In this document: one piece after another, positions 1 to 64,000 of the stretch
Layout: every line of letters begins with the position of its first letter
How positions within the stretch are numbered: position 1 is the stretch's first letter
NCBI GenBank assembly: GCA_024614665.1
Contig: GCA_024614665.1_4861.1
Direction: 5' to 3' (one strand)
DNA from: a phage
DNA length: 64,000 nucleotides
Translations under genes and position numbers: made by a program
Notes under the pieces: model-generated
Database searches by the model: none
What the model saw: only the letters and a program-made list of their open reading frames with translations
Told to the model about the DNA's origin: nothing

Positions 1-174
1 CAAATCGATTCGCCGATACCGGCAGCCACCTTTAGGTTATCCAGTTCATCGACACCTGCTGAGATCCTGCCGAGTGTGACGTAATACTTTACCAACTGAC
101 GCTCAGTCGCTTTCTGTTGGTAGATATCCGTCTTGCGAAACCACTCTTCGACTGCCTGAACTTGCTGAATGATG

Positions 175-597
175 CTAGGCACAGACTTCTTCCTCCCGAT
201 ACGCGTAGCAGATTGCAAAGTTAAGCTGGCCGGTTGCGCGAGAAACCACAACGGCGATAGTCTGGTCTTCTACACCCGACATCGGTGTGCCCTGGTTAAC
301 CATCTGGCCAGCGGCTTTACTTACCGGACCCAACAAACGCCAGCTGTACAGACGACTACGTAACGCCGCGTTTTGTAAGAAAGCGGAACCGCAATCATAG
401 TCGACGTTAAACGCTGCAAACATTGGACCACAGTCCGCCATCGTGCCGTTAAACGGCAGCTCGCTCGTTACCACAATCTTCACAGGCTTGTCTTTGAGAC
501 GTTGCGCTAACGCTTCCCAGTTAGCGTTATTAGTGCCAGCGACGATGGTGTTGTTCAGAAGTAACCCAACGCCTTTTTCAAACGCGATATTGTTCAT
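175..597 (-). CDS. hypothetical protein (140 aa)
   Basis: Intact ORF in co-directional minus-strand block; no motif recognised. Confidence 0.45.
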   Translation of the reverse strand: MNNIAFEKGVGLLLNNTIVAGTNNANWEALAQRLKDKPVKIVVTSELPFNGTMADCGPMFAAFNVDYDCGSAFLQNAALRSRLYSWRLLGPVSKAAGQMVNQGTPMSGVEDQTIAVVVSRATGQLNFAICYAYREEEVCA

Positions 598-645
598 TAT
601 AGTTCTCCTTGAGGTCTTTTACATACGTACAGCCGTGGCCGTAAA

Positions 646-1008
646 TTATCGAAGAATAAGAATTTGGCTACTGTCGTGCACATTGTACGTATTCATCCTG
701 GGCTTGCTAGGCGGATTGAATCCCATCAATAATTCGCTCAATACACGACCAGGCTGCCCACTGAAGATAACCAGGTGTGTGGTGTCTTCGCCGTCTCCAA
801 GTCGGGAGAAAGCCACGCGTGGCGACGCAGCTTGCGTGTAGAGTTGCAATAGTTGAAACTTACCTTCTGCGAAGGGAGCAAGTTTCTCTTTCCACTCGAC
901 CATAGATGATTCGTCGAGTTCTAACGTGCGTACACGTCTCCCGTCGCTATCCGCAACCCCACAAACAAACACGATTCCGTGACGATTAAAGAAAAAACCG
1001 ATTTGCAT
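646..1008 (-). CDS. hypothetical protein (120 aa)
   Basis: Intact ORF, same strand as neighbours; no motif recognised. Confidence 0.4.
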   Translation of the reverse strand: MQIGFFFNRHGIVFVCGVADSDGRRVRTLELDESSMVEWKEKLAPFAEGKFQLLQLYTQAASPRVAFSRLGDGEDTTHLVIFSGQPGRVLSELLMGFNPPSKPRMNTYNVHDSSQILILR

Positions 1009-1025
1009 TTACATACTCCTTAAGA

Positions 1026-1060
1026 TAAAAAATGAAGATACCCTCCCCCGAAGGAGAGGG
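1026..1060 (-). terminator. hairpin + T-run (imperfect stem)
   Basis: ccctccccc-gaa-ggagaggg inverted repeat followed on minus strand by T-rich run. Confidence 0.35.
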
Positions 1061-1066
1061 TACGAC

Positions 1067-1729
1067 TTAGATGCGGGTTTCATTATCCCAGTAGTCCCGA
1101 ATGACTTCTTGGTCATCGGGGTTAGAAGGATTGCCTGGAATAGCGTCTTCTACTGCAAACGGCAATACGTCCTTGATAGACGTCAGCTCAAATCGCTCAA
1201 CTTCCAGTTCGACTTTTACCCACTCGCCGAATGTAGTGGAGTCGCGCAGTTCGTTGACAAGGTCTTCAAACCCCGCTTGCGATTCGATAACCGGATGACC
1301 TGCCAGTTTAAAGAACAGGTCGATATCCCAATGTTTCGCACCTTGCTCTGCCAGCTCGCCTGGCTCGAGTTTGATACGACGCACGAGATGCGCAAGATTG
1401 CCATCTTCGTAGAAGGTCAGACCGGAAGCAAACCCGATATCCGAGTTCTCTTCGATACGACCATCAGATGCTTGCCTTTTTAACGTCAGTACCGCGGTTT
1501 TATCGGTGGACAACCGCACCCGGCGTTTGCCGTTAACGACCGGCATAATCACATCCAGGAAGGTTTCGCCTGTCTGACCAAACAGCCATTGCCAACCTTC
1601 TTCAGTGGGCTTAACCCACATGCAATACTCACGTTCCTTCTCCGTAGAGATAGACTCACGCGCAACAGTAATGACTTCTTTTTCCTGCTGCTCGTCTAAG
1701 TTTTTGAGAATATCAAATAGTCCCATCAT
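1067..1729 (-). CDS. hypothetical acidic protein (220 aa)
   Basis: Long ORF followed downstream by hairpin+T-run; no motif recognised. Confidence 0.5.
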   Translation of the reverse strand: MMGLFDILKNLDEQQEKEVITVARESISTEKEREYCMWVKPTEEGWQWLFGQTGETFLDVIMPVVNGKRRVRLSTDKTAVLTLKRQASDGRIEENSDIGFASGLTFYEDGNLAHLVRRIKLEPGELAEQGAKHWDIDLFFKLAGHPVIESQAGFEDLVNELRDSTTFGEWVKVELEVERFELTSIKDVLPFAVEDAIPGNPSNPDDQEVIRDYWDNETRI

Positions 1730-2564
1730 CGATTCCTAGTTTCTTCAAAAGTTCGGTTCGATCAAACGTACTGTCCTCAGGATCGATATGTTCAGCTATC
1801 ATCTCAATCAGATTTGGTAGCCAGTCCCAGTGTGCTGGGAATATCTTACGCCCTTGCATCATGTAATAATGCTTAAGCGGGATACGTGCTCGCAGAATCT
1901 CTGCAAATACATTACCTAACGATGTCCCGTCGACCGACAGTATAAAGAGTTTATTTACCAGCGCATGGATAAAACGGCTTTCTGTAACCGGGGTAAATGA
2001 ACCGGGCTTATAACTGGTTCCTCCGTAGATTTCCGCTTTCAGATTACGACCTAGCCGGATACAGTCGGTGCCATCTAGTGCACGCAACTTCTCAATATCA
2101 GGCCAGGTGTTCACTGCCTGTCGCATGATATCAAATTCCATCACCAGAGTGCGGTCATCAATCTCACGCATCAGGTAATCCAGAATACGCAGATAGTGGT
2201 AATAACCCTCGAGCGTTCGGAAAGGCCCGTGGGGGGTAACAAAATACTCACCAGGGCGAGCATAGAAGTTACTCGCCATCCGACCTATCTCAGTTCGACC
2301 CTGCGAATAGATGTTGAAGTGATTCAGACCGTCTGTAGACGGCGTGATATCCACCAAGGTACTCTGGTAACCCATACGCAGTAAATAGCGTACAAAGGCT
2401 TCCTTTTCTTCTGGTGGGAGGATGGGACGTAAAACAGGATATGTGGCTTCTACCGAGGCGGGCAACGTAAACCCAAAAGCAGCCGCCAAAGCATCCACCG
2501 ATGCACCATCGACACGTAGACGTTCCAACGCACTACGCAAAAACTTACCTTCATCTTTCGACAT
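1713..2564 (-). CDS. hypothetical protein (283 aa)
   Basis: Long ORF, 17-nt overlap with downstream gene. Confidence 0.5.
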   Translation of the reverse strand: MSKDEGKFLRSALERLRVDGASVDALAAAFGFTLPASVEATYPVLRPILPPEEKEAFVRYLLRMGYQSTLVDITPSTDGLNHFNIYSQGRTEIGRMASNFYARPGEYFVTPHGPFRTLEGYYHYLRILDYLMREIDDRTLVMEFDIMRQAVNTWPDIEKLRALDGTDCIRLGRNLKAEIYGGTSYKPGSFTPVTESRFIHALVNKLFILSVDGTSLGNVFAEILRARIPLKHYYMMQGRKIFPAHWDWLPNLIEMIAEHIDPEDSTFDRTELLKKLGIDDGTI

Positions 2565-2573
2565 AGAGGTACC

Positions 2574-3848
2574 TTACAAGGCGAAATAGCTCTGCACCAG
2601 CGTACTGGCAGACTGATATTGGACACTACCACCGGCGATAACGTACGGACGTTTCTCGGTGGTCAGGAGTGCTTGAATCGCATTACTGTTGGCGTACGTG
2701 TAAAGCTTAAGCTCAACCATTCCAGGATTCGTTTTAGAGATATCCCAGTTCGGATTAAGCGCTTTAAACAACGTCAACAGTCGTTGGCCGTAGGTGCTGT
2801 AACCCACACCCGGCTCAACGTTAAGGTTCATCAGAAGATTCTGAATAACAGTATCTGCAATCTCAGCACCTTGACCTGGCTGTAGTTTAGGCAAGTAATA
2901 CTCAACAGAATTGAGATTGCCCGAAGCCGCAGCCTGTATCATCAGTTCGCCGTACAACGCTTGTTGTGCAACAGGATCGGTGATAGCCTGAATCATCGGA
3001 TCGATGCGATTCGGCAGACCGTATTGATTGAGCTTCGTGGACATACCGTATATCAACGCAGACGAGGTGTTGATATCCAGCGAGGAGAAATTCCCACTCC
3101 CGCCCGTAAAGCTATCAATGATCCCGTCGATAGACAAGAAGTCGTCCAGGTCCTTAAAGCTATCGAACGTGTGTGTAACATCGTCAATCAGTGCAGTGAC
3201 TTGCCATTTGGCGCTATTGGCCATGTCGACGTAGTTACCGATTTCACGTTGCACCTCACCAGGCAGTTTGGCAAGCTGTCCCGCGATGTTCATCGTGGAC
3301 TCCAGGCGAGCTTTCACCGACGCATAATCTGTCCCGACCGCGCTTAAAGCGCTATCGCGAAGATCAGTCAGCGTATCCCATCCCTTACTTAACAGGCTAC
3401 CTGCGCCACCCGGTGAGAGATAGCTCAGTGCAGTTTTCCCTTCCTGGTTTACCTTCTGAAAGGGTTCGGACACATCGCGCTTCTGCGGATCGATAACCGG
3501 CAGCGCTTCTTTCGTGTTGGAAGCAAAAGTAGGCACACGTTGTGGCGGCGATACTCCGGAAGCCGCTGAACCTGCTGCCTTTTTACCGCCTACCGTGACT
3601 TGGTCACCACCACCGAACACGTTACCAAATTTCTCACTTATCGTGTTGCCAATGTTGGAGATCTTGTCGAACGTCTCTCCGGCTTTAGCAGTTGCGTTAT
3701 TGTACAAATTTTGAGCACTTTCAATACCGCGCTCGGCATTACCAATCGTTGACTGGACACGGTTTTGAACATCGTTAACTTTGTTCTCTATTGCGCCCGT
3801 TGTGCTGCTTATCTGGTTGGTAATCCCATCAAGGTTGTTCAGTTTCAT
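2574..3848 (-). CDS. hypothetical protein with Gly/Ser-rich N-terminal third (424 aa)
   Basis: Long ORF; low-complexity Gly-rich segment (GNVFGGGDQVTVGGKKAAGSAASG); function unknown. Confidence 0.5.
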   Translation of the reverse strand: MKLNNLDGITNQISSTTGAIENKVNDVQNRVQSTIGNAERGIESAQNLYNNATAKAGETFDKISNIGNTISEKFGNVFGGGDQVTVGGKKAAGSAASGVSPPQRVPTFASNTKEALPVIDPQKRDVSEPFQKVNQEGKTALSYLSPGGAGSLLSKGWDTLTDLRDSALSAVGTDYASVKARLESTMNIAGQLAKLPGEVQREIGNYVDMANSAKWQVTALIDDVTHTFDSFKDLDDFLSIDGIIDSFTGGSGNFSSLDINTSSALIYGMSTKLNQYGLPNRIDPMIQAITDPVAQQALYGELMIQAAASGNLNSVEYYLPKLQPGQGAEIADTVIQNLLMNLNVEPGVGYSTYGQRLLTLFKALNPNWDISKTNPGMVELKLYTYANSNAIQALLTTEKRPYVIAGGSVQYQSASTLVQSYFAL

Positions 3849-4707
3849 TGGAACTCCAGAATCTATACGTCGCTAACGGAACGTTGTCGCTGACCTCATA
3901 TTCTCTACCACTGCGATGGCGAACTTTGAAAGTGATTTCGAACTCACGTACGTCCAGCGCTTGTAAGATTATTAGAAACCAACGCCAGGTGATTGCCTCG
4001 GTGTGACGCATCGCCTGTTTCATGTTGTTTCGTCTGTCCCCACGTTTGGATGATGTGCCTGGGCACAACTTAGGGTTGTTGACGTAGTTCGTCGTCCACC
4101 GTTCCAGTTTATCGCCATCGATTTTATACCCACGAATAACTTTGTAGATTAGACGCAGGAGAATATGCTTCATCACATGTTCGATGGTGTGGTCGATGTT
4201 CGCAACATACTCGTTAACGTCGTGAGATGCAGGATGCTCGAAACGCTCTTTACGTTTCTTCCTGTTCTCATTACGTAAGTTCTTAATGAAGTCCTCACGC
4301 ACAAACGTACTGTCGAATACAAAACACTTCGTGTCAAAGCTTCCCCGCTTAGTCAGCAGGGTGACTGTTAGCGTTTGCATCTCCAGGATAACTAATCCCT
4401 CGATGAAACGTTTCCACGTAAAATCGACTGTCAGGTTACGTACTGAACCACCCGTAAGTGAGGTGTTCAGCCGGTTAACGCGGTCGGTCATCGTGGTCAG
4501 TTTGCTGTCGCGAAACTGTTTCAGATACTCCGGGTCGTTGACATGTTGACGGATAAGGTTTTTCCATATCCCGTCGCTAATACCCATCAACTTAACCAGA
4601 TTCCAATAAGCTTTCCTTAACGGGTAGCTGGAATCTGACGCCGGTGGCGTACCGTGCCAAATTTGCTCGCGTGTGCTATTCAGCGGCGGCTTTTTCTCAT
4701 CATCCAT
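3829..4707 (-). CDS. hypothetical basic (Lys/Arg-rich) protein (292 aa)
   Basis: Long ORF; KR-rich stretches (RNENRKKRKERF); no catalytic motif recognised. Confidence 0.45.
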   Translation of the reverse strand: MDDEKKPPLNSTREQIWHGTPPASDSSYPLRKAYWNLVKLMGISDGIWKNLIRQHVNDPEYLKQFRDSKLTTMTDRVNRLNTSLTGGSVRNLTVDFTWKRFIEGLVILEMQTLTVTLLTKRGSFDTKCFVFDSTFVREDFIKNLRNENRKKRKERFEHPASHDVNEYVANIDHTIEHVMKHILLRLIYKVIRGYKIDGDKLERWTTNYVNNPKLCPGTSSKRGDRRNNMKQAMRHTEAITWRWFLIILQALDVREFEITFKVRHRSGREYEVSDNVPLATYRFWSSNETEQP

Positions 4708-4740
4708 ACATCACCTTGTTACAAGGGAATAGATTAAAAG

Positions 4741-5271
4741 TTAGAGATAGTGTTCCACTATCACTTCTAACTCGCGGAAGATATGTGCGGTTTGATTAAA
4801 CAGCGTATCCTGTTCGGGTGTTTGTTTATCAAATGCACGCTGATACTGTTCTAACATAGCGAAGACCGTGCGCAGTTTTTCGCGCGCGACTTCAGGATCG
4901 GATGCACCGAAATAGTGATCAAGCCATCGTGGTTCTGAACTCTCTCCTTTTCTATCGATTGCCTCAGGCAACTCTAACCAACGTTGATTGGGAATGTTGC
5001 TACTGGATACACGGTTATACTCAGAAATGAAGAATTCCAATCGCTCCACCAACGTGTCAAAATCTCGAATACGTAATTCGAGTTGTCCACGCAATGAAAA
5101 AGGAAGGTATTCTTTCCCATTATATTCCAGAGGCTCTGTAATGAGTTCTAAGCCCACCATCACTCTGTGCAGGGTGTTATGGGTATTCTTATGAAACTCA
5201 GCCTCCAAAGAGCGTCTGCGAGCTTCTACAGCCTTACGACGCAGGAGTGTTGAAAGCCATTTAAAAAGCAT
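4741..5271 (-). CDS. hypothetical protein (176 aa)
   Basis: Intact ORF preceded by divergent intergenic region with AGATAATATCT motif. Confidence 0.45.
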   Translation of the reverse strand: MLFKWLSTLLRRKAVEARRRSLEAEFHKNTHNTLHRVMVGLELITEPLEYNGKEYLPFSLRGQLELRIRDFDTLVERLEFFISEYNRVSSSNIPNQRWLELPEAIDRKGESSEPRWLDHYFGASDPEVAREKLRTVFAMLEQYQRAFDKQTPEQDTLFNQTAHIFRELEVIVEHYL

Positions 5272-5304
5272 AGGTGTTATCCTATTATGAGATGTTGTCT
5301 CGGA

Positions 5305-5318
5305 TAGATAATATCTGT
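5305..5318. promoter_or_regulatory. palindromic AGATAATATCT motif in divergent intergenic region
   Basis: Near-palindrome containing TAATAT/ATATTA hexamers 30-45 nt from both flanking start codons. Confidence 0.3.
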
Positions 5319-5347
5319 CTGAGTTCTTTTTGAGATGAGGTTATCCC

Positions 5348-5818
5348 ATGAGCGAAGAAGTGAAATACCAAGCGTTCGACGGAGATGTGGACAACGAAGA
5401 TTCGCTTCTCCGCCAAACACAACAGCTACGCGTTAAGCTCGTCACAGATATGGTTAACGACGGTGAAGTACACAAAGACTTAAAAGCCGTCGACCGAATC
5501 GAGCGCCTAATCAACGGCATCGACAAACAGGTCATGACGAAGCGGAAAATTAAAGCTGCTGAGAAAGGCGCTGAGGCGACTCAAGATTTGGCCAACAGTT
5601 TAAACGGCTTCTTAATGACCCGTGCAGGCGTTGGTATCAAACGTCACGACGATGAAGAAGATTTAAATAACGGATACCAACCCACCGTCCCACAGATTGC
5701 CGCAGTACGGCCTCCGAAAGAAGGTGAGTTGGCACCAGTAGGCGAAAAGATTGACGTTGACCAGATCATGGCATCTGCGTTTGCGAGTCGTCGTCCTGCT
5801 GATGACGACGAAGACTAA
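5348..5818 (+). CDS. hypothetical protein with acidic C-terminus (156 aa)
   Basis: ATG preceded by GAGG; ends PADDDED; convergent 53-nt overlap with next minus gene so one end may be mis-set. Confidence 0.4.
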   Translation: MSEEVKYQAFDGDVDNEDSLLRQTQQLRVKLVTDMVNDGEVHKDLKAVDRIERLINGIDKQVMTKRKIKAAEKGAEATQDLANSLNGFLMTRAGVGIKRHDDEEDLNNGYQPTVPQIAAVRPPKEGELAPVGEKIDVDQIMASAFASRRPADDDED

Positions 5819-6494
5819 ACAGCGCAGTGTCCTTTACGTCAGTACCGACGTATTGGGCAAGAAAACGGGTGGACTCCTTAAAGGGGTTCACCTTATCTCT
5901 TTTTATTTGCGCGATTGCTTCTTCCGTTAATTCGCTGGTCAGCATACTCGGTCGGGTAATCGTAAAATCCGGAATCGGTTTCTGGAAATGGCTCGCGTGT
6001 TGTTCTATCCACGGATACCAATCGTACATTATCCAACCATCCCATGCAGAAGCAAGTCGTCCTGGTGTAAGATCGCTGTGAGGAATAACAACGACGTCTA
6101 CTTGCACTTCGTTGTAGTAGTAGCGCAGTTCTTCCAAAAACGCATGACGTTCTTCATCATCGAGATCGGCGTATGGCCACAGGTTAAACGTTAAGACAGG
6201 TCGCTCGATAGGAGCGTGCATCTGTATCGTCATTAACATTGCCTGTACTTCGTTCTTTAGCGTAAGCAACATTTCTGTTGGCTGCGCGTTCTGCAACGCG
6301 CGTTTATCACGCTCCGCGAACTTTTTATTCCAGTCCTGAATTCCTACCACTTCGGCCCACGCATCCGTGAACCGCATCCGATACACTTCTAAATCAAGCT
6401 TCTCTAATACATCAGGCTGCAACACTTTCGCCCAACCAATTCGTGTATCGAAGATTGTGTCGATATCGACTAAGAAACGGCGTCCTAATCTCAT
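5766..6494 (-). CDS. hypothetical protein (242 aa)
   Basis: Long ORF; ATGA-type overlap with upstream gene. Confidence 0.45.
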   Translation of the reverse strand: MRLGRRFLVDIDTIFDTRIGWAKVLQPDVLEKLDLEVYRMRFTDAWAEVVGIQDWNKKFAERDKRALQNAQPTEMLLTLKNEVQAMLMTIQMHAPIERPVLTFNLWPYADLDDEERHAFLEELRYYYNEVQVDVVVIPHSDLTPGRLASAWDGWIMYDWYPWIEQHASHFQKPIPDFTITRPSMLTSELTEEAIAQIKRDKVNPFKESTRFLAQYVGTDVKDTALFSLRRHQQDDDSQTQMP

Positions 6495-7159
6495 TCCGGG
6501 CGTCCTAAGTTGTTACCGATGTGCATTGCTTTAAAGTACGAAGACCATGTACGCGGTGCTTTTGAACTGGTCCGCTCAGCCCCTTCCAGGTTGATGCGAC
6601 CTTTACCGGTTTGCCGTAGCGATTGATAGAACGCACGTTGTAACGTATCGTTACCACCACGCGCCCACAGGAACTCCTGGAGCGTTGAGTCGTGTCCATC
6701 CGAGTACATGATGTACGCTTCTGGAAACGAAACACCTGAAGCTTTGGAAGGCCCTACTACCTGACCTGAGAGTTTATCGCGGACTTTATCGTTCTTCGCC
6801 ACCGCCATTTTCTTCTCTTGCATCTGCGTCTGGCGACGTGCAGGTAAACGGAAGACTAAATGGGGGTAACGGGTACGCTGCAGGATACCGGTTTTCGGTT
6901 CCGTGAGCCACAGGCGCTGACACAAGTTCAGTCCCATCGCTTCGCAAATTTTAATATTGCGCATATGGTCAATTTTGACCTTGCCACCAGTTGGGTTGTA
7001 AACAGGCAACCCTTCGCGCAGACGATTGAACTCTTCGTCAGACATTCGCGAGAAAGCGCGCTTGGCAGCTTCCGCGTTAATCCCGGTCGGGTCAACTAAG
7101 TTCAGTAACTGTAAAGCATAAGCTTCTGCTTTTTTTCGCCGTGCCGGGTCTAATCTCAT
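6491..7159 (-). CDS. hypothetical protein (222 aa)
   Basis: Long ORF in operon-like array. Confidence 0.45.
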   Translation of the reverse strand: MRLDPARRKKAEAYALQLLNLVDPTGINAEAAKRAFSRMSDEEFNRLREGLPVYNPTGGKVKIDHMRNIKICEAMGLNLCQRLWLTEPKTGILQRTRYPHLVFRLPARRQTQMQEKKMAVAKNDKVRDKLSGQVVGPSKASGVSFPEAYIMYSDGHDSTLQEFLWARGGNDTLQRAFYQSLRQTGKGRINLEGAERTSSKAPRTWSSYFKAMHIGNNLGRPE

Positions 7160-7431
7160 TTTTTCATCCTCTCACGGAGCACTGGAAGAACCACACGTTC
7201 CAGGTCTTCAATCCAGTACGGGATATCTTCATTGTGTTCAGGCACACCGACCGCATCAACCTTCGGTTTATCATTAATCAGGTTGCCGTAGTGGGCATTT
7301 ACCTGATGACTAAATTCAGACAGTGCATGTCGCGGTGCTGAGAACTCGTTATGGAACGCAGTGCTAAGCTCCTGGCTAATGCCAGCGAGGCCCAGACAGA
7401 GACGCTCTACAATATCTTTCTGATAACGCAT
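7156..7431 (-). CDS. hypothetical protein (91 aa)
   Basis: Small ORF with 4-nt overlap to downstream gene. Confidence 0.35.
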   Translation of the reverse strand: MRYQKDIVERLCLGLAGISQELSTAFHNEFSAPRHALSEFSHQVNAHYGNLINDKPKVDAVGVPEHNEDIPYWIEDLERVVLPVLRERMKK

Positions 7432-7474
7432 CGCTAATCCTCAGGGGAAAACAGGCGGGTTGCCCCGCCCATGC

Positions 7475-8968
7475 TTATTTCTTCTTAGTCAAGAACTTCG
7501 GTTCCAGACCATCCACGGCCATCGCTAGTAATGACATTGCTGTTAAACAACGCTTACCACCTTTGACTTCCTGATCCTTGAACATCCAGTATTCCACCGT
7601 ATTGTCCAGAATTTCATTCCAGTCCCACTTTTCGTCGATAACCTTATAAAGCTCCGCCGGTGAGAGATGATATTTCATTTCCAGTCGGTGGTAGTTGTTC
7701 TGCATATACGCTAACGCAGCAGTGATTTCCAATGCCCTACGTAAACGCGGATTGCTGTCACACATGTCGCGAATCGTGGTACGCATGAAAGATGTACCAG
7801 GTAACAAATCGAGGGTATAATTAGCACCACTACGTTTGTAGCCCCATTCATCTTTCAGTGTGTCGCTCAGGTAATGCCACAGAGAGAGGTGATAAAGCAG
7901 ACCCATCTCCTGTGAGAAGACCATTTTGAACTTAACGCCTGTGTGACCACCTTTCGCACGGTACTGCGTGAAGACGATTTCTTTCAGGTCGTTTACCGAA
8001 GCATTCATCGCTTTTGAACGCGCAGTCGGGTATTTCTCTTCGTTTACACCGGTCTTCGCGTTGTAAGTCTGATCCTGCTTCAACTCACCAGACTTGGTTG
8101 CAACCAGCAGGGAGTTAGTTAAGAACGACAACTGACGACGCGGAATACCCGCAAACTTCAAATCATCGCCAGCATCGTCTAGCAGTTTACCGTTCGCTTT
8201 CGGTCCACCGCGACCGCCGGCAGCCATCGCCTTACCAGCATCGTCGGCCAGTTGAGCAACAAAGCCCATGTAGAAACCGCCACGCGCGAATGCAGATGGC
8301 CAACGACTCATCATGTTAGACTTTTGCAGCGCGTCGTGGGCGTTCAGGATGTTCTGTTCGGAGTCACCGACTTCTGATTTGGCATGTTTCTCTTCCAGAG
8401 AAGAGGTGTGCCATTCAGACAGGGAGTCAATCGAGTACAACCACGGGTCGAGAATCTTTTTCGCAGAGCGGCGAATTGGGTCCGGGAACGGCGTTTCGCG
8501 CGCTTTACCAGCCATATACTCTTTGAAACGTTTTTCGACTTCATCACGAATATAGGCAGAGTAATATTCTTCACCTGCCATGATATCCGAGCCAACCATG
8601 TTGTAACGACCTTCGTGGATCAGGTCCAGCACGCCGCCTGTTGGTGATACTTCTAATCCGTTTGCTTTCGCAGCGGAGATGTACCCCGTTTCCAGACGAC
8701 TTAATGCTGCCGTAACTTCGGTATCGTATTTCGATCCCCAGGCTGCATTATAACGTTGCAGAATCATGAAAATGCAGAAGTCTAATAAGGTAGACTTAAA
8801 AGTGTTCCCACGACCTGCGAAGCCCATGATGTGGGCAAAACCACCGTTGAGGTAGTACAAACCATCTTCCCCGCGCTCGTAGTTACCGAGAGCGTGGTCC
8901 ATGATGGTATATACGTTAAAACGAGGGCGAATTACTTCACCCATGACTTGTTTAGCTGGACCTGCCAT
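7475..8968 (-). CDS. putative RecA/UvsX-family recombinase-like ATPase (497 aa)
   Basis: N-terminal P-loop-like segment GFAGRGNTFKSTLLDFCIFMILQRY, which I recall resembles the T4 UvsX Walker A region (AGPSKSFKS...YMRQY); rest unassigned. Confidence 0.4.
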   Translation of the reverse strand: MAGPAKQVMGEVIRPRFNVYTIMDHALGNYERGEDGLYYLNGGFAHIMGFAGRGNTFKSTLLDFCIFMILQRYNAAWGSKYDTEVTAALSRLETGYISAAKANGLEVSPTGGVLDLIHEGRYNMVGSDIMAGEEYYSAYIRDEVEKRFKEYMAGKARETPFPDPIRRSAKKILDPWLYSIDSLSEWHTSSLEEKHAKSEVGDSEQNILNAHDALQKSNMMSRWPSAFARGGFYMGFVAQLADDAGKAMAAGGRGGPKANGKLLDDAGDDLKFAGIPRRQLSFLTNSLLVATKSGELKQDQTYNAKTGVNEEKYPTARSKAMNASVNDLKEIVFTQYRAKGGHTGVKFKMVFSQEMGLLYHLSLWHYLSDTLKDEWGYKRSGANYTLDLLPGTSFMRTTIRDMCDSNPRLRRALEITAALAYMQNNYHRLEMKYHLSPAELYKVIDEKWDWNEILDNTVEYWMFKDQEVKGGKRCLTAMSLLAMAVDGLEPKFLTKKK

Positions 8969-8983
8969 TTAGCGCTCCGTCAA

Positions 8984-9283
8984 TTAGCGTTTTTTCAGTG
9001 GGAGTAACAGACGACGTTTATGCCAAACTTCGAAATGCATTTCTGCCCACTCGGTGACTTGATTGTCATCCTTAGGATTGATGTTAGAAATGCTTTTGAA
9101 GCGGTTACGGTTACGTTCGTCGATTTCGATTTCTAGAACGCGCTTACCATCAGCACGAGTGGTCACGTTCAGGATTTTACCAACCACGATAGGACTACCA
9201 TCGGCATTCTTCTTCGTCGGGGTGGTGTAAATCTCAGGTTCGATACGAGAGGTTAAAGCACGAGTCAGTAATTTGATTCTCAT
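8984..9283 (-). CDS. hypothetical protein (99 aa)
   Basis: Small ORF directly upstream of the RecA-like gene on same strand. Confidence 0.4.
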   Translation of the reverse strand: MRIKLLTRALTSRIEPEIYTTPTKKNADGSPIVVGKILNVTTRADGKRVLEIEIDERNRNRFKSISNINPKDDNQVTEWAEMHFEVWHKRRLLLPLKKR

Positions 9284-9381
9284 CAGGTGTTACCTTTTTG
9301 CAGTTCTCGTACATAAGGTTTGGGTGATACGTAAAAGACTTACTATGTAGCCCAATCCCTTATATATTCGAGGTTGATAGA

Positions 9382-10137
9382 ATGAATGTTAATCCACTTG
9401 CAGCGTTGTCGGGCTTTGTTGCCAAAGCATCCACGATTCTGCCTAAAGCCTTTAGCGGCTCTCAACAGGAACTCGCGCTGACCACCTATGACGACATGTC
9501 TGATGTGTCCAAGTGGATGCAGCAAGAGAAGTTTTTAAACTTTACCGGAATGCTTGTACCCGTACCTCCGGGCTTCAACACGTATGTGATGGACCACATA
9601 GAACGGTTGGAATCTGTATGGGCTGTGCTCCAGAAGATTCAGGAAGGGGTTTTAACACCCATCGATAAACGTTTCGGTGCGATGACCCATGACCTGGGCA
9701 TGTTAACTCTGCCGATTGGGTTTAAGTTCAAAGACCTGAACTACCCGCTGAAAAATATCAATCCAAAAGATCTGGTTGAGAAACTGGCGAAGTCGTATAC
9801 CAACAACGTCATTGACCAGCGTCCGATTGAAAAGACCTACCACAGCGCAGGCGAGATCGATGTTGCATTTAATCGTGCCAAAGCGCTGAACCTGGAAGTG
9901 ACTAAGAAACTTCAGAAAAGTATTGACCGTACAGTTGAAAGCATCAATGTCTCTGTGGATATTATCTCTAATTCACAAGTCCATCCTAATGTGGCGGCAG
10001 AGTTAGTGAAAATGGCTGACATGGGTGCTGACTGGGTTGAGCTGTTCGGACTTTTTATGAAACAGATTAACGAACTGACAGAATGTCTGAACGTAACTGG
10101 TGATCGCCTCAAGACCCTGAAAGCAAACAAAAAATAA
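9382..10137 (+). CDS. hypothetical protein (251 aa)
   Basis: ATG start; followed by strong hairpin terminator at 10147-10188. Confidence 0.5.
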   Translation: MNVNPLAALSGFVAKASTILPKAFSGSQQELALTTYDDMSDVSKWMQQEKFLNFTGMLVPVPPGFNTYVMDHIERLESVWAVLQKIQEGVLTPIDKRFGAMTHDLGMLTLPIGFKFKDLNYPLKNINPKDLVEKLAKSYTNNVIDQRPIEKTYHSAGEIDVAFNRAKALNLEVTKKLQKSIDRTVESINVSVDIISNSQVHPNVAAELVKMADMGADWVELFGLFMKQINELTECLNVTGDRLKTLKANKK

Positions 10138-10146
10138 AACGTGATA

Positions 10147-10188
10147 CCTCCCACCTACCGTAACTGGTAGGTGGGAGGGTTTTATTTT
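10147..10188 (+). terminator. intrinsic terminator
   Basis: 13-bp GC-rich stem cctcccacctacc/ggtaggtgggagg then TTTTATTTT. Confidence 0.6.
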
Positions 10189-11110
10189 AAACGGTAAGGA
10201 AACCACGAACGAGCGTTGGTGGAATCCATCTTACGACTTTCTGGCGTACGCCATCGCGCGGACCTTTCCAGAAAGTGTGCCAATGTGCACGCCGCATATG
10301 TGCTTTACGACCACCTTCTCTTAATCCGCTCGTGGTTGTTCCGTACTGATTGAGATAGCGTTCCTGTTCGTTTATGGTTGAAATAACAATTGGCTTAGAT
10401 CGTGGCTGGACATGATAATCCGGCATCGTTTTTCTTTTCTTCCTTTTTGGGTATACCGTAGGTTCGGGATAACGCGGGATGAGAGAACAGGTAAAGAGCA
10501 TTGCAGTGACTAGCCGATGGGGTGCCTCTGTCCATTCATCGAACACCCCACTAAGTTTAACAAAGCCGTTCCCCACATCTACGATTTCTGCGGCATCAAC
10601 CTGTACACAATCGACCGCGTTACGAAAAATACTTAGAATCAAACAGTCTTTTCCTTGAATCCACCGCCTGGAGATATAATAAACCAATTCCAGTTTTTCA
10701 CCAGTCTGCTGTATGATCTCTAGGGGGAATTCTACGGTCCATCCTGGGATTTTATCAAACCAGTCACGCGGCAATTCATCGAGAAGATCGGAGCCTATCA
10801 TCTGTTCAAACACAAAAGAGTCACCGATAAGTAACACACCACCATAACGGTAACCGTGTGCGATAGTGGCGTAAAGATTTTGAACTTCAAGGTTTTTCGG
10901 AGTAGACGATAAGAAATATTCCGGTGGAATGAACCGCTGACCTATGCACCCCTCGTGCTCAGACGCATATTTCTCAACCAAGTTGATGCCCCTGGAACGT
11001 TCATTTGCTTTACTCAACATGACAAGGAAATCACCATCGGTTTTCACTCTATCAGCATCAATACCCAGCAATTTTAATGCTACTTTATCACTTTCACTAA
11101 TGTTAAACAT
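10187..11110 (-). CDS. hypothetical protein (307 aa)
   Basis: Long ORF; upstream has terminator hairpin, AATCGACTAT motif, AAGGTG RBS. Confidence 0.5.
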   Translation of the reverse strand: MFNISESDKVALKLLGIDADRVKTDGDFLVMLSKANERSRGINLVEKYASEHEGCIGQRFIPPEYFLSSTPKNLEVQNLYATIAHGYRYGGVLLIGDSFVFEQMIGSDLLDELPRDWFDKIPGWTVEFPLEIIQQTGEKLELVYYISRRWIQGKDCLILSIFRNAVDCVQVDAAEIVDVGNGFVKLSGVFDEWTEAPHRLVTAMLFTCSLIPRYPEPTVYPKRKKRKTMPDYHVQPRSKPIVISTINEQERYLNQYGTTTSGLREGGRKAHMRRAHWHTFWKGPRDGVRQKVVRWIPPTLVRGFLTV

Positions 11111-11130
11111 TTTAATACACCTTACGTAAA

Positions 11131-11142
11131 TAGTCGATTAAA
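11131..11142 (-). promoter_or_regulatory. conserved upstream motif AATCGACTAT (candidate promoter element)
   Basis: TTAATCGACTATTTACGTAAGG about 20 nt upstream of ATG at 11110; same motif recurs at three other gene starts. Confidence 0.3.
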
Positions 11143-11175
11143 AAATAAAACTGCGGACACCCCGAAGAGTGTCCG
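11140..11175 (-). terminator. intrinsic terminator
   Basis: cggacac/gtgtccg stem followed on minus strand by T-run. Confidence 0.45.
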
Positions 11176-11180
11176 TTTAA

Positions 11181-11723
11181 TTAGAAGTTGCCAATAGCGA
11201 TAGGCTGCATTGGCTCGACCACAATCAGTATTTCTTTCAGACGCGAAACGATATGCTCCCAGACTTGTGCTTCGAGGTGACGTAACATGGTGGTGAACTC
11301 GCCCATGTACATCTCTTTAAACTCGTCGCGATTGAGATGTTCCCACGCTTCTTTCAATGGGCCTGCTTCTGGACCAGACATCTTGATCATCATTTCGATG
11401 TCTTTCATCTCATCAAACGCCTTGCCGACTTTATCAATAACCTCGTCGGTCTTGAGTTCGAGTGAGAAACGACCCATCTTAGACTGCAGGAAGCCATCTT
11501 CAATATCTTCGTCGTTGTATTCGAAACACGCAATACGTTGCGCGAGTTGATGAACTTCATTTACCGCGATGTTGACGTACGCCGCAGAAATAAGTCCAGC
11601 GAGGTGCTGACGATCGATATTCTTTGGTATCAGATAGTCTTCACACTTACGCTTAAACTCGAACAACGCCGCTGGAAATATTTCACGAAATTCGTCATCG
11701 AGTAAATCAATGAATATTTTCAT
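11181..11723 (-). CDS. hypothetical protein (180 aa)
   Basis: Intact ORF; 4-nt overlap with upstream gene. Confidence 0.45.
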   Translation of the reverse strand: MKIFIDLLDDEFREIFPAALFEFKRKCEDYLIPKNIDRQHLAGLISAAYVNIAVNEVHQLAQRIACFEYNDEDIEDGFLQSKMGRFSLELKTDEVIDKVGKAFDEMKDIEMMIKMSGPEAGPLKEAWEHLNRDEFKEMYMGEFTTMLRHLEAQVWEHIVSRLKEILIVVEPMQPIAIGNF

Positions 11724-12259
11724 TCAACAGGTTTCCCATATTTCTCGCCGAGATACAGCAGTTCACGACGACAGATAGCCAGCACTTTCATTTCCGCTTC
11801 ACGATACAGCTTGGTGATTTTGTCAATGATTGGCTGGTCAACGATATCAGACCAAGTTACCGTATCCGTAACGTTCGATGATTGCCCGTTAATGACCACA
11901 GCAACGTATGTCTCGCCCAGGTTCTCTTGATGTAACCCCGCCAGAGATTCACCAACCTTATCAAAGGCTTCACTCAATAAGTCGGTGATTTGGTCCGTCC
12001 CTTCTACCAGTTCAAAACGATGGGGATAGTTCAGAATGTTACGCAGCCGCGTGAACATGCGTTCAATAAGCTGATTTACCATATCCTCAGTGTCACAGAT
12101 AGCCACATCTACGCCCGAACCTATTTCGTCAGACAAACGATTTTCGTGGACGACCAACGCGTCGTGAAGTTCAAATTCCACGTCTCGTTTTAATCCTAAC
12201 AGAATTTCATCTAGCTGACGTCTCGACTCCGACAGAGCGAAGTCTATTACGATTTGCAT
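11720..12259 (-). CDS. hypothetical protein (179 aa)
   Basis: Intact ORF in array. Confidence 0.45.
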   Translation of the reverse strand: MQIVIDFALSESRRQLDEILLGLKRDVEFELHDALVVHENRLSDEIGSGVDVAICDTEDMVNQLIERMFTRLRNILNYPHRFELVEGTDQITDLLSEAFDKVGESLAGLHQENLGETYVAVVINGQSSNVTDTVTWSDIVDQPIIDKITKLYREAEMKVLAICRRELLYLGEKYGKPVE

Positions 12260-12269
12260 CTAATACTCC

Positions 12270-12677
12270 TTAGAAGTTACTTACCTCGGGCTGCGTATAC
12301 CAGTATCTACACGCTACGAGATCCACAACGTTATATTTCAGTTGTCCGCCGTGCTGTGACGTATCTGCTAGTTCATGTGCAAGCTTGTACGCCAAATCTT
12401 CACGGTTGTCGAGGATAAGCAACACAACACGCTGCACCTCATTGAAGATATCTGGTTCACGTAAACAACTGTAGCGGTCGCCAAGATGCTTAATAACGCC
12501 TTTATAAACATCTCCTGGTACAGCAGTGCCATTTTCTGCCGCGTGGAATGAAACAAGCACGATTTTAATTAAAATCTCGACAACCATGGAGTATATCATT
12601 CCACGGTTGCCGTTAATTTCCACGTGCTTTAGATACTCTTGCAAATCCATCAGTGACTCGCTATACACCTTTAACAT
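12270..12677 (-). CDS. hypothetical protein (135 aa)
   Basis: Intact ORF in array. Confidence 0.4.
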   Translation of the reverse strand: MLKVYSESLMDLQEYLKHVEINGNRGMIYSMVVEILIKIVLVSFHAAENGTAVPGDVYKGVIKHLGDRYSCLREPDIFNEVQRVVLLILDNREDLAYKLAHELADTSQHGGQLKYNVVDLVACRYWYTQPEVSNF

Positions 12678-12687
12678 AGCGACCTCG

Positions 12688-13059
12688 CTATTTGTTCGCT
12701 GGCCATACCCCCGGTGAAGGTATTGCCGTTAATCCTCGCCACTTCTTGACGGTTATTTGATCCTGTCCAGCCACGCCGAATATGTCGAACCCCACAGTTG
12801 CCACCACATCGACTTCACGGTCAAGTGACGATTCGCTAAAGGGAGAGATATGCACAAACGACACCAGTTTGCCGCCGTTGATGGCCGTGTCGCGAACAAG
12901 ACGTGCCATCTTACGCAACTCTACGGTCACATCGCCGCGGATAGCCGTGCTTGCGGTAGTGGGATTTAACCATTGTTCATGGCCAGGTGCCACAATATAC
13001 AGAATAGCACCTTCTTTGTAATACTGTTTTACCATTGTTTCAAATTCATCTTGCGTCAT
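12688..13059 (-). CDS. hypothetical protein (123 aa)
   Basis: Intact ORF in array. Confidence 0.4.
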   Translation of the reverse strand: MTQDEFETMVKQYYKEGAILYIVAPGHEQWLNPTTASTAIRGDVTVELRKMARLVRDTAINGGKLVSFVHISPFSESSLDREVDVVATVGFDIFGVAGQDQITVKKWRGLTAIPSPGVWPANK

Positions 13060-13072
13060 GTTAAATACTCCT

Positions 13073-13807
13073 TCAGTAGTTTAGCTTCTCAGAGACTTCT
13101 TTACGGATGCGACACATCACCACCATCGCACCATTCGGAATTTGGCTCACGCAGTTATCCGTGTAAAACTTACCTTCACACAGATAAAAGTCCAGACACA
13201 TGGCATCGGTCAGCTCGTGCCACAGGGTGCCGAAACCATACTGCCAAGGGCCGGAATGAACGACATCGTAATCGCCATCAGTTATGCCAAATGCGGCAGT
13301 AGCGGAAGACCACAGTGTTGAGGAGGTGGTATAAGTGTCATACCAGTAACCGAGCAGTCGATGGTTACGACGTATCTCAGCTAACCGCTCGTACATTGGG
13401 ATGAATACGTCCTCCACTTGCGTGACAAAATCAGCCAGCATCAACTTTTCCGTGAACCACTCGATCCACGCAAAGATTTGTTCTTCAACGTCTTGCTGGC
13501 TTAACCCCGTGGCAGTAATGCCTTCTTCGTAGGAGTAACCTTCGTAGACGTCAACAACATTAATCTCTACATGTTCTAGCGTGAACAACCGTTCGGTGTT
13601 GATGCAGTCGTACATCTCTTGTAACCACGCAGTGAAGACTTCTATACAGACGTTGATGGCTGTATACTTGAACTCGTCACGCAGAGGATACCACTGTGGG
13701 TTATCCTTTAGTTCGTTCTTCGCGAACGCGGGCCAATGCTTTTCGAACAACGCTTCAAAGAACTGGGGCGTGAGGTTTAAAAGCACTGGCACTTCGACTT
13801 TAAGCAT
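13073..13807 (-). CDS. hypothetical protein (244 aa)
   Basis: AAGGAG RBS before ATG; AGATATTATCT motif about 40 nt upstream. Confidence 0.5.
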   Translation of the reverse strand: MLKVEVPVLLNLTPQFFEALFEKHWPAFAKNELKDNPQWYPLRDEFKYTAINVCIEVFTAWLQEMYDCINTERLFTLEHVEINVVDVYEGYSYEEGITATGLSQQDVEEQIFAWIEWFTEKLMLADFVTQVEDVFIPMYERLAEIRRNHRLLGYWYDTYTTSSTLWSSATAAFGITDGDYDVVHSGPWQYGFGTLWHELTDAMCLDFYLCEGKFYTDNCVSQIPNGAMVVMCRIRKEVSEKLNY

Positions 13808-13840
13808 CGTGAATAAATTCTCCTTAAGGTTACGTCCCTG

Positions 13841-13855
13841 TAGATAATATCTATC
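13841..13855 (-). promoter_or_regulatory. AGATATTATCT motif upstream of gene 13073..13807
   Basis: Same motif as at 5305, about 40 nt upstream of ATG. Confidence 0.3.
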
Positions 13856-13860
13856 TCAGA

Positions 13861-14601
13861 TTACTTTAAGAGATGCAAGAAGCGTGCTGCCTGTTCTGTA
13901 AAGTGAAAATACTCGATGGTATCAGGTTCGTCCGAGTGAATGTCATCCGGGTCCAGCAGGTAGCCCGAGATATCATCCGTTAAAACCCAAGCGTCCCCTT
14001 GCAGGAAAATACCCATCGGTTTTTCTACCACGGGCATCACTAAGTCCGAATAAGAGTTACCTTCTGCTACCCTTACAATGTCTACACACGGGTCAACAAT
14101 ATACAGGTTGCAGAGACTGCGATCTTTAAGACTGCGATGAAACATCGCTCGATCGTACCAAATAACCTGAGAACAATTATCTTCGTCACCCGCCACATCG
14201 ACCAACTCTGTCCAGAAACGATGTAAGAACCAGTTCAACGCACCGGTTATTAGCTCGTTCGGTTTCAGCATTCTAACGTGTTCGTCGTACAACTCTTCCA
14301 TTGTCCAGATTCGACACTGCTCACGATCGATTGTCGGTAGGGGAGGTATTTGCGGCGGGACTTGTTTAGGCATCGGTTCATCACATCTTGCATTGTAACG
14401 CGCAATTGTTTCGGTAACCAGCTCTGCCACAACATCACAAGCCGCTTCAAATCCCCACTTGTACAACACGTCGTAATCTTCCATGGGCGCAGCACCGAAC
14501 TCACGGTTCGTTGCCATCCACGACATCCATCCGTATTGCTCCACACAGTTAATCAGACTTTGTGTGTGGAGCGTGAGCGATTCACTCACGACTCGCAACA
14601 T
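13861..14601 (-). CDS. hypothetical protein (about 246 aa)
   Basis: Start moved to the ATG at 14601, directly after the stop of the upstream RNase H gene; the longer track ORF would overlap it. Confidence 0.45.
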   Translation of the reverse strand: MLRVVSESLTLHTQSLINCVEQYGWMSWMATNREFGAAPMEDYDVLYKWGFEAACDVVAELVTETIARYNARCDEPMPKQVPPQIPPLPTIDREQCRIWTMEELYDEHVRMLKPNELITGALNWFLHRFWTELVDVAGDEDNCSQVIWYDRAMFHRSLKDRSLCNLYIVDPCVDIVRVAEGNSYSDLVMPVVEKPMGIFLQGDAWVLTDDISGYLLDPDDIHSDEPDTIEYFHFTEQAARFLHLLK

Positions 14602-14602
14602 G

Positions 14603-16117
14603 TTACACCTCTTCTTCTCGCAGTATGCGACGGTTTGCGTAATACGCACACCACAACCCATGATACTCTTTACCGATATAGATTAAGAAGTAACGGATGT
14701 AGTATTTTTCAGGACGACACACCGCGATGTAATAACGGCCTTCCGGTTCTTTAATACGGTTGATTTCCGTACGCGATGGAATATCGATGCCGCGAGTCAA
14801 AATAACCGAGACAGGTCGTTTACCCATCGGAAAGTCAATCTTTAACGTTATTGACTTATCGACGCTACGGTAGTATTCCTTGACAGGTTTACCTTTGTCG
14901 TCGAATAGCAAGTCGGTAATGTCGTTTAAGACATAACCCTTTTCCTGATGCAGAACATCTCGCAACGTTGTAGCGAGTTCGTCACGAATATCCAGCGCAC
15001 GGTACGACAATAAGGGCGGGCGAAGCATTCTGGAGATGGCCAGGTCTTCAAAGAACCAGACATTGGAATCTTCTCCACTGAAATGCATCTTGTCTGCCGG
15101 TAATCCATCACCTGCCACATCAACGAACTTCTTACGTTTAACGAACTCATTGTTAACAACACCGATTGGATCATACTGCCGCATCTTCGGTGTATCTTTC
15201 CATGCCAGGGCGGCGTGGGTGTTTACAATCGTGTAGATGTTATCCCACGGTTGTTTAGTGAACATTACGGAAAAGTGTGCATCAGGAATCATTTTCCCAA
15301 TAAACACCAAGTCGTCCTTGTTCTTTGCATGGTTACCACCAAACATGTAATAGAAAGTTTCATCTTTCACTTTTACAGTAGGATGGTCCTCGTTCACCAA
15401 CGGATAGCAATATTTAACCGTACAAATCGGCGGATATGCCGCAAGGTTCATCCCAGCGGCGATGGGCTCGGGTTCCGCGGATGCAGGCAACTCATCTTTC
15501 GACCAGTACGGCTGATATGGAACGCCGTCGTTGGTCGCAGTGATAGCTGAACCTTTTCTAGCCAATTCGTCCGCCCGGTCGTTACCGTAGTGGCCGGAGT
15601 GTCCTTTGATTTTGATAACCTTAACACCCCGTCCTTCTTTTTTCATCTGCTGTTTGATTTCCCAGATACGAACAATAAGTTCTTTGTTCGCCAGCGGAGT
15701 ACCGTCAGCACGAACCCAACCACGTTTATGCCAGCCGTCTATCCACTCGTTAAAAGTGTTTACAACGTAACTGGCATCCACGTAGATGATATAGTTCTTC
15801 GCGCGGAAGGGTGCGTTCTCAAACAACGTGATGAAGGCGATTAACTCGCCCACATCTGAGTAGAACTCTTTCGGAACGGGAATAACGGCGTCGACAAATT
15901 GAACGGTGTCCGGCAACTCCGGACACTTCACATCCTGCGGCACTTTTTTGTATCCAACAGTGGTAATCCGTTCTGAAACACCCGGATGGCTATAAGCCTG
16001 ACTGTCTTCCAAATCTCCGTTGTTGAATAAATAACCATGAATACCAGCCCCCGAACCTTTCGGGGACTCAGTATGACTACCATCGGTATAAATAACCGCT
16101 ACGTCGACGTCTTTCAT
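14603..16117 (-). CDS. RNase H (type 1) domain protein with about 320-aa C-terminal extension
   Basis: N-terminal VIYTDGS and KIKGHSGHYGNDRADELARKG match RNase HI catalytic motifs; C-terminal two thirds have no recognisable motif. Confidence 0.65.
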   Translation of the reverse strand: MKDVDVAVIYTDGSHTESPKGSGAGIHGYLFNNGDLEDSQAYSHPGVSERITTVGYKKVPQDVKCPELPDTVQFVDAVIPVPKEFYSDVGELIAFITLFENAPFRAKNYIIYVDASYVVNTFNEWIDGWHKRGWVRADGTPLANKELIVRIWEIKQQMKKEGRGVKVIKIKGHSGHYGNDRADELARKGSAITATNDGVPYQPYWSKDELPASAEPEPIAAGMNLAAYPPICTVKYCYPLVNEDHPTVKVKDETFYYMFGGNHAKNKDDLVFIGKMIPDAHFSVMFTKQPWDNIYTIVNTHAALAWKDTPKMRQYDPIGVVNNEFVKRKKFVDVAGDGLPADKMHFSGEDSNVWFFEDLAISRMLRPPLLSYRALDIRDELATTLRDVLHQEKGYVLNDITDLLFDDKGKPVKEYYRSVDKSITLKIDFPMGKRPVSVILTRGIDIPSRTEINRIKEPEGRYYIAVCRPEKYYIRYFLIYIGKEYHGLWCAYYANRRILREEEV

Positions 16118-16836
16118 TATTCTCCTCGCAACTGCGGTGGAATGTATTCACCTGTGCACATTTCGCGGTGGGCTTCTAACATGCGCTCGAAGCCGTACGT
16201 ACGCGCGACCAGGGCCAAATGATAGATGCGTGCCGTAGAATACGCTTCCTTCGCAGCATCAAAGCTAGCGTTATGCTCGTACGCTTCTTTGCCACGGGTC
16301 CAATGGTGCGCTTCTGCGTGCCAGTTAGGTTCCAGGCCAAACGCATATGCAATACGCTCTGCAGTCCGGTCAGAGTCCAATATAGAAAACTTGCGGTACT
16401 TGCCCGGCGGGATATCGCACTGCGCGAACGCGTTCATCAGAATTGGAGCATCGAAATCGGGACCGCGCATGGTGATAACCATTTTCACGTTGCCCAGATC
16501 ATCCAACCATTTTTTGGCCGCCCACAGTGCTTCTGGCAGTGGCGTGGTCCCAGAAAACGCTTCAACACGTGCTTTCTCGCTCGGTGCGTATTCGGGGTCG
16601 CCTTTACCTTCCCAATAGCCGACCGTTTGTGGATCGATGTAGAAGATTTCTTTTGCTTTTGCATCGTTAGGGTCGATTTTGTGGTAACACGAACCGATCA
16701 TTTTCATTGTCGGAACATCGAATGCCACGTTTGCCAACGTTAAGATGTAGGCATCTGGACGTAAAGCCAGGGTCTCTAAGTCTGTACCAACAACCACGGT
16801 TGGTGTTAAAACAGGCAGAATTTTAGGATAGGTCAT
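16117..16836 (-). CDS. DEDDh-type 3'-5' exonuclease (DnaQ-like fold)
   Basis: VVGTDLETLAL (Exo I D-x-E) and HNASFDAAKEAY (H-x4-D Exo III) motifs; 1-nt overlap with RNase H gene. Confidence 0.55.
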   Translation of the reverse strand: MTYPKILPVLTPTVVVGTDLETLALRPDAYILTLANVAFDVPTMKMIGSCYHKIDPNDAKAKEIFYIDPQTVGYWEGKGDPEYAPSEKARVEAFSGTTPLPEALWAAKKWLDDLGNVKMVITMRGPDFDAPILMNAFAQCDIPPGKYRKFSILDSDRTAERIAYAFGLEPNWHAEAHHWTRGKEAYEHNASFDAAKEAYSTARIYHLALVARTYGFERMLEAHREMCTGEYIPPQLRGE

Positions 16837-16881
16837 TTCAACTCTCCACGAGATTATATATCACACTATTAACTATTAACG

Positions 16882-16918
16882 TAAAAAAGGAAATCCCTCT
16901 TACCCGAAGGTAAGAGGG
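16882..16918 (-). terminator. intrinsic terminator
   Basis: ccctcttacc-cgaa-ggtaagaggg stem followed on minus strand by T-run. Confidence 0.55.
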
Positions 16919-16924
16919 GAATTT

Positions 16925-17404
16925 TCATTGCACAAGGCAACTACTTCTGTGCCGTTCGTAGGCACGATTAAAAGACACTCTGTCTTCGCGATAGCCGCGA
17001 ATGAGAGACTTAATCTGTCGTGACAAATCACGACTAATGTCTTGAGGGCTACGAGAACCAGGGTCGAGATATATCCCAGTGGGTATATCATGAAGAGTGG
17101 GGCGAATAAACTCTTCACAAAGCGGTGCGGCCATCGGGGTGCGCCACCCCTTAGCTTCTGCGTAATTGTTCAACGACTTAGCGTACAGATAAACGTAATA
17201 AGCATAAGCGTTCACATCCGCAACAAACATTTTCCCTGCCAGCTTTTTCGCCTCAGGACTGTTCCCACCGACATAAACTGGTGGGTGTTCTAAAGGACGA
17301 AAAGGCCAATCTCCGGTTGAGGAGTAATCTGGGTCTACGTGACGGATGACCCCAGGGCATCCTGTCAACAATAGCACCAATATCGCCGCCAAAAATAACT
17401 TCAT
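16925..17404 (-). CDS. putative lipoprotein (159 aa)
   Basis: N-terminus MKLFLAAILVLLLTGC = signal peptide with lipobox LTGC; terminator hairpin downstream. Confidence 0.5.
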   Translation of the reverse strand: MKLFLAAILVLLLTGCPGVIRHVDPDYSSTGDWPFRPLEHPPVYVGGNSPEAKKLAGKMFVADVNAYAYYVYLYAKSLNNYAEAKGWRTPMAAPLCEEFIRPTLHDIPTGIYLDPGSRSPQDISRDLSRQIKSLIRGYREDRVSFNRAYERHRSSCLVQ

Positions 17405-17413
17405 GTATGCTCC

Positions 17414-17929
17414 TCATGGATTATTAAGCGTACTGATAATCTCCTGTCGGAAATCATTTGCCTCCTGCGACCCTACCGGGCGAGAAGCGGCCTGGTGTTT
17501 CTTGGCAGGTGGGCTAGACGGATTTAACGGTGCCGGCGGTGTTACCGGCTTGGGTTCTACAGGCGGAACCGCGGCCCCAGTGCCTGTTCCTGTTGGAGAT
17601 TTGGTACCATCATATGGCGGTCGAGAACCCAGGCACGTGAAGAGACGATCGTACAACTTATTGTTCTCCACTTCGCCGTGATCGGACTTCTCTTTTAGCT
17701 CCTTATAGGATATCTCCAGATACTGAGTACGCGATTGAACGCTAACCAGTGTGTGGTATTGAACAATATAGGCATATGAGACAAATGCAGAGAACGCGAT
17801 CAGTGCCACTATCACTAGTGTCACTATTTTCCCGGCTCGTGTTACTTTCTCCCCCTCGCCCGGTTTAAATGCTTCCCACAGTATCTGTAAGAATGGAAGC
17901 AGTTTGAAAACTGATGCTATCATGCTCAC
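17414..17929 (-). CDS. membrane protein with Pro-rich periplasmic/cytoplasmic tail (171 aa)
   Basis: Hydrophobic segments (KIVTLVIVALIAFSAFVSYAYIV); Pro-rich PVEPKPVTPPAPLNPSSPP. Confidence 0.45.
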   Translation of the reverse strand: MSMIASVFKLLPFLQILWEAFKPGEGEKVTRAGKIVTLVIVALIAFSAFVSYAYIVQYHTLVSVQSRTQYLEISYKELKEKSDHGEVENNKLYDRLFTCLGSRPPYDGTKSPTGTGTGAAVPPVEPKPVTPPAPLNPSSPPAKKHQAASRPVGSQEANDFRQEIISTLNNP

Positions 17930-17947
17930 CTCGGAGAGTTTTTAATT

Positions 17948-19327
17948 ATGTATGATTTACAAGGCTTTATTCAAATAGCGGCTCTGATTGATAATGGCCC
18001 TGGCAACACCGCTCCGGTAGGTGAGTTGTCTGAGCTGTCATATTCGTTCGCTAAAAGCAAGCAGTATTTTACTAAAGAAAATCTGCAGGTGGAACTGGTT
18101 GCTTTTACTTCTAAACGTGACGAGTTGCCTATTAAGACCCCGGCCGTCTTTAGCGACCACGTTCTTACTGTTTCCCAATGGATCTACCAACAGTCTATCC
18201 TTGGCAACTTAAGAAACGACGAAGTTGAATTCCAGCGTTTGCTGTTGGGGCAATTTAATAGTGTCATCAGCGGTGTTCAGTCTGGCGCGATGATTCAGAC
18301 TAACAGTAACTGGTTCCCACGTTGGGTCAGTTGGAAACTTGAAACCACAGCAGATAAAGTCGAAGACCCATCTGATGTGAATAACCAGATTATTCTCTGG
18401 TTTGCTGATGAAGATTTCAATCAGGACTATACCGGATTTGAAATTGAAGTCCAAATGCCGATATTACCGGTTGATACTTTCTTGGCTGTGAAATCTGTAG
18501 TCGAAAAGGCAATGGAAGGGTTCAACCTTCCGGATCACCATAATAAGATTAACGAATTAGCTGACGGTTATCCGTACACTAGCCTGATTACTAACATCTA
18601 TACTTGGCACGACCAGGAAGACTTTGATTCCACCCTACCGATACCGATGTCGGCTATCATCTACGGACGCGCGGGTCGTAACCCGAGCAGAATTAAACAA
18701 GCGTTACGTGATTACATTTTGGCAAACTCCAGTTTTACTGTGGCGTTGGGTGTCAAGGTGTTCCCAGAAATCTTTACGACCACCAAGTTCACAATTGTTC
18801 CCGGTTGGTCAATTCGTGGGATTCCAAATGAGGAAGATGTTGCGGCATTATACTCGCCGATTCTCCCATATGATTTCTGGGTCAAAGCAATCTCCCGATT
18901 TGGGGAGTGGACTGTTCAAACCATTACGGAAAAAAATAGTGGAGCAATCTCAACTCCAACTACCGATGTAACGGATTTACCGTCCATCTATAAATCACTA
19001 AACGCTGTAGTTATCGCAGGCCCTGAAAACGATTCACGCAAAACGACCCTGCACGATACGATTCCCGACTACGCATTAATCGGCACTAACAATGCAGATA
19101 TTGCGAGAATGTCGAAGAAAACCACCGAGTGGCTGGACCTGTTCTTCCAGGCGTTAATCGCAGCGGAAGAGTATCACCCACATTCCACCCCGCTGGATAT
19201 CGTGAAGCTCGTAGACGACGTTGATCCTAATGTTTACTTCTACGTCTTCGAATTCGATAACGTGGAGTATCGTGTCTTGGCCCGCAAAGCTGTTTGGGAT
19301 GTCCCTGCGGTAGAGCCAGAAGCCTAA
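17948..19327 (+). CDS. hypothetical protein (459 aa)
   Basis: Plus-strand island inside minus-strand block; function unknown. Confidence 0.5.
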   Translation: MYDLQGFIQIAALIDNGPGNTAPVGELSELSYSFAKSKQYFTKENLQVELVAFTSKRDELPIKTPAVFSDHVLTVSQWIYQQSILGNLRNDEVEFQRLLLGQFNSVISGVQSGAMIQTNSNWFPRWVSWKLETTADKVEDPSDVNNQIILWFADEDFNQDYTGFEIEVQMPILPVDTFLAVKSVVEKAMEGFNLPDHHNKINELADGYPYTSLITNIYTWHDQEDFDSTLPIPMSAIIYGRAGRNPSRIKQALRDYILANSSFTVALGVKVFPEIFTTTKFTIVPGWSIRGIPNEEDVAALYSPILPYDFWVKAISRFGEWTVQTITEKNSGAISTPTTDVTDLPSIYKSLNAVVIAGPENDSRKTTLHDTIPDYALIGTNNADIARMSKKTTEWLDLFFQALIAAEEYHPHSTPLDIVKLVDDVDPNVYFYVFEFDNVEYRVLARKAVWDVPAVEPEA

Positions 19328-19337
19328 GGAGGGTTAA

Positions 19338-19961
19338 ATGGCACAACTGTTGCCTAATACGCCTCAGGTTAACCTTGAGGGGTTGTTCAAGGTTAAGGCA
19401 CCTTATACGTTGCCAGATAAAGTGATTTACCGTGTTGACGCGGTACAGAACTTTCCGAAGCTCCAACGTAATAATATTGACGTTTATAGCAAGTATTATA
19501 AACCCGTCGGCCTAACTCGTGACGACTATATCAGCGACGCTAATGTCGAAGCTTCGATTGTAACATTAAAGTCGAGGGACGGTCAAGTCTACGAGTTGCC
19601 TGATACGTACATTGAGACGTATCCCGGACTGAACGGGTTAAATTATAGACGCAATGTTGTGGTTATTGACCTGGCATTAATACCCGAATACGTCGACGTC
19701 ACACTGCTAACGAACGACCTGAAAAGCATTTTAGAACGCGGTTTAGGAATCGATGCACGTGTGGACATCACATCGATGGATTACGAAGGGACGGTGACGG
19801 AAGAAGAACACTTGCAAATGGAAGCGGTGCGTAAAGCCAAAATCCGTGAGCAGGTTCCTCTGACAGAACAAGTTGCAACACTCACTAAGCAGAATCAAGA
19901 ACTGCAGGCGTTGAATGATGCGATGTTGAAAATCCTGAAAGATAACGGGTTAACAAATTAA
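19338..19961 (+). CDS. hypothetical protein with C-terminal coiled-coil-like region (207 aa)
   Basis: AAGGAGGG RBS; followed by bidirectional terminator. Confidence 0.5.
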   Translation: MAQLLPNTPQVNLEGLFKVKAPYTLPDKVIYRVDAVQNFPKLQRNNIDVYSKYYKPVGLTRDDYISDANVEASIVTLKSRDGQVYELPDTYIETYPGLNGLNYRRNVVVIDLALIPEYVDVTLLTNDLKSILERGLGIDARVDITSMDYEGTVTEEEHLQMEAVRKAKIREQVPLTEQVATLTKQNQELQALNDAMLKILKDNGLTN

Positions 19962-20011
19962 AGAAAAAAAGAACTACCTACTCCCTTGGGAGTAGGTAGG
20001 CTTTTATTTTT
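19962..20011. terminator. bidirectional intrinsic terminator
   Basis: A-run, stem ctacctactcc/ggagtaggtag, T-run; sits between convergent genes. Confidence 0.6.
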
Positions 20012-20018
20012 TATCGCA

Positions 20019-21176
20019 TTATTTACCGACGATGTCGCGGACCATTGCTTTGATTGTGGCAGCAGTACGTTTCTTTTTCGGCAGCTTGCGGATTTCCGCG
20101 TACAGTTTATCCAGGTTCAGAGTTTTCTGTACCTGAGCAACAATCTGCATTTGCTCTTCGTCGATTTTCACTTCGACGGTCTGCTCCTGCATTTTGCCCA
20201 GTTCCTGAATCACACTGGCAACCGACACCGGATAAGCTGTTGATTTTGGACGTTCGATACCGAGGGTAACAAAGATTTCGTCGTCAATAAACACATTTTC
20301 GATATCAGCCAAGTTTTCCAGAATGATTTCATCGTGGTCTTCATCTTCTGACGCATTCGGATATGGACGTTTGTAGGTGTAATCCCACACGTCATAGCCG
20401 AGTTTATCTGCGAGTTGTACGAAACCTTCCCAGGTTACTTCGCCGGGGTTGATAGTCTGACCACGGAAACCAGGGTTGGCCGTAAAGACTTTCACCCAGT
20501 CGATGTTTGCGATGCTGCGACACTCTTCCAGCGGCGCGTAACGATCTCCCACTTCGTCATTGTCAGACTCTTCAACATGCTCTGCTTCACAACGCTCGAA
20601 AGTAACTGAGTGTGGTTTACCGTCACCGAAGATAACGGAGGCAGAACGCCAGTCTTCGATAGTCCACTGGACATGAGTCAAATCAATGTAACAATGCCCA
20701 ACTTTAACACGACCTCGTGGGGCACTTACTGGTTTAATCAGTTCACCTGGTTCGAAGAAGAATTCGTCAGAATGTGCAATGGCATACCAGACACCATCAA
20801 CACCTTCAACGAGAATAGACCAGTTATACGGCGCATGGCAACTTTGGAAAGCTACGCCCAGCATACTTCCCCAACGGTCATCTGGCGAATATTTCAGCGG
20901 CGGTAGGTTATCAAACTGAAGAGTTTGAGAAGAAAGGCACAACTTATTACGCAGGTGCGGCAGCGGCAGATAAGCCTCCACATTGTTATCGAACAGCGCA
21001 TTGTAAAGATCCGGGTTGATAACACCGGTGCCAGTGACGTGTTGTGCAATCAGAGCTTCGGAATATGCACGAAAACCTTCGTAGCTAAGCACATACGCAC
21101 GGTTACGTACTACACGAGCCATATCTTCGATTACGGAAATTGGAAATTGCATGTTAATAGTCCTTATAAAAGTCAA
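20019..21176 (-). CDS. hypothetical protein (385 aa)
   Basis: Long ORF; start may be the internal ATG 24 nt downstream. Confidence 0.5.
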   Translation of the reverse strand: MTFIRTINMQFPISVIEDMARVVRNRAYVLSYEGFRAYSEALIAQHVTGTGVINPDLYNALFDNNVEAYLPLPHLRNKLCLSSQTLQFDNLPPLKYSPDDRWGSMLGVAFQSCHAPYNWSILVEGVDGVWYAIAHSDEFFFEPGELIKPVSAPRGRVKVGHCYIDLTHVQWTIEDWRSASVIFGDGKPHSVTFERCEAEHVEESDNDEVGDRYAPLEECRSIANIDWVKVFTANPGFRGQTINPGEVTWEGFVQLADKLGYDVWDYTYKRPYPNASEDEDHDEIILENLADIENVFIDDEIFVTLGIERPKSTAYPVSVASVIQELGKMQEQTVEVKIDEEQMQIVAQVQKTLNLDKLYAEIRKLPKKKRTAATIKAMVRDIVGK

Positions 21177-21211
21177 TGGTATTTTCAGATGATTAGTTAC
21201 TGCTGTAAAAA

Positions 21212-21478
21212 CTAGTTACGGTCGGAATTAAAGACGTGCCAGGTACTACGCCAGCGAAAGAATCGGGTCATGAAACCACGCACGTGGTAGCCTGAGAACA
21301 ACATCCAGATCGTGAGAAAAAGCTGCGCCCATGGAGTGGTGAGTTCCATCAAATGTGCGACTATCGCACCAACTATCAACATTACCGTGGAGAATAACAA
21401 ACCATACATCATCGGAATGTTGTGGCTATAGTGTTTCTCCATCCAGTAGAGAAAATTTATTAAACGTTTCACGAACAC
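21212..21478 (-). CDS. small membrane protein (88 aa)
   Basis: Two hydrophobic helices (LLFSTVMLIVGAIVAHL, LFLTIWMLFSGY). Confidence 0.4.
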   Translation of the reverse strand: MFVKRLINFLYWMEKHYSHNIPMMYGLLFSTVMLIVGAIVAHLMELTTPWAQLFLTIWMLFSGYHVRGFMTRFFRWRSTWHVFNSDRN

Positions 21479-21490
21479 ACATCCAAGAAT

Positions 21491-21525
21491 TAAATAAAAG
21501 GTGGTCAGACCCGAAGGTCTGACCG
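21491..21525 (-). terminator. intrinsic terminator
   Basis: ggtcagacc-cgaa-ggtctgacc followed on minus strand by T-run. Confidence 0.5.
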
Positions 21526-21529
21526 TTAA

Positions 21530-22123
21530 TTACGCATCGGCCTCAAAGAACGGCTGGTTTGGTACCACTGCGTATTCGAGCACGAACAGATGTTCTGGGG
21601 CATCTTCTGCTCGCCACAGTTTGTGACACGTTGCCAGTTTTTCCAGGATGGTCAGCCAGCTGAGTTGGCAAAACGCACGATCGCCGAAGAACAGTTTCTG
21701 CAGTGCAATTGACACATCCATATACGCCTGTTTGAAGTCGAGCCCTTTATCGTAACCTGCCGACTGTCGCCAGGTCAGCACGAAACCTGCTTCGGTTTCG
21801 TTAATTGCTGGACGTAAACCACAAATCCACATCAGTGCCAGATTAACGTTCCAGTCGAATTCGATACCTTCGTCTTCGTCATCACCAAACGCCGCGTTTA
21901 ACGCGTCGTAGAAACCGTGGTTCTCTGCGAACCATTCGCCGTACTCAACGTAGACCGGTGCTTCGACAGCCTCCCCATCGACTTCACCGATAGGGCGCTC
22001 TACATAGTTCGGGTTGGTTTGAACGTGTTCCGCACCCGCGCGAATCAGTTCGTAGACATCTTTGGCGGTGATTTGTGCGGCTGTTTTAAGACCTGGATAC
22101 CAGGGGCGTGTTACGAGTGTCAA
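21530..22123 (-). CDS. hypothetical protein (197 aa)
   Basis: Intact ORF; terminator hairpin downstream. Confidence 0.45.
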   Translation of the reverse strand: MTLVTRPWYPGLKTAAQITAKDVYELIRAGAEHVQTNPNYVERPIGEVDGEAVEAPVYVEYGEWFAENHGFYDALNAAFGDDEDEGIEFDWNVNLALMWICGLRPAINETEAGFVLTWRQSAGYDKGLDFKQAYMDVSIALQKLFFGDRAFCQLSWLTILEKLATCHKLWRAEDAPEHLFVLEYAVVPNQPFFEADA

Positions 22124-22881
22124 AGCAGTGCTCCTTTCATGATGGTGTTATTTGCCAGTAATGTACCGGCCGCAGGTGATATTTTGGTGTACAGCGTATC
22201 CCAGATTTTCTGAAGTTCAGCGACGCGTTGGTCGTGGTCTTCCTTCGCAAAAGCAAGCTGACGTGTTTCAGCTTTCGGTGGCGTCATTTTCGCACCGTAG
22301 AATGCTGCGTCTTTTCGGTAACTGGCCATCCAGCGTTTCCCGACCGGTGATTTCTTTTTAATCATCGCAACAGCAGCACTCTCACCGAAGCGGTAGCCTA
22401 ATGCGATTTCGGCTGTGCTCGGCTTGCGTTTGAGTTGTTTCGTCAGATGATCCTCGATGTGTTTCATGTAAACAGCAGCAAGCTGTACAGCATATTTCGG
22501 TTTATTAAGGTCTGCGTTCTTTGGGATGTTAAGTTGTTTCCCATACAGACGTATCATGGAGCGTTTAGTGCCTGTCGTCATTTGGACAACACTACTAGCA
22601 CTGCTCGATTTATTCTTACCCACGTTTTTATTAAAACGGGATTCACGGTAAATAGTGGTCGCAAGCATCCCGGCGTGTACACCTTGCTTTTGAGATGCGG
22701 AGACGATGAGAGGTTTAATCTCATTGAACTGGTCCTGGATAAGGACAAATTCTTTTTGATGTTTGTTACTGGTGGACTGGTAAGAAGCGTTGCTGTTGAA
22801 TGTGGTCACTGCTACCAGAAGAAATAAAATGGTGCGAAACATGGATGTTCTCCAAATGGATTTATACTTTTCCGTTCCCAA
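22120..22881 (-). CDS. putative exported lytic transglycosylase-like (SLT-like) protein
   Basis: N-terminal hydrophobic signal (MFRTILFLLVAVTTF from internal ATG); ESRFN...SSVVQMT...GYRFG resembles SLT catalytic Glu-Ser region; start uncertain. Confidence 0.4.
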   Translation of the reverse strand: MGTEKYKSIWRTSMFRTILFLLVAVTTFNSNASYQSTSNKHQKEFVLIQDQFNEIKPLIVSASQKQGVHAGMLATTIYRESRFNKNVGKNKSSSASSVVQMTTGTKRSMIRLYGKQLNIPKNADLNKPKYAVQLAAVYMKHIEDHLTKQLKRKPSTAEIALGYRFGESAAVAMIKKKSPVGKRWMASYRKDAAFYGAKMTPPKAETRQLAFAKEDHDQRVAELQKIWDTLYTKISPAAGTLLANNTIMKGALL

Positions 22882-22929
22882 TCCGGGAAGACGGCGCGGA
22901 CGGCATTGTGCTCCTTTGTAATGTGCCCT

Positions 22930-22944
22930 GATAATAATATCTAT
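22930..22944 (-). promoter_or_regulatory. AGATATTATTATC motif upstream of gene 22120..22881
   Basis: Related motif about 50 nt upstream of start. Confidence 0.25.
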
Positions 22945-23441
22945 TTGAAACTTTTTGGGATGATTTTCTCTGCTTCCCTCAGCAGGGTGTCTGGTAAATA
23001 GAATCGATAAGTCTGCTCCGTGTGCTGTAGTCGTTTCTGTAAGTGTATAAAGATTTCCAATCGCTCATGGTAACGTAACCAACCGTTAGCCATCCCTAGG
23101 GGCGGTATCGCAATCCCTCCTTCTAAGTCTTCCCCTAGTCGCGCCAGCGCATCAATGCCGGACGTGACATAGTAAATCTGCGATTTATAGCGAAAATGGG
23201 TTTTAGTAGGAAGGAGTATTACCCCTTCCTCAGGATAACAATAGACCTCACCGATAACGATTTGCTCTTTACGACATTTCTGGCGATAGTCGTTATAAAG
23301 CGATGGGAAGCGTTCTCGGCACGCCAAGGCAATGCCCCTTCCCATCGCACCAACACAGTTAACTGTAACGACCTTGAAGCGCTCAGGCGCGTTAAACAGG
23401 TCGTGGGAGATAATAGCCTCGTCGATCAGTTCGAGTGACAT
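22941..23441 (-). CDS. macrodomain protein, TARG1/DarG-like (166 aa)
   Basis: KVVTVNCVGAMGRGIALACRERFP and IAIPPLGMANGWL match the NCxGxMGxGIA / GxxNG pattern I recall for TARG1/DarG-type macrodomains. Confidence 0.5.
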   Translation of the reverse strand: MSLELIDEAIISHDLFNAPERFKVVTVNCVGAMGRGIALACRERFPSLYNDYRQKCRKEQIVIGEVYCYPEEGVILLPTKTHFRYKSQIYYVTSGIDALARLGEDLEGGIAIPPLGMANGWLRYHERLEIFIHLQKRLQHTEQTYRFYLPDTLLREAEKIIPKSFK

Positions 23442-23640
23442 CTATTGCCATACCCCATTGTGAAATAACCGGAGACTGAAGCAGCGATTCCAGCTCAGTA
23501 AGAACTCTGGCTTTTGCTTCTTCGCGCAACTTACGGACTTCCGGATCAGGTTTGCCTGCGCCCAAATATTGGGGTTCTGTCTGCGGGGTAGGGAAACCAC
23601 AGAAAGAACTAACCATTATTCCGATGATTGTTTTTTGCAT
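23392..23640 (-). CDS. hypothetical small protein with hydrophobic N-terminus (82 aa)
   Basis: ORF overlapping the macrodomain gene start by 50 nt; N-terminus MQKTIIGIMVSSFCGF. Confidence 0.3.
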   Translation of the reverse strand: MQKTIIGIMVSSFCGFPTPQTEPQYLGAGKPDPEVRKLREEAKARVLTELESLLQSPVISQWGMAIDVTRTDRRGYYLPRPV

Positions 23641-24063
23641 TTAGCTATTCCTTTTCGCCCAGGCATGTACCGCTGACTCGAAACCTTCGTGTTCGATACC
23701 GAGCCGTTTCATTGCCAACATAGTGTTGAGGCTATTCGTAATTTCTTCACGGTAGCGATGGTCATCCATCTTACGCCAACACTTCTCCGGGTCAACGCCT
23801 AAACGCTGGAGTAGATACGCCTCACGCACCATACCAGGCCGCCAGAATTTAGGGCGGGTAATCGCGATTTCAATCATGGGCGTCATGTCCAACGTGTGGG
23901 CGAGAATACTAACCGGCGTTTCCCCAACTTTATCACGTAGCGCTAAACGTAACCACCACTGAACATTTGCTTTGGTTTCAGGTAACAGGTCGTAGAATAA
24001 GGCTGTTTCTTCTTCTGATAAATGATCGTATAGTGATTTTGTTTCGCGAATAGCGGTAACCAT
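23641..24063 (-). CDS. hypothetical protein (140 aa)
   Basis: Intact ORF. Confidence 0.4.
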   Translation of the reverse strand: MVTAIRETKSLYDHLSEEETALFYDLLPETKANVQWWLRLALRDKVGETPVSILAHTLDMTPMIEIAITRPKFWRPGMVREAYLLQRLGVDPEKCWRKMDDHRYREEITNSLNTMLAMKRLGIEHEGFESAVHAWAKRNS

Positions 24064-24074
24064 TTTAATGCTCC

Positions 24075-24338
24075 TTAGGGTAAAGTTGCCTCCCAGTCGT
24101 AACGGTGAGGCTCAGGCAGCGTACCAAGCGCTGCTTTAATACACGTACTCAGCGGAGTATCATCGAACGCAACACGCCCGATAGTACCCACGTTGATGTG
24201 TTTTGGATTTACGGGTAAGAACTCCTTCACCCGCTCGTACTCAGCCCAACAGATATCGGTGTTTAAAGCTGAAAACCCAGGACGGTGAAACATAAATAGC
24301 ACTCCTCGCGTAAAAATACCCCACTCATAGTGAGGCAT
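24075..24338 (-). CDS. hypothetical protein (87 aa)
   Basis: Intact ORF. Confidence 0.35.
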   Translation of the reverse strand: MPHYEWGIFTRGVLFMFHRPGFSALNTDICWAEYERVKEFLPVNPKHINVGTIGRVAFDDTPLSTCIKAALGTLPEPHRYDWEATLP

Positions 24339-24363
24339 AATCGTAAGGAGTGCTAAAACAGGA

Positions 24364-24852
24364 CTATGCTACCGCAGTCCTTAAAGGTTCATCTGCTTCC
24401 GCAGGAACCTGCTTCGTAAATTCAAGCCATTGTCCGTCTGTAGAGACGGTCTTGCCAAAGCCGCGAGCGGTAAAGAACGCAATACCAGCTTCCTGGCAAG
24501 CGTATATTCCCCCATGCGCACTGGTGAACCGTTCATTCACATCAAGCGCATCAAAAATCTGCGTCATCGTTTTGCGACGGCGTGCCATTTCGGACACGAA
24601 CATCGTACGAATCTTCAGAACCCCGGCGATTACGCGATAGAGACAGTAACCAATAGGGGTGCCCCCTTCCAGAGCAACGCAAGCACGGTTCCCCGCCAAC
24701 AGTTTCTCCAGAGTGAGGTTCGGAATCTCACCTTTTTCGATATGGAGTATGGTACGTTGGTGGTTCAGAAATTTATAATGCAGCCCCAACAGCTGTTTAT
24801 TTTGTGCTTCCGTTAAATCTGAGGATGAGGTAAGAATGACAATTTCGGCCAT
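24364..24852 (-). CDS. hypothetical protein (about 162 aa)
   Basis: Start set at internal ATG (MAEIVILT) preceded by AGGAA; the longer track ORF begins at a TTG. Confidence 0.4.
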   Translation of the reverse strand: MAEIVILTSSSDLTEAQNKQLLGLHYKFLNHQRTILHIEKGEIPNLTLEKLLAGNRACVALEGGTPIGYCLYRVIAGVLKIRTMFVSEMARRRKTMTQIFDALDVNERFTSAHGGIYACQEAGIAFFTARGFGKTVSTDGQWLEFTKQVPAEADEPLRTAVA

Positions 24853-25013
24853 GAGCTGAATTCCTAAGTGAGCTTTCACCTGCAATGAAAGCGTGTGACG
24901 AAGAATTGCGTTTGTGTTTTCTTAAGTTTACCGGTAAAGCTTAGCGGTGTATACCGCCACAGATGAAGACCAGTTCTCTATCGGAACTATGTCTTTAATC
25001 AGCAACGACGTTT

Positions 25014-25277
25014 TCAACGTCGTGATGCTGAGGTAACCTTCCGTCGCCACATTCGCTCATGGCGCTTCTGATTACCACGCCAGTCTTCCCCGACTGTACG
25101 TGAAACTGCAAAATCATCCGGCCCGCAGACTTCCGCGATGTCTGCTAAAAGGTTCTTTGAAGACCCTATAGCCATCCCCACGCTAGAAAGAACGATACGC
25201 CGGGTTGGCTCGGCCGCCCCTAAACCCACGACCACGGGATCAGAGACTGTTTCACTGCTACATGTTGTTTCTCCCAC
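25014..25277 (-). CDS. hypothetical protein (87 aa)
   Basis: Intact ORF. Confidence 0.3.
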   Translation of the reverse strand: MGETTCSSETVSDPVVVGLGAAEPTRRIVLSSVGMAIGSSKNLLADIAEVCGPDDFAVSRTVGEDWRGNQKRHERMWRRKVTSASRR

Positions 25278-25390
25278 TTCGTAATTACCCTCCTGTTAAA
25301 ACCAACCTTGCGTCAATGCAAGGATTGCGCCTAGGGCGTATGCGCCTGCTCCTAGTATCAGGCTACAGACGATACACCCAATCCATTTCA

Positions 25391-25522
25391 CTAAAATAGC
25401 CACGTTACTACAAACGCTCCGATTGCGCAAACGATAAACGTGATACCAACATCTGTCCAGGTGGCACCGTCATACGCACCCGTTGCAATCATCGCCGCGT
25501 TGACACTATTCACGACTGTCAT
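25391..25522 (-). CDS. small hydrophobic peptide (43 aa)
   Basis: Not in the ORF track (below its length cut-off); ATG...TAG; translation MTVVNSVNAAMIATGAYDGATWTDVGITFIVCAIGAFVVTWLF. Confidence 0.25.
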   Translation of the reverse strand: MTVVNSVNAAMIATGAYDGATWTDVGITFIVCAIGAFVVTWLF

Positions 25523-25709
25523 AAGCCGGGTCCCTTAAACGTGGGGGCTTGCTCCACAGATTACCGAAGTAAACCCCTTCTAAGAACACCAAAACAACTA
25601 ATCCCCAAAAGGCAGGCGTGGCACGAGACAAGAAAATACCCAGCAGCACCGCAGTGTGCATTACCACAACTGCCCAAAACTTTAAACGTCGCGGTTTACG
25701 TGTTGCCAT
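25506..25709 (-). CDS. small membrane protein (about 67 aa)
   Basis: Start at internal ATG (MATRKPRRLKFWAVVVMHTAVLLGIF) with AAAGGA upstream; one TM helix. Confidence 0.35.
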   Translation of the reverse strand: MATRKPRRLKFWAVVVMHTAVLLGIFLSRATPAFWGLVVLVFLEGVYFGNLWSKPPRLRDPAYDSRE

Positions 25710-25796
25710 GGAATGCCCATCCTTTCGTGCGGATAATCCAATCCCAGGCACCACGAATTAACCACAGCGCAATACCGGTTAGTACAATACCTTCGA

Positions 25797-25988
25797 TCAT
25801 GACCGTTCCCCTACATCTCGCCACTCACAACGTGTGTCGAACAGACGTTCTTTAAGAGCAGCAGCTAAATAAACAACCGCAGCGATAACCACTACGGTTG
25901 CACAAAAGGAGAGGTACAGTACCATCACAACAAACTGAAGGAACTGAAAACCCCACCAAGCCCATAAGCGCCAACCTTTATGATGCAT
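25797..25988 (-). CDS. small membrane protein (63 aa)
   Basis: Trp-rich hydrophobic N-terminus and second helix VVVIAAVVYLAAAL. Confidence 0.35.
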   Translation of the reverse strand: MHHKGWRLWAWWGFQFLQFVVMVLYLSFCATVVVIAAVVYLAAALKERLFDTRCEWRDVGERS

Positions 25989-28488
25989 ATTTGATTATTA
26001 CCCCTTCGTTATAAACCGGTGGAAGCGTTACACCTTCTGGCTCGACGACACAGTAGGTGGCTTCGTTAAGTTTAGAATGAACTTCCGCTTCATGCGAAAC
26101 GACCAGTAATTGAGAAAACTCTCCCGACAACGCCAACGATTTAATGAAGTTAACTAATCGGTTTTTGTGTTCTTCATCCATGCCTTCAGATGGTTCATCC
26201 AATAACAAAGGATAGTTTTGTAAACCAAGCGCTTTATACGCCGTTAAACGAAACATCATGTTAAAGATAATACGCTGTGCTTTTGAACCTTTCTTCACAT
26301 CCGGTACCAGTTCTACATGGTCTTTTAATCGCACAGGGAACGTGTAGTCCAGATCCCCGTCGGTTAGATCGCACGGAATAACCTGCATCGGATATGCCCA
26401 CACCATTTCGATATACCGATTCATTAAATCCATGATGCGGGTAATCGCAGCGTAGAAGTAACGTCTCAGTAAACCTTTTTCAGGAGAAACCGCATTAATA
26501 ATCAGTCTGGCATGGTGGTGTTCTTTGAGCAACTCAGCTTGCTCTTTTTCCAGTTCCGCTAAACGTGCAATAGCCCCTTCCATTTGACGAAACCGTTCAC
26601 GAGCTGAAGTATACGCATCGAGCTTCGCTTCGCGGCGGTTTAACAACTCACGAACTACGACGTTGTTAACGGAGATGTTCATTTCCGATACCAGATGTTC
26701 GTAGCCCTTTTGGAAACGTTCGATTGCTTCTTTGGTTTGTTGCAGTTGGGTGGTTTCGCGTTCCAGCTCATTGGCTTGTCTGCGGTATTCTATCAGTCGA
26801 CGGTTAGCCCCGTCTAGTTGTGAACGGATATGTTCAATTTTCTGGCTCAGAGCACCATCAACATTACCTACTGCGGCAACAGCCTCTTGCCATTCCCGTT
26901 CCGCTGTTGCAAGCTTCGCTGATTGACGCAGATACATCATGGCCGAATCTAACTCTTCGGTAAAGGCACGTGCAATGGCACCATATCGATCCCGCGCCGT
27001 GGTGAAGATATCCAGCTCCTGTAGTTTACGGAAAAACAAACCGACAACGGGATGATTGGAATACGACATGACAATTTCGCGAATCGTACGTAGGCTACGG
27101 ACGTCCTCTTCAATCTCTTTGCGGTCACGCAAAAGACTATCCATTTCGTCTTTCAGCTGTTTTTTCCAACCTTCATTATCGTTGATGGCCTTTTCAATTT
27201 CAGGTAACGACTTACGAATCCCAGGACGGAAACGGTGGTTACACTGTGGACAATCAACTTCTGCAGTTTCTAAGAAGTGTTGACGGTCGTGGTATAAACC
27301 GTGTAGCACATTCTCACAACGTTGCAACTTTTCAGATAGACCCGCAGAGGTTAAATCCATACCCTGTAAACGCTTCTCTAACGCTCCTAGGCGCTCTGTT
27401 GTCTTTAACTGGTCCAGATGCATGGACAACGGTAAATTCCAGTTACAGGCGTCGTTTAACGCGTTCTGAATGCTATCCACGTCGATGCGGGTACCTTCAA
27501 ACAGAGCCGGGAACATCCAGTTCTGTTGGAACGTTGCCAGTTCCTGTTTTAAGCTGTCGATTGTTTGTTTTAGACCGGTATGGTTACGCATCAGATACGC
27601 TTGACGCGACTCCTCATCCAGTAGCTGTGACAACTCTTTATTGTACATGTTGCATTCAGTTTCAGCGGAGGCAGCTTGCTCACGCCAGGCAACCACACGA
27701 CTTTGAAACTCGTTAATCAGTTCGTCAGAAGGCAGAACGCCATAACGTTCCATAATGAGTTTTACAGCCGGTTGCAACGAAGCAATGCGTTTCCGGATAC
27801 TGTCAACCGAAACAGCGTTATCTAAACCGGGCCTTGCTTCAATTGTGCGGTTTAATTCTTGAAGCTCAGCATCGAGTTCTTTCAAACGAACTTCTAAACG
27901 TGCACGATCTTCTTCATCGTCAACGACGCGCATTTTTGCTTCGCCGATTTTTCGTCCGGTGTGTTCGATGGCCCCGCTTAAACTGGAAGCGAGTTTACGC
28001 AAACGTCGATAGCAGCCAACAACGTACGTCAGATCAGATTCTGACATTAACGTAAACCATTTACGACGAACTTCGGTAGTGGCGTCAGTTAATAAGGTCT
28101 CACCATTAATTAACTCTTTGATTTCTTTGGTGATTCCGGTTAATTGCTCCACCATGGAGTTGTAAACTTTGGCGTTTACCGAGTCCACAATGGGGACGCC
28201 TTTGGTGATATTGAAAATACTACAAGACAAAGAAGACCCACGTCGCAGGACTTCAAACTTAAGACGGTCGTCCCCGACTAACGCGTAGTTAGTGTAAGAA
28301 CCACCTTCACGGAATTCAGATTTTGCTGGAGCTAAGGGGAGAAAAACAGATAGGAGGCTTGTTTTACCGCAACCATTCCCACCAAGGATAATGGTAACGG
28401 TTGATTTAAGGGTGAAATCAAACGTTTCGATTTCATGTAACCCCATGCCGGTAAATCCTTTCAAAATGATACGTTCGACCTTGAGCAT
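25978..28488 (-). CDS. SbcC/Rad50-like recombination ATPase (836 aa)
   Basis: N-terminal Walker A GGNGCGKTS; long central coiled coil with CPQC hook-like motif; C-terminal LLLDEPSEGMD Walker B and VVSHE. Confidence 0.7.
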   Translation of the reverse strand: MLKVERIILKGFTGMGLHEIETFDFTLKSTVTIILGGNGCGKTSLLSVFLPLAPAKSEFREGGSYTNYALVGDDRLKFEVLRRGSSLSCSIFNITKGVPIVDSVNAKVYNSMVEQLTGITKEIKELINGETLLTDATTEVRRKWFTLMSESDLTYVVGCYRRLRKLASSLSGAIEHTGRKIGEAKMRVVDDEEDRARLEVRLKELDAELQELNRTIEARPGLDNAVSVDSIRKRIASLQPAVKLIMERYGVLPSDELINEFQSRVVAWREQAASAETECNMYNKELSQLLDEESRQAYLMRNHTGLKQTIDSLKQELATFQQNWMFPALFEGTRIDVDSIQNALNDACNWNLPLSMHLDQLKTTERLGALEKRLQGMDLTSAGLSEKLQRCENVLHGLYHDRQHFLETAEVDCPQCNHRFRPGIRKSLPEIEKAINDNEGWKKQLKDEMDSLLRDRKEIEEDVRSLRTIREIVMSYSNHPVVGLFFRKLQELDIFTTARDRYGAIARAFTEELDSAMMYLRQSAKLATAEREWQEAVAAVGNVDGALSQKIEHIRSQLDGANRRLIEYRRQANELERETTQLQQTKEAIERFQKGYEHLVSEMNISVNNVVVRELLNRREAKLDAYTSARERFRQMEGAIARLAELEKEQAELLKEHHHARLIINAVSPEKGLLRRYFYAAITRIMDLMNRYIEMVWAYPMQVIPCDLTDGDLDYTFPVRLKDHVELVPDVKKGSKAQRIIFNMMFRLTAYKALGLQNYPLLLDEPSEGMDEEHKNRLVNFIKSLALSGEFSQLLVVSHEAEVHSKLNEATYCVVEPEGVTLPPVYNEGVIIKYAS

Positions 28489-28541
28489 GTTTGCCTTCTA
28501 ATGAGAAAGTATTAGTCGTTCATATCCAAAAGGTCATGCGT

Positions 28542-28573
28542 AAAAAAGAAGAAATGGAACCCCGAAGGGTTCC
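28542..28573 (-). terminator. intrinsic terminator
   Basis: ggaaccc-cgaa-gggttcc followed on minus strand by T-run. Confidence 0.5.
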
Positions 28574-28584
28574 AGAGAGGAGAG

Positions 28585-29211
28585 TTATTGCGGAATAAAC
28601 TTACGGTGTCCGAGTGATTCCCAAAAACTATCGGTGCGCTCTTTGGTTAATTCATACCACGCACGCCCGGCATCAGAATCGACAACCTTTAACGTTTCAG
28701 TAAGCAGGAATTTGAACAGTTCAGCGCTACGACCGGGTGCTACACCGTCGAGATATATCGGAATTAAATAACCGGTTTTGATTTCTTCGTACGGTTGCGA
28801 TTGGTGCTGACCAACAACCCAGGCGTCAGCCGCGCTACCGACCAAAGTGGTGTTTACAGTTAACTCATCAGAAATCCAGTTAACGGTATCAGCCATTATT
28901 GAATCGCCATTGACGTAGAAGAAAACTAAACGTTTAGGTTGCTCCACCGAACCGGCCAAATCTAATGCAGTAGTTCCGGTGAAGATCGTATTATTGGGAT
29001 TACGTTCTGCAATAGGTAGAGCAAACCACGCTTCGAGCTGTTCCCAGCTACGCGGCAGTGCTTCTTTAAACCACTTCACCAATCGCGGGTATTCCAGAAA
29101 CCCTTCTACCTCTTCTTCCATCAGATTGATACGCAGTTTGGTATCCTGACGATTCGCTTTCTGACATGTCACCATGTCATCGATGAAACGAATCAGGGTA
29201 ATTTCGTTCAT
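28585..29211 (-). CDS. hypothetical protein (208 aa)
   Basis: Intact ORF followed by terminator hairpin; no phosphoesterase motifs. Confidence 0.45.
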   Translation of the reverse strand: MNEITLIRFIDDMVTCQKANRQDTKLRINLMEEEVEGFLEYPRLVKWFKEALPRSWEQLEAWFALPIAERNPNNTIFTGTTALDLAGSVEQPKRLVFFYVNGDSIMADTVNWISDELTVNTTLVGSAADAWVVGQHQSQPYEEIKTGYLIPIYLDGVAPGRSAELFKFLLTETLKVVDSDAGRAWYELTKERTDSFWESLGHRKFIPQ

Positions 29212-29228
29212 GTTTAATCCTTCTTCAA

Positions 29229-29256
29229 CAAAAAAAGAAGGTAGCCCGTAGGCTAC
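29229..29256 (-). terminator. intrinsic terminator
   Basis: ggtagcc-cgta-ggctacc followed on minus strand by T-run. Confidence 0.5.
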
Positions 29257-29265
29257 CTCTCGTAT

Positions 29266-29766
29266 TTACAGCCCCATATGCATAAGGGAAATGATAGGGA
29301 CTTTTCGGCCACGTATCATTGCATACGGTTCGTACATTTGTGCGTTAGTTTCGAATAACTCACAGGCCGGAATACGATCGCCGGTAGAGAGTTGTAAGAC
29401 TTCGATTTGGTCGCCCCAGAAGTTATTCACTAATACGTGGTCGACAGTGTTGTCTTCACGACCTTCAGGGGTTTTGCAATAAGTGGCGGCATCGTACCAA
29501 CCTTTGCGGTATACTTCATAACCCGCGTGAAGCATCCGGTAGTACGGACGCAGTTGTGGGGCATTCAACGCAGCATCTAGCCACTCGCTGTGAATGCTGT
29601 TAATCAACACGGTCGCTTCTTCTGGCCACTCGCTGCGGTTTAGGGTTAACTCGCCTAACAGCTTTAACTTCCAGCCAGTGGAAAGAATAGCGCGGGTACG
29701 TTCTGGATTGACGTTCATCTGAGTAAAGAAAGTAGAACGAGTATCGTCAAGAATGTTCATGTTCAT
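29266..29766 (-). CDS. hypothetical protein (about 166 aa)
   Basis: Start at ATG (MNMNILDD) with AAGGA RBS, preceded by AATCGACTAT motif and hairpin. Confidence 0.45.
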   Translation of the reverse strand: MNMNILDDTRSTFFTQMNVNPERTRAILSTGWKLKLLGELTLNRSEWPEEATVLINSIHSEWLDAALNAPQLRPYYRMLHAGYEVYRKGWYDAATYCKTPEGREDNTVDHVLVNNFWGDQIEVLQLSTGDRIPACELFETNAQMYEPYAMIRGRKVPIISLMHMGL

Positions 29767-29785
29767 TTGCTTAGTCCTTACGAGT

Positions 29786-29796
29786 AATAGTCGATT
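29786..29796 (-). promoter_or_regulatory. conserved upstream motif AATCGACTAT (candidate promoter element)
   Basis: TTAATCGACTATTACTCGTAAGG upstream of ATG at 29766, nearly identical to the 11131 copy. Confidence 0.3.
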
Positions 29797-29895
29797 AAAA
29801 AGGACCCTGCGGCTATGTGTTGGGGATATCACCGCAGGGCCAAAGTGAGATGGGTCGTCATCTCACGTTATAACATCTGTCTGAAAACTTTTCGG

Positions 29896-30279
29896 TTACT
29901 GGTCGAGCGCTACTGAACCACGCACCACTCCTTGCTGTTCAATAACCAGGAGGCGTTGTTTGGTTTTCGTATTGTAAGCGAGCGACGCGCGAAGCGTCGG
30001 GTCGCACGTTATTGTCTCTACTGGCACAATCTCTTGTGCCTTTGAGTTCAACAAAAAGTAGTAACCTGCCGGACAAGTTTCCTCGCCCTTTGCGTGGACC
30101 AGGATGTACTCGTCGTGCCGGCTGACTTCTTCACATCTACCATCATCCCCAGTACAGACTTCGAACGAAGGCGGGTTGTACTGATACGGTGTGCCTGGTA
30201 GTAAATCTTCTACGCTAGTTGTAGCTGAAGCAGAAGCGGTAAAGAACACCGCCACGATAATACCCATAAATCCACGCAT
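29896..30279 (-). CDS. secreted small protein with conserved Cys (127 aa)
   Basis: Signal peptide MRGFMGIIVAVFFTASASA; 4 Cys in mature part. Confidence 0.45.
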   Translation of the reverse strand: MRGFMGIIVAVFFTASASATTSVEDLLPGTPYQYNPPSFEVCTGDDGRCEEVSRHDEYILVHAKGEETCPAGYYFLLNSKAQEIVPVETITCDPTLRASLAYNTKTKQRLLVIEQQGVVRGSVALDQ

Positions 30280-30292
30280 GTTGTTTCCTTAC

Positions 30293-30703
30293 TTAAAAGT
30301 CGAGTTTATTGATGCCTACGTTTTTCTTAATCGTAGGGTCATACATGATAACCGTCAGGGCATTATCACCTGGGTCGCGAGTAAACTCAGCAACGGCTTC
30401 ACCACTGCAGGCCTGGTTATCATTATAGTTCATGGTTTCGGCTTGCCCGGTTGCCATGTTAATAACCCCGTATTCCGGGTCGCCACATGCGACGCCGCCC
30501 ATCGTTTTCACTAACAGGTAACGGTTGTTATCGGACATCGCAACGATCTGGCAGCTACCGCCTTGTACGTCAGAGTTCTGGCACCAGAACTGGCCGCCGT
30601 ATTCGTGATCGTTAACAACTTTTGGTAACTCGATACTTCCAGCACGAGCGAAGAAGCTAATGGCCAGAGTAGCAAGTAAAACTGGTAATAAAAAATGTTT
30701 CAT
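30293..30703 (-). CDS. secreted small protein with conserved Cys (136 aa)
   Basis: Signal peptide MKHFLLPVLLATLAISFFARA; about 5 Cys in mature part. Confidence 0.45.
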   Translation of the reverse strand: MKHFLLPVLLATLAISFFARAGSIELPKVVNDHEYGGQFWCQNSDVQGGSCQIVAMSDNNRYLLVKTMGGVACGDPEYGVINMATGQAETMNYNDNQACSGEAVAEFTRDPGDNALTVIMYDPTIKKNVGINKLDF

Positions 30704-30725
30704 AATAGCACCTCAATTTTTTGAG

Positions 30726-31217
30726 TTATTCTGAATAGTCGATTGTTTTGATAGTTTCCATACCGTAGTACATAGCGATGGAGGCCAGAGTTTTGGTATC
30801 CGGTCGCTGTACAAAACCGGCCCTGAAATCTTTGCTGCAAATTTTCTCCACTGATAGTTCATCACGATTAGGGATAAGCCATAACGCGTCACCGTTGTGA
30901 CGGTCGACTGCACCCCACCAACCACCTGGGCAATCTTTATCGCCCGGACGGTGTACGATAGCGACACGTCCGTTGAAGGATATGTCAACTACACGACACT
31001 GTTTCTTAAGCAGCTTACGCGCATTGCACCAGAACGGCTTATCATTAAGATTGATGGTGCGGGTATATGCTGGAATGCTGCCGTTAATACTGCCCTGGAA
31101 CCCGCTGAATTCGTCAGCGCGTGCCTTAGAAATCCGTAGCCCAACAACAAGTGCCATCAACAGCACAGTAAAAAGCACCACTTTGGCCAAGTGGCGATTA
31201 ACGTTATTGCATTTCAT
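30726..31217 (-). CDS. secreted or membrane-anchored small protein (about 163 aa)
   Basis: Start at ATG with GGAG RBS; hydrophobic N-terminus HLAKVVLFTVLLMALVVGL; 4 Cys. Confidence 0.4.
   Translation of the reverse strand: MKCNNVNRHLAKVVLFTVLLMALVVGLRISKARADEFSGFQGSINGSIPAYTRTINLNDKPFWCNARKLLKKQCRVVDISFNGRVAIVHRPGDKDCPGGWWGAVDRHNGDALWLIPNRDELSVEKICSKDFRAGFVQRPDTKTLASIAMYYGMETIKTIDYSE
30734..30744 (-). promoter_or_regulatory. conserved upstream motif AATCGACTAT (candidate promoter element)
   Basis: CAATCGACTATTCAG about 30 nt upstream of ATG at 30703, inside 3' end of upstream gene. Confidence 0.25.
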
Positions 31218-31605
31218 TTTTAATATCTCCACGATTAAGGGTGATGCGACCGACGAGCACATCGTTGTGATAAAAACTCACAGCAACCAGATCTGGCAAT
31301 TCCAACGGCGATACACTGACCGAGGTGACTTTTGGTTGATTGCACGATATGTCGATTAATCGCTGATACATTTTCAATTTCTTATCAGCGATAACCAGCC
31401 CTGTGCAGTTCTTACCGTCCGTCAGTCTGTAGATTTGTAACTGTTCGACCTCACGCATCAGTTCCGGTTTTTCATTCGGTGCAATGGCATAATCCGAATC
31501 AGCTGATGTGTATTCAGTCACGTCTGGCTTATCGAAAGCATAAGTTGCTGCAATACCACATGCGGCCAGAACTACTACTGCTTGTAAGAACTTCTTGATA
31601 GTCAT
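31204..31605 (-). CDS. putative lipoprotein (133 aa)
   Basis: MTIKKFLQAVVVLAACG = signal peptide + lipobox LAAC; AATCGACTAT motif 12 nt upstream. Confidence 0.45.
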   Translation of the reverse strand: MTIKKFLQAVVVLAACGIAATYAFDKPDVTEYTSADSDYAIAPNEKPELMREVEQLQIYRLTDGKNCTGLVIADKKLKMYQRLIDISCNQPKVTSVSVSPLELPDLVAVSFYHNDVLVGRITLNRGDIKNEMQ

Positions 31606-31614
31606 GTTTTGCTC

Positions 31615-31625
31615 TATAGTCGATT
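31615..31625 (-). promoter_or_regulatory. conserved upstream motif AATCGACTAT (candidate promoter element)
   Basis: CCAATCGACTATAGAG 12 nt upstream of ATG at 31605, just after terminator hairpin. Confidence 0.25.
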
Positions 31626-31630
31626 GGTTT

Positions 31631-31659
31631 AAAAAAGAATAGGCTACCCGAGGGTAGCC
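31631..31659 (-). terminator. intrinsic terminator
   Basis: ggctaccc-gag-ggtagcc followed on minus strand by T-run, then AATCGACTAT motif and gene start. Confidence 0.55.
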
Positions 31660-31710
31660 AGTTGAGTTAATCTCTTAACTCTCACCTAGGTAATATATAT
31701 CTGAGATATT

Positions 31711-32298
31711 TTACAATGTGAAGGTTGTGTTAAGAATACGAAAACCCAATGCTCGCTTAGCGATTTGCATATTTGCAGGCGTGAAGTCCACCAGTTTGAT
31801 TTGAACGATCGATAAATCGTAAAGCTTGTGAAGCACTTCGATTTTGTGCCGCCAATCTGTTTTTTGGTGCAGCTCTATCGTCGTTGGTATCTCGCCTAGT
31901 CTCGGCAACTGTGCCCCAAGTAAACGATGATGGACTTTACCGTTTATAGTTGGGGTACCTTCCGTAACCATCAGTCGTGCATCGATGTAGTTATTTCGCT
32001 TAGCGTACTCCATAAAAGTTTTGACATTTATCTTTTCCTCGTATAGAATGCTGCGAAAGTATTCGTAAATGATGTGTCCTGCCTCCCTACCGCTTTCCGA
32101 GTCTGGAATAACCTTATCGATGAAAATCGCAGAGACCACTTCGCTCCGACGCGAATGCATTGTAATGACCCTATCCCCGTGCTGTGCGGCAGTTAATAAT
32201 CCACTCACATCAAGCCCCACCGGAAACAAGCCACGACTACGCATTACGTGCAGGTCTTCTAACTTGTTCTCTTGCAGTCGTAAAATACGTTCTGTCAT
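31711..32298 (-). CDS. hypothetical protein (about 195 aa)
   Basis: Start at ATG (MTERIL) with GAGGTG RBS; the track ORF begins at an upstream GTG. Confidence 0.45.
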   Translation of the reverse strand: MTERILRLQENKLEDLHVMRSRGLFPVGLDVSGLLTAAQHGDRVITMHSRRSEVVSAIFIDKVIPDSESGREAGHIIYEYFRSILYEEKINVKTFMEYAKRNNYIDARLMVTEGTPTINGKVHHRLLGAQLPRLGEIPTTIELHQKTDWRHKIEVLHKLYDLSIVQIKLVDFTPANMQIAKRALGFRILNTTFTL

Positions 32299-32331
32299 AT
32301 ACCACACCTCAAATTAATTTGAGTTAAGTGT

Positions 32332-32372
32332 AAAAAATAAGAGGACTCCAGTAACCCTCGTGGTTACTGGAG
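32332..32372 (-). terminator. intrinsic terminator
   Basis: ctccagtaacc-ctcg-tggttactggag followed on minus strand by T-run. Confidence 0.55.
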
Positions 32373-32377
32373 ATAAA

Positions 32378-32905
32378 CTACACACTCAACGTTTCAATGA
32401 ATTTGATGCGCGCTGGGTGAAATGTGTGATAAACAGTTACCGGCGTGTGCGCGCCTTCTGCTGCGTGTATTGCACCATCGTATCCGTTCAGCAATAGATG
32501 GTCGTATATCGTACTGCAGTTATACGCCACCGATGCCCACAGAGGTAACTTGTCAAACTCTTTAGGGTGTTGGTGGTAAACCTCCATCAAACCCTTTTCA
32601 GGATGACGCTCTCGGATACGCTCCCACTCATTTGTTTCAATGAGCAAGTTCCCTTTCTTCTGTGCAACAGTCTGGTATTGGTGCGGGGAGAGAATCTCGC
32701 GGAAATTACCGATATCGACGAACGGGTCAGTAGGATCGTTGATAAACGGATTGGTGATTTCCAAAGAAACGTGGTTGATTAGCCAGCTGGGATTCGCTTT
32801 AACAATTTCAGCAGGGACATCGATGTCTTTATAGACAACTTGAGAACGTGAAAGGTTAGCCTCAACAAACGGCTTATCAGTAACAATATAACCTTCGAGT
32901 TTCAT
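32378..32905 (-). CDS. hypothetical protein (175 aa)
   Basis: Intact ORF; terminator downstream. Confidence 0.45.
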   Translation of the reverse strand: MKLEGYIVTDKPFVEANLSRSQVVYKDIDVPAEIVKANPSWLINHVSLEITNPFINDPTDPFVDIGNFREILSPHQYQTVAQKKGNLLIETNEWERIRERHPEKGLMEVYHQHPKEFDKLPLWASVAYNCSTIYDHLLLNGYDGAIHAAEGAHTPVTVYHTFHPARIKFIETLSV

Positions 32906-33468
32906 TATAAGGCTCCTTTAAAGTGGTATGTCATGCTTTCCACGAGGTGAGAAGTCTGGCTTTCAAAGAAGTGTAAAACGGGTTCGAGCGGTACACCACC
33001 GAGATTATAAATAGTGACGTCCTGCTTTAATCCCGCATTAATTTCACTAAGAAAAGACTCGATTGCCTGTTCGCTGTTCGTTGTGGAGAGGGTGATCGTT
33101 GTTTCACCCTCTTCGCTAAAGCCTGACGCATCTTGTAAACGTAAAACAGTTGGCACAGTTTTACTAATACGGATGTCTGGCGGAAGGATGACCTCCAATT
33201 GTGGCGTACGTACTTTACGCGCAAGGTAATTAACAAACAGATTGACATCAAGCTCACTGACTCCGCAGCAAATGCAGTTTAGAACCGTTGCCAAATTCGT
33301 TGTCTTCCGTTCAAAAATTCCCTTGATCTGTTTAGCTTTATCGCTGTAAAGGAACACCAGTAGTTGGTCGGGATTATCTGGTAAATCCTTTTCCACTCCC
33401 TCCCATTCCGGATCGTCGCGGACATGTTCTTGCCAGATATCGTTACGTATTTCTAACAAGCGGAACAT
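32905..33468 (-). CDS. hypothetical protein (187 aa)
   Basis: Intact ORF; 1-nt overlap with downstream gene. Confidence 0.45.
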   Translation of the reverse strand: MFRLLEIRNDIWQEHVRDDPEWEGVEKDLPDNPDQLLVFLYSDKAKQIKGIFERKTTNLATVLNCICCGVSELDVNLFVNYLARKVRTPQLEVILPPDIRISKTVPTVLRLQDASGFSEEGETTITLSTTNSEQAIESFLSEINAGLKQDVTIYNLGGVPLEPVLHFFESQTSHLVESMTYHFKGAL

Positions 33469-33477
33469 ATACCCTCC

Positions 33478-34059
33478 TTACGCAACGTAAACCGCGCGAT
33501 GGTTGCGGAAGCCGTGTTCTTCGGTAAGGTAGCGGGCGTAGGTGTGTTCAATAGACGGAGTATAACAAAGCAGATGCAGTTCCTGCCCTTCAGCTAGGCC
33601 AGGCAACATCACACTCAACCAGTCCATTCCACCGTTCTGTTGAAGCATGTCTTGAGTTAGCGTTAGCGGTTGAACAATATGTTCCGGACTGCTATCGTCT
33701 TCACTTTTTGTAAAACGAAGAATTCCCGGACGAGAACCCTCCACCAGTACCGTGCGCGGTAAGTCAAACGCGACCACTTTCGCTTTCTGTTCGTAGGACG
33801 ACTTATAACGACGTAGTAGTCCAATATCGGTATCCAGTACGGTAGCCATCACGTTATACAACATCACAAGACGGCCGTCGTTGTCGTTAGTGACATGTTT
33901 TACGAACACCAACATCGGAATACCTTCGCGTTGGAATACCACGAAGTCTGCTTCTTTGTATTTCTCGCAACCTTCTACTACCTGTGGGGCTTTCACGCGA
34001 TAGCGGCGGGTCAGTTCTTCGTAGTTCATTTCATGTTGTTCAATAATTGGTTGTGGCAT
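33478..34059 (-). CDS. hypothetical protein (193 aa)
   Basis: Intact ORF. Confidence 0.45.
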   Translation of the reverse strand: MPQPIIEQHEMNYEELTRRYRVKAPQVVEGCEKYKEADFVVFQREGIPMLVFVKHVTNDNDGRLVMLYNVMATVLDTDIGLLRRYKSSYEQKAKVVAFDLPRTVLVEGSRPGILRFTKSEDDSSPEHIVQPLTLTQDMLQQNGGMDWLSVMLPGLAEGQELHLLCYTPSIEHTYARYLTEEHGFRNHRAVYVA

Positions 34060-34080
34060 GGTTATATACTCTTTACGGTT

Positions 34081-34110
34081 AAAAAATAAGAAGGGGGTAC
34101 AAGACCCCCG
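34081..34110 (-). terminator. intrinsic terminator
   Basis: gggggt-acaaga-ccccc followed on minus strand by T-run. Confidence 0.45.
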
Positions 34111-34119
34111 ATGACGAGA

Positions 34120-35358
34120 TTACAGTAAACGCAAATCTGCGACAAACAACAGTTGACGGCCGTACTTAGTCACTTCTTTCCAGCCATTGTTAACACCCCA
34201 TTTGATGATAGCGTCGTAATGCCACTGTTTCAGTTCGCTGGTACCCCACGCATCCCGTACCGCCTTCGCCGACATCAAATAAGCAGGTTCGGCAACGGAG
34301 CGCATTTCAGAATCTGGCAGGCGAGAAACAACGGAACTGTTCACGCGCCGCAGCGTTCCTGACACTTGTATCCAGAACGCAGGCGATATTGTATTTGTCG
34401 GTCGACAGTCAAATACCCACGCCGTGTCATTTTCACTGGCCGGGGTCTTGCGTTTATAGATGCTTAACAGTATTTCTGACTGGATAACTTCGCGGAAAAC
34501 AGCAAGAAGAGCGACGACTTTCTCATTAACCACCTCACCCTTTTCGACCTTATAGTAATCTTTAAGGTTTCCTGGCTCTGTTATCGGCATTACTGACCAA
34601 ACATCGGCGTCTAACATCTCACCGAAATAATGGTTAGCGTTTTCATCAGATGTCCAGAACATCGTATTACCGTCATTGGCAGTGGTGACTAGATCACGCA
34701 GTGCTTCCTTGGTGTCTTCGTCAATTTCCACAGGTTTGGCTGCTTCACGCGGTGCGTTTTTCGTGTAGAATCTGCGCTTGCTTACCGCTCTATTCCATAC
34801 GGTAGTAATTTGGTACGCAGTGAATTCGGGGAACTGCTGCACCAACACTTCCGCATCAACATCGAGTCGCTCTGAATTAAAGTTTTGTAATTTCTCATTA
34901 AACCCTGTATTCAGCTCTCCGCCAGTCCACCAGTTGCTGTCGCTTAGTGCAGGCATGTCAGGTGTTAACTCGAACACCGGTTTACCGGTCAGCAGAGTAA
35001 GAATGTAGTGCACCCACATTGTGTTACCCTCAGCAATGGCGCGTCCGATGTTTTGATTACCCGATAGGTAAGTTACTCGCGAATCCCCTTCGAACGTCAT
35101 GGTTAACTCAACCCACGGCGCTAAGTCGGAGACGTGGTGGCCTAAACGGCACTTTACTTCCCCTTTGTCAAGCAGACGCTTTTCAACAACGGTTGAGAGC
35201 TTTTGTGGCAGGCACGCACAATCCTGCCACGTTACGTCGCTGTAAGCCATACTCCGAATATTGAACTGCATTCCCAACAGTACAATTGAGTTAGTAATTA
35301 CTGCATTAAAGAATGCTTCTTTCGGTGTCTGGTAAACTAATTCGTATTCGTTATACAT
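34120..35358 (-). CDS. hypothetical protein (412 aa)
   Basis: Long ORF; terminator hairpin downstream. Confidence 0.5.
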   Translation of the reverse strand: MYNEYELVYQTPKEAFFNAVITNSIVLLGMQFNIRSMAYSDVTWQDCACLPQKLSTVVEKRLLDKGEVKCRLGHHVSDLAPWVELTMTFEGDSRVTYLSGNQNIGRAIAEGNTMWVHYILTLLTGKPVFELTPDMPALSDSNWWTGGELNTGFNEKLQNFNSERLDVDAEVLVQQFPEFTAYQITTVWNRAVSKRRFYTKNAPREAAKPVEIDEDTKEALRDLVTTANDGNTMFWTSDENANHYFGEMLDADVWSVMPITEPGNLKDYYKVEKGEVVNEKVVALLAVFREVIQSEILLSIYKRKTPASENDTAWVFDCRPTNTISPAFWIQVSGTLRRVNSSVVSRLPDSEMRSVAEPAYLMSAKAVRDAWGTSELKQWHYDAIIKWGVNNGWKEVTKYGRQLLFVADLRLL

Positions 35359-35478
35359 TTGGTATTTCCTTTAAAGTACACTAAAGTGACCAAAAACTGT
35401 TACTAAAGAACAGTTGGTGTTTAAGCGACTGTGGGTTTATACACAATGCTCACTAAGATGACATCTATCTGTAAAAAC

Positions 35479-35796
35479 TTAGTATACGACCAGGACGACG
35501 CAGTCATCGATAGCCAGATTCAGTAATGAGTAGTCGTTACTTAACCGCTGGTAACGCATCCCTTTTTCAAACTGACTTAATTGTTCAGTCGGCATGGCGT
35601 ATACCGCGCTTTGCACTACTCCCGTAAACAGTTCGTCGTAGAACTGGTCTACTTCCCCGACTTTGTAAAAGCGCATTCTTTGATTGTTAGCAAAGACGCT
35701 GTCTAGCTTCCCGTTACTGGCTTTCTGTAACGCAGTAAAGGCACTGTCTGCATCATTACGCTCTAATGCACTTTTAATGGTTTGAAATAAAGACAT
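35479..35796 (-). CDS. hypothetical protein (105 aa)
   Basis: Intact ORF facing divergent intergenic region. Confidence 0.4.
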   Translation of the reverse strand: MSLFQTIKSALERNDADSAFTALQKASNGKLDSVFANNQRMRFYKVGEVDQFYDELFTGVVQSAVYAMPTEQLSQFEKGMRYQRLSNDYSLLNLAIDDCVVLVVY

Positions 35797-35976
35797 GGTA
35801 CTGCACTCCTCGTTAGGTTAAAAGTCAAGGTCAACTACAAAAAGGATGTCGGTATCCTACGGATACCTCCGTTTATGTTCGCATCCAATACATAAACCCC
35901 CTTACCCCCGTACTCTCCTCGATTGTCAAACGATGAGATCGAAACGTAAAAAAGTGTAGTATGAGAGGAGGGTGGT

Positions 35977-36909
35977 ATGAACAAATCTAAGTCAGGGTTG
36001 CACATCTTCTCGATAGGTATCGTCGCGGAAGATAAACCTCGTGGTGCCACTCGAGTTAAAGTCATCCCTATCGAAGTTAACTTTATTAATCCAACAGCTG
36101 TCGATGCAACAGAGACGCCTGTAGAGAAGCAACACAACAGTTTAAGTGGTACTGACAACCTTACTGTAAAGCAAGGTAATGCCATCACTGCAAAATGGAT
36201 GAAGTCCAATAGCAACCGGGTTAACCCTCCGGATGTGAAAAAAGAAGACTATGTAAGAATCTGGCGTATCGGTGAAACCGATATGTACTTCTGGGAAGAT
36301 TTAAACAACAGTAACGTTAAGCGACTGGAAGATGGGGTATATGCCTGGTCTGCTGACCCAGTAAACCAGATGGCCGATGACCTCTCTAACGCCTACGTAC
36401 TGAATATCTCCCCGATGGATGGTCACATTACCTTACGTACCAGTATGACCAACGGTGAGAAAAATGCGTATTTGCTCCAGCTGAATACCCGTGACGGACT
36501 TTGCCAGTTAGTGGATGACGAAGGGCGTAAGTTCTACCTCAATTCTCCGGAGGATGACTTAGGGTTTGAAAACGCCTGCCGGTCGAAGATTAATATCAAT
36601 AAAGAGGACGCTTTCATTTATGCTAAACGTTCTATTAATCTCGAGACAAAGACGATTAACGAGAAGTGCGAAACTCGCAACTCTACAGCGTCGAAAAACA
36701 TGGCATGGACGACTGAAGACTGGAAGACCACATGCCCAACGAATCTATTTACCGGTAACCTGGAAGTAGGTAAGGATTTCCTCTATAACGGCAAGGGTGA
36801 GGGTAAGGGCACATTCACAGTTACCGAATCGGTTATCGGCGGCATCACCTTTACTCTTCACGTACATACTGGCCATGGTCCGGGCAACGACACCAGTACA
36901 CCTCACTAA
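35977..36909 (+). CDS. hypothetical protein, possibly virion-associated (310 aa)
   Basis: GAGGAGGG RBS; first gene of plus-strand module; function unknown. Confidence 0.5.
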   Translation: MNKSKSGLHIFSIGIVAEDKPRGATRVKVIPIEVNFINPTAVDATETPVEKQHNSLSGTDNLTVKQGNAITAKWMKSNSNRVNPPDVKKEDYVRIWRIGETDMYFWEDLNNSNVKRLEDGVYAWSADPVNQMADDLSNAYVLNISPMDGHITLRTSMTNGEKNAYLLQLNTRDGLCQLVDDEGRKFYLNSPEDDLGFENACRSKININKEDAFIYAKRSINLETKTINEKCETRNSTASKNMAWTTEDWKTTCPTNLFTGNLEVGKDFLYNGKGEGKGTFTVTESVIGGITFTLHVHTGHGPGNDTSTPH

Positions 36910-36910
36910 G

Positions 36911-36934
36911 TTATTTACGTGTGTGGGGTATAAT
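36911..36934 (+). promoter_or_regulatory. candidate sigma70-like promoter (perfect TATAAT)
   Basis: TTATTTACGTGTGTGGGGTATAAT; -10 hexamer TATAAT at 36929-36934; about 180 nt upstream of DUF1471-like gene. Confidence 0.3.
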
Positions 36935-37116
36935 GTGACAATAAACCCCTAACTGTAACGATAACCCGAATCGCTTGTACACAGTTAGCCACTTTTTTCG
37001 CACAAAAGCCGGTTTATTGTCAACTAACTTACGAGTCGGGGCAGTTAATATGCCTCGTAGTACAAGTAGTTGAACATAGGGTTCTTCTGCTATCATTTGT
37101 TAATGGAGATAAGTAA

Positions 37117-37326
37117 ATGAGCATTCGTGAAATCACCGCAGGCAGCGACGTTTCTGGTCTGGTAGAAGCAGGCACCGTTCAGGTTTCTGGACTGAGCACC
37201 GTTACCGAAGTTACCGAAGCGCTGGCTAAAAAAGCCGAAGCTGAAGGCGGCGTAGCATTCAAAGTTACCGCTTGTGGCGGCAACAACAAAATGTTCGGCA
37301 ACGCGATCTATTACGTAAACGCGTAA
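37117..37326 (+). CDS. DUF1471 (YdgH/BhsA/McbA-like) domain protein without signal peptide (69 aa)
   Basis: LAKKAEAEGGVAFKVTACGGNNKMFGNAIYY closely resembles the BhsA-type C-terminal region as I recall it (LAQKADEMGAKSFRITSVTGPNTLHGTAVIY); in-frame stop directly upstream of ATG; GGAG RBS. Confidence 0.5.
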   Translation: MSIREITAGSDVSGLVEAGTVQVSGLSTVTEVTEALAKKAEAEGGVAFKVTACGGNNKMFGNAIYYVNA

Positions 37327-37339
37327 TCAGCCTGCAGGC

Positions 37340-37397
37340 AAAAAAAGATATAGGTACCCTACTCCCAACGGGAGTAGGGTTTACCTTTTATTTTTTT
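37340..37397. terminator. bidirectional intrinsic terminator
   Basis: A-run, stem ccctactcc/ggagtaggg, long T-run; between convergent genes. Confidence 0.6.
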
Positions 37398-38650
37398 CTT
37401 GCTTTGTAGCGATGCATTTCAACAAACGGCTTACCCCAAGCCCCGAAAGGCCCGACGATTGCCTGCGCGTCGTTTACCAAATTCTGGTTATACCAACGTG
37501 CGTTCCCCAACAAAAAGTTTTCCCGGTCGAAGAATGTGGTATTGAAAACCCACTCCCCTTCTTCCCAGGTCGGCCAGTACCCTACACATTTACCAATACG
37601 GTTAAAGATAGGACCTAGCGTTTTCTTCCCATCTGGGTCAGTTGGGTCTTTTAAATAGAACCGGCCCCAGATAGCGTTGTGGCTTATTCCGTGAATCTCT
37701 TTTTCGAGATACGGGTTGTCTATCGTAAAGATAAACGAGGATTCGTGCGTCAGCAACGCTTTTAACGTTTCTGAGTTACGAATACGTTGAACGGACGTAG
37801 GCGTACTTAAATCACCTACACCGATGGCGTCCCAATCGTAATAGCGACGGGTTTCCAATACAATCTTCGCCACGCTAAGGTTTGGCAGACTCAGCATAAT
37901 CGCACGGTCGCTGAAATAGCCCTGCGGTGGCAACCAATGCAGAATACCCCCGATGACGAACCCAACGGTTTTCCCTGTAATGGAATCGGGTAAGGTCAAC
38001 ATTAACGAAGAATAGTAATCTCGCGTAGTATCGAGTTTGTTCATCGTTAAACCGGATATGGGGTAGGTCTTTACTTTACCGATGTTTGCCATCACCAGAC
38101 AGCCGATGTCAGGTGTATTGGCACGCCGCACGATGTTACCAGCGCCAGTTAAGCGAACACCCACTGGGTCAGATTGGTGAGGTACCCATTGACCGTTGAT
38201 GTTGTACAGTACCCCGGTACGGTATTTCTCTTTCCACTCATCGTCGCAGACTACAACAACGTCATGTGCATCATCAGGATTGAAGTCCTGAGTGTAATGG
38301 TACCCAGGAGGGCATAGGTGCGTTTCTACGGGCACATCTGCATTAATAGACTGGTAGTGTGCCTCAACGAATTCGAGCTTCGGTAGGCCCTTCCCAAGCG
38401 TTGGAATCGCGATTCCTGACTTGGTGTTTAACCAATCTTGCAACGTGTCCGTACGGTTTTGTAAATCTGCCAGGTGATACTGGCTATAGAAGGTATATTC
38501 AGCACCTAGTGCTTCTAGTCCTACTTCGAAAAAGTGGTAGTTAGCACAAAGGGTATTTAAGGGCTGCGTGACATCGATGGTTCCCCAAGTTCGGGTGTCT
38601 CGAGAGAAGCCAAAAGCGCTGTCGGCCCGCACTTGATAAGCAGTAGTCAC
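37388..38650 (-). CDS. hypothetical protein (420 aa)
   Basis: Long minus-strand ORF between plus-strand structural genes. Confidence 0.5.
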   Translation of the reverse strand: MTTAYQVRADSAFGFSRDTRTWGTIDVTQPLNTLCANYHFFEVGLEALGAEYTFYSQYHLADLQNRTDTLQDWLNTKSGIAIPTLGKGLPKLEFVEAHYQSINADVPVETHLCPPGYHYTQDFNPDDAHDVVVVCDDEWKEKYRTGVLYNINGQWVPHQSDPVGVRLTGAGNIVRRANTPDIGCLVMANIGKVKTYPISGLTMNKLDTTRDYYSSLMLTLPDSITGKTVGFVIGGILHWLPPQGYFSDRAIMLSLPNLSVAKIVLETRRYYDWDAIGVGDLSTPTSVQRIRNSETLKALLTHESSFIFTIDNPYLEKEIHGISHNAIWGRFYLKDPTDPDGKKTLGPIFNRIGKCVGYWPTWEEGEWVFNTTFFDRENFLLGNARWYNQNLVNDAQAIVGPFGAWGKPFVEMHRYKARKK

Positions 38651-38717
38651 TGGCTGTTTCCTCTAAGGATTCGGGTCATAGTATGAACTCGACGCCCTCA
38701 GAGAAAAGGAGTGTAAA

Positions 38718-41700
38718 ATGGCTGTCGTCCCTGACCCGCACTATCAAGAACCGGGGAATATGCAGACCGGTGAAGCGGTAACGCCGATCGGTACTAAGTA
38801 CCGGATGCTGTTCCCCGCACACGCCCCCTTTTATACCACATCCCTGGTGGTCAAGAGTGGCGGCAAGAAATTAACATTAGGTGATGATTACGTCATCACC
38901 CATGCGTACGTTACGGGCATGGCCCGCACTGGTCATGTTTGTCACGGCGGCGTGTGGATTACCAACCCGAAATATCAGAGTGGCTTTACACTCGATTACC
39001 ATGCAATTGGTATCGGTGAAGCCACTGCAGAAATGATCGCCGCAGAACGAGAAGCGAATAAAGATCGCTATCCTGTAGACTGCCAATGGGATAACGTCAT
39101 TGGGGATTTATATTTCCCACCGGTCGATATTAAGTTCGACTGGGAAAACTGGCGTGGTGAATCCGAACTGATGGAAGCGATTGCCGAGATCGGACAGAAG
39201 ATCGCGACATTACCACCGATACCCGATCCGATGGCAAATAACACCGCAAAATACGTTGATAACGATTTAGTTGAACCGAACTTTACGTACGATAACGCCG
39301 GTGGCTTCGTTACTAATACGAACAAAGCTGACCAGTATAGCACCTTAGGGTCAAGGACGTATTCTCTTGGTGACTATAAGTTCCAGGCAACGTATACATT
39401 ACCAAGTTACTACTCGACAACCACTACGCCGTACTGGTGGTTCACGCTAATCGGGTACTGGGGATCGCCTTTCCGCAAGGCAACGCTTGAACTTGTTAAC
39501 GGTAACACTTTCCGCTTCCTAATTACCTACGACTCGTTTGACAAAAAAGAAACGTTCGTCTGGGCAACTTTGCCGGTTGGGATTGATTTCTTCAAGAAGC
39601 CTTTTACAGTTACCATTGACCGTAAACGTGCGGCCCGCACCATCGAATTGACTATTACGCAGGATTCGAAGGTCGTTTTACACTCGCTGATGGATATGAA
39701 TAATCCACCGGCAGAGTTTGCGACCAGGTTTACACAACTGGGTATTGCGTCGACGCTGGATCGCAATACGGACTTCCGTTTCCGTCACATCAGCAGCATC
39801 GGCGATAAAGTGTCTTTTAGGGCTCTTCCAGGCGCAGTCATTGAGGCCCCTGATGGCTCAGATGTACTATCGATACTCAAAAAGTATCACGCATTAGTTG
39901 ACCAACTGTACCGAGGCGCGCCAGCGCACGCGCACGTGCCGCGCAAGGATAACCCACATCGCGATTCGTGGGGTGCAATCCGTGCTTTGGAAAATAACGG
40001 TATTGCTTCGGACGCGACACTGGTATACGGAAAAACGCAACCGCAGCTGACAGATTACGTTAACAATCTGTTGCCGAAACTGTCAACGCTGGCGAATAAG
40101 CTTTTGCGTTTACCGGCGGCTGCACAGTCTATCAGCGGCACGTTCGGCATGAAGCCTGGCCTGACTTCGATAACGTCAGCAGTGGGTACCGATGAGTCTG
40201 AAGGCGTGGGTGCGCAATTCACGGTTGACCCGAGGGTTATCCGTTTTATTGGACGCGATTCGCAAACCGTTAACGCCGGGAACAACCCGATCACATGGCA
40301 AGGCGGTGCTAACCAACTCATCCTTTATCCGGATTCCCGTGGATTGGAGTTCAACGGTAAGAAACTGTTGGACCCTACTACGGTCGGGCCGTATTTGCCG
40401 GGTAACGAGTCAGGTGGCGATGGACTGTTTTACGGAACTTCCACAGCTACTGTAACCATTAACGGTAACGGTATTCAGTCTGTTCCGTTTATTTGTACCT
40501 TTGTTCCACCGGAGTCCGATGACCTTGGCCTGATGGCTGTCCGTTTGTTGGCTACTGAATTCGGCGATCGTGAGGACTTGGCCGCAACGCCGGCACTCAT
40601 CAAGAAATTGGATCAGCAGTTTACGGGCAAGTTGGTTGCCGTTAAATCGTACATCAACGACATGCCACTGACGAGTTCTATTTACATCGATAAAACTAAC
40701 TTTGGCTTATCGAACGTACAGAACGTCCCAGATGTACAATTGCCGATTTCCCCGCTCCAACAAGCTGAGCTGGACAAGTATGCAGTCGTCGGTCACAAAC
40801 ACACTTCTGCTGCGTTCGGGATTAAGCGTGCAACAACGACGGAGTTCGGTTTAGTACAGTTCGGCACCGCGGTTGACGATGCCACGCTGGCATTAGACGG
40901 CGGTGTGGTCATCCGACAGGCGGACGCCATCACAGAGATAGAGAAGGTTGCGAAGACGGTCGACTCTGGTGCTGCAATCGACATTATTCGTTACGGTTTA
41001 CCCGGCACAGATATCATTGAAAACGGCATCACTTACACCGACTGGATGGTTACTATTAAAGCGAACGATTATTTCGTTGGTCGCGAGTACAAAGTACCTC
41101 TTTCCACATTTAACTTGGCGGAGCTATTCCCAGCAACGCACGAGGATGCTGAGTTTGGCGTGTATGTTGACGTGGCAGGCAACGATGCTAAGTATATTAT
41201 CTACGAAAATCCAAATACGGCAGAAACTGAGACGATGACCAAAATAGGTTCCATCATCACCAGTGAAACCGGTGTGGTGTTTGTAGAAATCCGCAACGTG
41301 ACGCGTTTAGGTGAGTTCCGTGAATTAGGCGAGCATATCGAGGATGATAACGCCCATATTCGTCGGGGTATGACGCAAGCTGAATTCGGATTTACTTACG
41401 GTACGGGCGGGCCTGTGTGGTCCACGGGTGCACCGGGTACAAAACGTATAGATGCTGATTGGCGTTACGCGCAGGCTAACAGCTATACGCCTATGTTGGA
41501 AGCGGACTACGATCCGGCTGCTGACAAATGGACGTTTAAAACAACCAGTTTATCTGTAGCCGATTATCGTTTTGTCCACAACACATTCCCGATGTTCCAG
41601 AATAACGGCATTACCGCGACGTGGACACCTTTAACCGCAACAGCGGACAGTGTGCTAGAAACGGTAATTGGGTGTTGCCATCACTCGGCCACGTTCATGC

Positions 41701-42422
41701 ACCGTATTTCTGTACTCGTCGCACGCACCGCAGGGCGTATTACCACTCCAGGCGGCGTGAGCACGTATGCGGGAATCGCGGTTAACTACGGACGTGCTGC
41801 ACAGGTTGTTATTGGCCTGAATGGTGTCACTGGTTCTGGCCGAGACTGGACGGCACTTAATCCATCGGTGCGTTTCAGCCACACGCGAACAGCGGACGGT
41901 ATTTCGTTCGAGGGAACGATTAACATCGATTCCAAAACGATTAACTTTGAGTTGACGCTAACCGCGACAACAAAGACGCTGAAATACACCTTGCAGTCGA
42001 CCGGCGAGTCGTGGACTGAAGATTTGTCTACCCGTCTCCGTCCTGACTATATTGACTTGACGAAACTGATTACCGATCCGAGTACGCCGATTTATCACGG
42101 CATGGGTGGTTTGTTTAGTTCCGACACAGAAGTGCGTTTGACCTACGCTAACCTGAACACGATGCCGACAAAGAATCGTTATTACGCCACGTTCCTTGAT
42201 TATGCGATTAACTATTCCGGCTTAAACCGCGCAAGATTCTTTACTGGCGTGGTGGAAGCAGGTTCAACGATTAATGAGATGAACAGCGAGATGTGCAACT
42301 ATTCATACAGTTCGTTCCGACCAGTGGATACAGGTAAAATTCCGCCGGCGGCACACCCATCCAAGATGATGACGTTCAATCCGCAAAACACGTCAGGTCG
42401 AACACTTATTATTCGTGATTAA
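38718..42422 (+). CDS. large tail fibre / receptor-binding-like structural protein 1 (1234 aa)
   Basis: Very large ORF with AAAGGAG RBS; N-terminal domain shared with next three proteins (APFY...LGDDYVI...GVWITNPK); fibre role is inferred from size and arrangement. Confidence 0.55.
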   Translation: MAVVPDPHYQEPGNMQTGEAVTPIGTKYRMLFPAHAPFYTTSLVVKSGGKKLTLGDDYVITHAYVTGMARTGHVCHGGVWITNPKYQSGFTLDYHAIGIGEATAEMIAAEREANKDRYPVDCQWDNVIGDLYFPPVDIKFDWENWRGESELMEAIAEIGQKIATLPPIPDPMANNTAKYVDNDLVEPNFTYDNAGGFVTNTNKADQYSTLGSRTYSLGDYKFQATYTLPSYYSTTTTPYWWFTLIGYWGSPFRKATLELVNGNTFRFLITYDSFDKKETFVWATLPVGIDFFKKPFTVTIDRKRAARTIELTITQDSKVVLHSLMDMNNPPAEFATRFTQLGIASTLDRNTDFRFRHISSIGDKVSFRALPGAVIEAPDGSDVLSILKKYHALVDQLYRGAPAHAHVPRKDNPHRDSWGAIRALENNGIASDATLVYGKTQPQLTDYVNNLLPKLSTLANKLLRLPAAAQSISGTFGMKPGLTSITSAVGTDESEGVGAQFTVDPRVIRFIGRDSQTVNAGNNPITWQGGANQLILYPDSRGLEFNGKKLLDPTTVGPYLPGNESGGDGLFYGTSTATVTINGNGIQSVPFICTFVPPESDDLGLMAVRLLATEFGDREDLAATPALIKKLDQQFTGKLVAVKSYINDMPLTSSIYIDKTNFGLSNVQNVPDVQLPISPLQQAELDKYAVVGHKHTSAAFGIKRATTTEFGLVQFGTAVDDATLALDGGVVIRQADAITEIEKVAKTVDSGAAIDIIRYGLPGTDIIENGITYTDWMVTIKANDYFVGREYKVPLSTFNLAELFPATHEDAEFGVYVDVAGNDAKYIIYENPNTAETETMTKIGSIITSETGVVFVEIRNVTRLGEFRELGEHIEDDNAHIRRGMTQAEFGFTYGTGGPVWSTGAPGTKRIDADWRYAQANSYTPMLEADYDPAADKWTFKTTSLSVADYRFVHNTFPMFQNNGITATWTPLTATADSVLETVIGCCHHSATFMHRISVLVARTAGRITTPGGVSTYAGIAVNYGRAAQVVIGLNGVTGSGRDWTALNPSVRFSHTRTADGISFEGTINIDSKTINFELTLTATTKTLKYTLQSTGESWTEDLSTRLRPDYIDLTKLITDPSTPIYHGMGGLFSSDTEVRLTYANLNTMPTKNRYYATFLDYAINYSGLNRARFFTGVVEAGSTINEMNSEMCNYSYSSFRPVDTGKIPPAAHPSKMMTFNPQNTSGRTLIIRD

Positions 42423-42434
42423 GGAGATTTTTGA

Positions 42435-45400
42435 ATGAAAACGTATCCTTACGATCCTCGGGGTGTAAATCCCGAGTGTCACTTCATCGAGGAACGTATC
42501 ATCGACTCCGACAATCCTAACGATCGGGTGGTGATGCTAGATCATCGCCCGTTTTTCGAAGGATTGGTGGTAACGCTCGCCGGCTCGTCCATACCGCTTA
42601 CCCGCGGGACGGACTATGAGCTGGAGTATGCTTTAACACCGTTGGACGACTCGGTGACGACCCCGGTGTTCTGTGGGGTGCATCTTATTAACCCTAAACT
42701 GCGTGGTGCAGTGGTCTTTGAAGGCCAGATGCTCGGGGGTACGTTTTACAGTGGTCTGATTGAGATGTTGGATGAGCTAATTAAGGCTCTCAACAATCCA
42801 ACGGCTGCAGATTGGCTGCTTTTAGGTAATCGACCTTCCCTGTACCCAGCCACCCCTGCAGCGGTAGCTTGGTCAGACATGCTGAATAAAAAGTATGTTG
42901 CCTCTGCAGTGCATGATGTGGAGTTAGATGCCGGGGCGGCCAACGAGCAGATTCGTGAAAAGCTTACCGAGCTGAAAGATACGGTTCTGGCCTTAGGAAC
43001 TGAAATCGCCACATTTAACTACCCCGGACACATTGCGTCCACTAACCCTCATGGGACTACCGCGGCGCAGGCCGGTGCGCATCCTGTCAACCTGAAAACG
43101 CCAGATACTTTCCTGGCGTACGGAAAGACGTTGCGTCAGTTAACCAGCGAGGTCCGTGCACTGGGTCTGCAGCAATCGGATATCGACAAGTACATTTCTA
43201 AATGGGTATCGAAAGAATCCAAAGGGGTGTTTAATGCGACGATATCTGGTACTCGTGCCCTGTTCCGTTCTCCTGCTGGCGAATCTGAAATTGTGTTCTC
43301 TGCTGAGGCTTTCACTCTTAAATCTAATGGCTCTGTTGTGTTGGCGTGTGGGTATGCCGATACTACTGGAACCGTCCGGTTTATGGAGTGGAAAGCAGGC
43401 ATCAATACATTACGTATTGAGTCGACTGGCAGTGCCTTGGGGATGGATAAGCTGACGCTTAACGGAACAACGTTGCTGACCACCACCGCTCTCATGGGCT
43501 ATCAACAAGACCCTGGTGCCGGCGGTGGTACCGGCGGTGGTACCGTTGACCCGGATGACAATAAACTGTACATTAGCGGGGTGAACGGCATTACTTTCAC
43601 GGGTAAAGGGTCAAAAGCCGATCCCGTCGCCGGGAAGGTCACAGCCAAGCCAGCGACGACCTCTGAACCCGGCGTTGTGACGCTAACTGATAAGCCGAGC
43701 GATGTAGTCAAAGGACAAGCAGCCACCCCAGCTTCGCTCTTACCGTACGAGGGTGATCTGTCTTCGTACGTCAGGAAGACAACACTGCTGAATAACCAGC
43801 CGATGGACACTGGTAGCCGAACGCTAACGAAAAAGGATTTGGGTCTGGACTTGGCTGATAACACAGCTGACGTCGATAAACCACTTTCTGATTCGTTGGC
43901 AGAAGCAGTTACTGGTCTTAGTGATAAAGGCCACCATCACAACTTCGCCGATTTACAGATCCCAACGGCTTCTCAAACAGTTCCCGGTATCGCTCGATAT
44001 TCTACCAACCTAAATAGCTTGTCGGATAATCGCGGCGTTACCCCGAACGTACTGAACGATTTGTCAAAACGTTTAGACGTAGTTGCAGCTGCGCTAGCAA
44101 ACGCGAAAGAGGACACCGTGACCGATTTTGCCGCTGTGCGCGGTAAGACTTGGACTGTGGGGTCTTCACGTACCACCCTCGCCGTAACGGATTTGAATTA
44201 TTTCTATCTGTTAAATGGTGCACGTAAAGAGGGGACGGTATCCGGTTCGATAGACCTGCAAACCACGCCGATGTTCCAGTGGTTCTCTCCAGATAACCGT
44301 ATGGAAAGAACGTGGCAGAACGCGGTAATCAATACCGGTGCCGGTATTGATTTTAGTGGGTTTGAGGTTGCCGTCCCGGAAACGGACTACGGTGCCCAGA
44401 TTGGTTTAACGACAACCGGAATGGGTGATTTGTCGGTCGTTAACCTCTTGGCGAAAACGTGGGTTCGTTGCGACTCTGGTAAGCTGCGGATTTGGGTTCG
44501 TGGCGGTGGTGCTGTTTCTGTTTATCTAGACGGTGAAATTATCGCTGCGGGTATTACAGAAGCGGGGTATCTGGAGGCGACTGTCAAGGAGGGGTGGAAG
44601 CAACACTGCTTAGCATTCCGTGCCGAGTGTAACGATAGCGCTAAAGCAGCCGCAATTCGTTTCACAATTTACGACGGTGACTTTGCGGTTGGGGCCTCGG
44701 ATAAAAACACCAAAGTTGCCCGCCTGCAGGAGTTTGTTAAGACACCGAATGGTTTAAGGCATTACCTCTATGTGAACATGATAACCGATGCGTTATATTC
44801 GCGCGCCGAACCTATTGTGGACACGGATGGTATTAACCTGGAGCGCGGGTACATTGGTTACATTGATGTGCCCGAGACGGGATTGGTTGCAGGTACGACT
44901 TACGAGTTTGAAACGACGTTTGATTTTGGCATGGCGTCCGAACTTAAACGGCACTTCGAAACACGTCTGGCGCACGGAGTGAGTAATACCGACTGGTCGT
45001 TGACGGATAACCCGAAAATGCTGCCGTTGAATAAGGTTGATCCGTTACCTAAACAATGGCTGTACGCGTATCCAACTAACCCGTCAGTTTCTGGGGATAA
45101 CCTCGTTCGTTTAGATCGTGGGTTATTTGATTATAAATTCGTAAGTGCCACCTCGCTCACGATTCTTCTTGCGGCGGTTGTTTCCACTGAAAACGCGTCC
45201 CCGTATTGCTGGTTTACACCAAGCAACCCGAAAGAAAATGGAATGGCGACATTCGAGGGTTCGGTGGTAATCGACACTGATTATCCTGAAGTCCCAAAAA
45301 CCTCGGACGTCGAAGTTTCATTAAACTTCATGGCCCCTTCTGCTGATGGGAAAGGTAAAACCAGAGTTCTGCAGTGGAGTAATTCCAAGACCAGTTTAAA

Positions 45401-46577
45401 CTGTGGCTTTATTGCTGCGCCGTACGATAAACCAACCGGAAGAATTGCCAGCACACAATCCAGCGTTACTAATACGCTGGTTGATGCTCCTCGTGTAATC
45501 AAGAGCGTGGAAGTTCAGTCGCCTGACTGTTTAGACTATCTCCCGGTTTCAATCGCTAGCGAGTTCGCAGCCATTGGTTCACGCTGGCTTATTCGTTATC
45601 GCTATATTGTTGATACGCAGATACTGCGAATATCGACGATTAGTAAGATAGGTGGCCAGGCTTCGGCAACTGTTCGTGAGATAGAATACGACATTCCGTT
45701 TGACGCGATTGATTATTTTAAAGGTGGCGCTTTATCGATTAGTGTTACTGGCATCGAAACTGGTGAAGGCGTCACAATCAACCACGGTTTGATGGACCCC
45801 TCCACAACAGAAGTAGATTTAAATCGTTTCCATTATCTACGCTCATTATTTGAGTCGTATATTGAGCGTTCTCCAGACACCCAGTCTTCTGGGCATGAGG
45901 AGATGTCGATATCAACCGTCACGTTCGCGAACTTTGGAGATAACGTCGATAACCCGGTTACGGAATACATCACGTTGTCTGCTGCAGGCGAGGGTTATCC
46001 GGAACTTGCACCGAATGGTAAACTCCCTGCACCGTTTTACAAAGGACTGCAGAAACGTGGTGCTCCGCTACTTGAGTCGGCTCCTACAGACTATACGTCT
46101 AACGGTGGTGAATGGAAGTACGGCTTTATGCGGGCTTATCGCCCAACTCAAAATGAGCGTTTTGTGTCGGTAAATGGGACAATGCTCTCTAACTACCCTG
46201 GATACATCATCGTGGGTAGTGAGAAAATTCCGGGTAATGTTATACCTTTCAGTGCATCGACAACAGCTGTTCAGATATCTGGGACTCTTGCCCGCACGAA
46301 ACCGATGCAGCCAATTCACATCGTGTTCGTGCCTCCGGAAGGTTCTGTGCCGCCACTGCAAGCGAAGTTCACTATTAATGGTGTGGGCAGTAGTGGTAAT
46401 CCGTTGTTCGTGATTACTGAAACGACACCGGTGGAACTTCGCACAGGTGGCGAGACGGTCCTCATTGAGAAGCGTAATCCATTCCACATCCCCACCAGGA
46501 CATGGGATTGGATTTTACAAACGTTGGATACTGAACGTAGAAACGAAGGCAACAACTCGGGTGAGTGGGCCTCTTAG
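42435..46577 (+). CDS. large tail fibre / receptor-binding-like structural protein 2 (1380 aa)
   Basis: AAGGAG RBS; N-terminus RPFFEGLVV...GTDYELEYA...GVHLINPK; Gly-rich linker GGGTGGGT. Confidence 0.55.
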   Translation: MKTYPYDPRGVNPECHFIEERIIDSDNPNDRVVMLDHRPFFEGLVVTLAGSSIPLTRGTDYELEYALTPLDDSVTTPVFCGVHLINPKLRGAVVFEGQMLGGTFYSGLIEMLDELIKALNNPTAADWLLLGNRPSLYPATPAAVAWSDMLNKKYVASAVHDVELDAGAANEQIREKLTELKDTVLALGTEIATFNYPGHIASTNPHGTTAAQAGAHPVNLKTPDTFLAYGKTLRQLTSEVRALGLQQSDIDKYISKWVSKESKGVFNATISGTRALFRSPAGESEIVFSAEAFTLKSNGSVVLACGYADTTGTVRFMEWKAGINTLRIESTGSALGMDKLTLNGTTLLTTTALMGYQQDPGAGGGTGGGTVDPDDNKLYISGVNGITFTGKGSKADPVAGKVTAKPATTSEPGVVTLTDKPSDVVKGQAATPASLLPYEGDLSSYVRKTTLLNNQPMDTGSRTLTKKDLGLDLADNTADVDKPLSDSLAEAVTGLSDKGHHHNFADLQIPTASQTVPGIARYSTNLNSLSDNRGVTPNVLNDLSKRLDVVAAALANAKEDTVTDFAAVRGKTWTVGSSRTTLAVTDLNYFYLLNGARKEGTVSGSIDLQTTPMFQWFSPDNRMERTWQNAVINTGAGIDFSGFEVAVPETDYGAQIGLTTTGMGDLSVVNLLAKTWVRCDSGKLRIWVRGGGAVSVYLDGEIIAAGITEAGYLEATVKEGWKQHCLAFRAECNDSAKAAAIRFTIYDGDFAVGASDKNTKVARLQEFVKTPNGLRHYLYVNMITDALYSRAEPIVDTDGINLERGYIGYIDVPETGLVAGTTYEFETTFDFGMASELKRHFETRLAHGVSNTDWSLTDNPKMLPLNKVDPLPKQWLYAYPTNPSVSGDNLVRLDRGLFDYKFVSATSLTILLAAVVSTENASPYCWFTPSNPKENGMATFEGSVVIDTDYPEVPKTSDVEVSLNFMAPSADGKGKTRVLQWSNSKTSLNCGFIAAPYDKPTGRIASTQSSVTNTLVDAPRVIKSVEVQSPDCLDYLPVSIASEFAAIGSRWLIRYRYIVDTQILRISTISKIGGQASATVREIEYDIPFDAIDYFKGGALSISVTGIETGEGVTINHGLMDPSTTEVDLNRFHYLRSLFESYIERSPDTQSSGHEEMSISTVTFANFGDNVDNPVTEYITLSAAGEGYPELAPNGKLPAPFYKGLQKRGAPLLESAPTDYTSNGGEWKYGFMRAYRPTQNERFVSVNGTMLSNYPGYIIVGSEKIPGNVIPFSASTTAVQISGTLARTKPMQPIHIVFVPPEGSVPPLQAKFTINGVGSSGNPLFVITETTPVELRTGGETVLIEKRNPFHIPTRTWDWILQTLDTERRNEGNNSGEWAS

Positions 46578-46578
46578 G

Positions 46579-46652
46579 ACGGACTGCCTACGGGCGGGTA
46601 GTCCGTAGGTAAACCGCCCTTCCGTTATTGGGAGGGCGGTCTCCGTTTTATT
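46579..46652 (+). terminator. tandem hairpins + T-run between fibre genes (terminator/attenuator)
   Basis: acggact...agtccgt stem then accgccct/agggcggt stem followed by CTCCGTTTTATT. Confidence 0.4.
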
Positions 46653-46672
46653 ACAGATTAGGAGTGTTTGCA

Positions 46673-49600
46673 ATGCCGAGAGAAGATGCGGCGCAGTTTA
46701 ACGGTACGCTCAGTACCGCTACTTACCCGAACCGTTATTCGGCGGTCATTCCCGTCGAAGCACCGTTCTATCGCATCGGGTTAACGTTAACCGTTACCGA
46801 TAAAACAACCGGAACCAAACGCAAGTTAATAGAAGGTCTTGATTATTTCTTAGGACATTACTTCCAGGAATTAGCCGAGGCTGAGAACGATGCAATATAC
46901 GGCAGCATAATGCTGCTGAACGCCACAGAGGTAGAATACGAGTTGTTGTCGGTTGGTCGACAGTATCGCATCCCTGCTTCTGAAATCGGCAAGTATCTGG
47001 TTAAGACAGATATGAAAGACCCGCGTAACTGCGATTGGTCTGAGCTGATGAAATATCCGCCGATTATCTCGCCAATCGACCCGCCAAAAGACCTCGAAGA
47101 AGCGATTCTTCGCGATGAAATCGTAAAGGCGTTGGAAGATATCCGTCTGGGTATTTTAGAGCGCGCCCACGAGCTGGATGAGGCTTTTGCCGAAGTTACC
47201 GATTTGATTTATCAGAACGGTAAGCAGGTGTTTGAAGATGAGATGTATCAGCACCACCTGGTTAAAAACGCACACGGTTACACCTGCGGTGATATTGGCG
47301 CTCTCCCGGTACTCGGCAAAGCCGTAGATGCGACTAAGGCATTCGGACGTACCCTGGCAGAGCTAGTGACGTTAATGTCTACCAGCGGCATCCAACAGAA
47401 ACACGTTGACATGCTTCTGGATAATACCCTGGGTGATTTACTGGGCCGTATGCGTGTTCTGAATAACGACGCGATTACGTTCCAAACAACGTCTGGTCAC
47501 GTTATCAGCATGAAGGGTGAGAAGTTCATCATCACCTCGACAAAACCGCTGGTATTAAAAGCTGACCAGGATAACAACGAACCGGGTATCGCTACGGAGT
47601 TCAGTGCTGGTCTGAACACGCTTTGGGTTCACTCGGGTAAAGCAGGTGACAAGTGGGGCGATTATGATGCGGGTGTGCTTGCACCTGTGTATAATAGCGT
47701 GTATCTCGTTACACCGGATATGGTTAAGATGTACTTGACCTCGGTGAAGATACTTCCAGCAAACGCCTACTTCAAGTCCAGCGACACGTTGAAGATTTAT
47801 GGCTCTGGTAAAGAAACAAACAAAGTTTACATGAATGCGGAGCTGCCTGCAGCAACCACAACTGTGCAGGGTTTGTTTGCGATTACTAACCTTTCGGCGT
47901 CCGCTGCATCGTCCACAGCGATTTCCCAAAAAGCTGTTACTGACTTGAAGAACAAACTCGACGGATATGTGGACGACACGTATACGGTCAACGGCAAAGG
48001 GTTTGTGTTAGACGAAAACGGTCAAATGCATTTAACCTTAACCGCGTCGGATTTCGGTATTGAGAAGATGAACAATACCGGGCCGCTGGAGAAACCGGTT
48101 ACTAATGCGTTGCGCACCGTGCTATCAGGCAAGGCACTCTCAACACACACCCACACCATTGCTGATCTCGATGACGTGCCGTACGCATCCACATCTGTTA
48201 CAGGTTTGGCTAAACTGTGGGATGCTATTGACACCACAACAGATAAGATGGTTACTGCCCGCCAGGGTTTCTTGCTCGAACAGAAGATCGGTACACTGAA
48301 CGACAAGATTGCTACGTTGTTGCCAGCATGGACCGTTGGCGGATCGTCGTACGGTAACAATAACTTCTTGCCTATACCTGTCCAGGGGAACTACGAAGGG
48401 TACACCAAAAACCAAACTTGGCAAAAAGGACTGGCGCGTTACGAGGCTGGTAAGGTTTACTCGTTGCGTAATGGTTCCAACGGTAACGCCCCTGCTGACT
48501 GGGCTATCTATTACGCCTATGCTGATGTGTCGCCAAGCAATACGCTGGAAAATATGCAGCAGACGTCCGTACGTTATCACCCCGCTGGAATGTCGGCGTA
48601 TCCTGGGGTGAATCTGGTTGCTATTCTGATTACCGGTACAGATGCAATGATCTGCTTAGGCAGTGACGGTGCGTATTACCTGGTCATCTTTGACGGCACC
48701 ATTGACCATGCAAAACATCATCGTGTTGTTAAAGTTTACTTGGGCGATTACCGAAATGGTAACGCGGCCGGTGTGATTACAACCGCACCATGGGTTGCCG
48801 ATCCATCAACAAACGATTTGATCGTTTGCAACGATCGGGTTTATCTGCTCCGTACTGTGCTTACCTCCGGTGACTATTTCGTGAGTATGCGTAGCATCGC
48901 ACTCGACGAACTTAATCTGGGTGGTAGCAACACGTTTGTGGCGGATGTGTTAACGGGTGGGATGTTAACGTCGGGAGATAATATCTACTTGCGTCAGGGT
49001 CAGAAACGTTCTGATACAGATGTGTTGGTAGCGCCAGTAACACAAATCTACGCAGACGCATCGGCGAAGTGGAATAGTGCGCGAAATTTCGTCCATGGTC
49101 CGGAATGTAATCACGCGATTGCTGTGGATGGGCTGAACTTTCGTGTTGGTTTAACGCCAACAGTCTGGTTTGCTTCTACTACAGGGCAAACTATTAACTT
49201 TAAACAATGGGTGTCAAGCTTTGTTGTTGATTGCAGTTCAATGACGGTAACGCTGGAAGGGGCTGATCGATTCCCTATTGTGGCTGATCTTACCGCGGTT
49301 CGTTATAACGGTGGTGCTGAGATTGGGATTCCGAGCTGGAAGTGGGGCGAAGGTCAAGCTAATAACCGAACCTTTGCAACATCGCAAGACAAGTATATTG
49401 TTTCGCAAGGACTTTCAGGCGATCGCGACCTAATGCCTTATGTCAGGATTACAACGTTAGATGACGGTGTGAGTTGGTACGAGTACCTGTCGTGCGACTA
49501 CAACTTCACTGCCAGAAGTTTTAGTGCGGTAATGTTAAACCAAGGACGTGGTTCTATCTACGAGCTGGGTATGGCGTATCCGCTGACTCTGGGAGCGAAT

Positions 49601-51856
49601 TCCAGACTTATCTGGTTGTCACAACCGCGTACCCGTTTGGCAATTGAAGTTGAGTTTGATCCGAACACCACTTACTCAGGTAAGGCGGGGTATGGCCCAA
49701 CTAACAATCGTCGTGTAGTAGATTCTATCACGTATGAGAATCTGTCGCAGATGTGCCACATTGTTACACCGGCGTCGCCTGGTACAGAGTTAAACGGCTG
49801 GTATTGCACAGGACCAGAAACATTCCCTTACCACAACGTTTCCGGCACTTTCACGATTCATGCCGATCGATTGACGCTGTCACAAGCTGAATGGAATAAG
49901 ATGAAGCAGATGATCATCGACGGAGCACCGGCAGGCGCTGCGAATGGTTATGCTTCGGAATTTATCCTTGCTGCAAATAACGCAGGAAAGGCATTGTTTT
50001 CCGTTTGGTTCATCGGCATCGGAACGGCCACACCGCTCACATTAGCACAAGTAGCATGTACACGTACTGTGAACAATGTTAACGTGTTAGATATCTACTA
50101 CTTTACACTGAAACCAACAATCAGCAACGGGCAGGTAACATTCCCCGCAGCGATATTGGCACTGTTTGACTTCTATAACAACCTCGTCTATGGCTTGAAC
50201 TATGCTACGTTGGGAGAGATAACGGGAGGAAAAACACGCCGGCCGGGACAACCTACCATGGTGTCGGTAGATGGTACGCAGTTCGGGTTGTATCTTCCAC
50301 ACACGTTAACCTTGCGCCAAATTGGCGACTTGGGTGCGCTTAACTACGGTGTCGGTCTTACGCTGTCTAATGGTACCTGGACGCGTTCTTCTGCCCCGCG
50401 CGGCATTGGACGCATGGCACCATCACACACTCCAGTCAGCCCAGCTTATCTGGCTCATCGTGATCAGGTGATGCTACACAACTCATCTCTCGACTACGTC
50501 TATTGTGGTGGTATCGCAATGTCGTCGAGTGATTTTGTCGCGGCTCCTAATTTTAGTGGCCCGACTGAATCGGTCGTCATTGCTGGTGTGGAAACAGCCG
50601 AAGGTTGGCTGGTATATGTGACTGAGGAAGTTAACCTGCGTTTCGGCTCGAGCACTTATAAGCTGCCTACGTGGTATATTGACCTCAGCGCAGCGTTTCC
50701 AACAAACCATCAGAACCGGACATTCTACCTGCACGCCAAGGTAGAAAATGGTACACCGAAGTACGTAATGGACGTGATTCAACATCCAGACACTGAAACG
50801 GAACTCTATATCGGGTATGTTAAAACGGGCTCGTCGCGAGTCGTCGAGACTAATGTCGAACATGTTAAGCGCTTGGGTGCGGTGAAACAGCTGTTGGAAC
50901 ACGCAGCAGTTGAGAATAAGCACGATGTGGAAGTGGGAAGGGATGCAGCAACGGGCAGACTGGCACCATTACGTAAAGAAGCGATGGGTCCTTTGTCTAT
51001 CGATGGCAAGAAAGGCTATCTGGATAGTCAGTTGCTTTATACCGTATCTGACGCACAGCGTCGCGGTAAAGCGATGGTGTCCAAACGTTTCGAAGGCTTG
51101 AAAACCTTGCCGGTGTTTACTCAGGCAAACAAGTCGGGGGCGTTTTGGAAACATCCTACAACAATTGCGACGGTAACGGCCGATGAGAACGGTGAAGCGG
51201 CATCGTTGGGAATGGAGTGGGTAGGTATTCCAACGCCCGCCTTCTCTCCGACCACAACATACGCGATGGTGATGATACAAAGTAAATTCGTCGTCCCAGG
51301 TACACCTGGAGTGGAAACAACCTTTAATGTCAACATCGCCCCATGGGAGACGGTAGAAATGTTTTTCTACAACGTCGAGGCGGAAGGTAAGGATGTTAAC
51401 ATTGATGAAAGTTCAGAACTGTTAACGCCGAGACCACATACCGTGTATCACGAACAGCACTCTCTGCCCGCAGGCGTGCCATGTACGTTTACTTTCGTTG
51501 GTGTGTTGAGTTCCTCAGCGCTTGAGATGGCCAACCAGCATATTTGCTCTTGGCTTTTCACGGACGCGGGGGGACTACCAATCACCACCGATCTTTCGGA
51601 TAGTAAGATTCAAATCTTTCCAGCGGCGGGAGAGACCAACGGCACACCAGTTGTTTTTAACAGCCGTAGCTACACGTTTGTGGATGTGGCGGGTGCAATT
51701 CCGGTTGTTACCACGGGCGCTCAGGGTTTATACCCACCACCGATCGTGGCGTGGGATGGCGATGATCTTACGTTAACGATTGCGCACGATTGGGTGAACG
51801 AGAGAGGATGGCAACAGGCTAATGTTATCCAGGTCAATCTTATGTTCCGTACCTAA
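46673..51856 (+). CDS. large tail fibre / receptor-binding-like structural protein 3 (about 1727 aa)
   Basis: Start at ATG with AGGAG RBS (track ORF begins at upstream TTG); N-terminus APFYRIGLTLTV...LIEGLDYFLGHY. Confidence 0.55.
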   Translation: MPREDAAQFNGTLSTATYPNRYSAVIPVEAPFYRIGLTLTVTDKTTGTKRKLIEGLDYFLGHYFQELAEAENDAIYGSIMLLNATEVEYELLSVGRQYRIPASEIGKYLVKTDMKDPRNCDWSELMKYPPIISPIDPPKDLEEAILRDEIVKALEDIRLGILERAHELDEAFAEVTDLIYQNGKQVFEDEMYQHHLVKNAHGYTCGDIGALPVLGKAVDATKAFGRTLAELVTLMSTSGIQQKHVDMLLDNTLGDLLGRMRVLNNDAITFQTTSGHVISMKGEKFIITSTKPLVLKADQDNNEPGIATEFSAGLNTLWVHSGKAGDKWGDYDAGVLAPVYNSVYLVTPDMVKMYLTSVKILPANAYFKSSDTLKIYGSGKETNKVYMNAELPAATTTVQGLFAITNLSASAASSTAISQKAVTDLKNKLDGYVDDTYTVNGKGFVLDENGQMHLTLTASDFGIEKMNNTGPLEKPVTNALRTVLSGKALSTHTHTIADLDDVPYASTSVTGLAKLWDAIDTTTDKMVTARQGFLLEQKIGTLNDKIATLLPAWTVGGSSYGNNNFLPIPVQGNYEGYTKNQTWQKGLARYEAGKVYSLRNGSNGNAPADWAIYYAYADVSPSNTLENMQQTSVRYHPAGMSAYPGVNLVAILITGTDAMICLGSDGAYYLVIFDGTIDHAKHHRVVKVYLGDYRNGNAAGVITTAPWVADPSTNDLIVCNDRVYLLRTVLTSGDYFVSMRSIALDELNLGGSNTFVADVLTGGMLTSGDNIYLRQGQKRSDTDVLVAPVTQIYADASAKWNSARNFVHGPECNHAIAVDGLNFRVGLTPTVWFASTTGQTINFKQWVSSFVVDCSSMTVTLEGADRFPIVADLTAVRYNGGAEIGIPSWKWGEGQANNRTFATSQDKYIVSQGLSGDRDLMPYVRITTLDDGVSWYEYLSCDYNFTARSFSAVMLNQGRGSIYELGMAYPLTLGANSRLIWLSQPRTRLAIEVEFDPNTTYSGKAGYGPTNNRRVVDSITYENLSQMCHIVTPASPGTELNGWYCTGPETFPYHNVSGTFTIHADRLTLSQAEWNKMKQMIIDGAPAGAANGYASEFILAANNAGKALFSVWFIGIGTATPLTLAQVACTRTVNNVNVLDIYYFTLKPTISNGQVTFPAAILALFDFYNNLVYGLNYATLGEITGGKTRRPGQPTMVSVDGTQFGLYLPHTLTLRQIGDLGALNYGVGLTLSNGTWTRSSAPRGIGRMAPSHTPVSPAYLAHRDQVMLHNSSLDYVYCGGIAMSSSDFVAAPNFSGPTESVVIAGVETAEGWLVYVTEEVNLRFGSSTYKLPTWYIDLSAAFPTNHQNRTFYLHAKVENGTPKYVMDVIQHPDTETELYIGYVKTGSSRVVETNVEHVKRLGAVKQLLEHAAVENKHDVEVGRDAATGRLAPLRKEAMGPLSIDGKKGYLDSQLLYTVSDAQRRGKAMVSKRFEGLKTLPVFTQANKSGAFWKHPTTIATVTADENGEAASLGMEWVGIPTPAFSPTTTYAMVMIQSKFVVPGTPGVETTFNVNIAPWETVEMFFYNVEAEGKDVNIDESSELLTPRPHTVYHEQHSLPAGVPCTFTFVGVLSSSALEMANQHICSWLFTDAGGLPITTDLSDSKIQIFPAAGETNGTPVVFNSRSYTFVDVAGAIPVVTTGAQGLYPPPIVAWDGDDLTLTIAHDWVNERGWQQANVIQVNLMFRT

Positions 51857-51903
51857 CAGATAGCGCTATGGGGCAAGGAAGCCCCAATCAAAGGAGTTTG
51901 GCA

Positions 51904-53106
51904 ATGGCCGAAATCATTTATCAGTACCCGCTCGACCTTACCGGGACATTAACGTCGAACGCCGTTACGCGGCGTATTACGTTAGGTTCTGGTAAAGTTA
52001 ACCGGGCTTTTGCATTTCCTGACGGAGCTTTCTACGCGGATACTTTCCGCTTAGCGGCTGCGAACAAACCGGGTGTCTACCCGTACAAACGTGGTACAGA
52101 CTACGAGCTGATTTTTGCACATACTGCATATCAGAAAATGACCAAGAACCGCGAAGTGGTCATGGGTGTGGTGGTAACTAACTCGGCCATTCCTACAGAT
52201 ATCGAAGTCTCTGCGCAAGTCGTTGGTGGTTTTCAGTCTGCGAACGTCGAAGGCATCCGACAAGCGATTGCGTCGTTGAAAATTGAAGACCGCGTGGTGG
52301 ACTTCAAGGATCTTCGGAACGTACCCGATACGTTCCCGTCCGCACCGACGTATAAAGACCTTGGCGATATCTACGGTTTTGAGTACATCATTACCGTGCT
52401 CGCGGGGATTAAAGATGCGATTAACTCCGGCTCTGCAGTACAGCTGGAAGAAATTAAAGGTATTCTGGACGGTCTGAAAAACGACTTCCTCGATGCCTTA
52501 AATACCCACATCAACGCCGAAGGTAACGTACACAATCTCGACATTCATCAGGTTAATGGCCTGACGGAGACGGAGATTCGTGCTCTGATTCAAAGTGTAC
52601 AGACTGCCATTGACGCCACTATCAGAGATATCGGCGACTTAAGAGCAGCAGACACGGCGTTGGGGCAACGCATCGATGCAGTTGTGGCTTCGTTAGCCGC
52701 GTGGAACGACCAGCTTAATGTAGTTGCTCAAAATTACCAGAAAATGTCGTTAGCATTAGCTAACCTTAATTCTCTGGTGTTGCAATTACAGAAGAAGGTT
52801 AATGATCTTCAGTCTGCGCTGAATGAAACAAATCAGCGTGTCACGGATCTTGAGAATCAAGGCAAAGACTTCCAACAGCAAATTGATAACCTGCAAGGAC
52901 AAATCAACAGTCTTAAAACTCAGGTTGTAAACAACACCAACGCAATTTCGCAGGCAAACCAGAATCTGGCGAACCATGCGGCTGCGGATAACCCACACCC
53001 GAATTACCTCCATAAACAGTATGGCGGTGTTGTGCAGGCTGCTGTTCACGTCAACAACAACCTCACCTCGCGCGACGATGTTCAAGCTGAAGCGGGTACT
53101 AAGTAA
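51904..53106 (+). CDS. fibre-like protein with shared N-terminal domain and C-terminal coiled coil (about 400 aa)
   Basis: Start at ATG with AAAGGAG RBS; N-terminus GAFYADTF...KRGTDYELIFAH; heptad-like Q/N/L-rich C-terminus. Confidence 0.5.
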   Translation: MAEIIYQYPLDLTGTLTSNAVTRRITLGSGKVNRAFAFPDGAFYADTFRLAAANKPGVYPYKRGTDYELIFAHTAYQKMTKNREVVMGVVVTNSAIPTDIEVSAQVVGGFQSANVEGIRQAIASLKIEDRVVDFKDLRNVPDTFPSAPTYKDLGDIYGFEYIITVLAGIKDAINSGSAVQLEEIKGILDGLKNDFLDALNTHINAEGNVHNLDIHQVNGLTETEIRALIQSVQTAIDATIRDIGDLRAADTALGQRIDAVVASLAAWNDQLNVVAQNYQKMSLALANLNSLVLQLQKKVNDLQSALNETNQRVTDLENQGKDFQQQIDNLQGQINSLKTQVVNNTNAISQANQNLANHAAADNPHPNYLHKQYGGVVQAAVHVNNNLTSRDDVQAEAGTK

Positions 53107-53113
53107 CTTGTTT

Positions 53114-53160
53114 ACGAGCCGGACTATGTTTATGGACATAGTCCGCTCGTTCTACTTTTT
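53114..53160 (+). terminator. intrinsic terminator separating fibre module from Cys-peptide cassette
   Basis: cggactatgt/acatagtccg stem, then TCTACTTTTT. Confidence 0.5.
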
Positions 53161-53171
53161 AAGGAAGCGTA

Positions 53172-53564
53172 ATGGCGATATCTATTAAAGACGTCAGAAA
53201 CCGCGTCCAGATAGTCGAAGCTAACATGGCGACAGGCCCCCGTATCGACGCGCAAGTGGCCTCTAAAGCCCATAACGCGGCAGACCGATTTGGGGGTTGG
53301 ACGAAAACACAGCTAGATTGCGGCGGGACATGTTCTTGGACGTGCTCTAACGGTTGCTCGCATGGCTGTTCGAGCTGTTCAGGAAGCTGTTCTGCTTCTT
53401 GTATCGGTAGCTGTTCTTCGACGTGTGGCGGTAACTGTTCTGGTTGCTCTGGTTGTTCTGGTGGTTGCAGTAGTAGCTGTACCGGTAACTGCACAGGTGG
53501 TTGCGGTGGCTCTTGTTCCGCAAACTGCTCCGGGGCCTGCTCCGGCGGCTGTTCAGGTCGCTAA
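53172..53564 (+). CDS. Cys-rich leader+core peptide A (130 aa), candidate RiPP precursor
   Basis: AAGGAAG RBS; leader-like N-terminus (ISIKDVRNRVQIVEAN); core has about 21 Cys at Cxxx spacing. Confidence 0.6.
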   Translation: MAISIKDVRNRVQIVEANMATGPRIDAQVASKAHNAADRFGGWTKTQLDCGGTCSWTCSNGCSHGCSSCSGSCSASCIGSCSSTCGGNCSGCSGCSGGCSSSCTGNCTGGCGGSCSANCSGACSGGCSGR

Positions 53565-53574
53565 GGGGGATTAA

Positions 53575-53979
53575 ATGGCAATTGGATTAAAAGAACTGAA
53601 TAACCGATTAAACACGATCGATGCAAACGCTCTAAAGAATACCACGAATGTGCAAAACTACATTCGCAATAAAGCTACGAATAACGCCGACTTGTTCGCA
53701 GGTCAAGGCCGTTCGCACTATGACTGTGGTGGCACATGCTCTTTTAGTTGCTCGAGTTGTTCTGGCGGATGTACTGGGTCTGCGACAGGTGGTTGTGGGT
53801 CGACTTGTTCGGCAAACTGTGTATCAGGCTGTAGCAGCAGCTGCACGGGCTGTAGCTCTTCGTGCTCTGGTGGTTGTAGCGGCACGTGCACAGGCAGCTG
53901 TTCTGGGGGTTGTGGTAAATCCTGCTCCGCAAACTGCTCAGGTGCGTGCTCTGGTGGTTGTTCAGGTCCTAACTCCTAA
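53575..53979 (+). CDS. Cys-rich leader+core peptide B (134 aa), candidate RiPP precursor
   Basis: AAGGGGGA RBS; leader (IGLKELNNRLNTIDAN); core about 20 Cys; C-terminus near-identical to peptide A (SCSANCSGACSGGCSG). Confidence 0.6.
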   Translation: MAIGLKELNNRLNTIDANALKNTTNVQNYIRNKATNNADLFAGQGRSHYDCGGTCSFSCSSCSGGCTGSATGGCGSTCSANCVSGCSSSCTGCSSSCSGGCSGTCTGSCSGGCGKSCSANCSGACSGGCSGPNS

Positions 53980-53994
53980 CTGACGGAGGCTTAT

Positions 53995-54201
53995 GTGATC
54001 AGTCTCAAGACTATTCGAAACCGTCTCGTTACGGCAGAAGGCTACATTACAACCGCGCAGGCAAACAACTATATCGCTAACCAGGGCACCGTGTCAACCA
54101 CGAACAACCTGGCTGGTTTACCGCTTTCTCACTATAACTGTAATGGTGGGTGTAGCTGGTCCTGCAGCGGAAGCTGTAGCCGTGGAGCGGGGAATCGATA
54201 A
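53995..54201 (+). CDS. short Cys-containing leader+core peptide C (68 aa), candidate RiPP precursor
   Basis: GTG start 5 nt after GACGGAGG; leader (ISLKTIRNRLVTAEGY); short core CNGGCSWSCSGSCS. Confidence 0.45.
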   Translation: MISLKTIRNRLVTAEGYITTAQANNYIANQGTVSTTNNLAGLPLSHYNCNGGCSWSCSGSCSRGAGNR

Positions 54202-54223
54202 CAGAAAACGTTCGGAGTATTAA

Positions 54224-55111
54224 ATGAAAAACGATTTGCATCTTGCGTATAAAACCACATTCAACCACCCGCTGCATCTATCTTCCCCAGATTCGGTGCG
54301 TGCACACCTCGCTGACAAAGTCAGACTGATTGCACAGATTCCTGGTGAGTGGCCAAAGGTTCGTGGTCGCTTCTTGACCGACAAGAAGAACTACACCGTA
54401 GAAAATACGTTTAAGATCCGTGATATGGTTGCAGAGGCCATCGTTATCTTTAACGGCGATGGTAACTCTCGCGGCGTGTTGGTTGACGGTAAGTATTTCT
54501 TCAGTGAAGGGATTCTGAACAACAGTGTCGATTTAGAACTGATGTTTACACCGTTTGACGAACTCGAAGCAAAACCGATGGCGCGCCGTTGGTGGAGTCC
54601 GGACTATCTGGGCTCGTTCCCTTACTACTTTGTACTGGTACCTGCCGATACGGAAACGTATTTCGACACCGAACCGTACATCGATATCGAGGGATATAAA
54701 GAACTCGGCATCACCCGTTTAGCGGACATGATGGCGTATAGCTATAAGTTCGTGTGGGATAAAAAGCGTTCTGTCTGGTATGCGCTGACTGACGATTTTG
54801 AAATCACCAAACGTATTCGTAAGCCGTGGATGCAACACCTGGTTCAAACCCGATATGGGGATTACCCGGCGACAGAAGCGGATTTGAGTAAGCTGGTAAG
54901 CTTCCTCTTAACGAAGGTGGATTTAACGAAAGAAGAAGCAGAAGCTGTTTCTGAGATTCGTAGTCGTTCGGTTACGTTGGCCGATTTGAAACGCTTGAAC
55001 GAAAGACATGCCGACCTGAACAAAATTTTAGCTGCCTATCACGACCCGATGTTACTGGTGCCTGGCGCTAATGTAGACGAAGATCCTTTATTCGCCATTG
55101 ATTATATTTAA
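54224..55111 (+). CDS. hypothetical protein in Cys-peptide/radical SAM cassette (295 aa)
   Basis: Between the peptide genes and the radical SAM genes; no motif recognised. Confidence 0.5.
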   Translation: MKNDLHLAYKTTFNHPLHLSSPDSVRAHLADKVRLIAQIPGEWPKVRGRFLTDKKNYTVENTFKIRDMVAEAIVIFNGDGNSRGVLVDGKYFFSEGILNNSVDLELMFTPFDELEAKPMARRWWSPDYLGSFPYYFVLVPADTETYFDTEPYIDIEGYKELGITRLADMMAYSYKFVWDKKRSVWYALTDDFEITKRIRKPWMQHLVQTRYGDYPATEADLSKLVSFLLTKVDLTKEEAEAVSEIRSRSVTLADLKRLNERHADLNKILAAYHDPMLLVPGANVDEDPLFAIDYI

Positions 55112-55133
55112 AAATATACTGGAGCAACCTGCA

Positions 55134-56048
55134 ATGACAGATCAAGTAGAATCCAGGATCTCGTCTGAACTGTACGACAAACCGTCAATTCTGTCGGTTG
55201 TCGCAACTTCTAAGTGTAACTTAGACTGTAGCTTCTGTGGAGGGGCTTATTACATGGATAGAGAAGATACTTCTCGTGAGTTTCAACGTGAAGAGATTCT
55301 CTCGATTTTAGAGAAGAATCCGGATATCGGTGAAATTCATTGGACGGGCGGTGAGCCGCTGTTAGCGCAGCGCAAGATTGAAGACTTCGTGAACGAGTTG
55401 AAGGAGTCTCATCCGAACCTCCGTCATCACATGTACACCAACGGTTTAAAGATGCGTAAATCACATCTGCCGTTGCTGAAACAGTTCGACCTTATCTTTG
55501 TGTCCATTGACGGCTACAAGAAGTCGGAACGTCCGTTTATGAACTTTGTAAACGGTGGTAATCACGAAGCGCTGGAAGTGCTGTACGAGCTGGACAACTA
55601 TTACACCTGGGGTGTGATGACGCGTGACCAGTTAGGTGATAAACGCTGGTACGAAGATTTCATCGAGCTGCACCGAGCAATCTATCATTACCGTCCAGGT
55701 GGTATGTCGTTGCTGTTTGATGCGATGATGCCGAAACCGTTATCGCCAGACCACGTCATGAACTTCATGTACGGGTATTGGAAAATACTCGACAATATCG
55801 AACGCCTTAACATGCAGAACGATTCTGAGTGTGGGCTTGCGATCAGTAAAATGTTCGATACTGAGTGCAACACGTGCAGTGAAGTGCTGTGGCTTAACGC
55901 CGACGGTACGCAGGAGCAAATTCAGAACGCCCCAGAGATATTGGAAGTCGGCTGTAATCGCCTGGCGCGTTCTATCGGCGTTGATGCGTATAACTACATC
56001 AACCGTGTAATTTCTGCTAAGCGTAAACGGGCGGCGAACAATGAGTAA
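55134..56048 (+). CDS. radical SAM enzyme 1 (about 304 aa)
   Basis: CNLDCSFC (CxxxCxxC) near N-terminus and IHWTGGEPLL; extra C-terminal Cys; ATG with GGAG RBS (track ORF begins at upstream TTG). Confidence 0.7.
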   Translation: MTDQVESRISSELYDKPSILSVVATSKCNLDCSFCGGAYYMDREDTSREFQREEILSILEKNPDIGEIHWTGGEPLLAQRKIEDFVNELKESHPNLRHHMYTNGLKMRKSHLPLLKQFDLIFVSIDGYKKSERPFMNFVNGGNHEALEVLYELDNYYTWGVMTRDQLGDKRWYEDFIELHRAIYHYRPGGMSLLFDAMMPKPLSPDHVMNFMYGYWKILDNIERLNMQNDSECGLAISKMFDTECNTCSEVLWLNADGTQEQIQNAPEILEVGCNRLARSIGVDAYNYINRVISAKRKRAANNE

Positions 56049-57369
56049 CAGCGAACAGCAAATCCAGTACACACCACGCACGTATCAGGTTGTGACTAAC
56101 CTGTCATGTAATCTGGACTGCGAATACTGCTACGAGCGTAAATATCCTCGTAACAACAAAGTAGCAGACGTGATTGATTTTATCCACGCTTGTTTCGAGC
56201 GTGATAAAGATATCCCGAACGTTGAGGTCATCATCGATATCATCGGTGGTGAGCCGTTCATGCAGCCTAAACTTCTTTTGGCGGCCTTTGAAACCGCAGA
56301 GAAGTTATGCGCAGAACACAATCGCCCGTATATGTTCAGTATCTCCACGAACGGTACACTTCTGGACCGTCCGCTGAACAAAGAAATTATCGAGCGCTGG
56401 AAAGACAAACTGTCTATTGGGGTCTCCATCGATGGTTTACCTGAAGTCCATGACAAATATCGTATCTTTACCACGACGCGTGAAGGGTCGTACGAAGCTG
56501 CGGTACGCGGTTACAATTATCTGAAGAGTGTTGGCATCGCTGAATTAGGCGTAAAGGCGACGTTTACGATCGATACATTGCCGCACTATGCCGCCAGCAT
56601 GAAATCGTTAATTGACATGTCCGGCGGTGGTACCATTTCTGGTAACGTAACGTACGAAGATATCCTGCCGCGCCATATGGCGTTGGATATCGCGAACCAG
56701 ATGATGGACGTGATGGACTACTGGATTGAGAAGGGTCTGCACACCAACCCGCGTAACACGATTACACACATCATCCCGGATGGCCTGAACTTTATGGCAA
56801 CTTGGGACCCGGATTGGCGTGACAAACTCTTACATGACGACTCTGTTCGTCTCGACCCAGAACGCCTGAAACCGTACTGCGGTACGTTGACGCACATGAC
56901 CTGTCTCGGCTTTGATCGCAAGATTTACGGTTGTAACCGTTTCATGTCCACGGTAACTTCCCGTTCTGCTGTAGCAGAACTGGTCGGTCGTGAGTTTGTG
57001 AGCCTGGACGGTGGTAAGTTGTTAGAAGAGATTCAAACACAGTACACCAACTACCCAGAAACCTGTTTAGGGTGTCCGATGAAACACAGTTGCGGTAGCT
57101 GCGCAGCAGCATCGTACGAAAACGGTGAAGGTACACTGGAAGACCGTAAAGCGTATCACGCCGAGCGTCGTCAGTGTGGTTGGACTACTGCGAAGCTGAT
57201 GGCGGCGGAATATTGGTATCAGAAAACTGGTACGACCCGCGCATCAGATTTGCATGATAAATCCATGTGCTATTGTTCACGTTGTGTACGCCAACGTGCT
57301 GAAGCAGAAAAATTACAAAACGGAGCCCAGAATGAAGTCAATACTGATTCACAATTTTACGAAGCGTAA
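56041..57369 (+). CDS. radical SAM enzyme 2 with SPASM-like C-terminal Cys cluster (442 aa)
   Basis: CNLDCEYC and IIGGEPFMQP; C-terminal CGTLTHMTC...CLGCPMKHSCGSC...CYCSRC; ATGAGTAA overlap with enzyme 1. Confidence 0.7.
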   Translation: MSNSEQQIQYTPRTYQVVTNLSCNLDCEYCYERKYPRNNKVADVIDFIHACFERDKDIPNVEVIIDIIGGEPFMQPKLLLAAFETAEKLCAEHNRPYMFSISTNGTLLDRPLNKEIIERWKDKLSIGVSIDGLPEVHDKYRIFTTTREGSYEAAVRGYNYLKSVGIAELGVKATFTIDTLPHYAASMKSLIDMSGGGTISGNVTYEDILPRHMALDIANQMMDVMDYWIEKGLHTNPRNTITHIIPDGLNFMATWDPDWRDKLLHDDSVRLDPERLKPYCGTLTHMTCLGFDRKIYGCNRFMSTVTSRSAVAELVGREFVSLDGGKLLEEIQTQYTNYPETCLGCPMKHSCGSCAAASYENGEGTLEDRKAYHAERRQCGWTTAKLMAAEYWYQKTGTTRASDLHDKSMCYCSRCVRQRAEAEKLQNGAQNEVNTDSQFYEA

Positions 57370-57898
57370 ACTGCACTTGGTCGATCGCTTCCTGCGCAAA
57401 AGCAAGCTGTACAATGTGCACGCAATTGTGGCAGGGGAAGACTTCACTGATGAAATCCAAAGCCTGTTGATTAAATACGGGCTGAATGTGATGATCCCGG
57501 TCTACTGCGTTGAGAAAGGACACGAGTCTGTCGCGGAAATCGAAAAGCGCAACCCCGGCTTTGAGAAGCGACTGCTTGCATACCCACGCCACAAAATCGA
57601 ACTGCTACGTCACTCTATTGATGAAGCCAGTCCTGAAAGTTTAGTGGCTTTGGGCTTGTCTTTCCCGCGGATGCGTATTCGTAACTTACGCTCCAATAAC
57701 CCGGTTGACGCTTATTACACAGAGCGTCAAATCTTCGAAGAACACCTGCTCCCGCAGTTGGAAGAAGAAGAGCAACACAACATTTCTCTGTTGTGGGCCG
57801 GTAACCTCGATCAGGACTTCCAGATGCTGGACTTCGGTTTGTTGTTAGAACTTGGCCTGATTGAGGAGGACGAATGTCTGTTACTGACAAAAGCTTAA
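57332..57898 (+). CDS. hypothetical protein in cassette (about 188 aa)
   Basis: Start at ATG with GGAG RBS (MKSILIHNF); overlaps end of radical SAM 2. Confidence 0.45.
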   Translation: MKSILIHNFTKRKLHLVDRFLRKSKLYNVHAIVAGEDFTDEIQSLLIKYGLNVMIPVYCVEKGHESVAEIEKRNPGFEKRLLAYPRHKIELLRHSIDEASPESLVALGLSFPRMRIRNLRSNNPVDAYYTERQIFEEHLLPQLEEEEQHNISLLWAGNLDQDFQMLDFGLLLELGLIEEDECLLLTKA

Positions 57899-58545
57899 CG
57901 AACGAAGAGATCCGCGCCCGTTATTTCCAGCGTGATTTGCCGATTGATCGTCACGGTAATTTCATGGAACGAATCGGTGCGCAGGATCAGGGCCGTACAG
58001 GCTTTTGCGCTCTGCTCCATTATCATCTCATCGAAGGGATGTCTGATAAAGAAGCCCTGGCACGCATGAAGCTGTATGAGATGTCGGAGATTGAAGCTAA
58101 CTTCACATTGAAACGCACGAAAGAGTTTATTGCTAATGTGCTGGAGATTGACCTCGACGAAATTCGCGGGAATCTGAAATCTACCGCACGTTACATTTAC
58201 GAAGACGTGCAGAAGATGCTGTTGGAGCTTGACCACCGCTACGAAGATGAGCGTCATGGTTATATCGAGTTTGAAGGTAGTCACTTTCAAGCCGATGAAT
58301 CGTCGCGTACCATCCTCGGTCAATACATTCAGGCAGATACCGCACCAGAATACTGGCTCGATACGCTGAATACTAAGCACAGTCCGTTTACAGTAGCCCA
58401 ATGTAAAGCGTTGCTGGCCGCTATTGTTGCACGTGACCAAGTGTTGCACTCAGCAATGGCAGATAACAAACGCCATATCCGTGAGTTAGCTGAAAAGCGC
58501 GATTACACTGGATTAAAAACATTGTCCGAATCTCTCGGCATTTAA
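57874..58545 (+). CDS. hypothetical protein in cassette (223 aa)
   Basis: GGAGGA RBS; followed by bidirectional terminator. Confidence 0.45.
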   Translation: MSVTDKSLTNEEIRARYFQRDLPIDRHGNFMERIGAQDQGRTGFCALLHYHLIEGMSDKEALARMKLYEMSEIEANFTLKRTKEFIANVLEIDLDEIRGNLKSTARYIYEDVQKMLLELDHRYEDERHGYIEFEGSHFQADESSRTILGQYIQADTAPEYWLDTLNTKHSPFTVAQCKALLAAIVARDQVLHSAMADNKRHIRELAEKRDYTGLKTLSESLGI

Positions 58546-58547
58546 GC

Positions 58548-58602
58548 AAAGAAAATAAAGGCCCTACCTCCCTTCGGGGAGGTAGGTACCTTATTTTATT
58601 TC
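58548..58602. terminator. bidirectional intrinsic terminator
   Basis: A-rich run, stem cctacctccc/gggaggtagg, T-run CCTTATTTTATTTC. Confidence 0.6.
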
Positions 58603-58625
58603 TTAGAAACTACTAAGTTGTTTTG

Positions 58626-59153
58626 TTAAACGAATCCGTCCAGTTCACCGTTGGTGGTGCTCAGGTCAGTTTTAACGATTGGCTGCGTTACAGTATAAAC
58701 TGCAGGGCTGCCAGGTCGGTATTTAATGTGGCCTGATTTCACCTTAACAGTGATGACTTTCTCACCACTGCTGCCGTCCACGCGTTTAATGATGAGTTCA
58801 GACAATGCAAACGCATCTTCCGTTTTACCGGCGGCAATTAGATCTGCGTTGACAAAAGCAAGCACTTCTTCATCGGTATCCCATTCTGCCTGGTCAGCGG
58901 TAACTGCCTTCTCACCGATGATGTCCGATAAATTGAGGCGGGTATAATGCAGCTCTTTCACGCCAGTAAAGTTAGCGGATTCCGCGGTGGCGGTGATGGT
59001 GAGATTGGTGTTGCGAGTGTCTCCAGAATCTGCTGGTGAATAGTCAGCAACAGCGCCGAATGTAACGTCAGCAGCAGTTAACGGACTAGGCAGTCCGCTG
59101 TTTGCAGCATTAAACAGCGCGACGAGTTGGTCTTTTGCAGAGATGACTGCCAT
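58626..59153 (-). CDS. hypothetical protein, possibly structural (175 aa)
   Basis: Intact ORF; Thr/Ala/Val-rich composition; function unknown. Confidence 0.45.
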   Translation of the reverse strand: MAVISAKDQLVALFNAANSGLPSPLTAADVTFGAVADYSPADSGDTRNTNLTITATAESANFTGVKELHYTRLNLSDIIGEKAVTADQAEWDTDEEVLAFVNADLIAAGKTEDAFALSELIIKRVDGSSGEKVITVKVKSGHIKYRPGSPAVYTVTQPIVKTDLSTTNGELDGFV

Positions 59154-59280
59154 GGTTGTTTCCTTATAGTAGGTTTGTGGTGCATACTAAATCGTTCTAA
59201 AAAAAATACATAGTGGGCTTAATATGACAGTAAAGTTGACTGTTAAACGAGAAAATTATTTACCACTGAAAGGATACCTT

Positions 59281-59772
59281 ATGAAACGTCTATTTATCGT
59301 ATTCGCGATTATAAACCTGTTGGCCGGTTGTGTTCAGTCGCCAAGCAACATAGGGCAATTTAGCGCCACACCGGTAAAGAATCACGACTTGGTGATTTAT
59401 ACATGCACAGGGACGCAGGAGAAGTTTGTAGACTACCGTCCGGTTCTGGACAACCTACAAATGATGCCGCGGTCAGTAACAGTATTGGATGTGGGTGCAA
59501 ACTGGGTAGCAACGTGGGACGGCGGCAAACTAGAGTCGCCGATGATGTTTAAAGACATGATCGGCAAAATCGACGGGAATGTTAACACCACCACGGGCGA
59601 GCGTTATTACCGTATTAATAAAACCGTAAACGATGGCCCCACTTATTCTTTTTCGGATGTGAACCCGCATACCGGGGAAGGTAAAGGGATGACGTTCTTT
59701 CGCTGCAATGGCGGCCTTATTGACGAAGTTCCTACCCCGATTACGATTGTTCCGTTAGAAGAAAATAAATAG
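59281..59772 (+). CDS. putative lipoprotein (about 163 aa)
   Basis: ATG with AAAGGA RBS; MKRLFIVFAIINLLAGC = signal peptide + lipobox LAGC; own terminator. Confidence 0.5.
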   Translation: MKRLFIVFAIINLLAGCVQSPSNIGQFSATPVKNHDLVIYTCTGTQEKFVDYRPVLDNLQMMPRSVTVLDVGANWVATWDGGKLESPMMFKDMIGKIDGNVNTTTGERYYRINKTVNDGPTYSFSDVNPHTGEGKGMTFFRCNGGLIDEVPTPITIVPLEENK

Positions 59773-59774
59773 TG

Positions 59775-59818
59775 CTTACCCACTCCCGTAAGGGGAGTGG
59801 GTAAGGGCTTTATTTACC
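59775..59818 (+). terminator. intrinsic terminator
   Basis: cttacccactccc-gtaa-ggggagtgggtaag then GGCTTTATTT. Confidence 0.55.
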
Positions 59819-59897
59819 CTCTAAAACGCTCTGTAACGCTCTCTAAAAGCGCTAAACGTATTAGATGATAAATTATATTACTTTTGATTAAAGTAGC

Positions 59898-60413
59898 TTA
59901 GATTTTAACTAGCTTGCTCCAATCGATGGGTTGTTGTTTTACCACTTTAACGGTACCACGCGTTGGTGACCAGAAGGTGATATCAGGCTGGTTGCGTACG
60001 TCAACATGCAGCCAGGTAATATCGCACTCGATAAAGTGAATAAACGGAAACTCGTTAGGGTTCGCGGCAATATAGTCGTGTACTTTCTGCAACGGAGTAT
60101 CAAGCATTGTTGCATCAAACGCATTACCGAATTTATGCATACTGCCTGATTCCGCGTACAGTTTGTTTGCACGAGTTTGCCAATCGCCACCCTTTGGTTT
60201 CTCTTGATTAATAAAGAACTGCAGGGTACGCAGACTACGCTGTTGCTGGGAACTGGTTAAAATCACCATCCGCCCAAAACGATTACGAATCTGTTGGAGC
60301 GAGATTAGCAGTAACGGATTAAGGAAACGAATAGCGCCTTCACCGTATTTCGCGATGTACTCCTGCGGCATCAACTCTTTTAACGCGAAGTTGGCAGGAT
60401 TCGGATGAAACAT
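59898..60413 (-). CDS. LAS-type metallopeptidase (peptidase M15-like) cell-wall hydrolase
   Basis: SMHKFGNAFD (H-x6-D) and WLHVDV motifs as in M15/VanY-type zinc peptidases. Confidence 0.5.
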   Translation of the reverse strand: MFHPNPANFALKELMPQEYIAKYGEGAIRFLNPLLLISLQQIRNRFGRMVILTSSQQQRSLRTLQFFINQEKPKGGDWQTRANKLYAESGSMHKFGNAFDATMLDTPLQKVHDYIAANPNEFPFIHFIECDITWLHVDVRNQPDITFWSPTRGTVKVVKQQPIDWSKLVKI

Positions 60414-60422
60414 TTTCTCTCC

Positions 60423-61064
60423 TTAAGGGGCAGTCAGGAACGCACGTTTGATATTCAAATACTGCACGTTTACCGGTTGCCCATTAGTGATGTCAACACG
60501 TTCGTGTTCAGGAATCGCTAACGTATGCGACGTTCTAAAGAACAGGTAGTTGCGATTATAGGACAGCGTCTTTTCTACCGGCCGACTATAAACCACCTTA
60601 GAGTTATCGTCTACATAGGACGGCCAACCAAACTCGTGAACGGCACGGTAGAAGGACTTACGAATAAAAGTGTCAACGCCTAATGCCTCCATGATGCGTA
60701 AGAACATCAGGTCAGCGAATGTTTTGTCGCAAGCACGAGATAGATTACCTTCAGCGGTGTCAGGGTAAAAGCCTACCGATGAACGTTTCTGGTAAAACAA
60801 ATCATGCACACAAGCGGCAGCAGCCCAAGGGCCATCCGGATGCAGGATAGGACGTAACGCTTCTGGAATACTTGCCAGGTCCGTTACAAATCCTTTCGGC
60901 ACCGTTACCCATAACGGAGTATCCGGATGTACACCTGATAATGCTACCATCGCATCCATTCCGGTGTGTTCACGATACAAGCTGCGCAACGTAAACTCGA
61001 AATGGAAATCATCCGTGAGAATAAACCACGGCTTCTCTAACAACTTATACTTAAGTGCTTCCAT
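60423..61064 (-). CDS. DUF1353-like protein (213 aa)
   Basis: VPKGFVTDLASIP ... CVHDLFY matches the DUF1353 FxTDxASIP...HDxxY pattern as I recall it. Confidence 0.45.
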   Translation of the reverse strand: MEALKYKLLEKPWFILTDDFHFEFTLRSLYREHTGMDAMVALSGVHPDTPLWVTVPKGFVTDLASIPEALRPILHPDGPWAAAACVHDLFYQKRSSVGFYPDTAEGNLSRACDKTFADLMFLRIMEALGVDTFIRKSFYRAVHEFGWPSYVDDNSKVVYSRPVEKTLSYNRNYLFFRTSHTLAIPEHERVDITNGQPVNVQYLNIKRAFLTAP

Positions 61065-61352
61065 ACTGGCCTCACGTCATATAACGCACGAGCATCGTGA
61101 GCGCCATCAATCCCAGTAAAATGGGTATTAAGCCTTTCGGCCAGTCGTCGTTGTCGTATTGCATGGCTTTACCCTCCGACAGAAGATCGCACGTAATAGT
61201 TTGAAGAACCCAGAATCGTAATACGTTTCCGGAACGGTTCGTACTTCAGGGAACATAGGCGGAGTTGGACGGTGGGTCATTACGTTTTCTCCTTGCGGCA
61301 AACACAAGGGCACGCCAGATAGCTTTCATTAAGGTAGCAAACCAATTCTGTT

Positions 61353-61970
61353 TCATTTGCACATCCCCAACTTAGCCGCGTAGTCTGGCATTTCCTGATA
61401 GACGCGCCCATACCAGCCGTAAGTAAACTCTTCGTTATCCTCACGCCTTTCACTGATTTCCGTGTAGTACGCTACCTGATGACAGGTTAAAGCGAACATC
61501 AGTCGATTCAGGCCCTCTTCCCCACGAGCTTTGATAAAGCCTTCTAACGCTGTTAACGTACGTGGACCAATACCGCCATCTGCTTCGATGTCGTCGTACA
61601 GTTTACCCTGACGGTTTAATACGTTCAGAATACGCTGCAGGGACTTGATACAGTTGCCACGACCTGCGTTGATGCCGAAATCAAACATCCGGTCAGCTAG
61701 CAGGACATTCATTTTCATAATCTGGTCTAAGCGCATCCGCTGCCACCAGAGCTTGTTGTAAATGTCTAACGCGGTTTCTAGGCTCAGGTCACGCATATCC
61801 CCTTTATAGCCATATTCACGCGCCGTGAGTTCGGTGACACCACGGTTCGTTGCTTTACCCAAATCTTTCGGGTTATTAACGTAACCGGCTTCGATGTTTA
61901 CTTTGGCACGAATAATGCCCTCTTTACTCCAACGATCGACCACGATAACCTCCTGAGTTGATAGGGTCAT
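61353..61970 (-). CDS. endolysin-like: GH108-type muramidase with PG_binding_3-like C-terminal domain
   Basis: IEAGYVNNPKDLGKATNRGVT resembles GH108 EGGYVNDP...GIT; DGGIGPRTLTAL resembles peptidoglycan-binding motif; start at internal ATG (MTLSTQ), since the longer track ORF runs through a terminator hairpin. Confidence 0.55.
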   Translation of the reverse strand: MTLSTQEVIVVDRWSKEGIIRAKVNIEAGYVNNPKDLGKATNRGVTELTAREYGYKGDMRDLSLETALDIYNKLWWQRMRLDQIMKMNVLLADRMFDFGINAGRGNCIKSLQRILNVLNRQGKLYDDIEADGGIGPRTLTALEGFIKARGEEGLNRLMFALTCHQVAYYTEISERREDNEEFTYGWYGRVYQEMPDYAAKLGMCK

Positions 61971-62002
61971 AAAAAGAAAGCCTCTTCCCCGTGGGGAAGA
62001 GG
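61971..62002 (-). terminator. intrinsic terminator abutting endolysin start
   Basis: cctcttcc/ggaagagg stem followed on minus strand by CTTTCTTTTT then ATG. Confidence 0.45.
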
Positions 62003-62048
62003 GCATGGGTTATCCTCAGGCTTTAACCCCGTCAAGTTCCTCGTTAAA

Positions 62049-63998
62049 TTATGATAACGATTTCTTTGGCCGCTCCCACGGTTTAGGGGCGGATTTGGTA
62101 TACGGATTACATTCCATCATCTTGCCGAGATACGCATCGTAATACACGAAGCGATCGACATAGAACCTCTCCACCGGTGCACTACTGGTAGCCGATTTCA
62201 CCCGGTTGCGTTCCACAGCGAGGTTAATCGTCCCGGTAGGCGCGGGTTTTAGCGTGAACATCACCGCACGGTTGTAACGCCAAGTGTCGTGCACAATATC
62301 AAACTCCGATACACTGTGTGCCATGATACCAAACAATGTGGTGCTCGGTAAATTGGCTACAGCATCACCGTATGGTGTTCCCACCAAACCGCCGGGTAAG
62401 TTTTGCTTTTTGAACAGCGTACCTGAAATAATCGTACCTAAGAACTCCACAACTACAGGCTTGGTTGGGTCGGTGACTTTATCTATCCCATCCGCACTGG
62501 CCAATCTGTTGGCATCTAAATCTGCGAGGTAGTCGAGGAACTCTTGGTACTCGTCGGTGACATTCGGTTTCACCGTTCCGACGGATACCCAGTTGACGAT
62601 ACTTTTATTCCCACCGACAGCTTCGCCTGCCATCCCAGGGCGAGTCCATGACATCCCGTCTTCACGACCGTAGACATAGACTGGCGAGCCGGTAGCCGGG
62701 GTGTTCCATTGCTCGAACGCTGTATATCGTCCCGGCTGGCCCCAATCCCCACCCGGACCGCCATAGTAGCGACTCTGGTAGCCGGTAAATTGTGCGACGA
62801 CTAACTGGGTAGCACCGCCTTTGTCACGGGACCCAGCTAAGCCGTTACGGTTATTGGTGCCACTGGGTACCGCCGCGCCTGGCCCGAGTGGCGCACCACC
62901 AGCTCCACCGATCTTGGTGGTGCTAAACGCATAGTAGTCGCCCCCACCCCCACCACCGGCGATGGTGCCGTAGTTTTCGATGGTGACTTTGCCACGGAAG
63001 GTATCGCTAATGTGGATTGCGTCAGCTCCGTCCGCTGATGTGTTCGCAGGCAGTGAATAGACCATGCCCGAACCACCGCGACCAAGAATGGTTCCCCGGT
63101 TAACGAAGTTCCAAACCACCTCGCCAATTTGCGGCAATTCATCGATAACGAACGTCGGTTTCAGGTTGCTGTCGCGATAAACGAAAGCCCCCGCATCTAC
63201 GGTCACGTTAACAAACAAACGCCCGCACGCCGCATGGTTGGTCAACGTCGTGGCCCAGTAGCTGTCCGAAACTTGCGACGTAGTTGTGTAGTTCAGGTTA
63301 AGGGTTTGCTCGTTATCTTGATAGCGTGCCACATTCAACGTGGCGTTGCCCATGACTTTGTACGAACCCTCTACGGGTGCCAATTGCACTTGTCTTGGCC
63401 ACTCGCCTTCCAGGTTCTCTACAGGAGCAATTTCGTTTACATCAAAAACACCCCGAATGCCGAGTGTCTCGATGGCCAGAGCATCGTGCAGGCTACCGGT
63501 GAAATCATCCGGGACGTATGTGGTTTTGCCTGCATATGTCTCGAGTTTGTTACGTGAGAAGAACACATACTTCGTTCCAAACATCCCGCTCCCCGGTCTA
63601 GCGGTCAAAGCTACGACGCTGTTATACGCAGAGGTTTGGCCTATATCCTCCGGGGACATCGGGGCACTGACATCGACTTTATCAAGATCCACGATCCGTT
63701 TGGTTGCATTAGAGTAGAAGTTAATCCACTGCTGTTTATTCGCAGCCTTTAGCGTGAGAATGATGTTGGTAACAGTGTAGACGGTGTTGATATCCACGTC
63801 ACCGTTTATCACATCTAGCGTTTGGCTGCCGTACCAGATAAGACTTGTCTGTTTCGCCTGGAACGTGATGCGCGCAGCATTGTTTGTCCAAGTGATGGGC
63901 AGGTCTTCAAAGTCGTCGGTTAAAAAGGTAATCCCTAGTAGAGTGTCTAAATGCGGCAACAGTTCGTGGATGGACGCACAAGTGGGAATGGCATCCAA
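62049..63998 (-). CDS. structural (tail/fibre-like) protein with Gly-rich segments, N-terminus possibly beyond window end
   Basis: Long ORF reaching window edge; Gly-rich stretches (GTIAGGGGGGDYY, GGAGGAPLGPG); function inferred only from composition and context. Confidence 0.45.
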   Translation of the reverse strand: MDAIPTCASIHELLPHLDTLLGITFLTDDFEDLPITWTNNAARITFQAKQTSLIWYGSQTLDVINGDVDINTVYTVTNIILTLKAANKQQWINFYSNATKRIVDLDKVDVSAPMSPEDIGQTSAYNSVVALTARPGSGMFGTKYVFFSRNKLETYAGKTTYVPDDFTGSLHDALAIETLGIRGVFDVNEIAPVENLEGEWPRQVQLAPVEGSYKVMGNATLNVARYQDNEQTLNLNYTTTSQVSDSYWATTLTNHAACGRLFVNVTVDAGAFVYRDSNLKPTFVIDELPQIGEVVWNFVNRGTILGRGGSGMVYSLPANTSADGADAIHISDTFRGKVTIENYGTIAGGGGGGDYYAFSTTKIGGAGGAPLGPGAAVPSGTNNRNGLAGSRDKGGATQLVVAQFTGYQSRYYGGPGGDWGQPGRYTAFEQWNTPATGSPVYVYGREDGMSWTRPGMAGEAVGGNKSIVNWVSVGTVKPNVTDEYQEFLDYLADLDANRLASADGIDKVTDPTKPVVVEFLGTIISGTLFKKQNLPGGLVGTPYGDAVANLPSTTLFGIMAHSVSEFDIVHDTWRYNRAVMFTLKPAPTGTINLAVERNRVKSATSSAPVERFYVDRFVYYDAYLGKMMECNPYTKSAPKPWERPKKSLS

Positions 63999-64000
63999 CT

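What the first reader, a model, noticed from the sequence alone, without database searches (positions are those of the whole stretch)
55134..57369. Two translationally coupled, paralogous radical SAM enzymes
Seen: both ORFs begin their cluster with the same local motif (T/S-x-x-CNLDC-x-[FY]-C) and both have a GGEP motif about 50 residues downstream, so they look like paralogues; the second ORF overlaps the first by ATGAGTAA. The second is 442 aa with a SPASM-like C-terminal Cys cluster; the first is about 304 aa with fewer C-terminal Cys (possibly twitch-like). Inference: two maturases acting sequentially or on different precursors.
Basis: partly seen in the sequence, partly recalled or inferred. 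Interest (0 to 1): 0.7.

Follow-up and report, generated by a model that had tools for sequence, protein, structure and literature searches.

The report
Phage radical-SAM pair modifying cysteine-rich fibre proteins
Two overlapping genes in a giant Salmonella phage encode a conserved pair of radical SAM enzymes that, with a third unknown protein, most likely chemically cross-link cysteine-rich repeat tails of tail-fibre proteins, three of which lie just upstream but are missing or mis-framed in the SPN3US reference annotation.

Summary
Window 55134-56048 (304 aa) and 56041-57369 (442 aa) are two radical SAM genes overlapping by ATGAGTAA. The window is a SPN3US-like jumbo phage, and these genes are gp164 and gp163.

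"Paralogous" is true only at superfamily level. The two share just the catalytic core (21-26% identity). Each is far closer to its counterpart in distant phages than to its neighbour.

The pair belongs to a conserved four-part module inside tail-fibre gene blocks:
- a protein ending in a Cys-X3 repeat tract
- a gp165-like protein with no known fold relative
- a short radical SAM with three extra conserved Cys (rSAM1)
- a SPASM radical SAM with eight extra conserved Cys (rSAM2), related to CteB, PapB and TIGR04115

In 80 viral loci, rSAM1-like and gp165-like genes occur in exactly the same 17, all carrying the rSAM2 clade. One locus fuses both enzymes into a single protein.

Here the substrates are three small Cys-rich ORFs at 53172-54201. 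They are proven coding by codon-position statistics, yet SPN3US records omit or mis-frame them.

The most likely function is repeated thioether-type cross-linking of a fibre-associated protein; the chemistry is inferred, not shown. I rate it a new variant of a known kind, of moderately high interest.

The parts
53172..53564 (+). Cys-rich protein A (130 aa): a 49-aa N-terminal region, then a 78-aa CXXX tract with 21 Cys that ends 3 residues before the stop. Predicted substrate.
   Evidence: Twenty Cys columns are invariant over 7 genomes. Substitutions by codon position are 0.33/0.24/0.63. It matches phrog_6085 at E=9e-40 and TIGR04114 at 18.5 bits against a cutoff of 20. It is not annotated in SPN3US.
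53575..53979 (+). Cys-rich protein B (134 aa, 20 Cys). Predicted substrate. SPN3US records instead call an out-of-frame ORF here (53648-53983, gp166).
   Evidence: It matches phrog_6085 at E=3e-41.
53995..54201 (+). Cys-rich protein C (68 aa, GTG start, 4 Cys). It has the same N-terminal region and the same C-x-G-x-C-S-W entry motif but only a minimal tract. Predicted substrate or partner chain.
   Evidence: (phrog_6085, E=3e-24).
54224..55111 (+). gp165-like protein (295 aa), an obligate companion of the enzyme pair with an unknown fold. Proposed substrate-handling or assembly factor.
55134..56048 (+). rSAM1 (gp164, 304 aa): a radical SAM enzyme with CX3CX2C (C28/C32/C35) plus three invariant C-terminal Cys (C245/C248/C274), twitch-like.
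   Evidence: The SPN3US records start it at an internal Met (window 55253), which loses the cluster motif.
56041..56048 (+). ATGAGTAA overlap: the start codon of rSAM2 lies inside the last codons and stop of rSAM1 (translational coupling).
   Evidence: Junctions are conserved at -11 to +13 nt, or the genes are fused, in relatives.
56041..57369 (+). rSAM2 (gp163, 442 aa): a SPASM-type radical SAM with eight conserved C-terminal Cys and no N-terminal RRE domain. It is the sister clade of TIGR04115 and PapB.
57332..57898 (+). gp162 (188 aa from the conserved Met), overlapping the end of rSAM2 by 38 nt. It is specific to the SPN3US-like clade and its role is unknown.
   Evidence: (phrog_7988 covers residues 27-213 of the longer ORF).
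57874..58545 (+). gp161 (223 aa, DUF4376), overlapping gp162 by 25 nt. It is the last gene of the block.
58563..58586 (.). Strong bidirectional terminator-like hairpin (10-bp stem, 7 GC pairs) that closes the gene block.
46628..53106 (+). Context: gp168 (about 1730-1742 aa depending on start, baseplate/tail-fibre candidate) and gp167 (412-aa ORF; the SPN3US annotation calls about 400 aa, virion protein), immediately upstream on the same strand.
   Evidence: Virion and tail assignments come from PMC5105663 and PMC5694885.

Best explanation
The two overlapping genes encode a co-inherited pair of radical SAM enzymes. Together with the upstream gp165-like protein they form a maturation machine for Cys-X3 repeat tracts of tail-fibre or fibre-associated proteins. 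In this phage the substrates are the three small Cys-rich proteins A, B and C, encoded immediately upstream in the same tightly packed block.

Shown:
- the genes, motifs and overlap
- the reality of the Cys-rich genes
- the four-gene module and its strict co-occurrence across distant phages
- a natural fusion of the two enzymes
- fusion of the homologous Cys tract to the C-terminus of bona fide tail-fibre proteins in other phages

Inferred:
- rSAM2 has a SPASM domain with two auxiliary clusters, and its closest characterised relatives are the thioether-forming CteB and PapB. It uses SAM-derived radicals to link Cys sulfur to a carbon of a nearby residue, and repeats this at most of the roughly 20 repeats.
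- rSAM1, with one auxiliary-cluster site, performs a second modification or handles a subset of sites on the same chain.
- gp165 presents the substrate, replacing the missing RRE domain.
- The product is a heavily cross-linked, protease-resistant structural element of the fibre apparatus rather than a secreted peptide.
For: Enzyme identity:
- Both pass Pfam Radical_SAM.
- rSAM2 scores best against TIGR04115 (125.6 bits) and PapB (113.6 bits).
- Its family profile aligns to CteB residues 103-430, through the SPASM Cys motifs, at E=4e-37, and eight C-terminal Cys are conserved.

Substrates:
- A, B and C are conserved in seven genomes from six phage genera, in the Cys reading frame.
- Substitutions concentrate at codon position 3, and TGT/TGC alternate at invariant Cys columns.
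- No other long Cys runs exist in the 64-kb window.

Module:
- Distant loci L008-L012 and L024-L030 repeat the same set: a fibre protein with a C-terminal CXXX tract, a gp165-like gene, an rSAM1-like gene and an rSAM2-like gene.
- Among 80 viral loci, rSAM1-like (16 separate plus 1 fused) and gp165-like (17) occur in exactly the same 17 loci. These are exactly the loci with a tier-A rSAM2.
- L029 fuses both enzymes into one 686-aa protein.

Fibre link:
- The N-terminal parts of the distant CXXX proteins are tail-fibre domains (E=1e-55 and 3e-32), while their C-terminal tracts match phrog_6085, the A/B/C family.
- The window block sits between the virion fibre genes gp167-170 and a tail assembly chaperone.
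- The enzymes and gp165 are absent from the SPN3US virion proteome tables, as expected for assembly factors.
Against: - No chemistry was observed. The thioether assignment rests on homology to CteB and PapB at low identity, and rSAM2 fails the curated cutoffs of both TIGR04115 (125.6 against 350) and PapB (113.6 against 340).
- Pfam's SPASM model does not fire on rSAM2.
- Nothing shows that A, B or C are in the virion. They were absent from the search database, and their tracts contain 0-1 Lys/Arg.
- In this clade the Cys proteins are small stand-alone chains with a 48-aa leader-like N-terminus. That also fits a classical RiPP precursor.
- The geometry of the three rSAM1 Cys could not be checked, because no model coordinates were available.
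Confidence: 0.7

Rival explanations
1. A classical phage-encoded RiPP. A, B and C are leader-plus-core precursors. The two enzymes install thioethers, the leader is then cut off, and a free ranthipeptide- or sactipeptide-like product acts on the host or on competitors.
For: The precursors are small, with a conserved 48-aa N-terminal region and a Gly-Gly-like motif before the tract (FGGW, FAGQG). The nearest characterised enzymes are RiPP maturases.
Against: No protease or exporter was detected in the block. In distant members of the same module the 'leader' is a 200-450-aa tail-fibre protein, and the tract is its C-terminus. The block lies in a tail-fibre gene cluster.
Confidence: 0.15
2. Two paralogous maturases, each dedicated to a different precursor.
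For: Three precursor genes and two enzymes are present. PHROGs places both enzymes in one family, phrog_1802.
Against: Loci with a single CXXX substrate keep both enzymes (L008, L012, L024-L030). L029 fuses them. The two families are homologous only over the core.
Confidence: 0.1
3. The enzymes are not protein maturases. They perform nucleotide or cofactor chemistry (viperin-, QueE- or MoaA-like), and the Cys-rich proteins are unrelated metal-binding, metallothionein-like proteins.
For: Both enzymes give weak N-terminal hits to viperin, QueE, MoaA and NrdG models. The tracts are about 27% Cys.
Against: Those hits cover only the generic first ~110 residues and fall far below the cutoffs. Full-length structural and profile matches are to peptide maturases. 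The enzymes co-occur strictly with CXXX tracts: 77 of 80 viral loci.
Confidence: 0.05

Closest known systems
TIGR04115 / TIGR04114 (NCBIfam 'radical SAM peptide maturase, CXXX-repeat target family' and its Cys-rich repeat target; Pfam PF27846 tSAM_targ_Cxxx_rpt)
   Same: A SPASM radical SAM sits next to a protein with a long Cys-X3 repeat tract. The window's rSAM2 scores best against this model. Bona fide members also sit in phage contigs beside CXXX proteins (63 tier-B viral loci, 60 of them with a CXXX ORF; three tested scored 400-497 bits). One such locus examined (L058) is a distal-tail gene block.
   Different: The window's rSAM2 scores 125.6 bits against a cutoff of 350, so it belongs to a sister clade. 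TIGR04115-type loci have one enzyme and no rSAM1-like or gp165-like gene, whereas this clade always has both. As far as I could find, the family is a bioinformatic prediction with no published chemistry. My recollection that it stems from Haft & Basu 2011 could not be checked.
CteB / PapB thioether-forming radical SAM-SPASM maturases (ranthipeptides; PDB 5wgg)
   Same: They share the core plus a SPASM domain with two auxiliary clusters. The profile alignment to CteB has E=4e-37, and the PapB model covers 22-357 of rSAM2. They also make repeated Cys-derived cross-links in short-period motifs; the example of PapB acting on CSANDX repeats comes from my own knowledge.
   Different: rSAM2 has no N-terminal RRE domain, since the alignment starts at CteB residue 103. 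It falls below the PapB cutoff (113.6 against 340). Its substrate is a 78-residue tract with about 20 Cys and no acidic acceptor residues. A second radical SAM and a gp165-like partner are obligatory.
HXS system (HxsB/HxsC radical SAM pair + HxsD + HxS-repeat protein HxsA; PMC13128918)
   Same: The architecture matches: one SPASM-type and one shorter radical SAM, a non-enzymatic accessory protein, and a protein substrate with short-period repeats. There are weak model hits of rSAM2 to HxsB (75 bits) and rSAM1 to HxsC (45 bits).
   Different: Both hits are far below the cutoffs (370 and 267.9). The repeat chemistry differs (Cys-X3 against His-X-Ser). This system is phage-encoded in a tail-fibre block, not a bacterial defence system. 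gp165 is unrelated to HxsD as far as tested: no NCBIfam or PADLOC hit.
QhpD/QhpC (a radical SAM-SPASM enzyme that installs Cys-Asp/Glu thioethers in a structural enzyme subunit)
   Same: It is a precedent for a SPASM enzyme that cross-links a protein which stays part of a larger assembly rather than becoming a free peptide (own knowledge). Bona fide TIGR04115 members tested here (tier B) hit the QhpD model TIGR03906 at 108-121 bits.
   Different: The homology is only distant. The window's rSAM2 scores 55.5 bits against a cutoff of 453. The substrate and biological context are different.

Membership tests
Radical SAM superfamily (PF04055) | A CX3CX2C [4Fe-4S] motif, a GGE SAM-binding motif, and a Pfam score above the gathering threshold. 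| tested here: met
   rSAM1 scores 58.8 bits and rSAM2 55.6 bits against 29.5. CNLDCSFC / CNLDCEYC and GGEP are read in the translations and are invariant in the families.
SPASM-domain radical SAM (rSAM2) | A C-terminal 7-8 Cys signature (CX9-15GX4C ... CX2CX5CX3C ... C) that binds two auxiliary clusters. | tested here: met
   Eight Cys are conserved (C280, C288, C298, C342, C345, C351, C354, C379). The profile aligns through the SPASM Cys motifs of CteB and anSME. Caveat: Pfam's SPASM model PF13186 gives no hit even at E<=10. Cluster binding itself is not testable here.
Twitch-type radical SAM (rSAM1) | A truncated SPASM domain that binds a single auxiliary [4Fe-4S] cluster. | tested here: inconclusive
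TIGR04115 (CXXX-repeat-target maturase) | A score at or above the curated cutoff of 350 bits. | tested here: not met
   The window's rSAM2 scores 125.6 bits. Tier-A relatives score 155-157 bits. True members in tier-B loci score 400-497 bits.
TIGR04115 (CXXX-repeat-target maturase) | Adjacency to a protein with Cys-X3 repeats (TIGR04114 / PF27846). | tested here: met
   A, B and C lie 0.9-2 kb upstream on the same strand. TIGR04114 scores are 18.5 and 17.1 bits against a cutoff of 20. In the 80 viral loci retrieved with the rSAM2-family alignment (17 of this clade, 63 scoring like TIGR04115), 77 have such an ORF. A tier-A homologue carries PF27846.
PapB family ranthipeptide maturase (NF047865) | A score at or above 340 bits, and a substrate with Cys plus an acidic acceptor (CSANDX-type). 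| tested here: not met
   The score is 113.6 bits. The tracts contain no Asp or Glu.
HxsB/HxsC paired radical SAM system | HxsB and HxsC model scores above the cutoffs, an HxS-repeat substrate and HxsD. | tested here: not met
   The scores are 75.1 against 370 and 45 against 267.9. No HxS repeats or HxsD-like protein are present. The resemblance is in architecture only.
Canonical RiPP gene cluster | Precursor(s) with a leader and core, a maturase with or accompanied by an RRE, and a leader protease and/or exporter. | tested here: inconclusive
   Precursor-like genes are present. There is no RRE in either enzyme and no RRE-like fold in gp165. No protease or transporter family was detected in the block.
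Phage tail-fibre protein (for A/B/C) | Presence in the virion, or homology to a fibre domain. | tested here: inconclusive
   The tract family phrog_6085 forms the C-terminus of proteins whose N-termini are tail-fibre domains in other phages. A, B and C themselves carry no fibre domain. They could not have been detected in the published virion proteome.

The most novel reading that the evidence does not exclude
Radical SAM enzymes post-translationally cross-link virion structural proteins. Tail fibres or fibre tips of many phages (jumbo enterobacterial phages, viral contigs from metagenomes, a Deferribacter prophage-like region) would end in a ladder of about 10-90 enzymatically installed Cys-derived cross-links. 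In this clade that ladder would be made by an obligate two-enzyme-plus-gp165 machine. This would be the first radical-SAM-dependent modification of a phage structural protein, and a new material-like protein architecture.
Probability: 0.4. Interest if true: 0.85.

Novelty: new variant of a known kind. Interest (0 to 1): 0.68.

Why it matters
If the inference holds, phages use radical SAM chemistry, normally associated with peptide antibiotics and cofactors, to harden or shape the receptor-binding apparatus of the virion.

- This would add a new class of modification to phage structural biology.
- It would give a function to a predicted but uncharacterised enzyme/target family (TIGR04115/TIGR04114) and to its two-enzyme sister clade.
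- It would supply a genetically tractable model: SPN3US has an amber-mutant system in Salmonella.
- The substrates are short enough (130 aa) for direct mass spectrometry and NMR.

Practically, it shows that the reference annotation of a model jumbo phage omits or mis-frames three conserved genes and truncates a fourth. That is why proteomics could not have detected them.

Tried and rejected
1. Scans of the viral and genome collections with the extended rSAM1-family alignment failed because it is too divergent for pattern design. I used the rSAM2 alignment plus local HMMs instead.

3. The paper I recalled as the origin of the CXXX family (Haft & Basu 2011) is not held. Nine full-text searches found nothing on phage CXXX/radical SAM systems or on SPN3US gp163-165. 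Absence from this library does not prove the absence of prior work.

4. Idea: the invariant Trp in the entry motif C-x-G-x-C-S-W-(S/T)-C is the specific target of rSAM1. Rejected, because a sub-branch (L012, L024, L028, L029) keeps rSAM1 but lacks the Trp.

5. PADLOC gave only generic N-terminal viperin-model hits, with no resemblance to a defence system.

6. Pfam gave no SPASM hit for rSAM2 and no repeat-family hit for A/B/C. This Pfam copy appears to lack PF27846, because a protein annotated with that family elsewhere gave no hit.

7. Sigma-70 promoter scan: fewer sites than in shuffled sequence, so uninformative.

8. Species-representative bacterial and archaeal genomes: none of the 80 best-scoring loci returned carries the four-gene module. 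Only TIGR04115-like single-enzyme loci appear.

9. The large representative-protein HMMER search was not run. The distant module members score too low (25-80 bits) to separate from generic radical SAMs at that database size.
Full report
**What the window is.** The region is 99% identical to SPN3US-like jumbo Salmonella phages of the genus Seoulvirus. In SPN3US numbering the block is:
- gp168, a giant baseplate/tail-fibre candidate
- gp167, a virion protein
- a roughly 1-kb stretch with one dubious ORF call (gp166)
- gp165, gp164 (rSAM1), gp163 (rSAM2), gp162 and gp161

. gp168 is a tail protein and gp167-170 are found in virions (PMC5105663; PMC5694885).

**Checking the observation.**
- ORFs 55134-56048 (304 aa) and 56041-57369 (442 aa) exist and overlap by ATGAGTAA.
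- Both pass Pfam Radical_SAM.
- CNLDCSFC and CNLDCEYC motifs, and GGEP about 40-46 residues later, are present.
- These motifs are generic to SPASM/twitch-type radical SAMs, such as CteB and anSME. They do not argue for specific paralogy.
- rSAM2 has eight conserved C-terminal Cys. Its family profile aligns to CteB residues 103-430, through the SPASM motifs, at E=4e-37. The alignment begins just after CteB's RRE domain.
- rSAM1 has exactly three additional invariant Cys: C245, C248 and C274. They persist in relatives at about 20% identity.

The description is therefore confirmed, including the 'SPASM-like' and 'possibly twitch-like' labels.

**Are they paralogues?** Only in the superfamily sense.
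- BLASTP gives 26% identity over 144 residues (E=1e-4).
- The profile-profile alignment covers only the core, rSAM1 11-206 against rSAM2 6-216, at 21% identity.
- That is no better than rSAM1 against the unrelated maturase TigE (E=9e-12).
- Each enzyme has full-length counterparts in very distant phages. rSAM1 matches a 263-aa *Deferribacter* prophage protein at E=3e-13. rSAM2 matches its 385-aa neighbour at 38% identity, E=1e-89.

**The missing context: substrates.** Immediately upstream lie three small ORFs: A (53172-53564), B (53575-53979) and C (53995-54201).
- Each has a conserved N-terminus of about 48 residues and an entry motif C-x-G-x-C-S-(W/F)-(S/T)-C.
- In A and B a 78-79-residue tract of Cys-X3 (sometimes Cys-X2) repeats follows, made of Cys, Ser, Gly, Thr, Ala and Asn. 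It carries 20-21 Cys and ends 3-5 residues before the stop.
- The genes are real. Seven genomes from six phage genera keep all three in the Cys frame.
- Substitutions fall at codon positions 1/2/3 as 0.33/0.24/0.63. Twenty Cys columns are invariant in each of A and B, and TGT/TGC alternate at 19 and 17 of them.
- No other long Cys runs occur in the window.
- SPN3US records do not annotate A or C. They call an out-of-frame ORF over B, and they start rSAM1 at an internal Met that removes its cluster motif.
- A and B weakly hit TIGR04114, the Cys-rich repeat target model. rSAM2's best NCBIfam hit is the matching maturase TIGR04115.
- All three proteins fall in PHROG 6085, 'unknown function'.

**A conserved four-gene module.** Second-tier rSAM2 relatives (32-39% identity) lie in phage or prophage tail regions. 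Each of these loci contains:
- a protein whose C-terminus is a CXXX tract
- a gp165-like protein
- an rSAM1-like enzyme
- an rSAM2-like enzyme

.

I scanned viral contigs with the rSAM2 alignment and kept 80 loci; 77 have a same-strand CXXX ORF nearby. With extended HMMs, rSAM1-like genes (16 separate plus 1 fused) and gp165-like genes (17) occur in exactly the same 17 loci. These are exactly the loci whose rSAM2 belongs to the window's clade. The other 63 loci have neither; the three of them that I tested are true TIGR04115 members, scoring 400-497 bits.

In L029 the two enzymes are fused into one 686-aa protein. Gene junctions between the pair are always between -11 and +13 nt. The 80 best-scoring loci from species-representative bacterial and archaeal genomes contain only single-enzyme loci.

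**Link to tail fibres.** In the distant module members, the part of the CXXX protein ahead of the tract is a genuine tail-fibre domain. L024 matches tail collar fibre at E=1e-55 and L029 matches tail fibre at E=3e-32. L008 and L011 carry HxH fibre-type repeats. The tracts themselves match PHROG 6085. One TIGR04115-type locus follows Dit and minor-tail genes.

The tract is therefore the C-terminal module of fibre proteins. In the SPN3US-like clade it exists as stand-alone small chains encoded beside the fibre genes.

The published SPN3US virion tables list gp160 and gp167-170 but none of gp161-166. That fits the enzymes and gp165 being assembly factors. A, B and C could not have been found, because they were not in the database and their tracts have 0-1 Lys/Arg.

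**Mechanism (inferred).** rSAM2 most likely installs repeated Cys-derived thioether cross-links, as its nearest characterised relatives CteB and PapB do. rSAM1 adds a second modification or handles a subset of sites on the same chain. The product would be a cross-linked, protease-resistant fibre element.

I put about 0.8 on 'a maturase pair acting on the adjacent CXXX proteins'. I put about 0.45 on thioether chemistry specifically, and about 0.55 on a structural virion role.

**Rivals.**
- A secreted RiPP is disfavoured. No protease or exporter was detected, and the homologous tracts are fused to fibres.
- One enzyme per precursor is disfavoured. Loci with a single substrate keep both enzymes, and one locus fuses them.
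- Non-peptide chemistry has only generic N-terminal hits in its favour.

**Novelty.** A SPASM maturase paired with a Cys-rich repeat target is a known, predicted kind (TIGR04115/TIGR04114). rSAM2 fails that family's cutoff (125.6 against 350). The obligate second radical SAM, the gp165-like partner and the tail-fibre substrates form a distinct variant.

I found no paper describing it. That search covers only the held library.

Noticed in passing
window 53172-54201 and 55134-55253; L001/L013 (SPN3US records): Both the RefSeq and GenBank SPN3US annotations omit Cys-rich ORFs A and C. They call an out-of-frame ORF (gp166/gp100, window 53648-53983) over ORF B. They also start rSAM1 at an internal Met (window 55253), which deletes its CX3CX2C motif.
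   Followed up: yes
L029 6137-8197 (IMGVR_UViG_3300028886_000034, 284-kb contig): The rSAM1-like and rSAM2-like enzymes are fused into a single 686-aa protein with two CX3CX2C motifs, downstream of a 451-aa tail-fibre protein that ends in a CXXX tract.
   Followed up: partly
L011 5087-5992: This module carries a third radical SAM gene (301 aa, 12 Cys) between the rSAM1-like and rSAM2-like genes.
   Followed up: no
L009/L010 3083-3798 and 4583-6001: Small ORFs similar to parts of an rSAM1-like enzyme look like remnants of a duplicated gene. The intact rSAM1-like protein here is 472 aa, with a long C-terminal extension. The CXXX protein (568 aa) follows a T4 gp13-like neck gene.
   Followed up: no
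L035 4756-6198; L094-L096: TIGR04115-type loci encode extreme CXXX proteins. One is 480 aa with a 92-Cys tract. Others are about 660-aa proteins with 58-69-Cys tracts in Termititenax and Margulisiibacteriota genomes. Their entry motif (C-x-G-x-C-S/T-G-L/M-C) differs from the C-S-W motif of the window's clade.
   Followed up: partly
Phage records SPFM1, 6, 7, 8, 9, 10, 12, 14, 15 and 20: These otherwise near-identical phage records give only fragmentary, low-identity matches for gp163-165. This suggests frameshift-type sequence errors in those assemblies.
   Followed up: no
window 58563-58586: A strong bidirectional terminator-like hairpin (10-bp stem, 7 GC pairs) lies between the convergent genes gp161 (+) and gp160 (-). 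gp160 (58626-59153) is an abundant virion protein in the published proteome.
   Followed up: partly
window 57332-58545: gp162 and gp161 (DUF4376) overlap rSAM2 and each other by 38 and 25 nt. They are conserved only in the SPN3US-like clade and not in distant modules, so their relation to the enzyme pair is unknown.
   Followed up: partly
window 53995-54201 and its orthologues in L002, L003 and L006: Protein C keeps the N-terminal region and the C-x-G-x-C-S-W motif. It has only 4 Cys here, and only 2-3 in CR5, Kwan and Phobos. The three paralogous chains might form a heterotrimer; this was not tested.
   Followed up: no

What the first reader, a model, noticed from the sequence alone, without database searches (positions are those of the whole stretch)
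59224..59822. Isolated plus-strand lipoprotein gene with its own terminator among minus-strand structural/lysis genes
Seen: a 163-aa lipoprotein ORF (lipobox LAGC) on the opposite strand from both neighbours, with AAAGGA RBS and its own hairpin terminator. Established: phage T5 encodes a lipoprotein (Llp) next to its receptor-binding protein gene that blocks the receptor for superinfection exclusion. Inference: candidate receptor-masking or exclusion lipoprotein.
Basis: partly seen in the sequence, partly recalled or inferred. Interest (0 to 1): 0.45.

Follow-up and report, generated by a model that had tools for sequence, protein, structure and literature searches.

The report
Orphan outer-membrane lipoprotein of jumbo phage
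This is a real, conserved gene of a giant SPN3US-like Salmonella phage that makes a small barrel-shaped lipoprotein for the host's outer membrane. It is not part of the virus particle and is unrelated to known phage lipoproteins, so the suggested role in blocking phage entry remains plausible but unproven.

Summary
ATG 59281..59772 (+) encodes a 163-aa lipoprotein precursor with an AAAGGA ribosome-binding site and lipobox LAGC (Cys17). A -31 kcal/mol hairpin (59775-59805) follows it, but that terminator is shared with the convergent gp158 gene.

The window is an SPN3US-like jumbo phage, and the gene is the orthologue of SPN3US gp159 ('hypothetical protein'). It belongs to a very small family, about 16 clusters in 5.8 billion proteins. 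All members come from enterobacterial jumbo phages related to SPN3US (Erwinia phages, Goslar).

- The lipobox Cys and two further Cys are invariant down to 26% identity.
- AlphaFold (pLDDT 83) gives an all-beta barrel-like domain with no close structural relative.
- It has no homology to T5 Llp or to the phiKZ o-spanin.
- It has no adjacent i-spanin, and the window carries a separate candidate spanin pair.
- gp159 is absent from the published SPN3US virion proteome.
- A conserved TATG(AC) element 40-58 nt upstream suggests a phage late promoter, unlike early T5 llp.

Its surroundings are host-recognition and cell-wall genes: a Gp38-adhesin-like gp155, and in Goslar a tail fibre plus tail-fibre assembly protein directly upstream.

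An entry-blocking or progeny-protecting role is the best guess (about 0.3) and is untested. The frequent C-terminal Lys allows a speculative Lpp-like link to peptidoglycan.

The parts
59223..59226 (+). Candidate phage late-promoter core TATG. The predicted +1 is G59226, giving a 55-nt leader. A TATG on the opposite strand (59212->59209) faces gp160.
   Evidence: A TATG, mostly TATGAC, lies 40-58 nt upstream of the start in 9 of 10 family loci, although the rest of the spacer is not conserved. The background is 0.001-0.004 per nt. The phiKZ late-promoter core is T-3ATG+1 (PMC7598289). This is an inference; no transcript data exist.
59269..59274 (+). Shine-Dalgarno sequence AAAGGA, 6 nt before the ATG
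   Evidence: Read directly from the sequence.
59281..59772 (+). Coding sequence of 163 codons plus TAG: lipoprotein precursor, orthologue of SPN3US gp159 (SPN3US_0159 / YP_009153453.1)
   Evidence: The protein is 97.5% identical to SPN3US gp159. PHROG 9559 matches at E = 6e-83.
59281..59328 (+). Type II (lipoprotein) signal peptide, residues 1-16: K2 and R3, the hydrophobic core LFIVFAIINLL, and lipobox residues L14-A15-G16
   Evidence: A PROSITE-like lipobox pattern matches. The feature is aligned and conserved in 15-18 homologues.
59329..59331 (+). Cys17, the acylated N-terminus of the mature protein. The +2 residue is Val, not Asp, which predicts outer-membrane sorting.
   Evidence: Cys17 is an invariant column. 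The +2 residue is V, A, S, T or K across the family and never D. Outer-membrane sorting is inferred from the E. coli '+2 rule'.
59350..59721 (+). Predicted all-beta barrel-like domain (precursor residues 24-147), with invariant Cys42 (59404-59406) and Cys142 (59704-59706) as a likely disulfide
59722..59769 (+). Low-confidence Pro-rich C-terminal tail ending in Lys163 (...VPTPITIVPLEENK)
   Evidence: pLDDT is below 50 here. The tail varies in length and sequence across the family. The last residue is Lys in about 11 of 16 lineages, against 17% of this phage's proteins.
59775..59815 (.). Bidirectional intrinsic terminator (13-bp GC-rich stem, 5-nt loop, T-tract), shared with the convergent gp158 gene
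   Evidence: Hairpin terminators directly follow the stop codon in all six homologous loci examined.

Best explanation
The gene makes a non-virion lipoprotein that is probably expressed late.

What the sequence evidence indicates:
- The precursor has a type II signal peptide and a lipobox, so it should be exported and lipidated at Cys17.
- It has no Asp at +2, so the Lol pathway should send it to the inner leaflet of the outer membrane.
- It would then present a small, probably disulfide-stapled beta-barrel-like domain to the periplasm.
- Lipoprotein character, family conservation, fold class, absence from virions, lack of a spanin partner and lack of homology to known families are all backed by tool results or published data.

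What is inferred: the barrel binds a host envelope component from the periplasmic side of the outer membrane. The likeliest target is an outer-membrane protein used as the terminal receptor or entry site. The infected cell and its outer-membrane debris would then no longer trigger adsorption or ejection by sister or competing phages. In outcome this resembles T5 Llp, with emphasis on protecting progeny at and after lysis, because expression looks late. The protein family is unrelated to Llp.
For: - Lipoprotein signal, conserved throughout the family.
- Confident all-beta barrel-like model whose nearest matches are small barrels, including periplasmic and surface lipoproteins (NHBA, TbpB, fHbp, YceI, PliC).
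- gp159 is absent from SPN3US virion mass spectrometry, while gp160, gp155 and gp158 are detected.
- It is a self-contained transcription unit with promoter-like TATG, RBS and terminator in the homologous loci examined.
- The spanin role is plausibly filled elsewhere, by the pair 17414-17929 / 16925-17404.
- Host-recognition context: gp155 has a GP38 adhesin domain (66.6 bits). The fibre genes and the DUF4376 protein gp161 lie upstream. The Goslar homologue directly follows a tail fibre and a Caudo_TAP gene.
- It is the fastest-diverging gene of its module: 57.6% identity against 67-88% for its neighbours, window versus SPAsTU.
- Its two sequence types split exactly as the presence or absence of the Gp38-like segment of gp155 does.
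- The gene is accessory: CR5-like relatives lack it.
Against: - No homology in sequence or fold to Llp, and no Pfam, NCBIfam or PADLOC family matches.
- The immediate neighbours are a head protein and a peptidase, not a receptor-binding protein.
- Late-type promoter signals contrast with the early expression typical of exclusion genes.
- The reported receptor of SPN3US is the flagellum.
- The protein is 93-99% identical in phages listed on Salmonella, E. coli and Proteus.
- Synteny within this phage clade is generally conserved, so gene neighbourhood is weak functional evidence.
- No phenotype data exist.
Confidence: 0.3

Rival explanations
1. Lysis accessory or regulator of cell-wall hydrolases. 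The periplasmic barrel would bind and restrain, or position, a peptidoglycan hydrolase until lysis. The hydrolase could be the phage's own GH108 endolysin gp156, the M15-like gp158, or the tail lysin of a superinfecting phage. T4 Spackle and the MliC/PliC inhibitors work this way.
For: - The gene converges on the gp155-gp158 operon, which holds two hydrolase genes.
- The lipoprotein converges on a gp158-like gene in the most divergent member, L011, and in L021. In L007 and L008 one to three other genes lie between them.
- Late-promoter signals fit a lysis gene.
Against: - gp158 and gp159 do not co-occur. CR5-like phages have gp158 but no lipoprotein. 27 Erwinia records carry the lipoprotein against only 8 that carry a detectable gp158.
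- No Pfam family matched any of 15 family members at E <= 5, and the MliC/PliC signature motifs, as I recall them, are not seen.
- The PliC and ACP scores are lower than those of unrelated barrels.
Confidence: 0.15
2. Outer-membrane spanin subunit (o-spanin), or another direct agent of outer-membrane disruption in the last step of lysis.
For: It is an outer-membrane lipoprotein with conserved Cys residues, in a phage of a Gram-negative host, near endolysin genes, and probably late.
Against: - No i-spanin gene is upstream or overlapping. [quoted passage not shown]
- The mature domain is a confidently folded 124-residue barrel with about 7% Pro (my count from the sequence), not a short Pro-rich unstructured peptide.
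- Only the signal peptide aligns with the validated phiKZ o-spanin gp141.1.
- There is no C-terminal transmembrane segment, so it is not a unimolecular spanin.
- The window has a better candidate pair: 17414-17929 (N-terminal transmembrane segment plus a charged stretch) followed by the lipoprotein gene 16925-17404.
Confidence: 0.05
3. Lpp-like tether between outer membrane and peptidoglycan. Host L,D-transpeptidases would couple the C-terminal Lys of the flexible tail to meso-DAP. The phage protein would then add outer-membrane-to-wall staples late in infection, or compete with Lpp for them.
For: - The last residue is Lys in about 11 of 16 lineages, although the tail varies from 1 to about 37 residues and is otherwise unconserved. 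The background is 17% in this phage.
- In Dickeya a C-terminal Lys is necessary and sufficient for Ldt-mediated attachment. The 'Lpp box' tolerates substitutions and works when grafted onto a periplasmic reporter (10.1101/2024.09.03.610988).
Against: - Five lineages do not end in Lys, including close relatives of Lys-ending ones: Caitlin, P0011, P0014, P0023, P0024.
- More than 20% of E. coli periplasmic proteins and lipoproteins end in Lys anyway.
- In P0015 and P0018 the Lys follows the barrel directly and may not reach the wall.
- There is no Lpp-like coiled coil.
- Shared ancestry inflates the count.
Confidence: 0.1
4. A ligand-binding or signalling lipoprotein with some other envelope role. 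It could bind lipid or polyisoprenoid like YceI or the lipocalins, or interfere with envelope-stress sensing.
For: The fold class is shared with YceI, a Bacteroides lipid-binding protein, nitrobindin and the lipocalins. Nothing ties the protein firmly to any known phage function.
Confidence: 0.15

Closest known systems
T5 Llp (lytic conversion lipoprotein) and Cor-type exclusion lipoproteins of T1, phi80 and N15
   Same: All are phage-encoded outer-membrane lipoproteins of phages infecting Enterobacterales. All are non-virion and have their own transcription unit. This gene is divergent from a late structural gene and lies in or near the host-recognition region. In Goslar it sits directly after the tail-fibre genes.
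   Different: - No sequence or fold similarity.
- The mature protein is 147 residues, against 61 for Llp.
- It is not adjacent to a receptor-binding gene in this window.
- Promoter signals suggest late rather than early expression.
- The target is unknown and no phenotype has been shown.
o-spanins (lambda Rz1, phiKZ gp141.1)
   Same: All carry an outer-membrane lipoprotein signal and periplasmic Cys residues, and belong to lytic phages of Gram-negative hosts. Like them, this gene is probably late.
   Different: It has no cognate i-spanin next to it. Its domain is a folded barrel rather than a short Pro-rich peptide. It has no homology to phiKZ gp141.1. A separate candidate spanin pair lies at 16925-17929.
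Small 8-stranded beta-barrel lipoproteins of bacteria (MliC/PliC lysozyme inhibitors, NHBA, TbpB and fHbp barrel domains, YceI)
   Same: They share the fold class: an up-and-down barrel hung from a lipid anchor or exported to the periplasm. The barrels act as binding modules, and MliC/PliC also carry a disulfide (from my own knowledge).
Braun lipoprotein Lpp and Dickeya OutB (proteins linked to peptidoglycan through a C-terminal Lys)
   Same: All combine an envelope anchor with a flexible C-terminal end that terminates in Lys. Lpp is also an outer-membrane lipoprotein.
   Different: This protein has no coiled coil and no YRK- or KK-type box. The Lys is not universal in the family. Attachment has not been tested.

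Membership tests
Bacterial lipoprotein precursors (Lgt/LspA/Lnt substrates) | Positively charged N-region, hydrophobic core, lipobox [LVI][ASTVI][GAS]C with the Cys at positions 15-35 | tested here: met
   The signal peptide reads MKRLFIVFAIINLLAG|C and Cys17 matches the pattern. The lipobox Cys is an invariant column in 15-18 homologues down to 26% identity.
Bacterial lipoprotein precursors (Lgt/LspA/Lnt substrates) | Actual lipidation and outer-membrane localisation | not testable with these tools
   The only available evidence is the +2 rule: Val here, and A, S, T or K in relatives, never Asp. Palmitate labelling, globomycin treatment and membrane fractionation are needed.
T5 Llp / Cor superinfection-exclusion lipoproteins | Sequence or fold homology to Llp | tested here: not met
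T5 Llp / Cor superinfection-exclusion lipoproteins | Gene placed next to the receptor-binding protein gene | tested here: inconclusive
   In the window the neighbours are the head protein gp160 and the peptidase gp158. The Gp38-like gp155 lies 2.3 kb away, and the fibre-gene block that ends with gp161 stops 0.7 kb away. In Goslar the homologue is directly downstream of a tail fibre and a Caudo_TAP gene.
T5 Llp / Cor superinfection-exclusion lipoproteins | Blocks the phage's own receptor (exclusion or adsorption phenotype) | not testable with these tools
   This needs expression in the host followed by adsorption and plating assays. The only related point is that gp159 is not in the virion table.
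Two-component spanin, o-spanin subunit | Gene embedded in, overlapping, or immediately downstream of an i-spanin gene | tested here: not met
   The next gene upstream is the oppositely oriented gp160, a head protein. The nearest same-strand upstream gene is the DUF4376 protein gp161. The criterion is taken from PMC12894885.
Two-component spanin, o-spanin subunit | Short, Pro-rich, largely unstructured periplasmic domain, or homology to a validated o-spanin | tested here: not met
   The domain is a 124-residue barrel whose 10-residue block pLDDT means are 84-96. Pro makes up about 7% of the mature protein (my count from the sequence). Only the signal peptide aligns with phiKZ gp141.1.
Unimolecular spanin (T1 gp11 type) | Lipoprotein signal plus a C-terminal transmembrane segment | tested here: not met
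   The C-terminus ...EVPTPITIVPLEENK is polar and Pro-rich and has no hydrophobic segment.
MliC/PliC lysozyme inhibitors | Family signature by sequence (Pfam model), together with the 8-stranded barrel fold | tested here: not met
Lpp-type peptidoglycan-linked proteins | C-terminal Lys on an accessible end | tested here: inconclusive
   Lys163 ends a low-confidence tail. Lys is terminal in about 11 of 16 lineages, with five exceptions. The covalent link itself cannot be tested here.
Virion structural proteins of SPN3US | Detection in purified particles by mass spectrometry | tested here: not met
   gp159 is absent from Table S4 of PMC5105663. That table lists gp155 and gp160, and Table 5 lists gp158 with 2-3 spectra. 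A lipidated low-abundance protein could still escape detection.

The most novel reading that the evidence does not exclude
A phage-encoded outer-membrane lipoprotein that host L,D-transpeptidases staple covalently to peptidoglycan through its conserved C-terminal Lys, as they do Braun's lipoprotein. Made late in a jumbo-phage infection, it would rewire the tethering between outer membrane and cell wall. It could hold the envelope together and suppress receptor-bearing vesicles until lysis, or it could compete with Lpp to prime the outer membrane for rupture.
Probability: 0.1. Interest if true: 0.7.

Novelty: new variant of a known kind. Interest (0 to 1): 0.33.

Why it matters
How nucleus-forming jumbo phages deal with superinfection, and whether lysed-cell debris inactivates their progeny, has received little study. 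No paper in the held library mentions SPN3US gp159, and a search for jumbo-phage lipoproteins in superinfection exclusion found nothing on this family. This gene is a clean, small, non-essential-looking candidate in a genetically tractable model, SPN3US on Salmonella.

If it blocks an outer-membrane entry factor, it would define a second, structurally unrelated family of Llp-like proteins. It would also point to the terminal receptor of a phage known only as flagellotropic, and the Gp38-like gp155 nearby hints that this receptor is an outer-membrane protein.

If instead it is wall-tethered or regulates lysins, it would add a new component to jumbo-phage lysis biology. In either case it is an accessory gene of one clade, not a core function.

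Tried and rejected
- The first AlphaFold run, with a 5-sequence alignment, failed (pLDDT 35). It succeeded only after distant members were added.
- The afdb50 fold library was not available.
- Pfam, NCBIfam, PADLOC and the PDB sequence search gave nothing for the protein.
- The annotation 'DUF2846' on one Erwinia homologue was not reproduced by Pfam on family members.
- The SPN3US infected-cell proteome paper (Weintraub 2019), which could have shown expression and timing, is not held.
- No held paper mentions SPN3US gp159. One badly framed literature search returned only human lipoprotein papers.
- A k-mer search for an AT-rich early-promoter motif in the window's intergenic regions found only terminator T-runs, so 'not early' is not proven.
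- The idea that gp159 is a dedicated inhibitor of gp158 was weakened because the two genes do not co-occur across phages.
- My first guess that 62049-63998 is a tail fibre was contradicted by mass spectrometry placing gp155 in tailless heads. It does carry a GP38 adhesin domain, however.
- The search for related loci failed with the broad alignment and found nothing for P0014. Other IMG/VR scans added only close relatives with the same synteny.
- The candidate spanin pair shows no similarity to phiKZ gp141 or gp141.1. This is expected for spanins and is not informative.

Full report
**What the window is.** The 2-kb region around the finding is 94-98% identical to SPN3US-like jumbo phages of Salmonella, E. 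coli and Proteus (genus Seoulvirus). The target ORF corresponds to SPN3US_0159 (gp159, YP_009153453.1), annotated 'hypothetical protein', and the protein is 97.5% identical to SPN3US gp159.

**Checking the observation.**
- The sequence shows ATG at 59281, AAAGGA at 59269-59274, the signal peptide MKRLFIVFAIINLLAG|C with lipobox LAGC, and a stop at 59770-59772.
- The mechanical ORF start at 59224 is an upstream in-frame ATG. Every homologue begins at the equivalent of 59281.
- Both flanking genes are on the minus strand.
- The hairpin 59775-59805 is a strong terminator-like structure: -31.2 kcal/mol, z = -5.9. It scores on both strands and also lies at the 3' end of the convergent gene 59898-60413, so it is shared.
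- The gene sits where a plus-strand block (38718-58545) meets a minus-strand block (59898-64000).

**Is it a real lipoprotein gene?**
- It matches PHROG 9559 at E = 6e-83.
- Searches of 5.8 billion proteins and of 1.8 billion representatives return only about 14-16 clusters.
- tblastn against phage genomes finds it in 66 records. These are SPN3US-like phages, Erwinia jumbo phages (Asesino/phiEaH2, Wellington/Kwan, Machinavirus) and E. coli phage Goslar at 30% identity.
- In alignments of 15-18 members down to 26% identity, the invariant columns include the lipobox Cys17 and two further Cys, C42 and C142. That pattern fits a periplasmic disulfide.
- The residue after the lipid-modified Cys is never Asp. 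By the enterobacterial sorting rule this predicts the outer membrane.
- UniProt already names some Erwinia homologues 'Lipoprotein'.

**Fold.**
- A 5-sequence alignment gave no usable model (pLDDT 35).
- With 15 diverse members the mature protein modelled at pLDDT 82.6 and pTM 0.74. It has ten strands, 10-residue block means of 84-96 across the core, a disordered N-terminal linker and a disordered Pro-rich tail.
- Foldseek finds no PDB match below E = 0.01.
- In the viral structure library only its own family matches well. A few small uncharacterised phage proteins match weakly.
- The domain is therefore a new sequence family with a common binding-module fold.

**Known families tested.**
- T5 Llp: I recovered the Llp sequence exactly. 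Its structures are in the PDB. The profile comparison aligns only the signal peptides, and Llp is absent from the listed fold matches.
- Spanins: a recent study validated the phiKZ lysis cassette and states that the o-spanin gene is invariably the next gene after the i-spanin.
  - Here the upstream neighbour is an inverted head-protein gene.
  - The domain is folded rather than short and Pro-rich.
  - Only the signal peptide aligns to phiKZ gp141.1.
  - The window also holds a textbook-looking pair elsewhere: 17414-17929 (N-terminal transmembrane segment, charged stretch, Pro-rich tail), followed 9 nt later by the lipoprotein gene 16925-17404.
- Pfam, NCBIfam and PADLOC give no match for the query. 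Pfam gives none for 15 family members scanned individually.

**Virion or not.** In the published SPN3US particle proteomes, gp160 (18.5 kDa) is an abundant protein that stays in tailless particles. gp155 is also in that head fraction. gp158 gives 2-3 spectra and is lost with the tail. gp159 is not listed.

**Expression.**
- In the six homologous loci whose flanks I read, a hairpin terminator follows the stop codon.
- A TATG lies 40-58 nt before the start codon in 9 of 10 loci, and it is TATGAC in six of them: the window, SPAsTU, Wellington and three Machinavirus phages. The rest of the spacer differs, and TATG occurs at only 0.001-0.004 per nt.
- TATG with G as +1 is the only conserved element of phiKZ late promoters, and all four bases are required in vitro.
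- In the window this element is 59223-59226. A second TATG on the opposite strand (59212->59209) faces gp160, which as an abundant head protein should be late.
- In the most divergent member (L011) the gene follows a run of DUF7941 structural genes after a 13-nt gap. In L007 and L008 it sits co-linearly among large uncharacterised genes, one of them related to gp160 in my reading.
- I therefore infer late, phage-polymerase-driven expression. This is not proven, and I could not derive an early-promoter motif from this window.
- By my own knowledge T5 llp and the T4 imm and sp genes are early. Late timing therefore shifts the likely benefit from classical exclusion towards events at and after lysis.

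**Context.**
- Upstream on the plus strand lie the large baseplate/fibre proteins (38718-53106, corresponding to SPN3US gp170-gp167).
- Next come three Cys-rich small proteins, two radical SAM enzymes, and gp161 (DUF4376, with a weak PHROG 'tail protein' match).
- The converging minus-strand genes run gp155 to gp158.
  - gp155 combines a DUF7941 N-terminus with a Pfam GP38 tail-fibre-adhesin domain (66.6 bits against a cut-off of 25).
  - gp156 is a GH108 plus PG_binding_3 endolysin.
  - gp157 is a DUF1353 protein.
  - gp158 is an M15-like peptidase. Its sequence contains H-x6-D and W-x-H-x-D, which I read as LAS-type zinc-peptidase motifs. Its homologues serve as annotated endolysins in small Vibrio phages.
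- In Goslar the homologue lies directly after a gpS-like tail fibre and a Caudo_TAP assembly protein, on the same strand.
- CR5-like relatives keep gp158, DUF1353 and the radical SAM genes but lack the lipoprotein. Four gp160-like paralogues fill its slot.
- gp158 and gp159 therefore do not co-occur, which weakens a dedicated inhibitor-enzyme pairing.
- Between the window and SPAsTU, gp159 is the most diverged gene of the module: 57.6% against 67-88%.
- The Gp38-like segment of gp155 occurs only in the SPN3US-proper group. That same group carries the SPN3US-type gp159 at 93-99% identity. SPAsTU and pEa29 lack the segment and have a gp159 about 60% identical. This is a two-group correlation and no more.

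**Interpretation.**
- Well supported: a late, non-virion, outer-membrane-anchored periplasmic barrel lipoprotein. It is an accessory gene of one clade of enterobacterial jumbo phages and is unrelated to Llp, Cor, spanins and lysozyme inhibitors.
- Inferred function: among experimentally known roles of phage outer-membrane lipoproteins, spanins and receptor blockers, the spanin role is disfavoured.
  - A receptor- or entry-blocking role remains the best single guess (0.3). It probably serves to keep progeny from wasting themselves on infected cells and debris.
  - SPN3US is reported to use flagella. Flagellotropic phages still need a surface entry site, and the Gp38-like domain of gp155 hints at an outer-membrane protein.
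- Rivals are a lysis or lysin-regulating role (0.15), some other ligand-binding role (0.15), an Lpp-like wall tether (0.1), and a spanin (0.05).

**The Lpp-like reading.** The last residue is Lys in about 11 of 16 lineages, although the tails vary greatly. The background is 17% in this phage's proteins. A Dickeya study shows that a C-terminal Lys is necessary and sufficient for attachment by L,D-transpeptidases, and that the preceding box tolerates substitutions. The same paper notes that more than 20% of E. coli periplasmic proteins end in Lys. Five family lineages lack the Lys. I therefore keep this only as the most novel reading not excluded.

**Verdict.** The gene is a new, unrelated variant of a known kind, phage outer-membrane lipoproteins, and is of moderate interest. 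The experiments listed under next steps are cheap and decisive.

Noticed in passing
window 16925-17929 (-): Probable two-component spanin pair that all matching phage records annotate as hypothetical. 17414-17929 (171 aa) has an N-terminal transmembrane segment (VTLVIVALIAFSAFVSYAYIV), a charged stretch and a Pro-rich tail. It is followed 9 nt later by 16925-17404 (159 aa), which has the lipobox LLTGC|P. Homologues occur in SPN3US-like, Erwinia and CR5-like jumbo phages. There is no sequence similarity to phiKZ gp141 or gp141.1.
   Followed up: partly
window 53172-57369 (+): Three tandem small proteins (53172-53564, 53575-53979, 53995-54201) share a conserved N-terminal region of about 45 residues and have Cys/Gly/Ser-rich C-termini (CSGxCSxxC-type repeats). 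They sit just upstream of a hypothetical gene (54224-55111) and two radical SAM genes (55098-56048, 56041-57369). The layout resembles a peptide-modification (RiPP-like) cluster next to the tail-fibre genes. It is conserved in Erwinia and CR5-like relatives.
   Followed up: partly
window 62049-63998 (-), ORF runs off the window end: The gp155 orthologue combines a DUF7941 N-terminus with a Pfam GP38 'tail fibre adhesin' Gly-rich domain (nt 62568-63110; 66.6 bits). Published mass spectrometry nevertheless finds gp155 in tailless (head) particles. The adhesin-like segment is confined to the SPN3US-proper group. It may be an adhesin displayed on the head, or the head/tail assignment may need review.
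   Followed up: partly
window 29896-31605 (-): A run of four small proteins each has an N-terminal signal peptide (127, 136, about 163 and 133 aa). The last one has a lipobox-like LAAC|G. Their PHROG families cross-match (8968, 17072, 5248), so three of them at least look like paralogues exported to the periplasm. All are of unknown function.
   Followed up: partly
window 59898-60413 (-): gp158 is annotated hypothetical in SPN3US. Its sequence contains H-x6-D (HKFGNAFD) and W-x-H-x-D (WLHVD), which I read as LAS/M15-type zinc-peptidase motifs. Its homologues are annotated as endolysins in small Vibrio phages and also occur in KVP40-like phages. In SPN3US virions it gives only 2-3 spectra and is lost with the tail. 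Together with the GH108 gp156, the phage therefore has two wall hydrolases in one operon.
   Followed up: partly
window 58563-58586 and several intergenic regions: A second bidirectional hairpin terminator lies between the convergent gp161 and gp160 genes. TATG elements 28-62 nt upstream of start codons also precede other genes: 175-597, 5348-5818, 9382-10137, 25978-28488, 37388-38650, 38718-42422, 53172-53564 and gp160. These are candidate phiKZ-type late promoters.
   Followed up: no
related records (SPFM phage genomes; protein P0013): Many Salmonella phage SPFM records match in 3-27 short pieces per gene, and their 'proteins' (P0005-P0009) match in about 8 stretches. This indicates frameshift-rich assemblies rather than real variants. 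Separately, a 76-aa fragment of this lipoprotein is deposited as a Salmonella enterica protein on a contig of about 240 kb. I take that contig to be an SPN3US-like phage genome inside a bacterial assembly.
   Followed up: no

Follow-up and report, generated by a model that had tools for sequence, protein, structure and literature searches.

Our window (the whole stretch of 64,000 nucleotides that was analysed) is ~98% identical to the Salmonella jumbo phage SPN3US. To judge by this similarity, the source is an SPN3US-like giant Salmonella phage, and three open reading frames lying side by side on the minus strand (61353-62006, 60423-61064 and 59898-60413) are its genes gp156, gp157 and gp158. 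A first-pass annotation of this DNA had singled these out as adjacent minus-strand genes with peptidoglycan-related motifs. Both the arrangement and the motifs are present in the reading frames and their translations, with EAGYVNN and DGGIGPRT in gp156, TDLASIP and VHD in gp157, and SMHKFGNAFD (H-x6-D) and LHVD in gp158.

Layout of the gp156-gp158 unit

The three genes belong to a unit that runs on the minus strand from 61970 to 59898 and comprises six genes (gp156, the tiny genes a, b and c, gp157 and gp158), bounded at both ends by hairpin terminators. Its features are as follows:

61981..62002, minus strand: terminator-like hairpin past the stop codon of gp155 (62049) and ahead of gp156; 9-bp stem, 6 of its pairs GC, and a tail rich in T
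61353..61970, minus strand: gp156, TtsA-family GH108 N-acetylmuramidase with PG_binding_3, as predicted
61246..61356, minus strand: tiny gene a, 36 aa; start codon overlapping the stop of gp156 (ATGA)
61128..61280, minus strand: tiny gene b, 50 aa from its ATG; AAGGAG Shine-Dalgarno
61072..61164, minus strand: tiny gene c, 30 aa, predicted single-pass transmembrane (TM) peptide; GGAGG Shine-Dalgarno; stop 7 nt before gp157
60423..61064, minus strand: gp157, DUF1353, predicted member of the TtaP-type phospholipase A2 family
59898..60413, minus strand: gp158, predicted divergent LAS/M15-fold zinc peptidase
59775..59805, bidirectional: strong terminator hairpin (13-bp stem) shared as an end by the gp156-gp158 unit and gp159, which converge on it

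The first of these hairpins marks the upstream limit of the unit and also bears on where gp156 begins. Three starts are available: ATG 62006, which gives a 217-aa protein, ATG 61970, which is the RefSeq start, and GTG 61943, which has AGGAGG on its 5' side. Since the 217-aa reading takes in the hairpin (62002-61981), that start is disfavoured, and ATG 61970 or GTG 61943 is more likely to be the true one. Neither signal peptides nor TM segments were predicted in gp156, gp157 or gp158.

Enzyme families and tiny peptides of the unit

The family of gp156 emerged clearly from domain searches, with Pfam matches to Glyco_hydro_108 (PF05838; E 2.4e-18, 66.9 bits against a gathering cutoff of 21.2) and PG_binding_3 (PF09374; E 4e-20, 72.2 bits against 24.6). 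In the PDB it matched 6V3Z (E 1e-41) and 6V40 (E 7e-40), the latter being TtsA, with which it shares ~45% identity, and the match to the NCBIfam model 'holin-associated N-acetylmuramidase' was below threshold. Alignment with TtsA and Sen1395, both of which have been crystallised, showed the catalytic glutamate E27, in the E-G/A-G-Y motif, to be invariant. These similarities identify gp156 as a muramidase of the GH108 family that carries PG_binding_3 and as a close relative of TtsA, for which muramidase activity has been demonstrated in the literature, and of Sen1395.

The relatives of gp158 were much harder to detect. Pfam returned Peptidase_M15_3 (PF08291) over a short stretch only and below the cutoff (E 0.0076; 16.8 bits against 23.2), NCBIfam returned no match, and single-sequence and profile searches of the PDB returned no M15 relatives; a match to PHROG 894, labelled 'endolysin', had an E value of 2.8e-26. 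M15 relatives were found by fold comparison alone, in which LAS enzymes were the only matches to the gp158 structure model (pLDDT 94). Across 16 sequences no variation was seen in the putative zinc-site motifs (S-x-H93-x2-G-x-A-x-D100 and H136-x-D138) or in the accompanying R62. On the basis of these metal-site motifs and the model, gp158 is classified as a divergent LAS/M15 zinc peptidase.

The product of gp157 falls into Pfam family DUF1353 (PF07087; E 1.2e-17, 63.8 bits against a gathering cutoff of 22.5), which has more than 6000 members in nr and a sole characterised one, the proven phospholipase A2 TtaP, so that sn-2 phospholipase activity in the family has been demonstrated for TtaP only (PMC11525133). 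Deletion of ttaP in S. Typhi gave no envelope or secretion phenotype (PMC11525133). With the catalytic set of TtaP as the yardstick (H70, the adjacent D71 and the downstream D85), gp157 retains a His/Asp/Asp set of the same type: in an alignment of 28 DUF1353 sequences H87 and D88 were invariant and D118 was at least 90% conserved, the His-to-Asp spacing being 15 residues in the short members. Single-sequence and profile searches of the PDB with gp157 gave no phospholipase A2 relatives; possible ones surfaced in fold comparison only, and a likeness to the fold of the group XIII/XIV secreted phospholipases A2 is tentative. Because it shares the Pfam family with TtaP and keeps the catalytic residues, we assign gp157 to the phospholipase A2 family; from its sequence it is a phospholipase A2 relative and not a wall enzyme. 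In jumbo phages the DUF1353 proteins are extended at both termini compared with members from small phages and bacteria, and some bacterial members bear lipoprotein signal peptides, suggesting a periplasmic location for those members. Domain searches and fold comparison upheld the first-pass annotation for GH108 and LAS/M15 and contradicted it for DUF1353, whose motif it had counted as peptidoglycan-related.

Between gp156 and gp157 the same annotation had pointed to a 30-aa hydrophobic reading frame at 61072-61164. This frame, our gene c, is real and conserved and is preceded by GGAGG, but the gap holds three small genes and not one. Gene a encodes the 36-aa peptide MKQNWFATLMKAIWRALVFAARRKRNDPPSNSAYVP (net charge +6) and is translationally coupled to the endolysin gene gp156; gene b has the conserved core DSGFFKLLRAIFCRRV (net charge +5); and gene c encodes MQYDNDDWPKGLIPILLGLMALTMLVRYMT. 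Homologues of gene a occur in SPAsTU, Asesino, phiEaH2 and the L017 group of loci. Gene c is kept in SPAsTU and, in Machinavirus, forms a fusion with the N-terminal portion of gene b. Substitutions in gene a are concentrated at third codon positions, and those in gene b are distributed over the three codon positions as 2, 1 and 9-11, the changed codons being synonymous in 8-10 cases and non-synonymous in 2-3. By these codon tests all three tiny genes are real and under purifying selection. TM prediction, which had been proposed as a check on the small frames of the gap, gave one TM domain in gene c and none in genes a and b. We also considered whether the tiny peptides are notably amphipathic and rejected this: the hydrophobic moment of gene a is moderate (0.57) and was equalled by 8% of shuffles, and genes b and c are unremarkable.

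The earlier remark that no obvious holin is present agrees with our searches, which detected no canonical holin family in the window. Pfam and PHROG scans placed genes b and c in no family, holin families included, and an NCBIfam scan of the other small TM proteins of the window gave no match. Gene c is small, has a single TM domain and lies beside the gp156 muramidase gene, between gp156 and gp157, as would fit a holin. Its 30 aa fall short, however, of the holins and holin-like lysis factors with which it was compared, phiKZ gp142 (131 aa) and LambdaSo Lcc6 (65 aa).

Conserved linkage and the role of gp157

Comparison across phages revealed that, of 22 jumbo-phage loci, 21 have DUF1353 next to a wall hydrolase. 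In Seoulvirus, Erskinevirus, Machinavirus and one uncultured lineage, GH108 is followed by tiny ORF(s) and then by DUF1353, an order that persists despite rearranged flanks. A tiny peptide, either cationic or TM, is encoded in each of the 13 gaps between GH108 and DUF1353, and loci without GH108 still keep the DUF1353-M15 pair. Further afield, in independent lineages, the Fusobacterium phages phiRTG5 and FNU_1P have the order endolysin - small ORF(s) - DUF1353 - holin, Pseudomonas phage Bjorn has lysozyme - DUF1353 - terminase, and several uncultured viral loci (L026, L027, L058, L074 and L175) link DUF1353 to other types of endolysin. In a census of 33 viral DUF1353 loci, lysis genes were the commonest recurring neighbours; several of these loci are related, and we claim no statistical enrichment. 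The named host genera of 160 cultured DUF1353 phages are all diderm. Mixed contexts also occur, including DNA-metabolism genes in Campylobacter phages, positions after tail-fibre genes at some loci and ordinary chromosomal settings in Caulobacter. A 671-aa DUF1353 fusion at one viral locus (L033) was an artefact of crude gene calling.

We had expected a general pairing of GH108 with DUF1353 in bacterial genomes as well, and this was rejected: at 80 TtsA-family muramidase loci of bacteria, looser HMM thresholds and a search by motif still gave no DUF1353 gene within 4 kb, and the prophages at these loci use ordinary holins and spanins. The linkage therefore centres on DUF1353 and not on GH108.

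RefSeq and PHROG 1158, which gp157 matches, label the protein a tail or tail-fibre assembly chaperone ('tail assembly chaperone' in PHROG), and on that reading the cluster would be a chance mix of structural-accessory and lysis genes. Some DUF1353 genes do lie directly 3' of tail-fibre genes (as at locus L060), and gp155, upstream of the unit, has a GP38-adhesin-like domain; however, mass spectrometry places gp155 in the head, the neighbour census shows no recurring tail-chaperone family, and we found no experimental basis for the label. A catalytic His/Asp/Asp set that is invariant across the family would be unexpected for a chaperone, and one family member has proven phospholipase A2 activity. 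We therefore consider a chaperone role very improbable.

Published mass spectrometry of wild-type SPN3US virions bears on a possible role in entry. It lists gp157 (24.5 kDa) under 'Head' with 4 peptides and 9 spectra, does not list gp156 or gp198, the SLT protein encoded elsewhere in the window, and finds in particles only traces of gp158, which its authors deemed non-specific. The absence of gp156 from the virion proteome was also counted as support for the lysis reading. These tables speak against the earlier proposal that the hydrolases other than the endolysin are virion entry enzymes, since the protein of the cluster that is listed, gp157, is not a hydrolase of the wall. The first-pass model as a whole, with three wall hydrolases of which one is the endolysin and the others act from the virion, and with the 30-aa frame perhaps a holin, thus appears improbable to us: its GH108 and M15 folds, its TM reading frame and its SLT gene were all borne out, but DUF1353 is a phospholipase A2 family, the virion holds at most traces of the proposed entry enzymes, and the 30-aa peptide is outside the holin families and shorter than its described counterparts.

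A stronger alternative, which we nevertheless regard as rather unlikely, is that the unit serves entry in another way: gp157 would be packaged at low copy in the head and ejected with the DNA, its phospholipase would open the inner membrane, gp158 might help to digest the wall locally, and gp156 alone would act at lysis. Parvovirus virions, which contain a phospholipase A2 domain, offer a likeness. In favour of this reading, gp157 is on the head list of the wild-type virion and was undetected in 47(am1), 218(am101) and 244(am84) particles, internal-protein mutants that lack ejection proteins, as would fit a packaged protein; the genes that flank the unit, gp155 and gp160, encode head proteins; gp158 occurs in some particle preparations and is absent from tailless ones; and the terminal extensions are peculiar to the jumbo-phage DUF1353 proteins. 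On the other hand, the spectral counts are very low, at levels that the same authors judge probably non-specific, and no processing of gp157 by the prohead protease has been reported. In small phages the place of DUF1353 is between the genes for endolysin and holin, at a distance from structural genes, and TtaP remains cell-associated and is not secreted (PMC11525133). Nor would an entry role explain why gp157 is coupled so closely to tiny peptide genes and to a muramidase that is absent from the virion. Should gp157 prove to be ejected from the head, it would amount to a phospholipase carried in the virion for entry; for tailed phages, the literature we searched describes no such case.

A candidate lysis module and its counterparts in known systems

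The reading that we favour, and to which we give about an even chance, is that the stretch 61970-59898 on the minus strand is one terminator-bracketed, six-gene envelope-disruption module of the lysis type with a phospholipase component. In such a module soluble gp156, with its peptidoglycan-binding domain, would cleave glycan strands and soluble gp158 would cleave peptide stems. Soluble gp157, as a TtaP-family phospholipase A2, would turn envelope phospholipids into lysophospholipids, and the resulting weakening of the outer and/or inner membrane could substitute for the spanins or disruptin of other phages. As gp156, gp157 and gp158 all lack an export signal, we infer that the tiny peptides, two strongly cationic and one with a single TM pass, might give access by permeabilising the inner membrane or otherwise letting the enzymes through; action at lysis and the order of events are likewise inferred. 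The conserved linkage of DUF1353 to wall hydrolases, the diderm hosts, the lipoprotein signals of some bacterial members and the bracketing terminators speak for this reading. The virion detection of gp157, the position among head-protein genes, the 80 bacterial loci, the mixed contexts of DUF1353 and the lack of a ttaP deletion phenotype speak against it.

If the phospholipase does act in lysis, thousands of DUF1353 proteins, many of them labelled 'tail assembly chaperone', would need re-annotation, and an enzymatic means of destroying membranes would be added to the lysis biology of phages with Gram-negative hosts. The part played by TtaP in the biology of typhoid toxin could then be studied in a tractable phage, SPN3US having amber-mutant genetics, and muramidase, peptidase, phospholipase and short cationic peptides together would be candidate enzybiotic components against the Salmonella envelope.

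The window also contains a further wall enzyme. The SLT-like gene noted earlier at 22120-22881 (gp198) was confirmed (Pfam SLT, E 2.2e-6, above the cutoff), and its N-terminus is a signal or anchor sequence; together with GH108 and M15 it brings the distinct wall-cleaving chemistries of the window to three, as first proposed. By analogy with gp144 of phiKZ, the non-virion gp198 may be the main endolysin, which counts against a gp156-gp158 lysis module. The two phages are related, nucleus-forming jumbo phages, and the catalytic domain of gp198 is 31% identical to that of gp144 (E 1.5e-10), although gp144 has a peptidoglycan-binding domain where gp198 has its signal or anchor. The phiKZ lysis cassette (gp141/141.1/142/143/144; PMC12894885) differs from our unit in having no GH108, DUF1353 or M15 gene, and a BLAST search of the cassette against the window found the SLT domain of gp144 only, with no spanin, holin or regulator homologues. 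Two consecutive genes at 17414-17929 and 16925-17404, 9 nt apart, looked like spanins, a protein with an N-terminal TM domain (residues 35-53) being followed directly by an outer-membrane lipoprotein (lipobox LLTGC). The pair has no similarity to the proven phiKZ spanins gp141/141.1; its counterparts by synteny in phiKZ are gp156.1/gp156 instead, and after this comparison we downgraded it from the spanins to a candidate.

Canonical GH108 prophage cassettes (such as L096 and L106 of Salmonella enterica) share with the unit a TtsA-like muramidase (45-47% identity). They differ in that recognisable holins with several TM segments precede it and i-spanin and o-spanin genes come after it, with neither DUF1353 nor M15 at any of the 80 loci. 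A likeness to the tiny peptides is offered by the 'disruptin' gp28 of phiKT (bioRxiv 10.1101/515445), a small, strongly cationic, membrane-associating peptide encoded with lysis genes; a and b are likewise small, strongly cationic, encoded with lysis genes and putatively membrane-associating. The likeness is one of size and charge, gp28 having 56 aa against 36 and 50, and gene a being moderate in amphipathicity. For gp157, parallels are found in mycobacteriophage LysB and in the proposed patatin-type cassette of phage WO, where a lipid hydrolase beside or instead of a wall hydrolase breaches an outer lipid layer at lysis, although the folds and substrates are unrelated to those of gp157, the WO enzyme is a patatin-like phospholipase A2, and the WO lytic cassette is itself a hypothesis only (PMC9203015). 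LysB is an esterase that acts on the mycolyl-arabinogalactan linkage.

Another counterpart is the Salmonella typhoid-toxin islet, whose export is of the holin/endolysin type ('type 10' secretion). Islet and phage unit have the same two families, a GH108 muramidase with PG_binding_3 and a DUF1353 phospholipase A2, with no signal peptide on either protein, the match of TtaP to gp157 being one of Pfam family membership rather than direct alignment. In the five-gene islet the TtsA and TtaP genes lie side by side, and TtsA alone is insufficient for toxin release, which needs outer-membrane perturbation (PMC11525133). We suggest tentatively, as a possibility that we think less likely than not, that DUF1353 phospholipases are widespread, unrecognised lysis proteins in phages of diderm bacteria, that with the help of tiny peptides, cationic or TM, they destroy the outer (or inner) membrane after the endolysin has acted, and that the TtsA-TtaP pair is a domesticated remnant of such a module, supplying the outer-membrane step of toxin release. 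This would explain why TtaP is retained beside TtsA, and an enzymatic breach of the outer membrane would then join spanins, disruptin and LysB as a further route. The phage proteins are larger (gp157, with its extra terminal regions, has 213 aa and TtaP 125 aa), an M15 peptidase gene and the three genes for tiny peptides are extra in the phage, and the islet serves toxin release that is non-lytic.

The six-gene module and its flanks

The region from 57000 to 64000 matches Seoulvirus Salmonella jumbo phages (including SaP7, SPN3US and SEGD1) over its full length at 96-98% identity, and the counterparts of the module's three larger genes are SPN3US_0156, 0157 and 0158, labelled in RefSeq as "endolysin", "tail assembly chaperone" and "hypothetical protein", respectively; gp158 is also called "endolysin" in a Pharokka-style record. 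The module genes are already in public records; new here are the interpretation of DUF1353 as a phospholipase belonging to a lysis cassette and the finding that the tiny genes are conserved. In several SPFM genome records (e.g. LR535901, LR535904, LR535917) the region was matched only as 38-40 short pieces, with the gp157 and gp158 proteins broken up, which suggests that these assemblies contain many indel errors.

Strong hairpins with T-rich tails were found 5' of gp156 (62002-61981) and 3' of gp158 (59805-59775, a bidirectional terminator), marking the following genes as a predicted single unit separate from gp155:

61353-61970, minus strand: gp156, GH108-type muramidase
61246-61356, minus strand: tiny gene a, 36 aa (MKQNWFATLMKAIWRALVFAARRKR...), net charge +6, ATG overlapping the gp156 stop codon
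61128-61280, minus strand: tiny gene b, 50-aa ORF, Shine-Dalgarno AAGGAG, core DSGFFKLLRAIFCRRV
61072-61164, minus strand: tiny gene c, 30-aa TM peptide named in the first-pass annotation, Shine-Dalgarno GGAGG
60423-61064, minus strand: gp157, DUF1353 protein
59898-60413, minus strand: gp158, LAS/M15-type peptidase

Convergent with gp158, and sharing the bidirectional terminator with it, is gp159 (59281-59772, plus strand), a 163-aa lipoprotein of PHROG 9559 (MKRLFIVFAIINLLAGC). Machinavirus and, at 38% identity, the uncultured locus L011 have relatives of it close to the module, and it might serve in lysis at the outer membrane or in superinfection exclusion. On the other side, gp155 (62049-63998, minus strand) carries DUF7941 together with a glycine-rich GP38-adhesin-like domain and, despite this tail-fibre-tip look, was placed in the head by published SPN3US mass spectrometry (28 peptides). 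Its DUF7941 N-terminal region is shared with gp160 (58626-59153), an abundant head protein in the same data. The module is also flanked by a DUF4376 protein (57874-58545, plus strand) with two radical-SAM genes upstream of it, and the block of two radical-SAM genes, small protein, DUF4376 and then DUF1353 is retained even in the distant jumbo contigs L009 and L011.

Two wall hydrolases and a putative phospholipase

The first-pass annotation had described a cluster of three cell-wall hydrolases, of which one would be the endolysin and the others virion-associated entry enzymes. The three minus-strand ORFs and every motif quoted for them are present, and domain searches supported wall hydrolases for gp156 and gp158, while the match of gp157 is not to a wall-enzyme family. 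The muramidase gp156 matched Glyco_hydro_108 (E = 2.4e-18) and PG_binding_3 (E = 4e-20), and is closely related to two crystallised enzymes, TtsA (6V40, E = 7e-40), a muramidase that serves in typhoid-toxin secretion, and its paralogue Sen1395 (6V3Z, E = 1e-41); within the E-G/A-G-Y motif the catalytic Glu is invariant. The 217-aa ORF version of gp156 takes in the terminator-like hairpin at 62002-61981; the part kept across relatives starts near VDRWSKEG, directly 3' of a GTG (61943) with AGGAGG in front of it. Jumbo-phage GH108 enzymes, including gp156, have a conserved C-terminal extension of ~18 aa (61353-61410, minus strand) ending in G-M/V-C-x-K, which TtsA and Sen1395 lack.

For gp158 the Pfam match, to Peptidase_M15_3, was sub-threshold (E = 0.0076), and the match to PHROG 894 "endolysin" was strong (E = 2.8e-26). 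In its small, tight family (31 clusters, identity at least 48%, mostly from jumbo-sized contigs), R62, H93, G96, D100, E129, D131, W134, H136 and D138 are invariant and yield the LAS/M15 signatures S-x-H-x2-G-x-A-x-D and H-x-D. On these signatures we accept gp158 as a divergent LAS/M15 peptidase, despite its failing the Pfam threshold. A TM scan called no signal or TM hydrophobic segment in gp156, gp157 or gp158.

The third protein, gp157, matched DUF1353 (E = 1.2e-17). A 2024 study (PMC11525133) showed phospholipase A2 activity for TtaP, a 125-aa DUF1353 protein encoded in the typhoid-toxin islet and a distant relative of group XIV secreted PLA2s; it has a catalytic His70/Asp85 dyad (D85A is inactive) and an essential Asp71. 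An alignment of 28 gp157 relatives shows no variation at H87 or D88 and at least 90% conservation of D118, and in short relatives His and Asp are spaced 15 residues apart, as in TtaP. We conclude that gp157 is not a cell-wall enzyme; its family, these catalytic residues and a fold similarity of modest strength make it a putative phospholipase A2.

Among 22 jumbo-phage loci, GH108, DUF1353 and M15 occur together in Seoulvirus and one uncultured lineage, GH108 and DUF1353 in Erskinevirus and Machinavirus (with rearranged flanks), and DUF1353 and M15 in the Derbicus/Phobos-like group and two uncultured lineages; a single locus has DUF1353 without a wall-hydrolase partner. Outside jumbo phages, a viral-contig scan gave 33 non-redundant DUF1353 loci, in which the commonest neighbour families, by plain tally without formal enrichment, were Phage_holin_4_1, Peptidase_M15_4, Phage_lysozyme and Amidase_3. 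In the cultured Fusobacterium phages phiRTG5 and FNU_1P, DUF1353 follows an endolysin and small ORF(s) and precedes a holin, and in Pseudomonas phage Bjorn it stands between lysozyme and terminase. Four unrelated types of endolysin are represented among the partners, a pattern that argues for a functional rather than an inherited linkage. All named host genera of the 160 DUF1353-carrying cultured phages are diderm. Other contexts count against a link to lysis: the family also occurs amid DNA-metabolism genes in Campylobacter phages, in ordinary chromosomal surroundings in Caulobacter, and immediately 3' of tail-fibre genes at some loci, from which its "tail assembly" label probably stems. A further point against it is that no DUF1353 gene lay close to the TtsA-family muramidase in any of 80 bacterial loci; those prophages carry ordinary holins and spanins.

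Tiny genes between gp156 and gp157

All three tiny genes fit into the 288 nt that separate gp156 from gp157, and at least one such peptide is encoded in all 13 GH108-DUF1353 gaps examined. Homologues of a were found in SPAsTU, Erskinevirus and one distant uncultured lineage (MNWFAKLLALLWKALTSGRKRK...), of b in SPAsTU and Erskinevirus, and of c in SPAsTU and in Machinavirus, where it is fused to the N-terminal part of b. Substitutions between relatives concentrate at third codon positions (for b, counts of 2, 1 and 9-11 at the three positions, with 8-10 synonymous versus 2-3 non-synonymous codons), which indicates that a, b and c are translated and under purifying selection; the hydrophobic 30-aa ORF of the first-pass annotation is, on this bias and its homologues, a real gene. 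Profile scans of b and c matched no Pfam or PHROG family, and the amphipathicity of a is only moderate.

Role of the module and comparison with known lysis systems

The module is best supported as a terminator-bracketed envelope-disruption unit comprising a muramidase, a peptidase, a putative phospholipase A2 and three tiny membrane peptides. We put the chances that it acts in lysis at about even. Published SPN3US virion mass spectrometry offers no support for virion-associated hydrolases: gp156 and gp198 (the SLT gene) are unlisted, and the traces of gp158 were deemed non-specific by the authors. In the same data gp157 figures among the head proteins at low abundance (4 peptides, 9 spectra) and is missing from three mutants without internal proteins, and a packaged, ejected phospholipase with a role in entry is therefore a serious rival, albeit one we consider rather unlikely. 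Conservation of DUF1353 beside endolysins sits with the envelope-disruption reading.

The first-pass annotation had also pointed to an SLT-like gene at 22120-22881; this is gp198 (Pfam SLT, E = 2.2e-6), a third wall hydrolase beside gp156 and gp158. Its remark that there was no obvious holin stands, as profile searches of the parts of the window examined found none of the described holin families. Other candidate components are:

22120-22842, minus strand: gp198 (SPN3US "putative endolysin"), N-terminal hydrophobic signal or anchor sequence, MFRTILFLLVAVTTFNSNA
21530-22123, minus strand: 197-aa soluble protein, following gp198
21212-21478, minus strand: 88-aa protein, two hydrophobic segments by eye, one called by TM scan
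17414-17929, minus strand: TM protein with N-terminal TMD, short helical region and Pro-rich tail (SPN3US gp204/gp205 pair)
16925-17404, minus strand: 159-aa lipoprotein, lipobox LLTGC, 9 nt after the TM protein (same pair)
25296-25988, minus strand: four small ORFs (63, 82, 43 and 44 aa) just downstream of an SMC-like gene, one or two predicted TM segments each

No holin family matched the four small ORFs, two of which belong to PHROGs without assigned function. The first three proteins, none of which is in the SPN3US virion proteome tables, are arranged similarly to a SAR-endolysin with pinholin. In phiKZ the proven lysis cassette encodes an i-spanin, an o-spanin, a class IIIb holin, a regulator and an SLT endolysin (PMC12894885), and its sole detectable counterpart in the window is the SLT domain of gp198 (31% identity). 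The pair at 16925-17929 has a spanin-pair-like layout, yet is syntenic with phiKZ gp156.1/gp156 beside RNase H, likewise a TM protein and a lipoprotein (LISGC), rather than with that phage's proven spanins. Together, gp156 and gp157 represent the same two families as TtsA and TtaP, whose genes share the five-gene typhoid-toxin islet.
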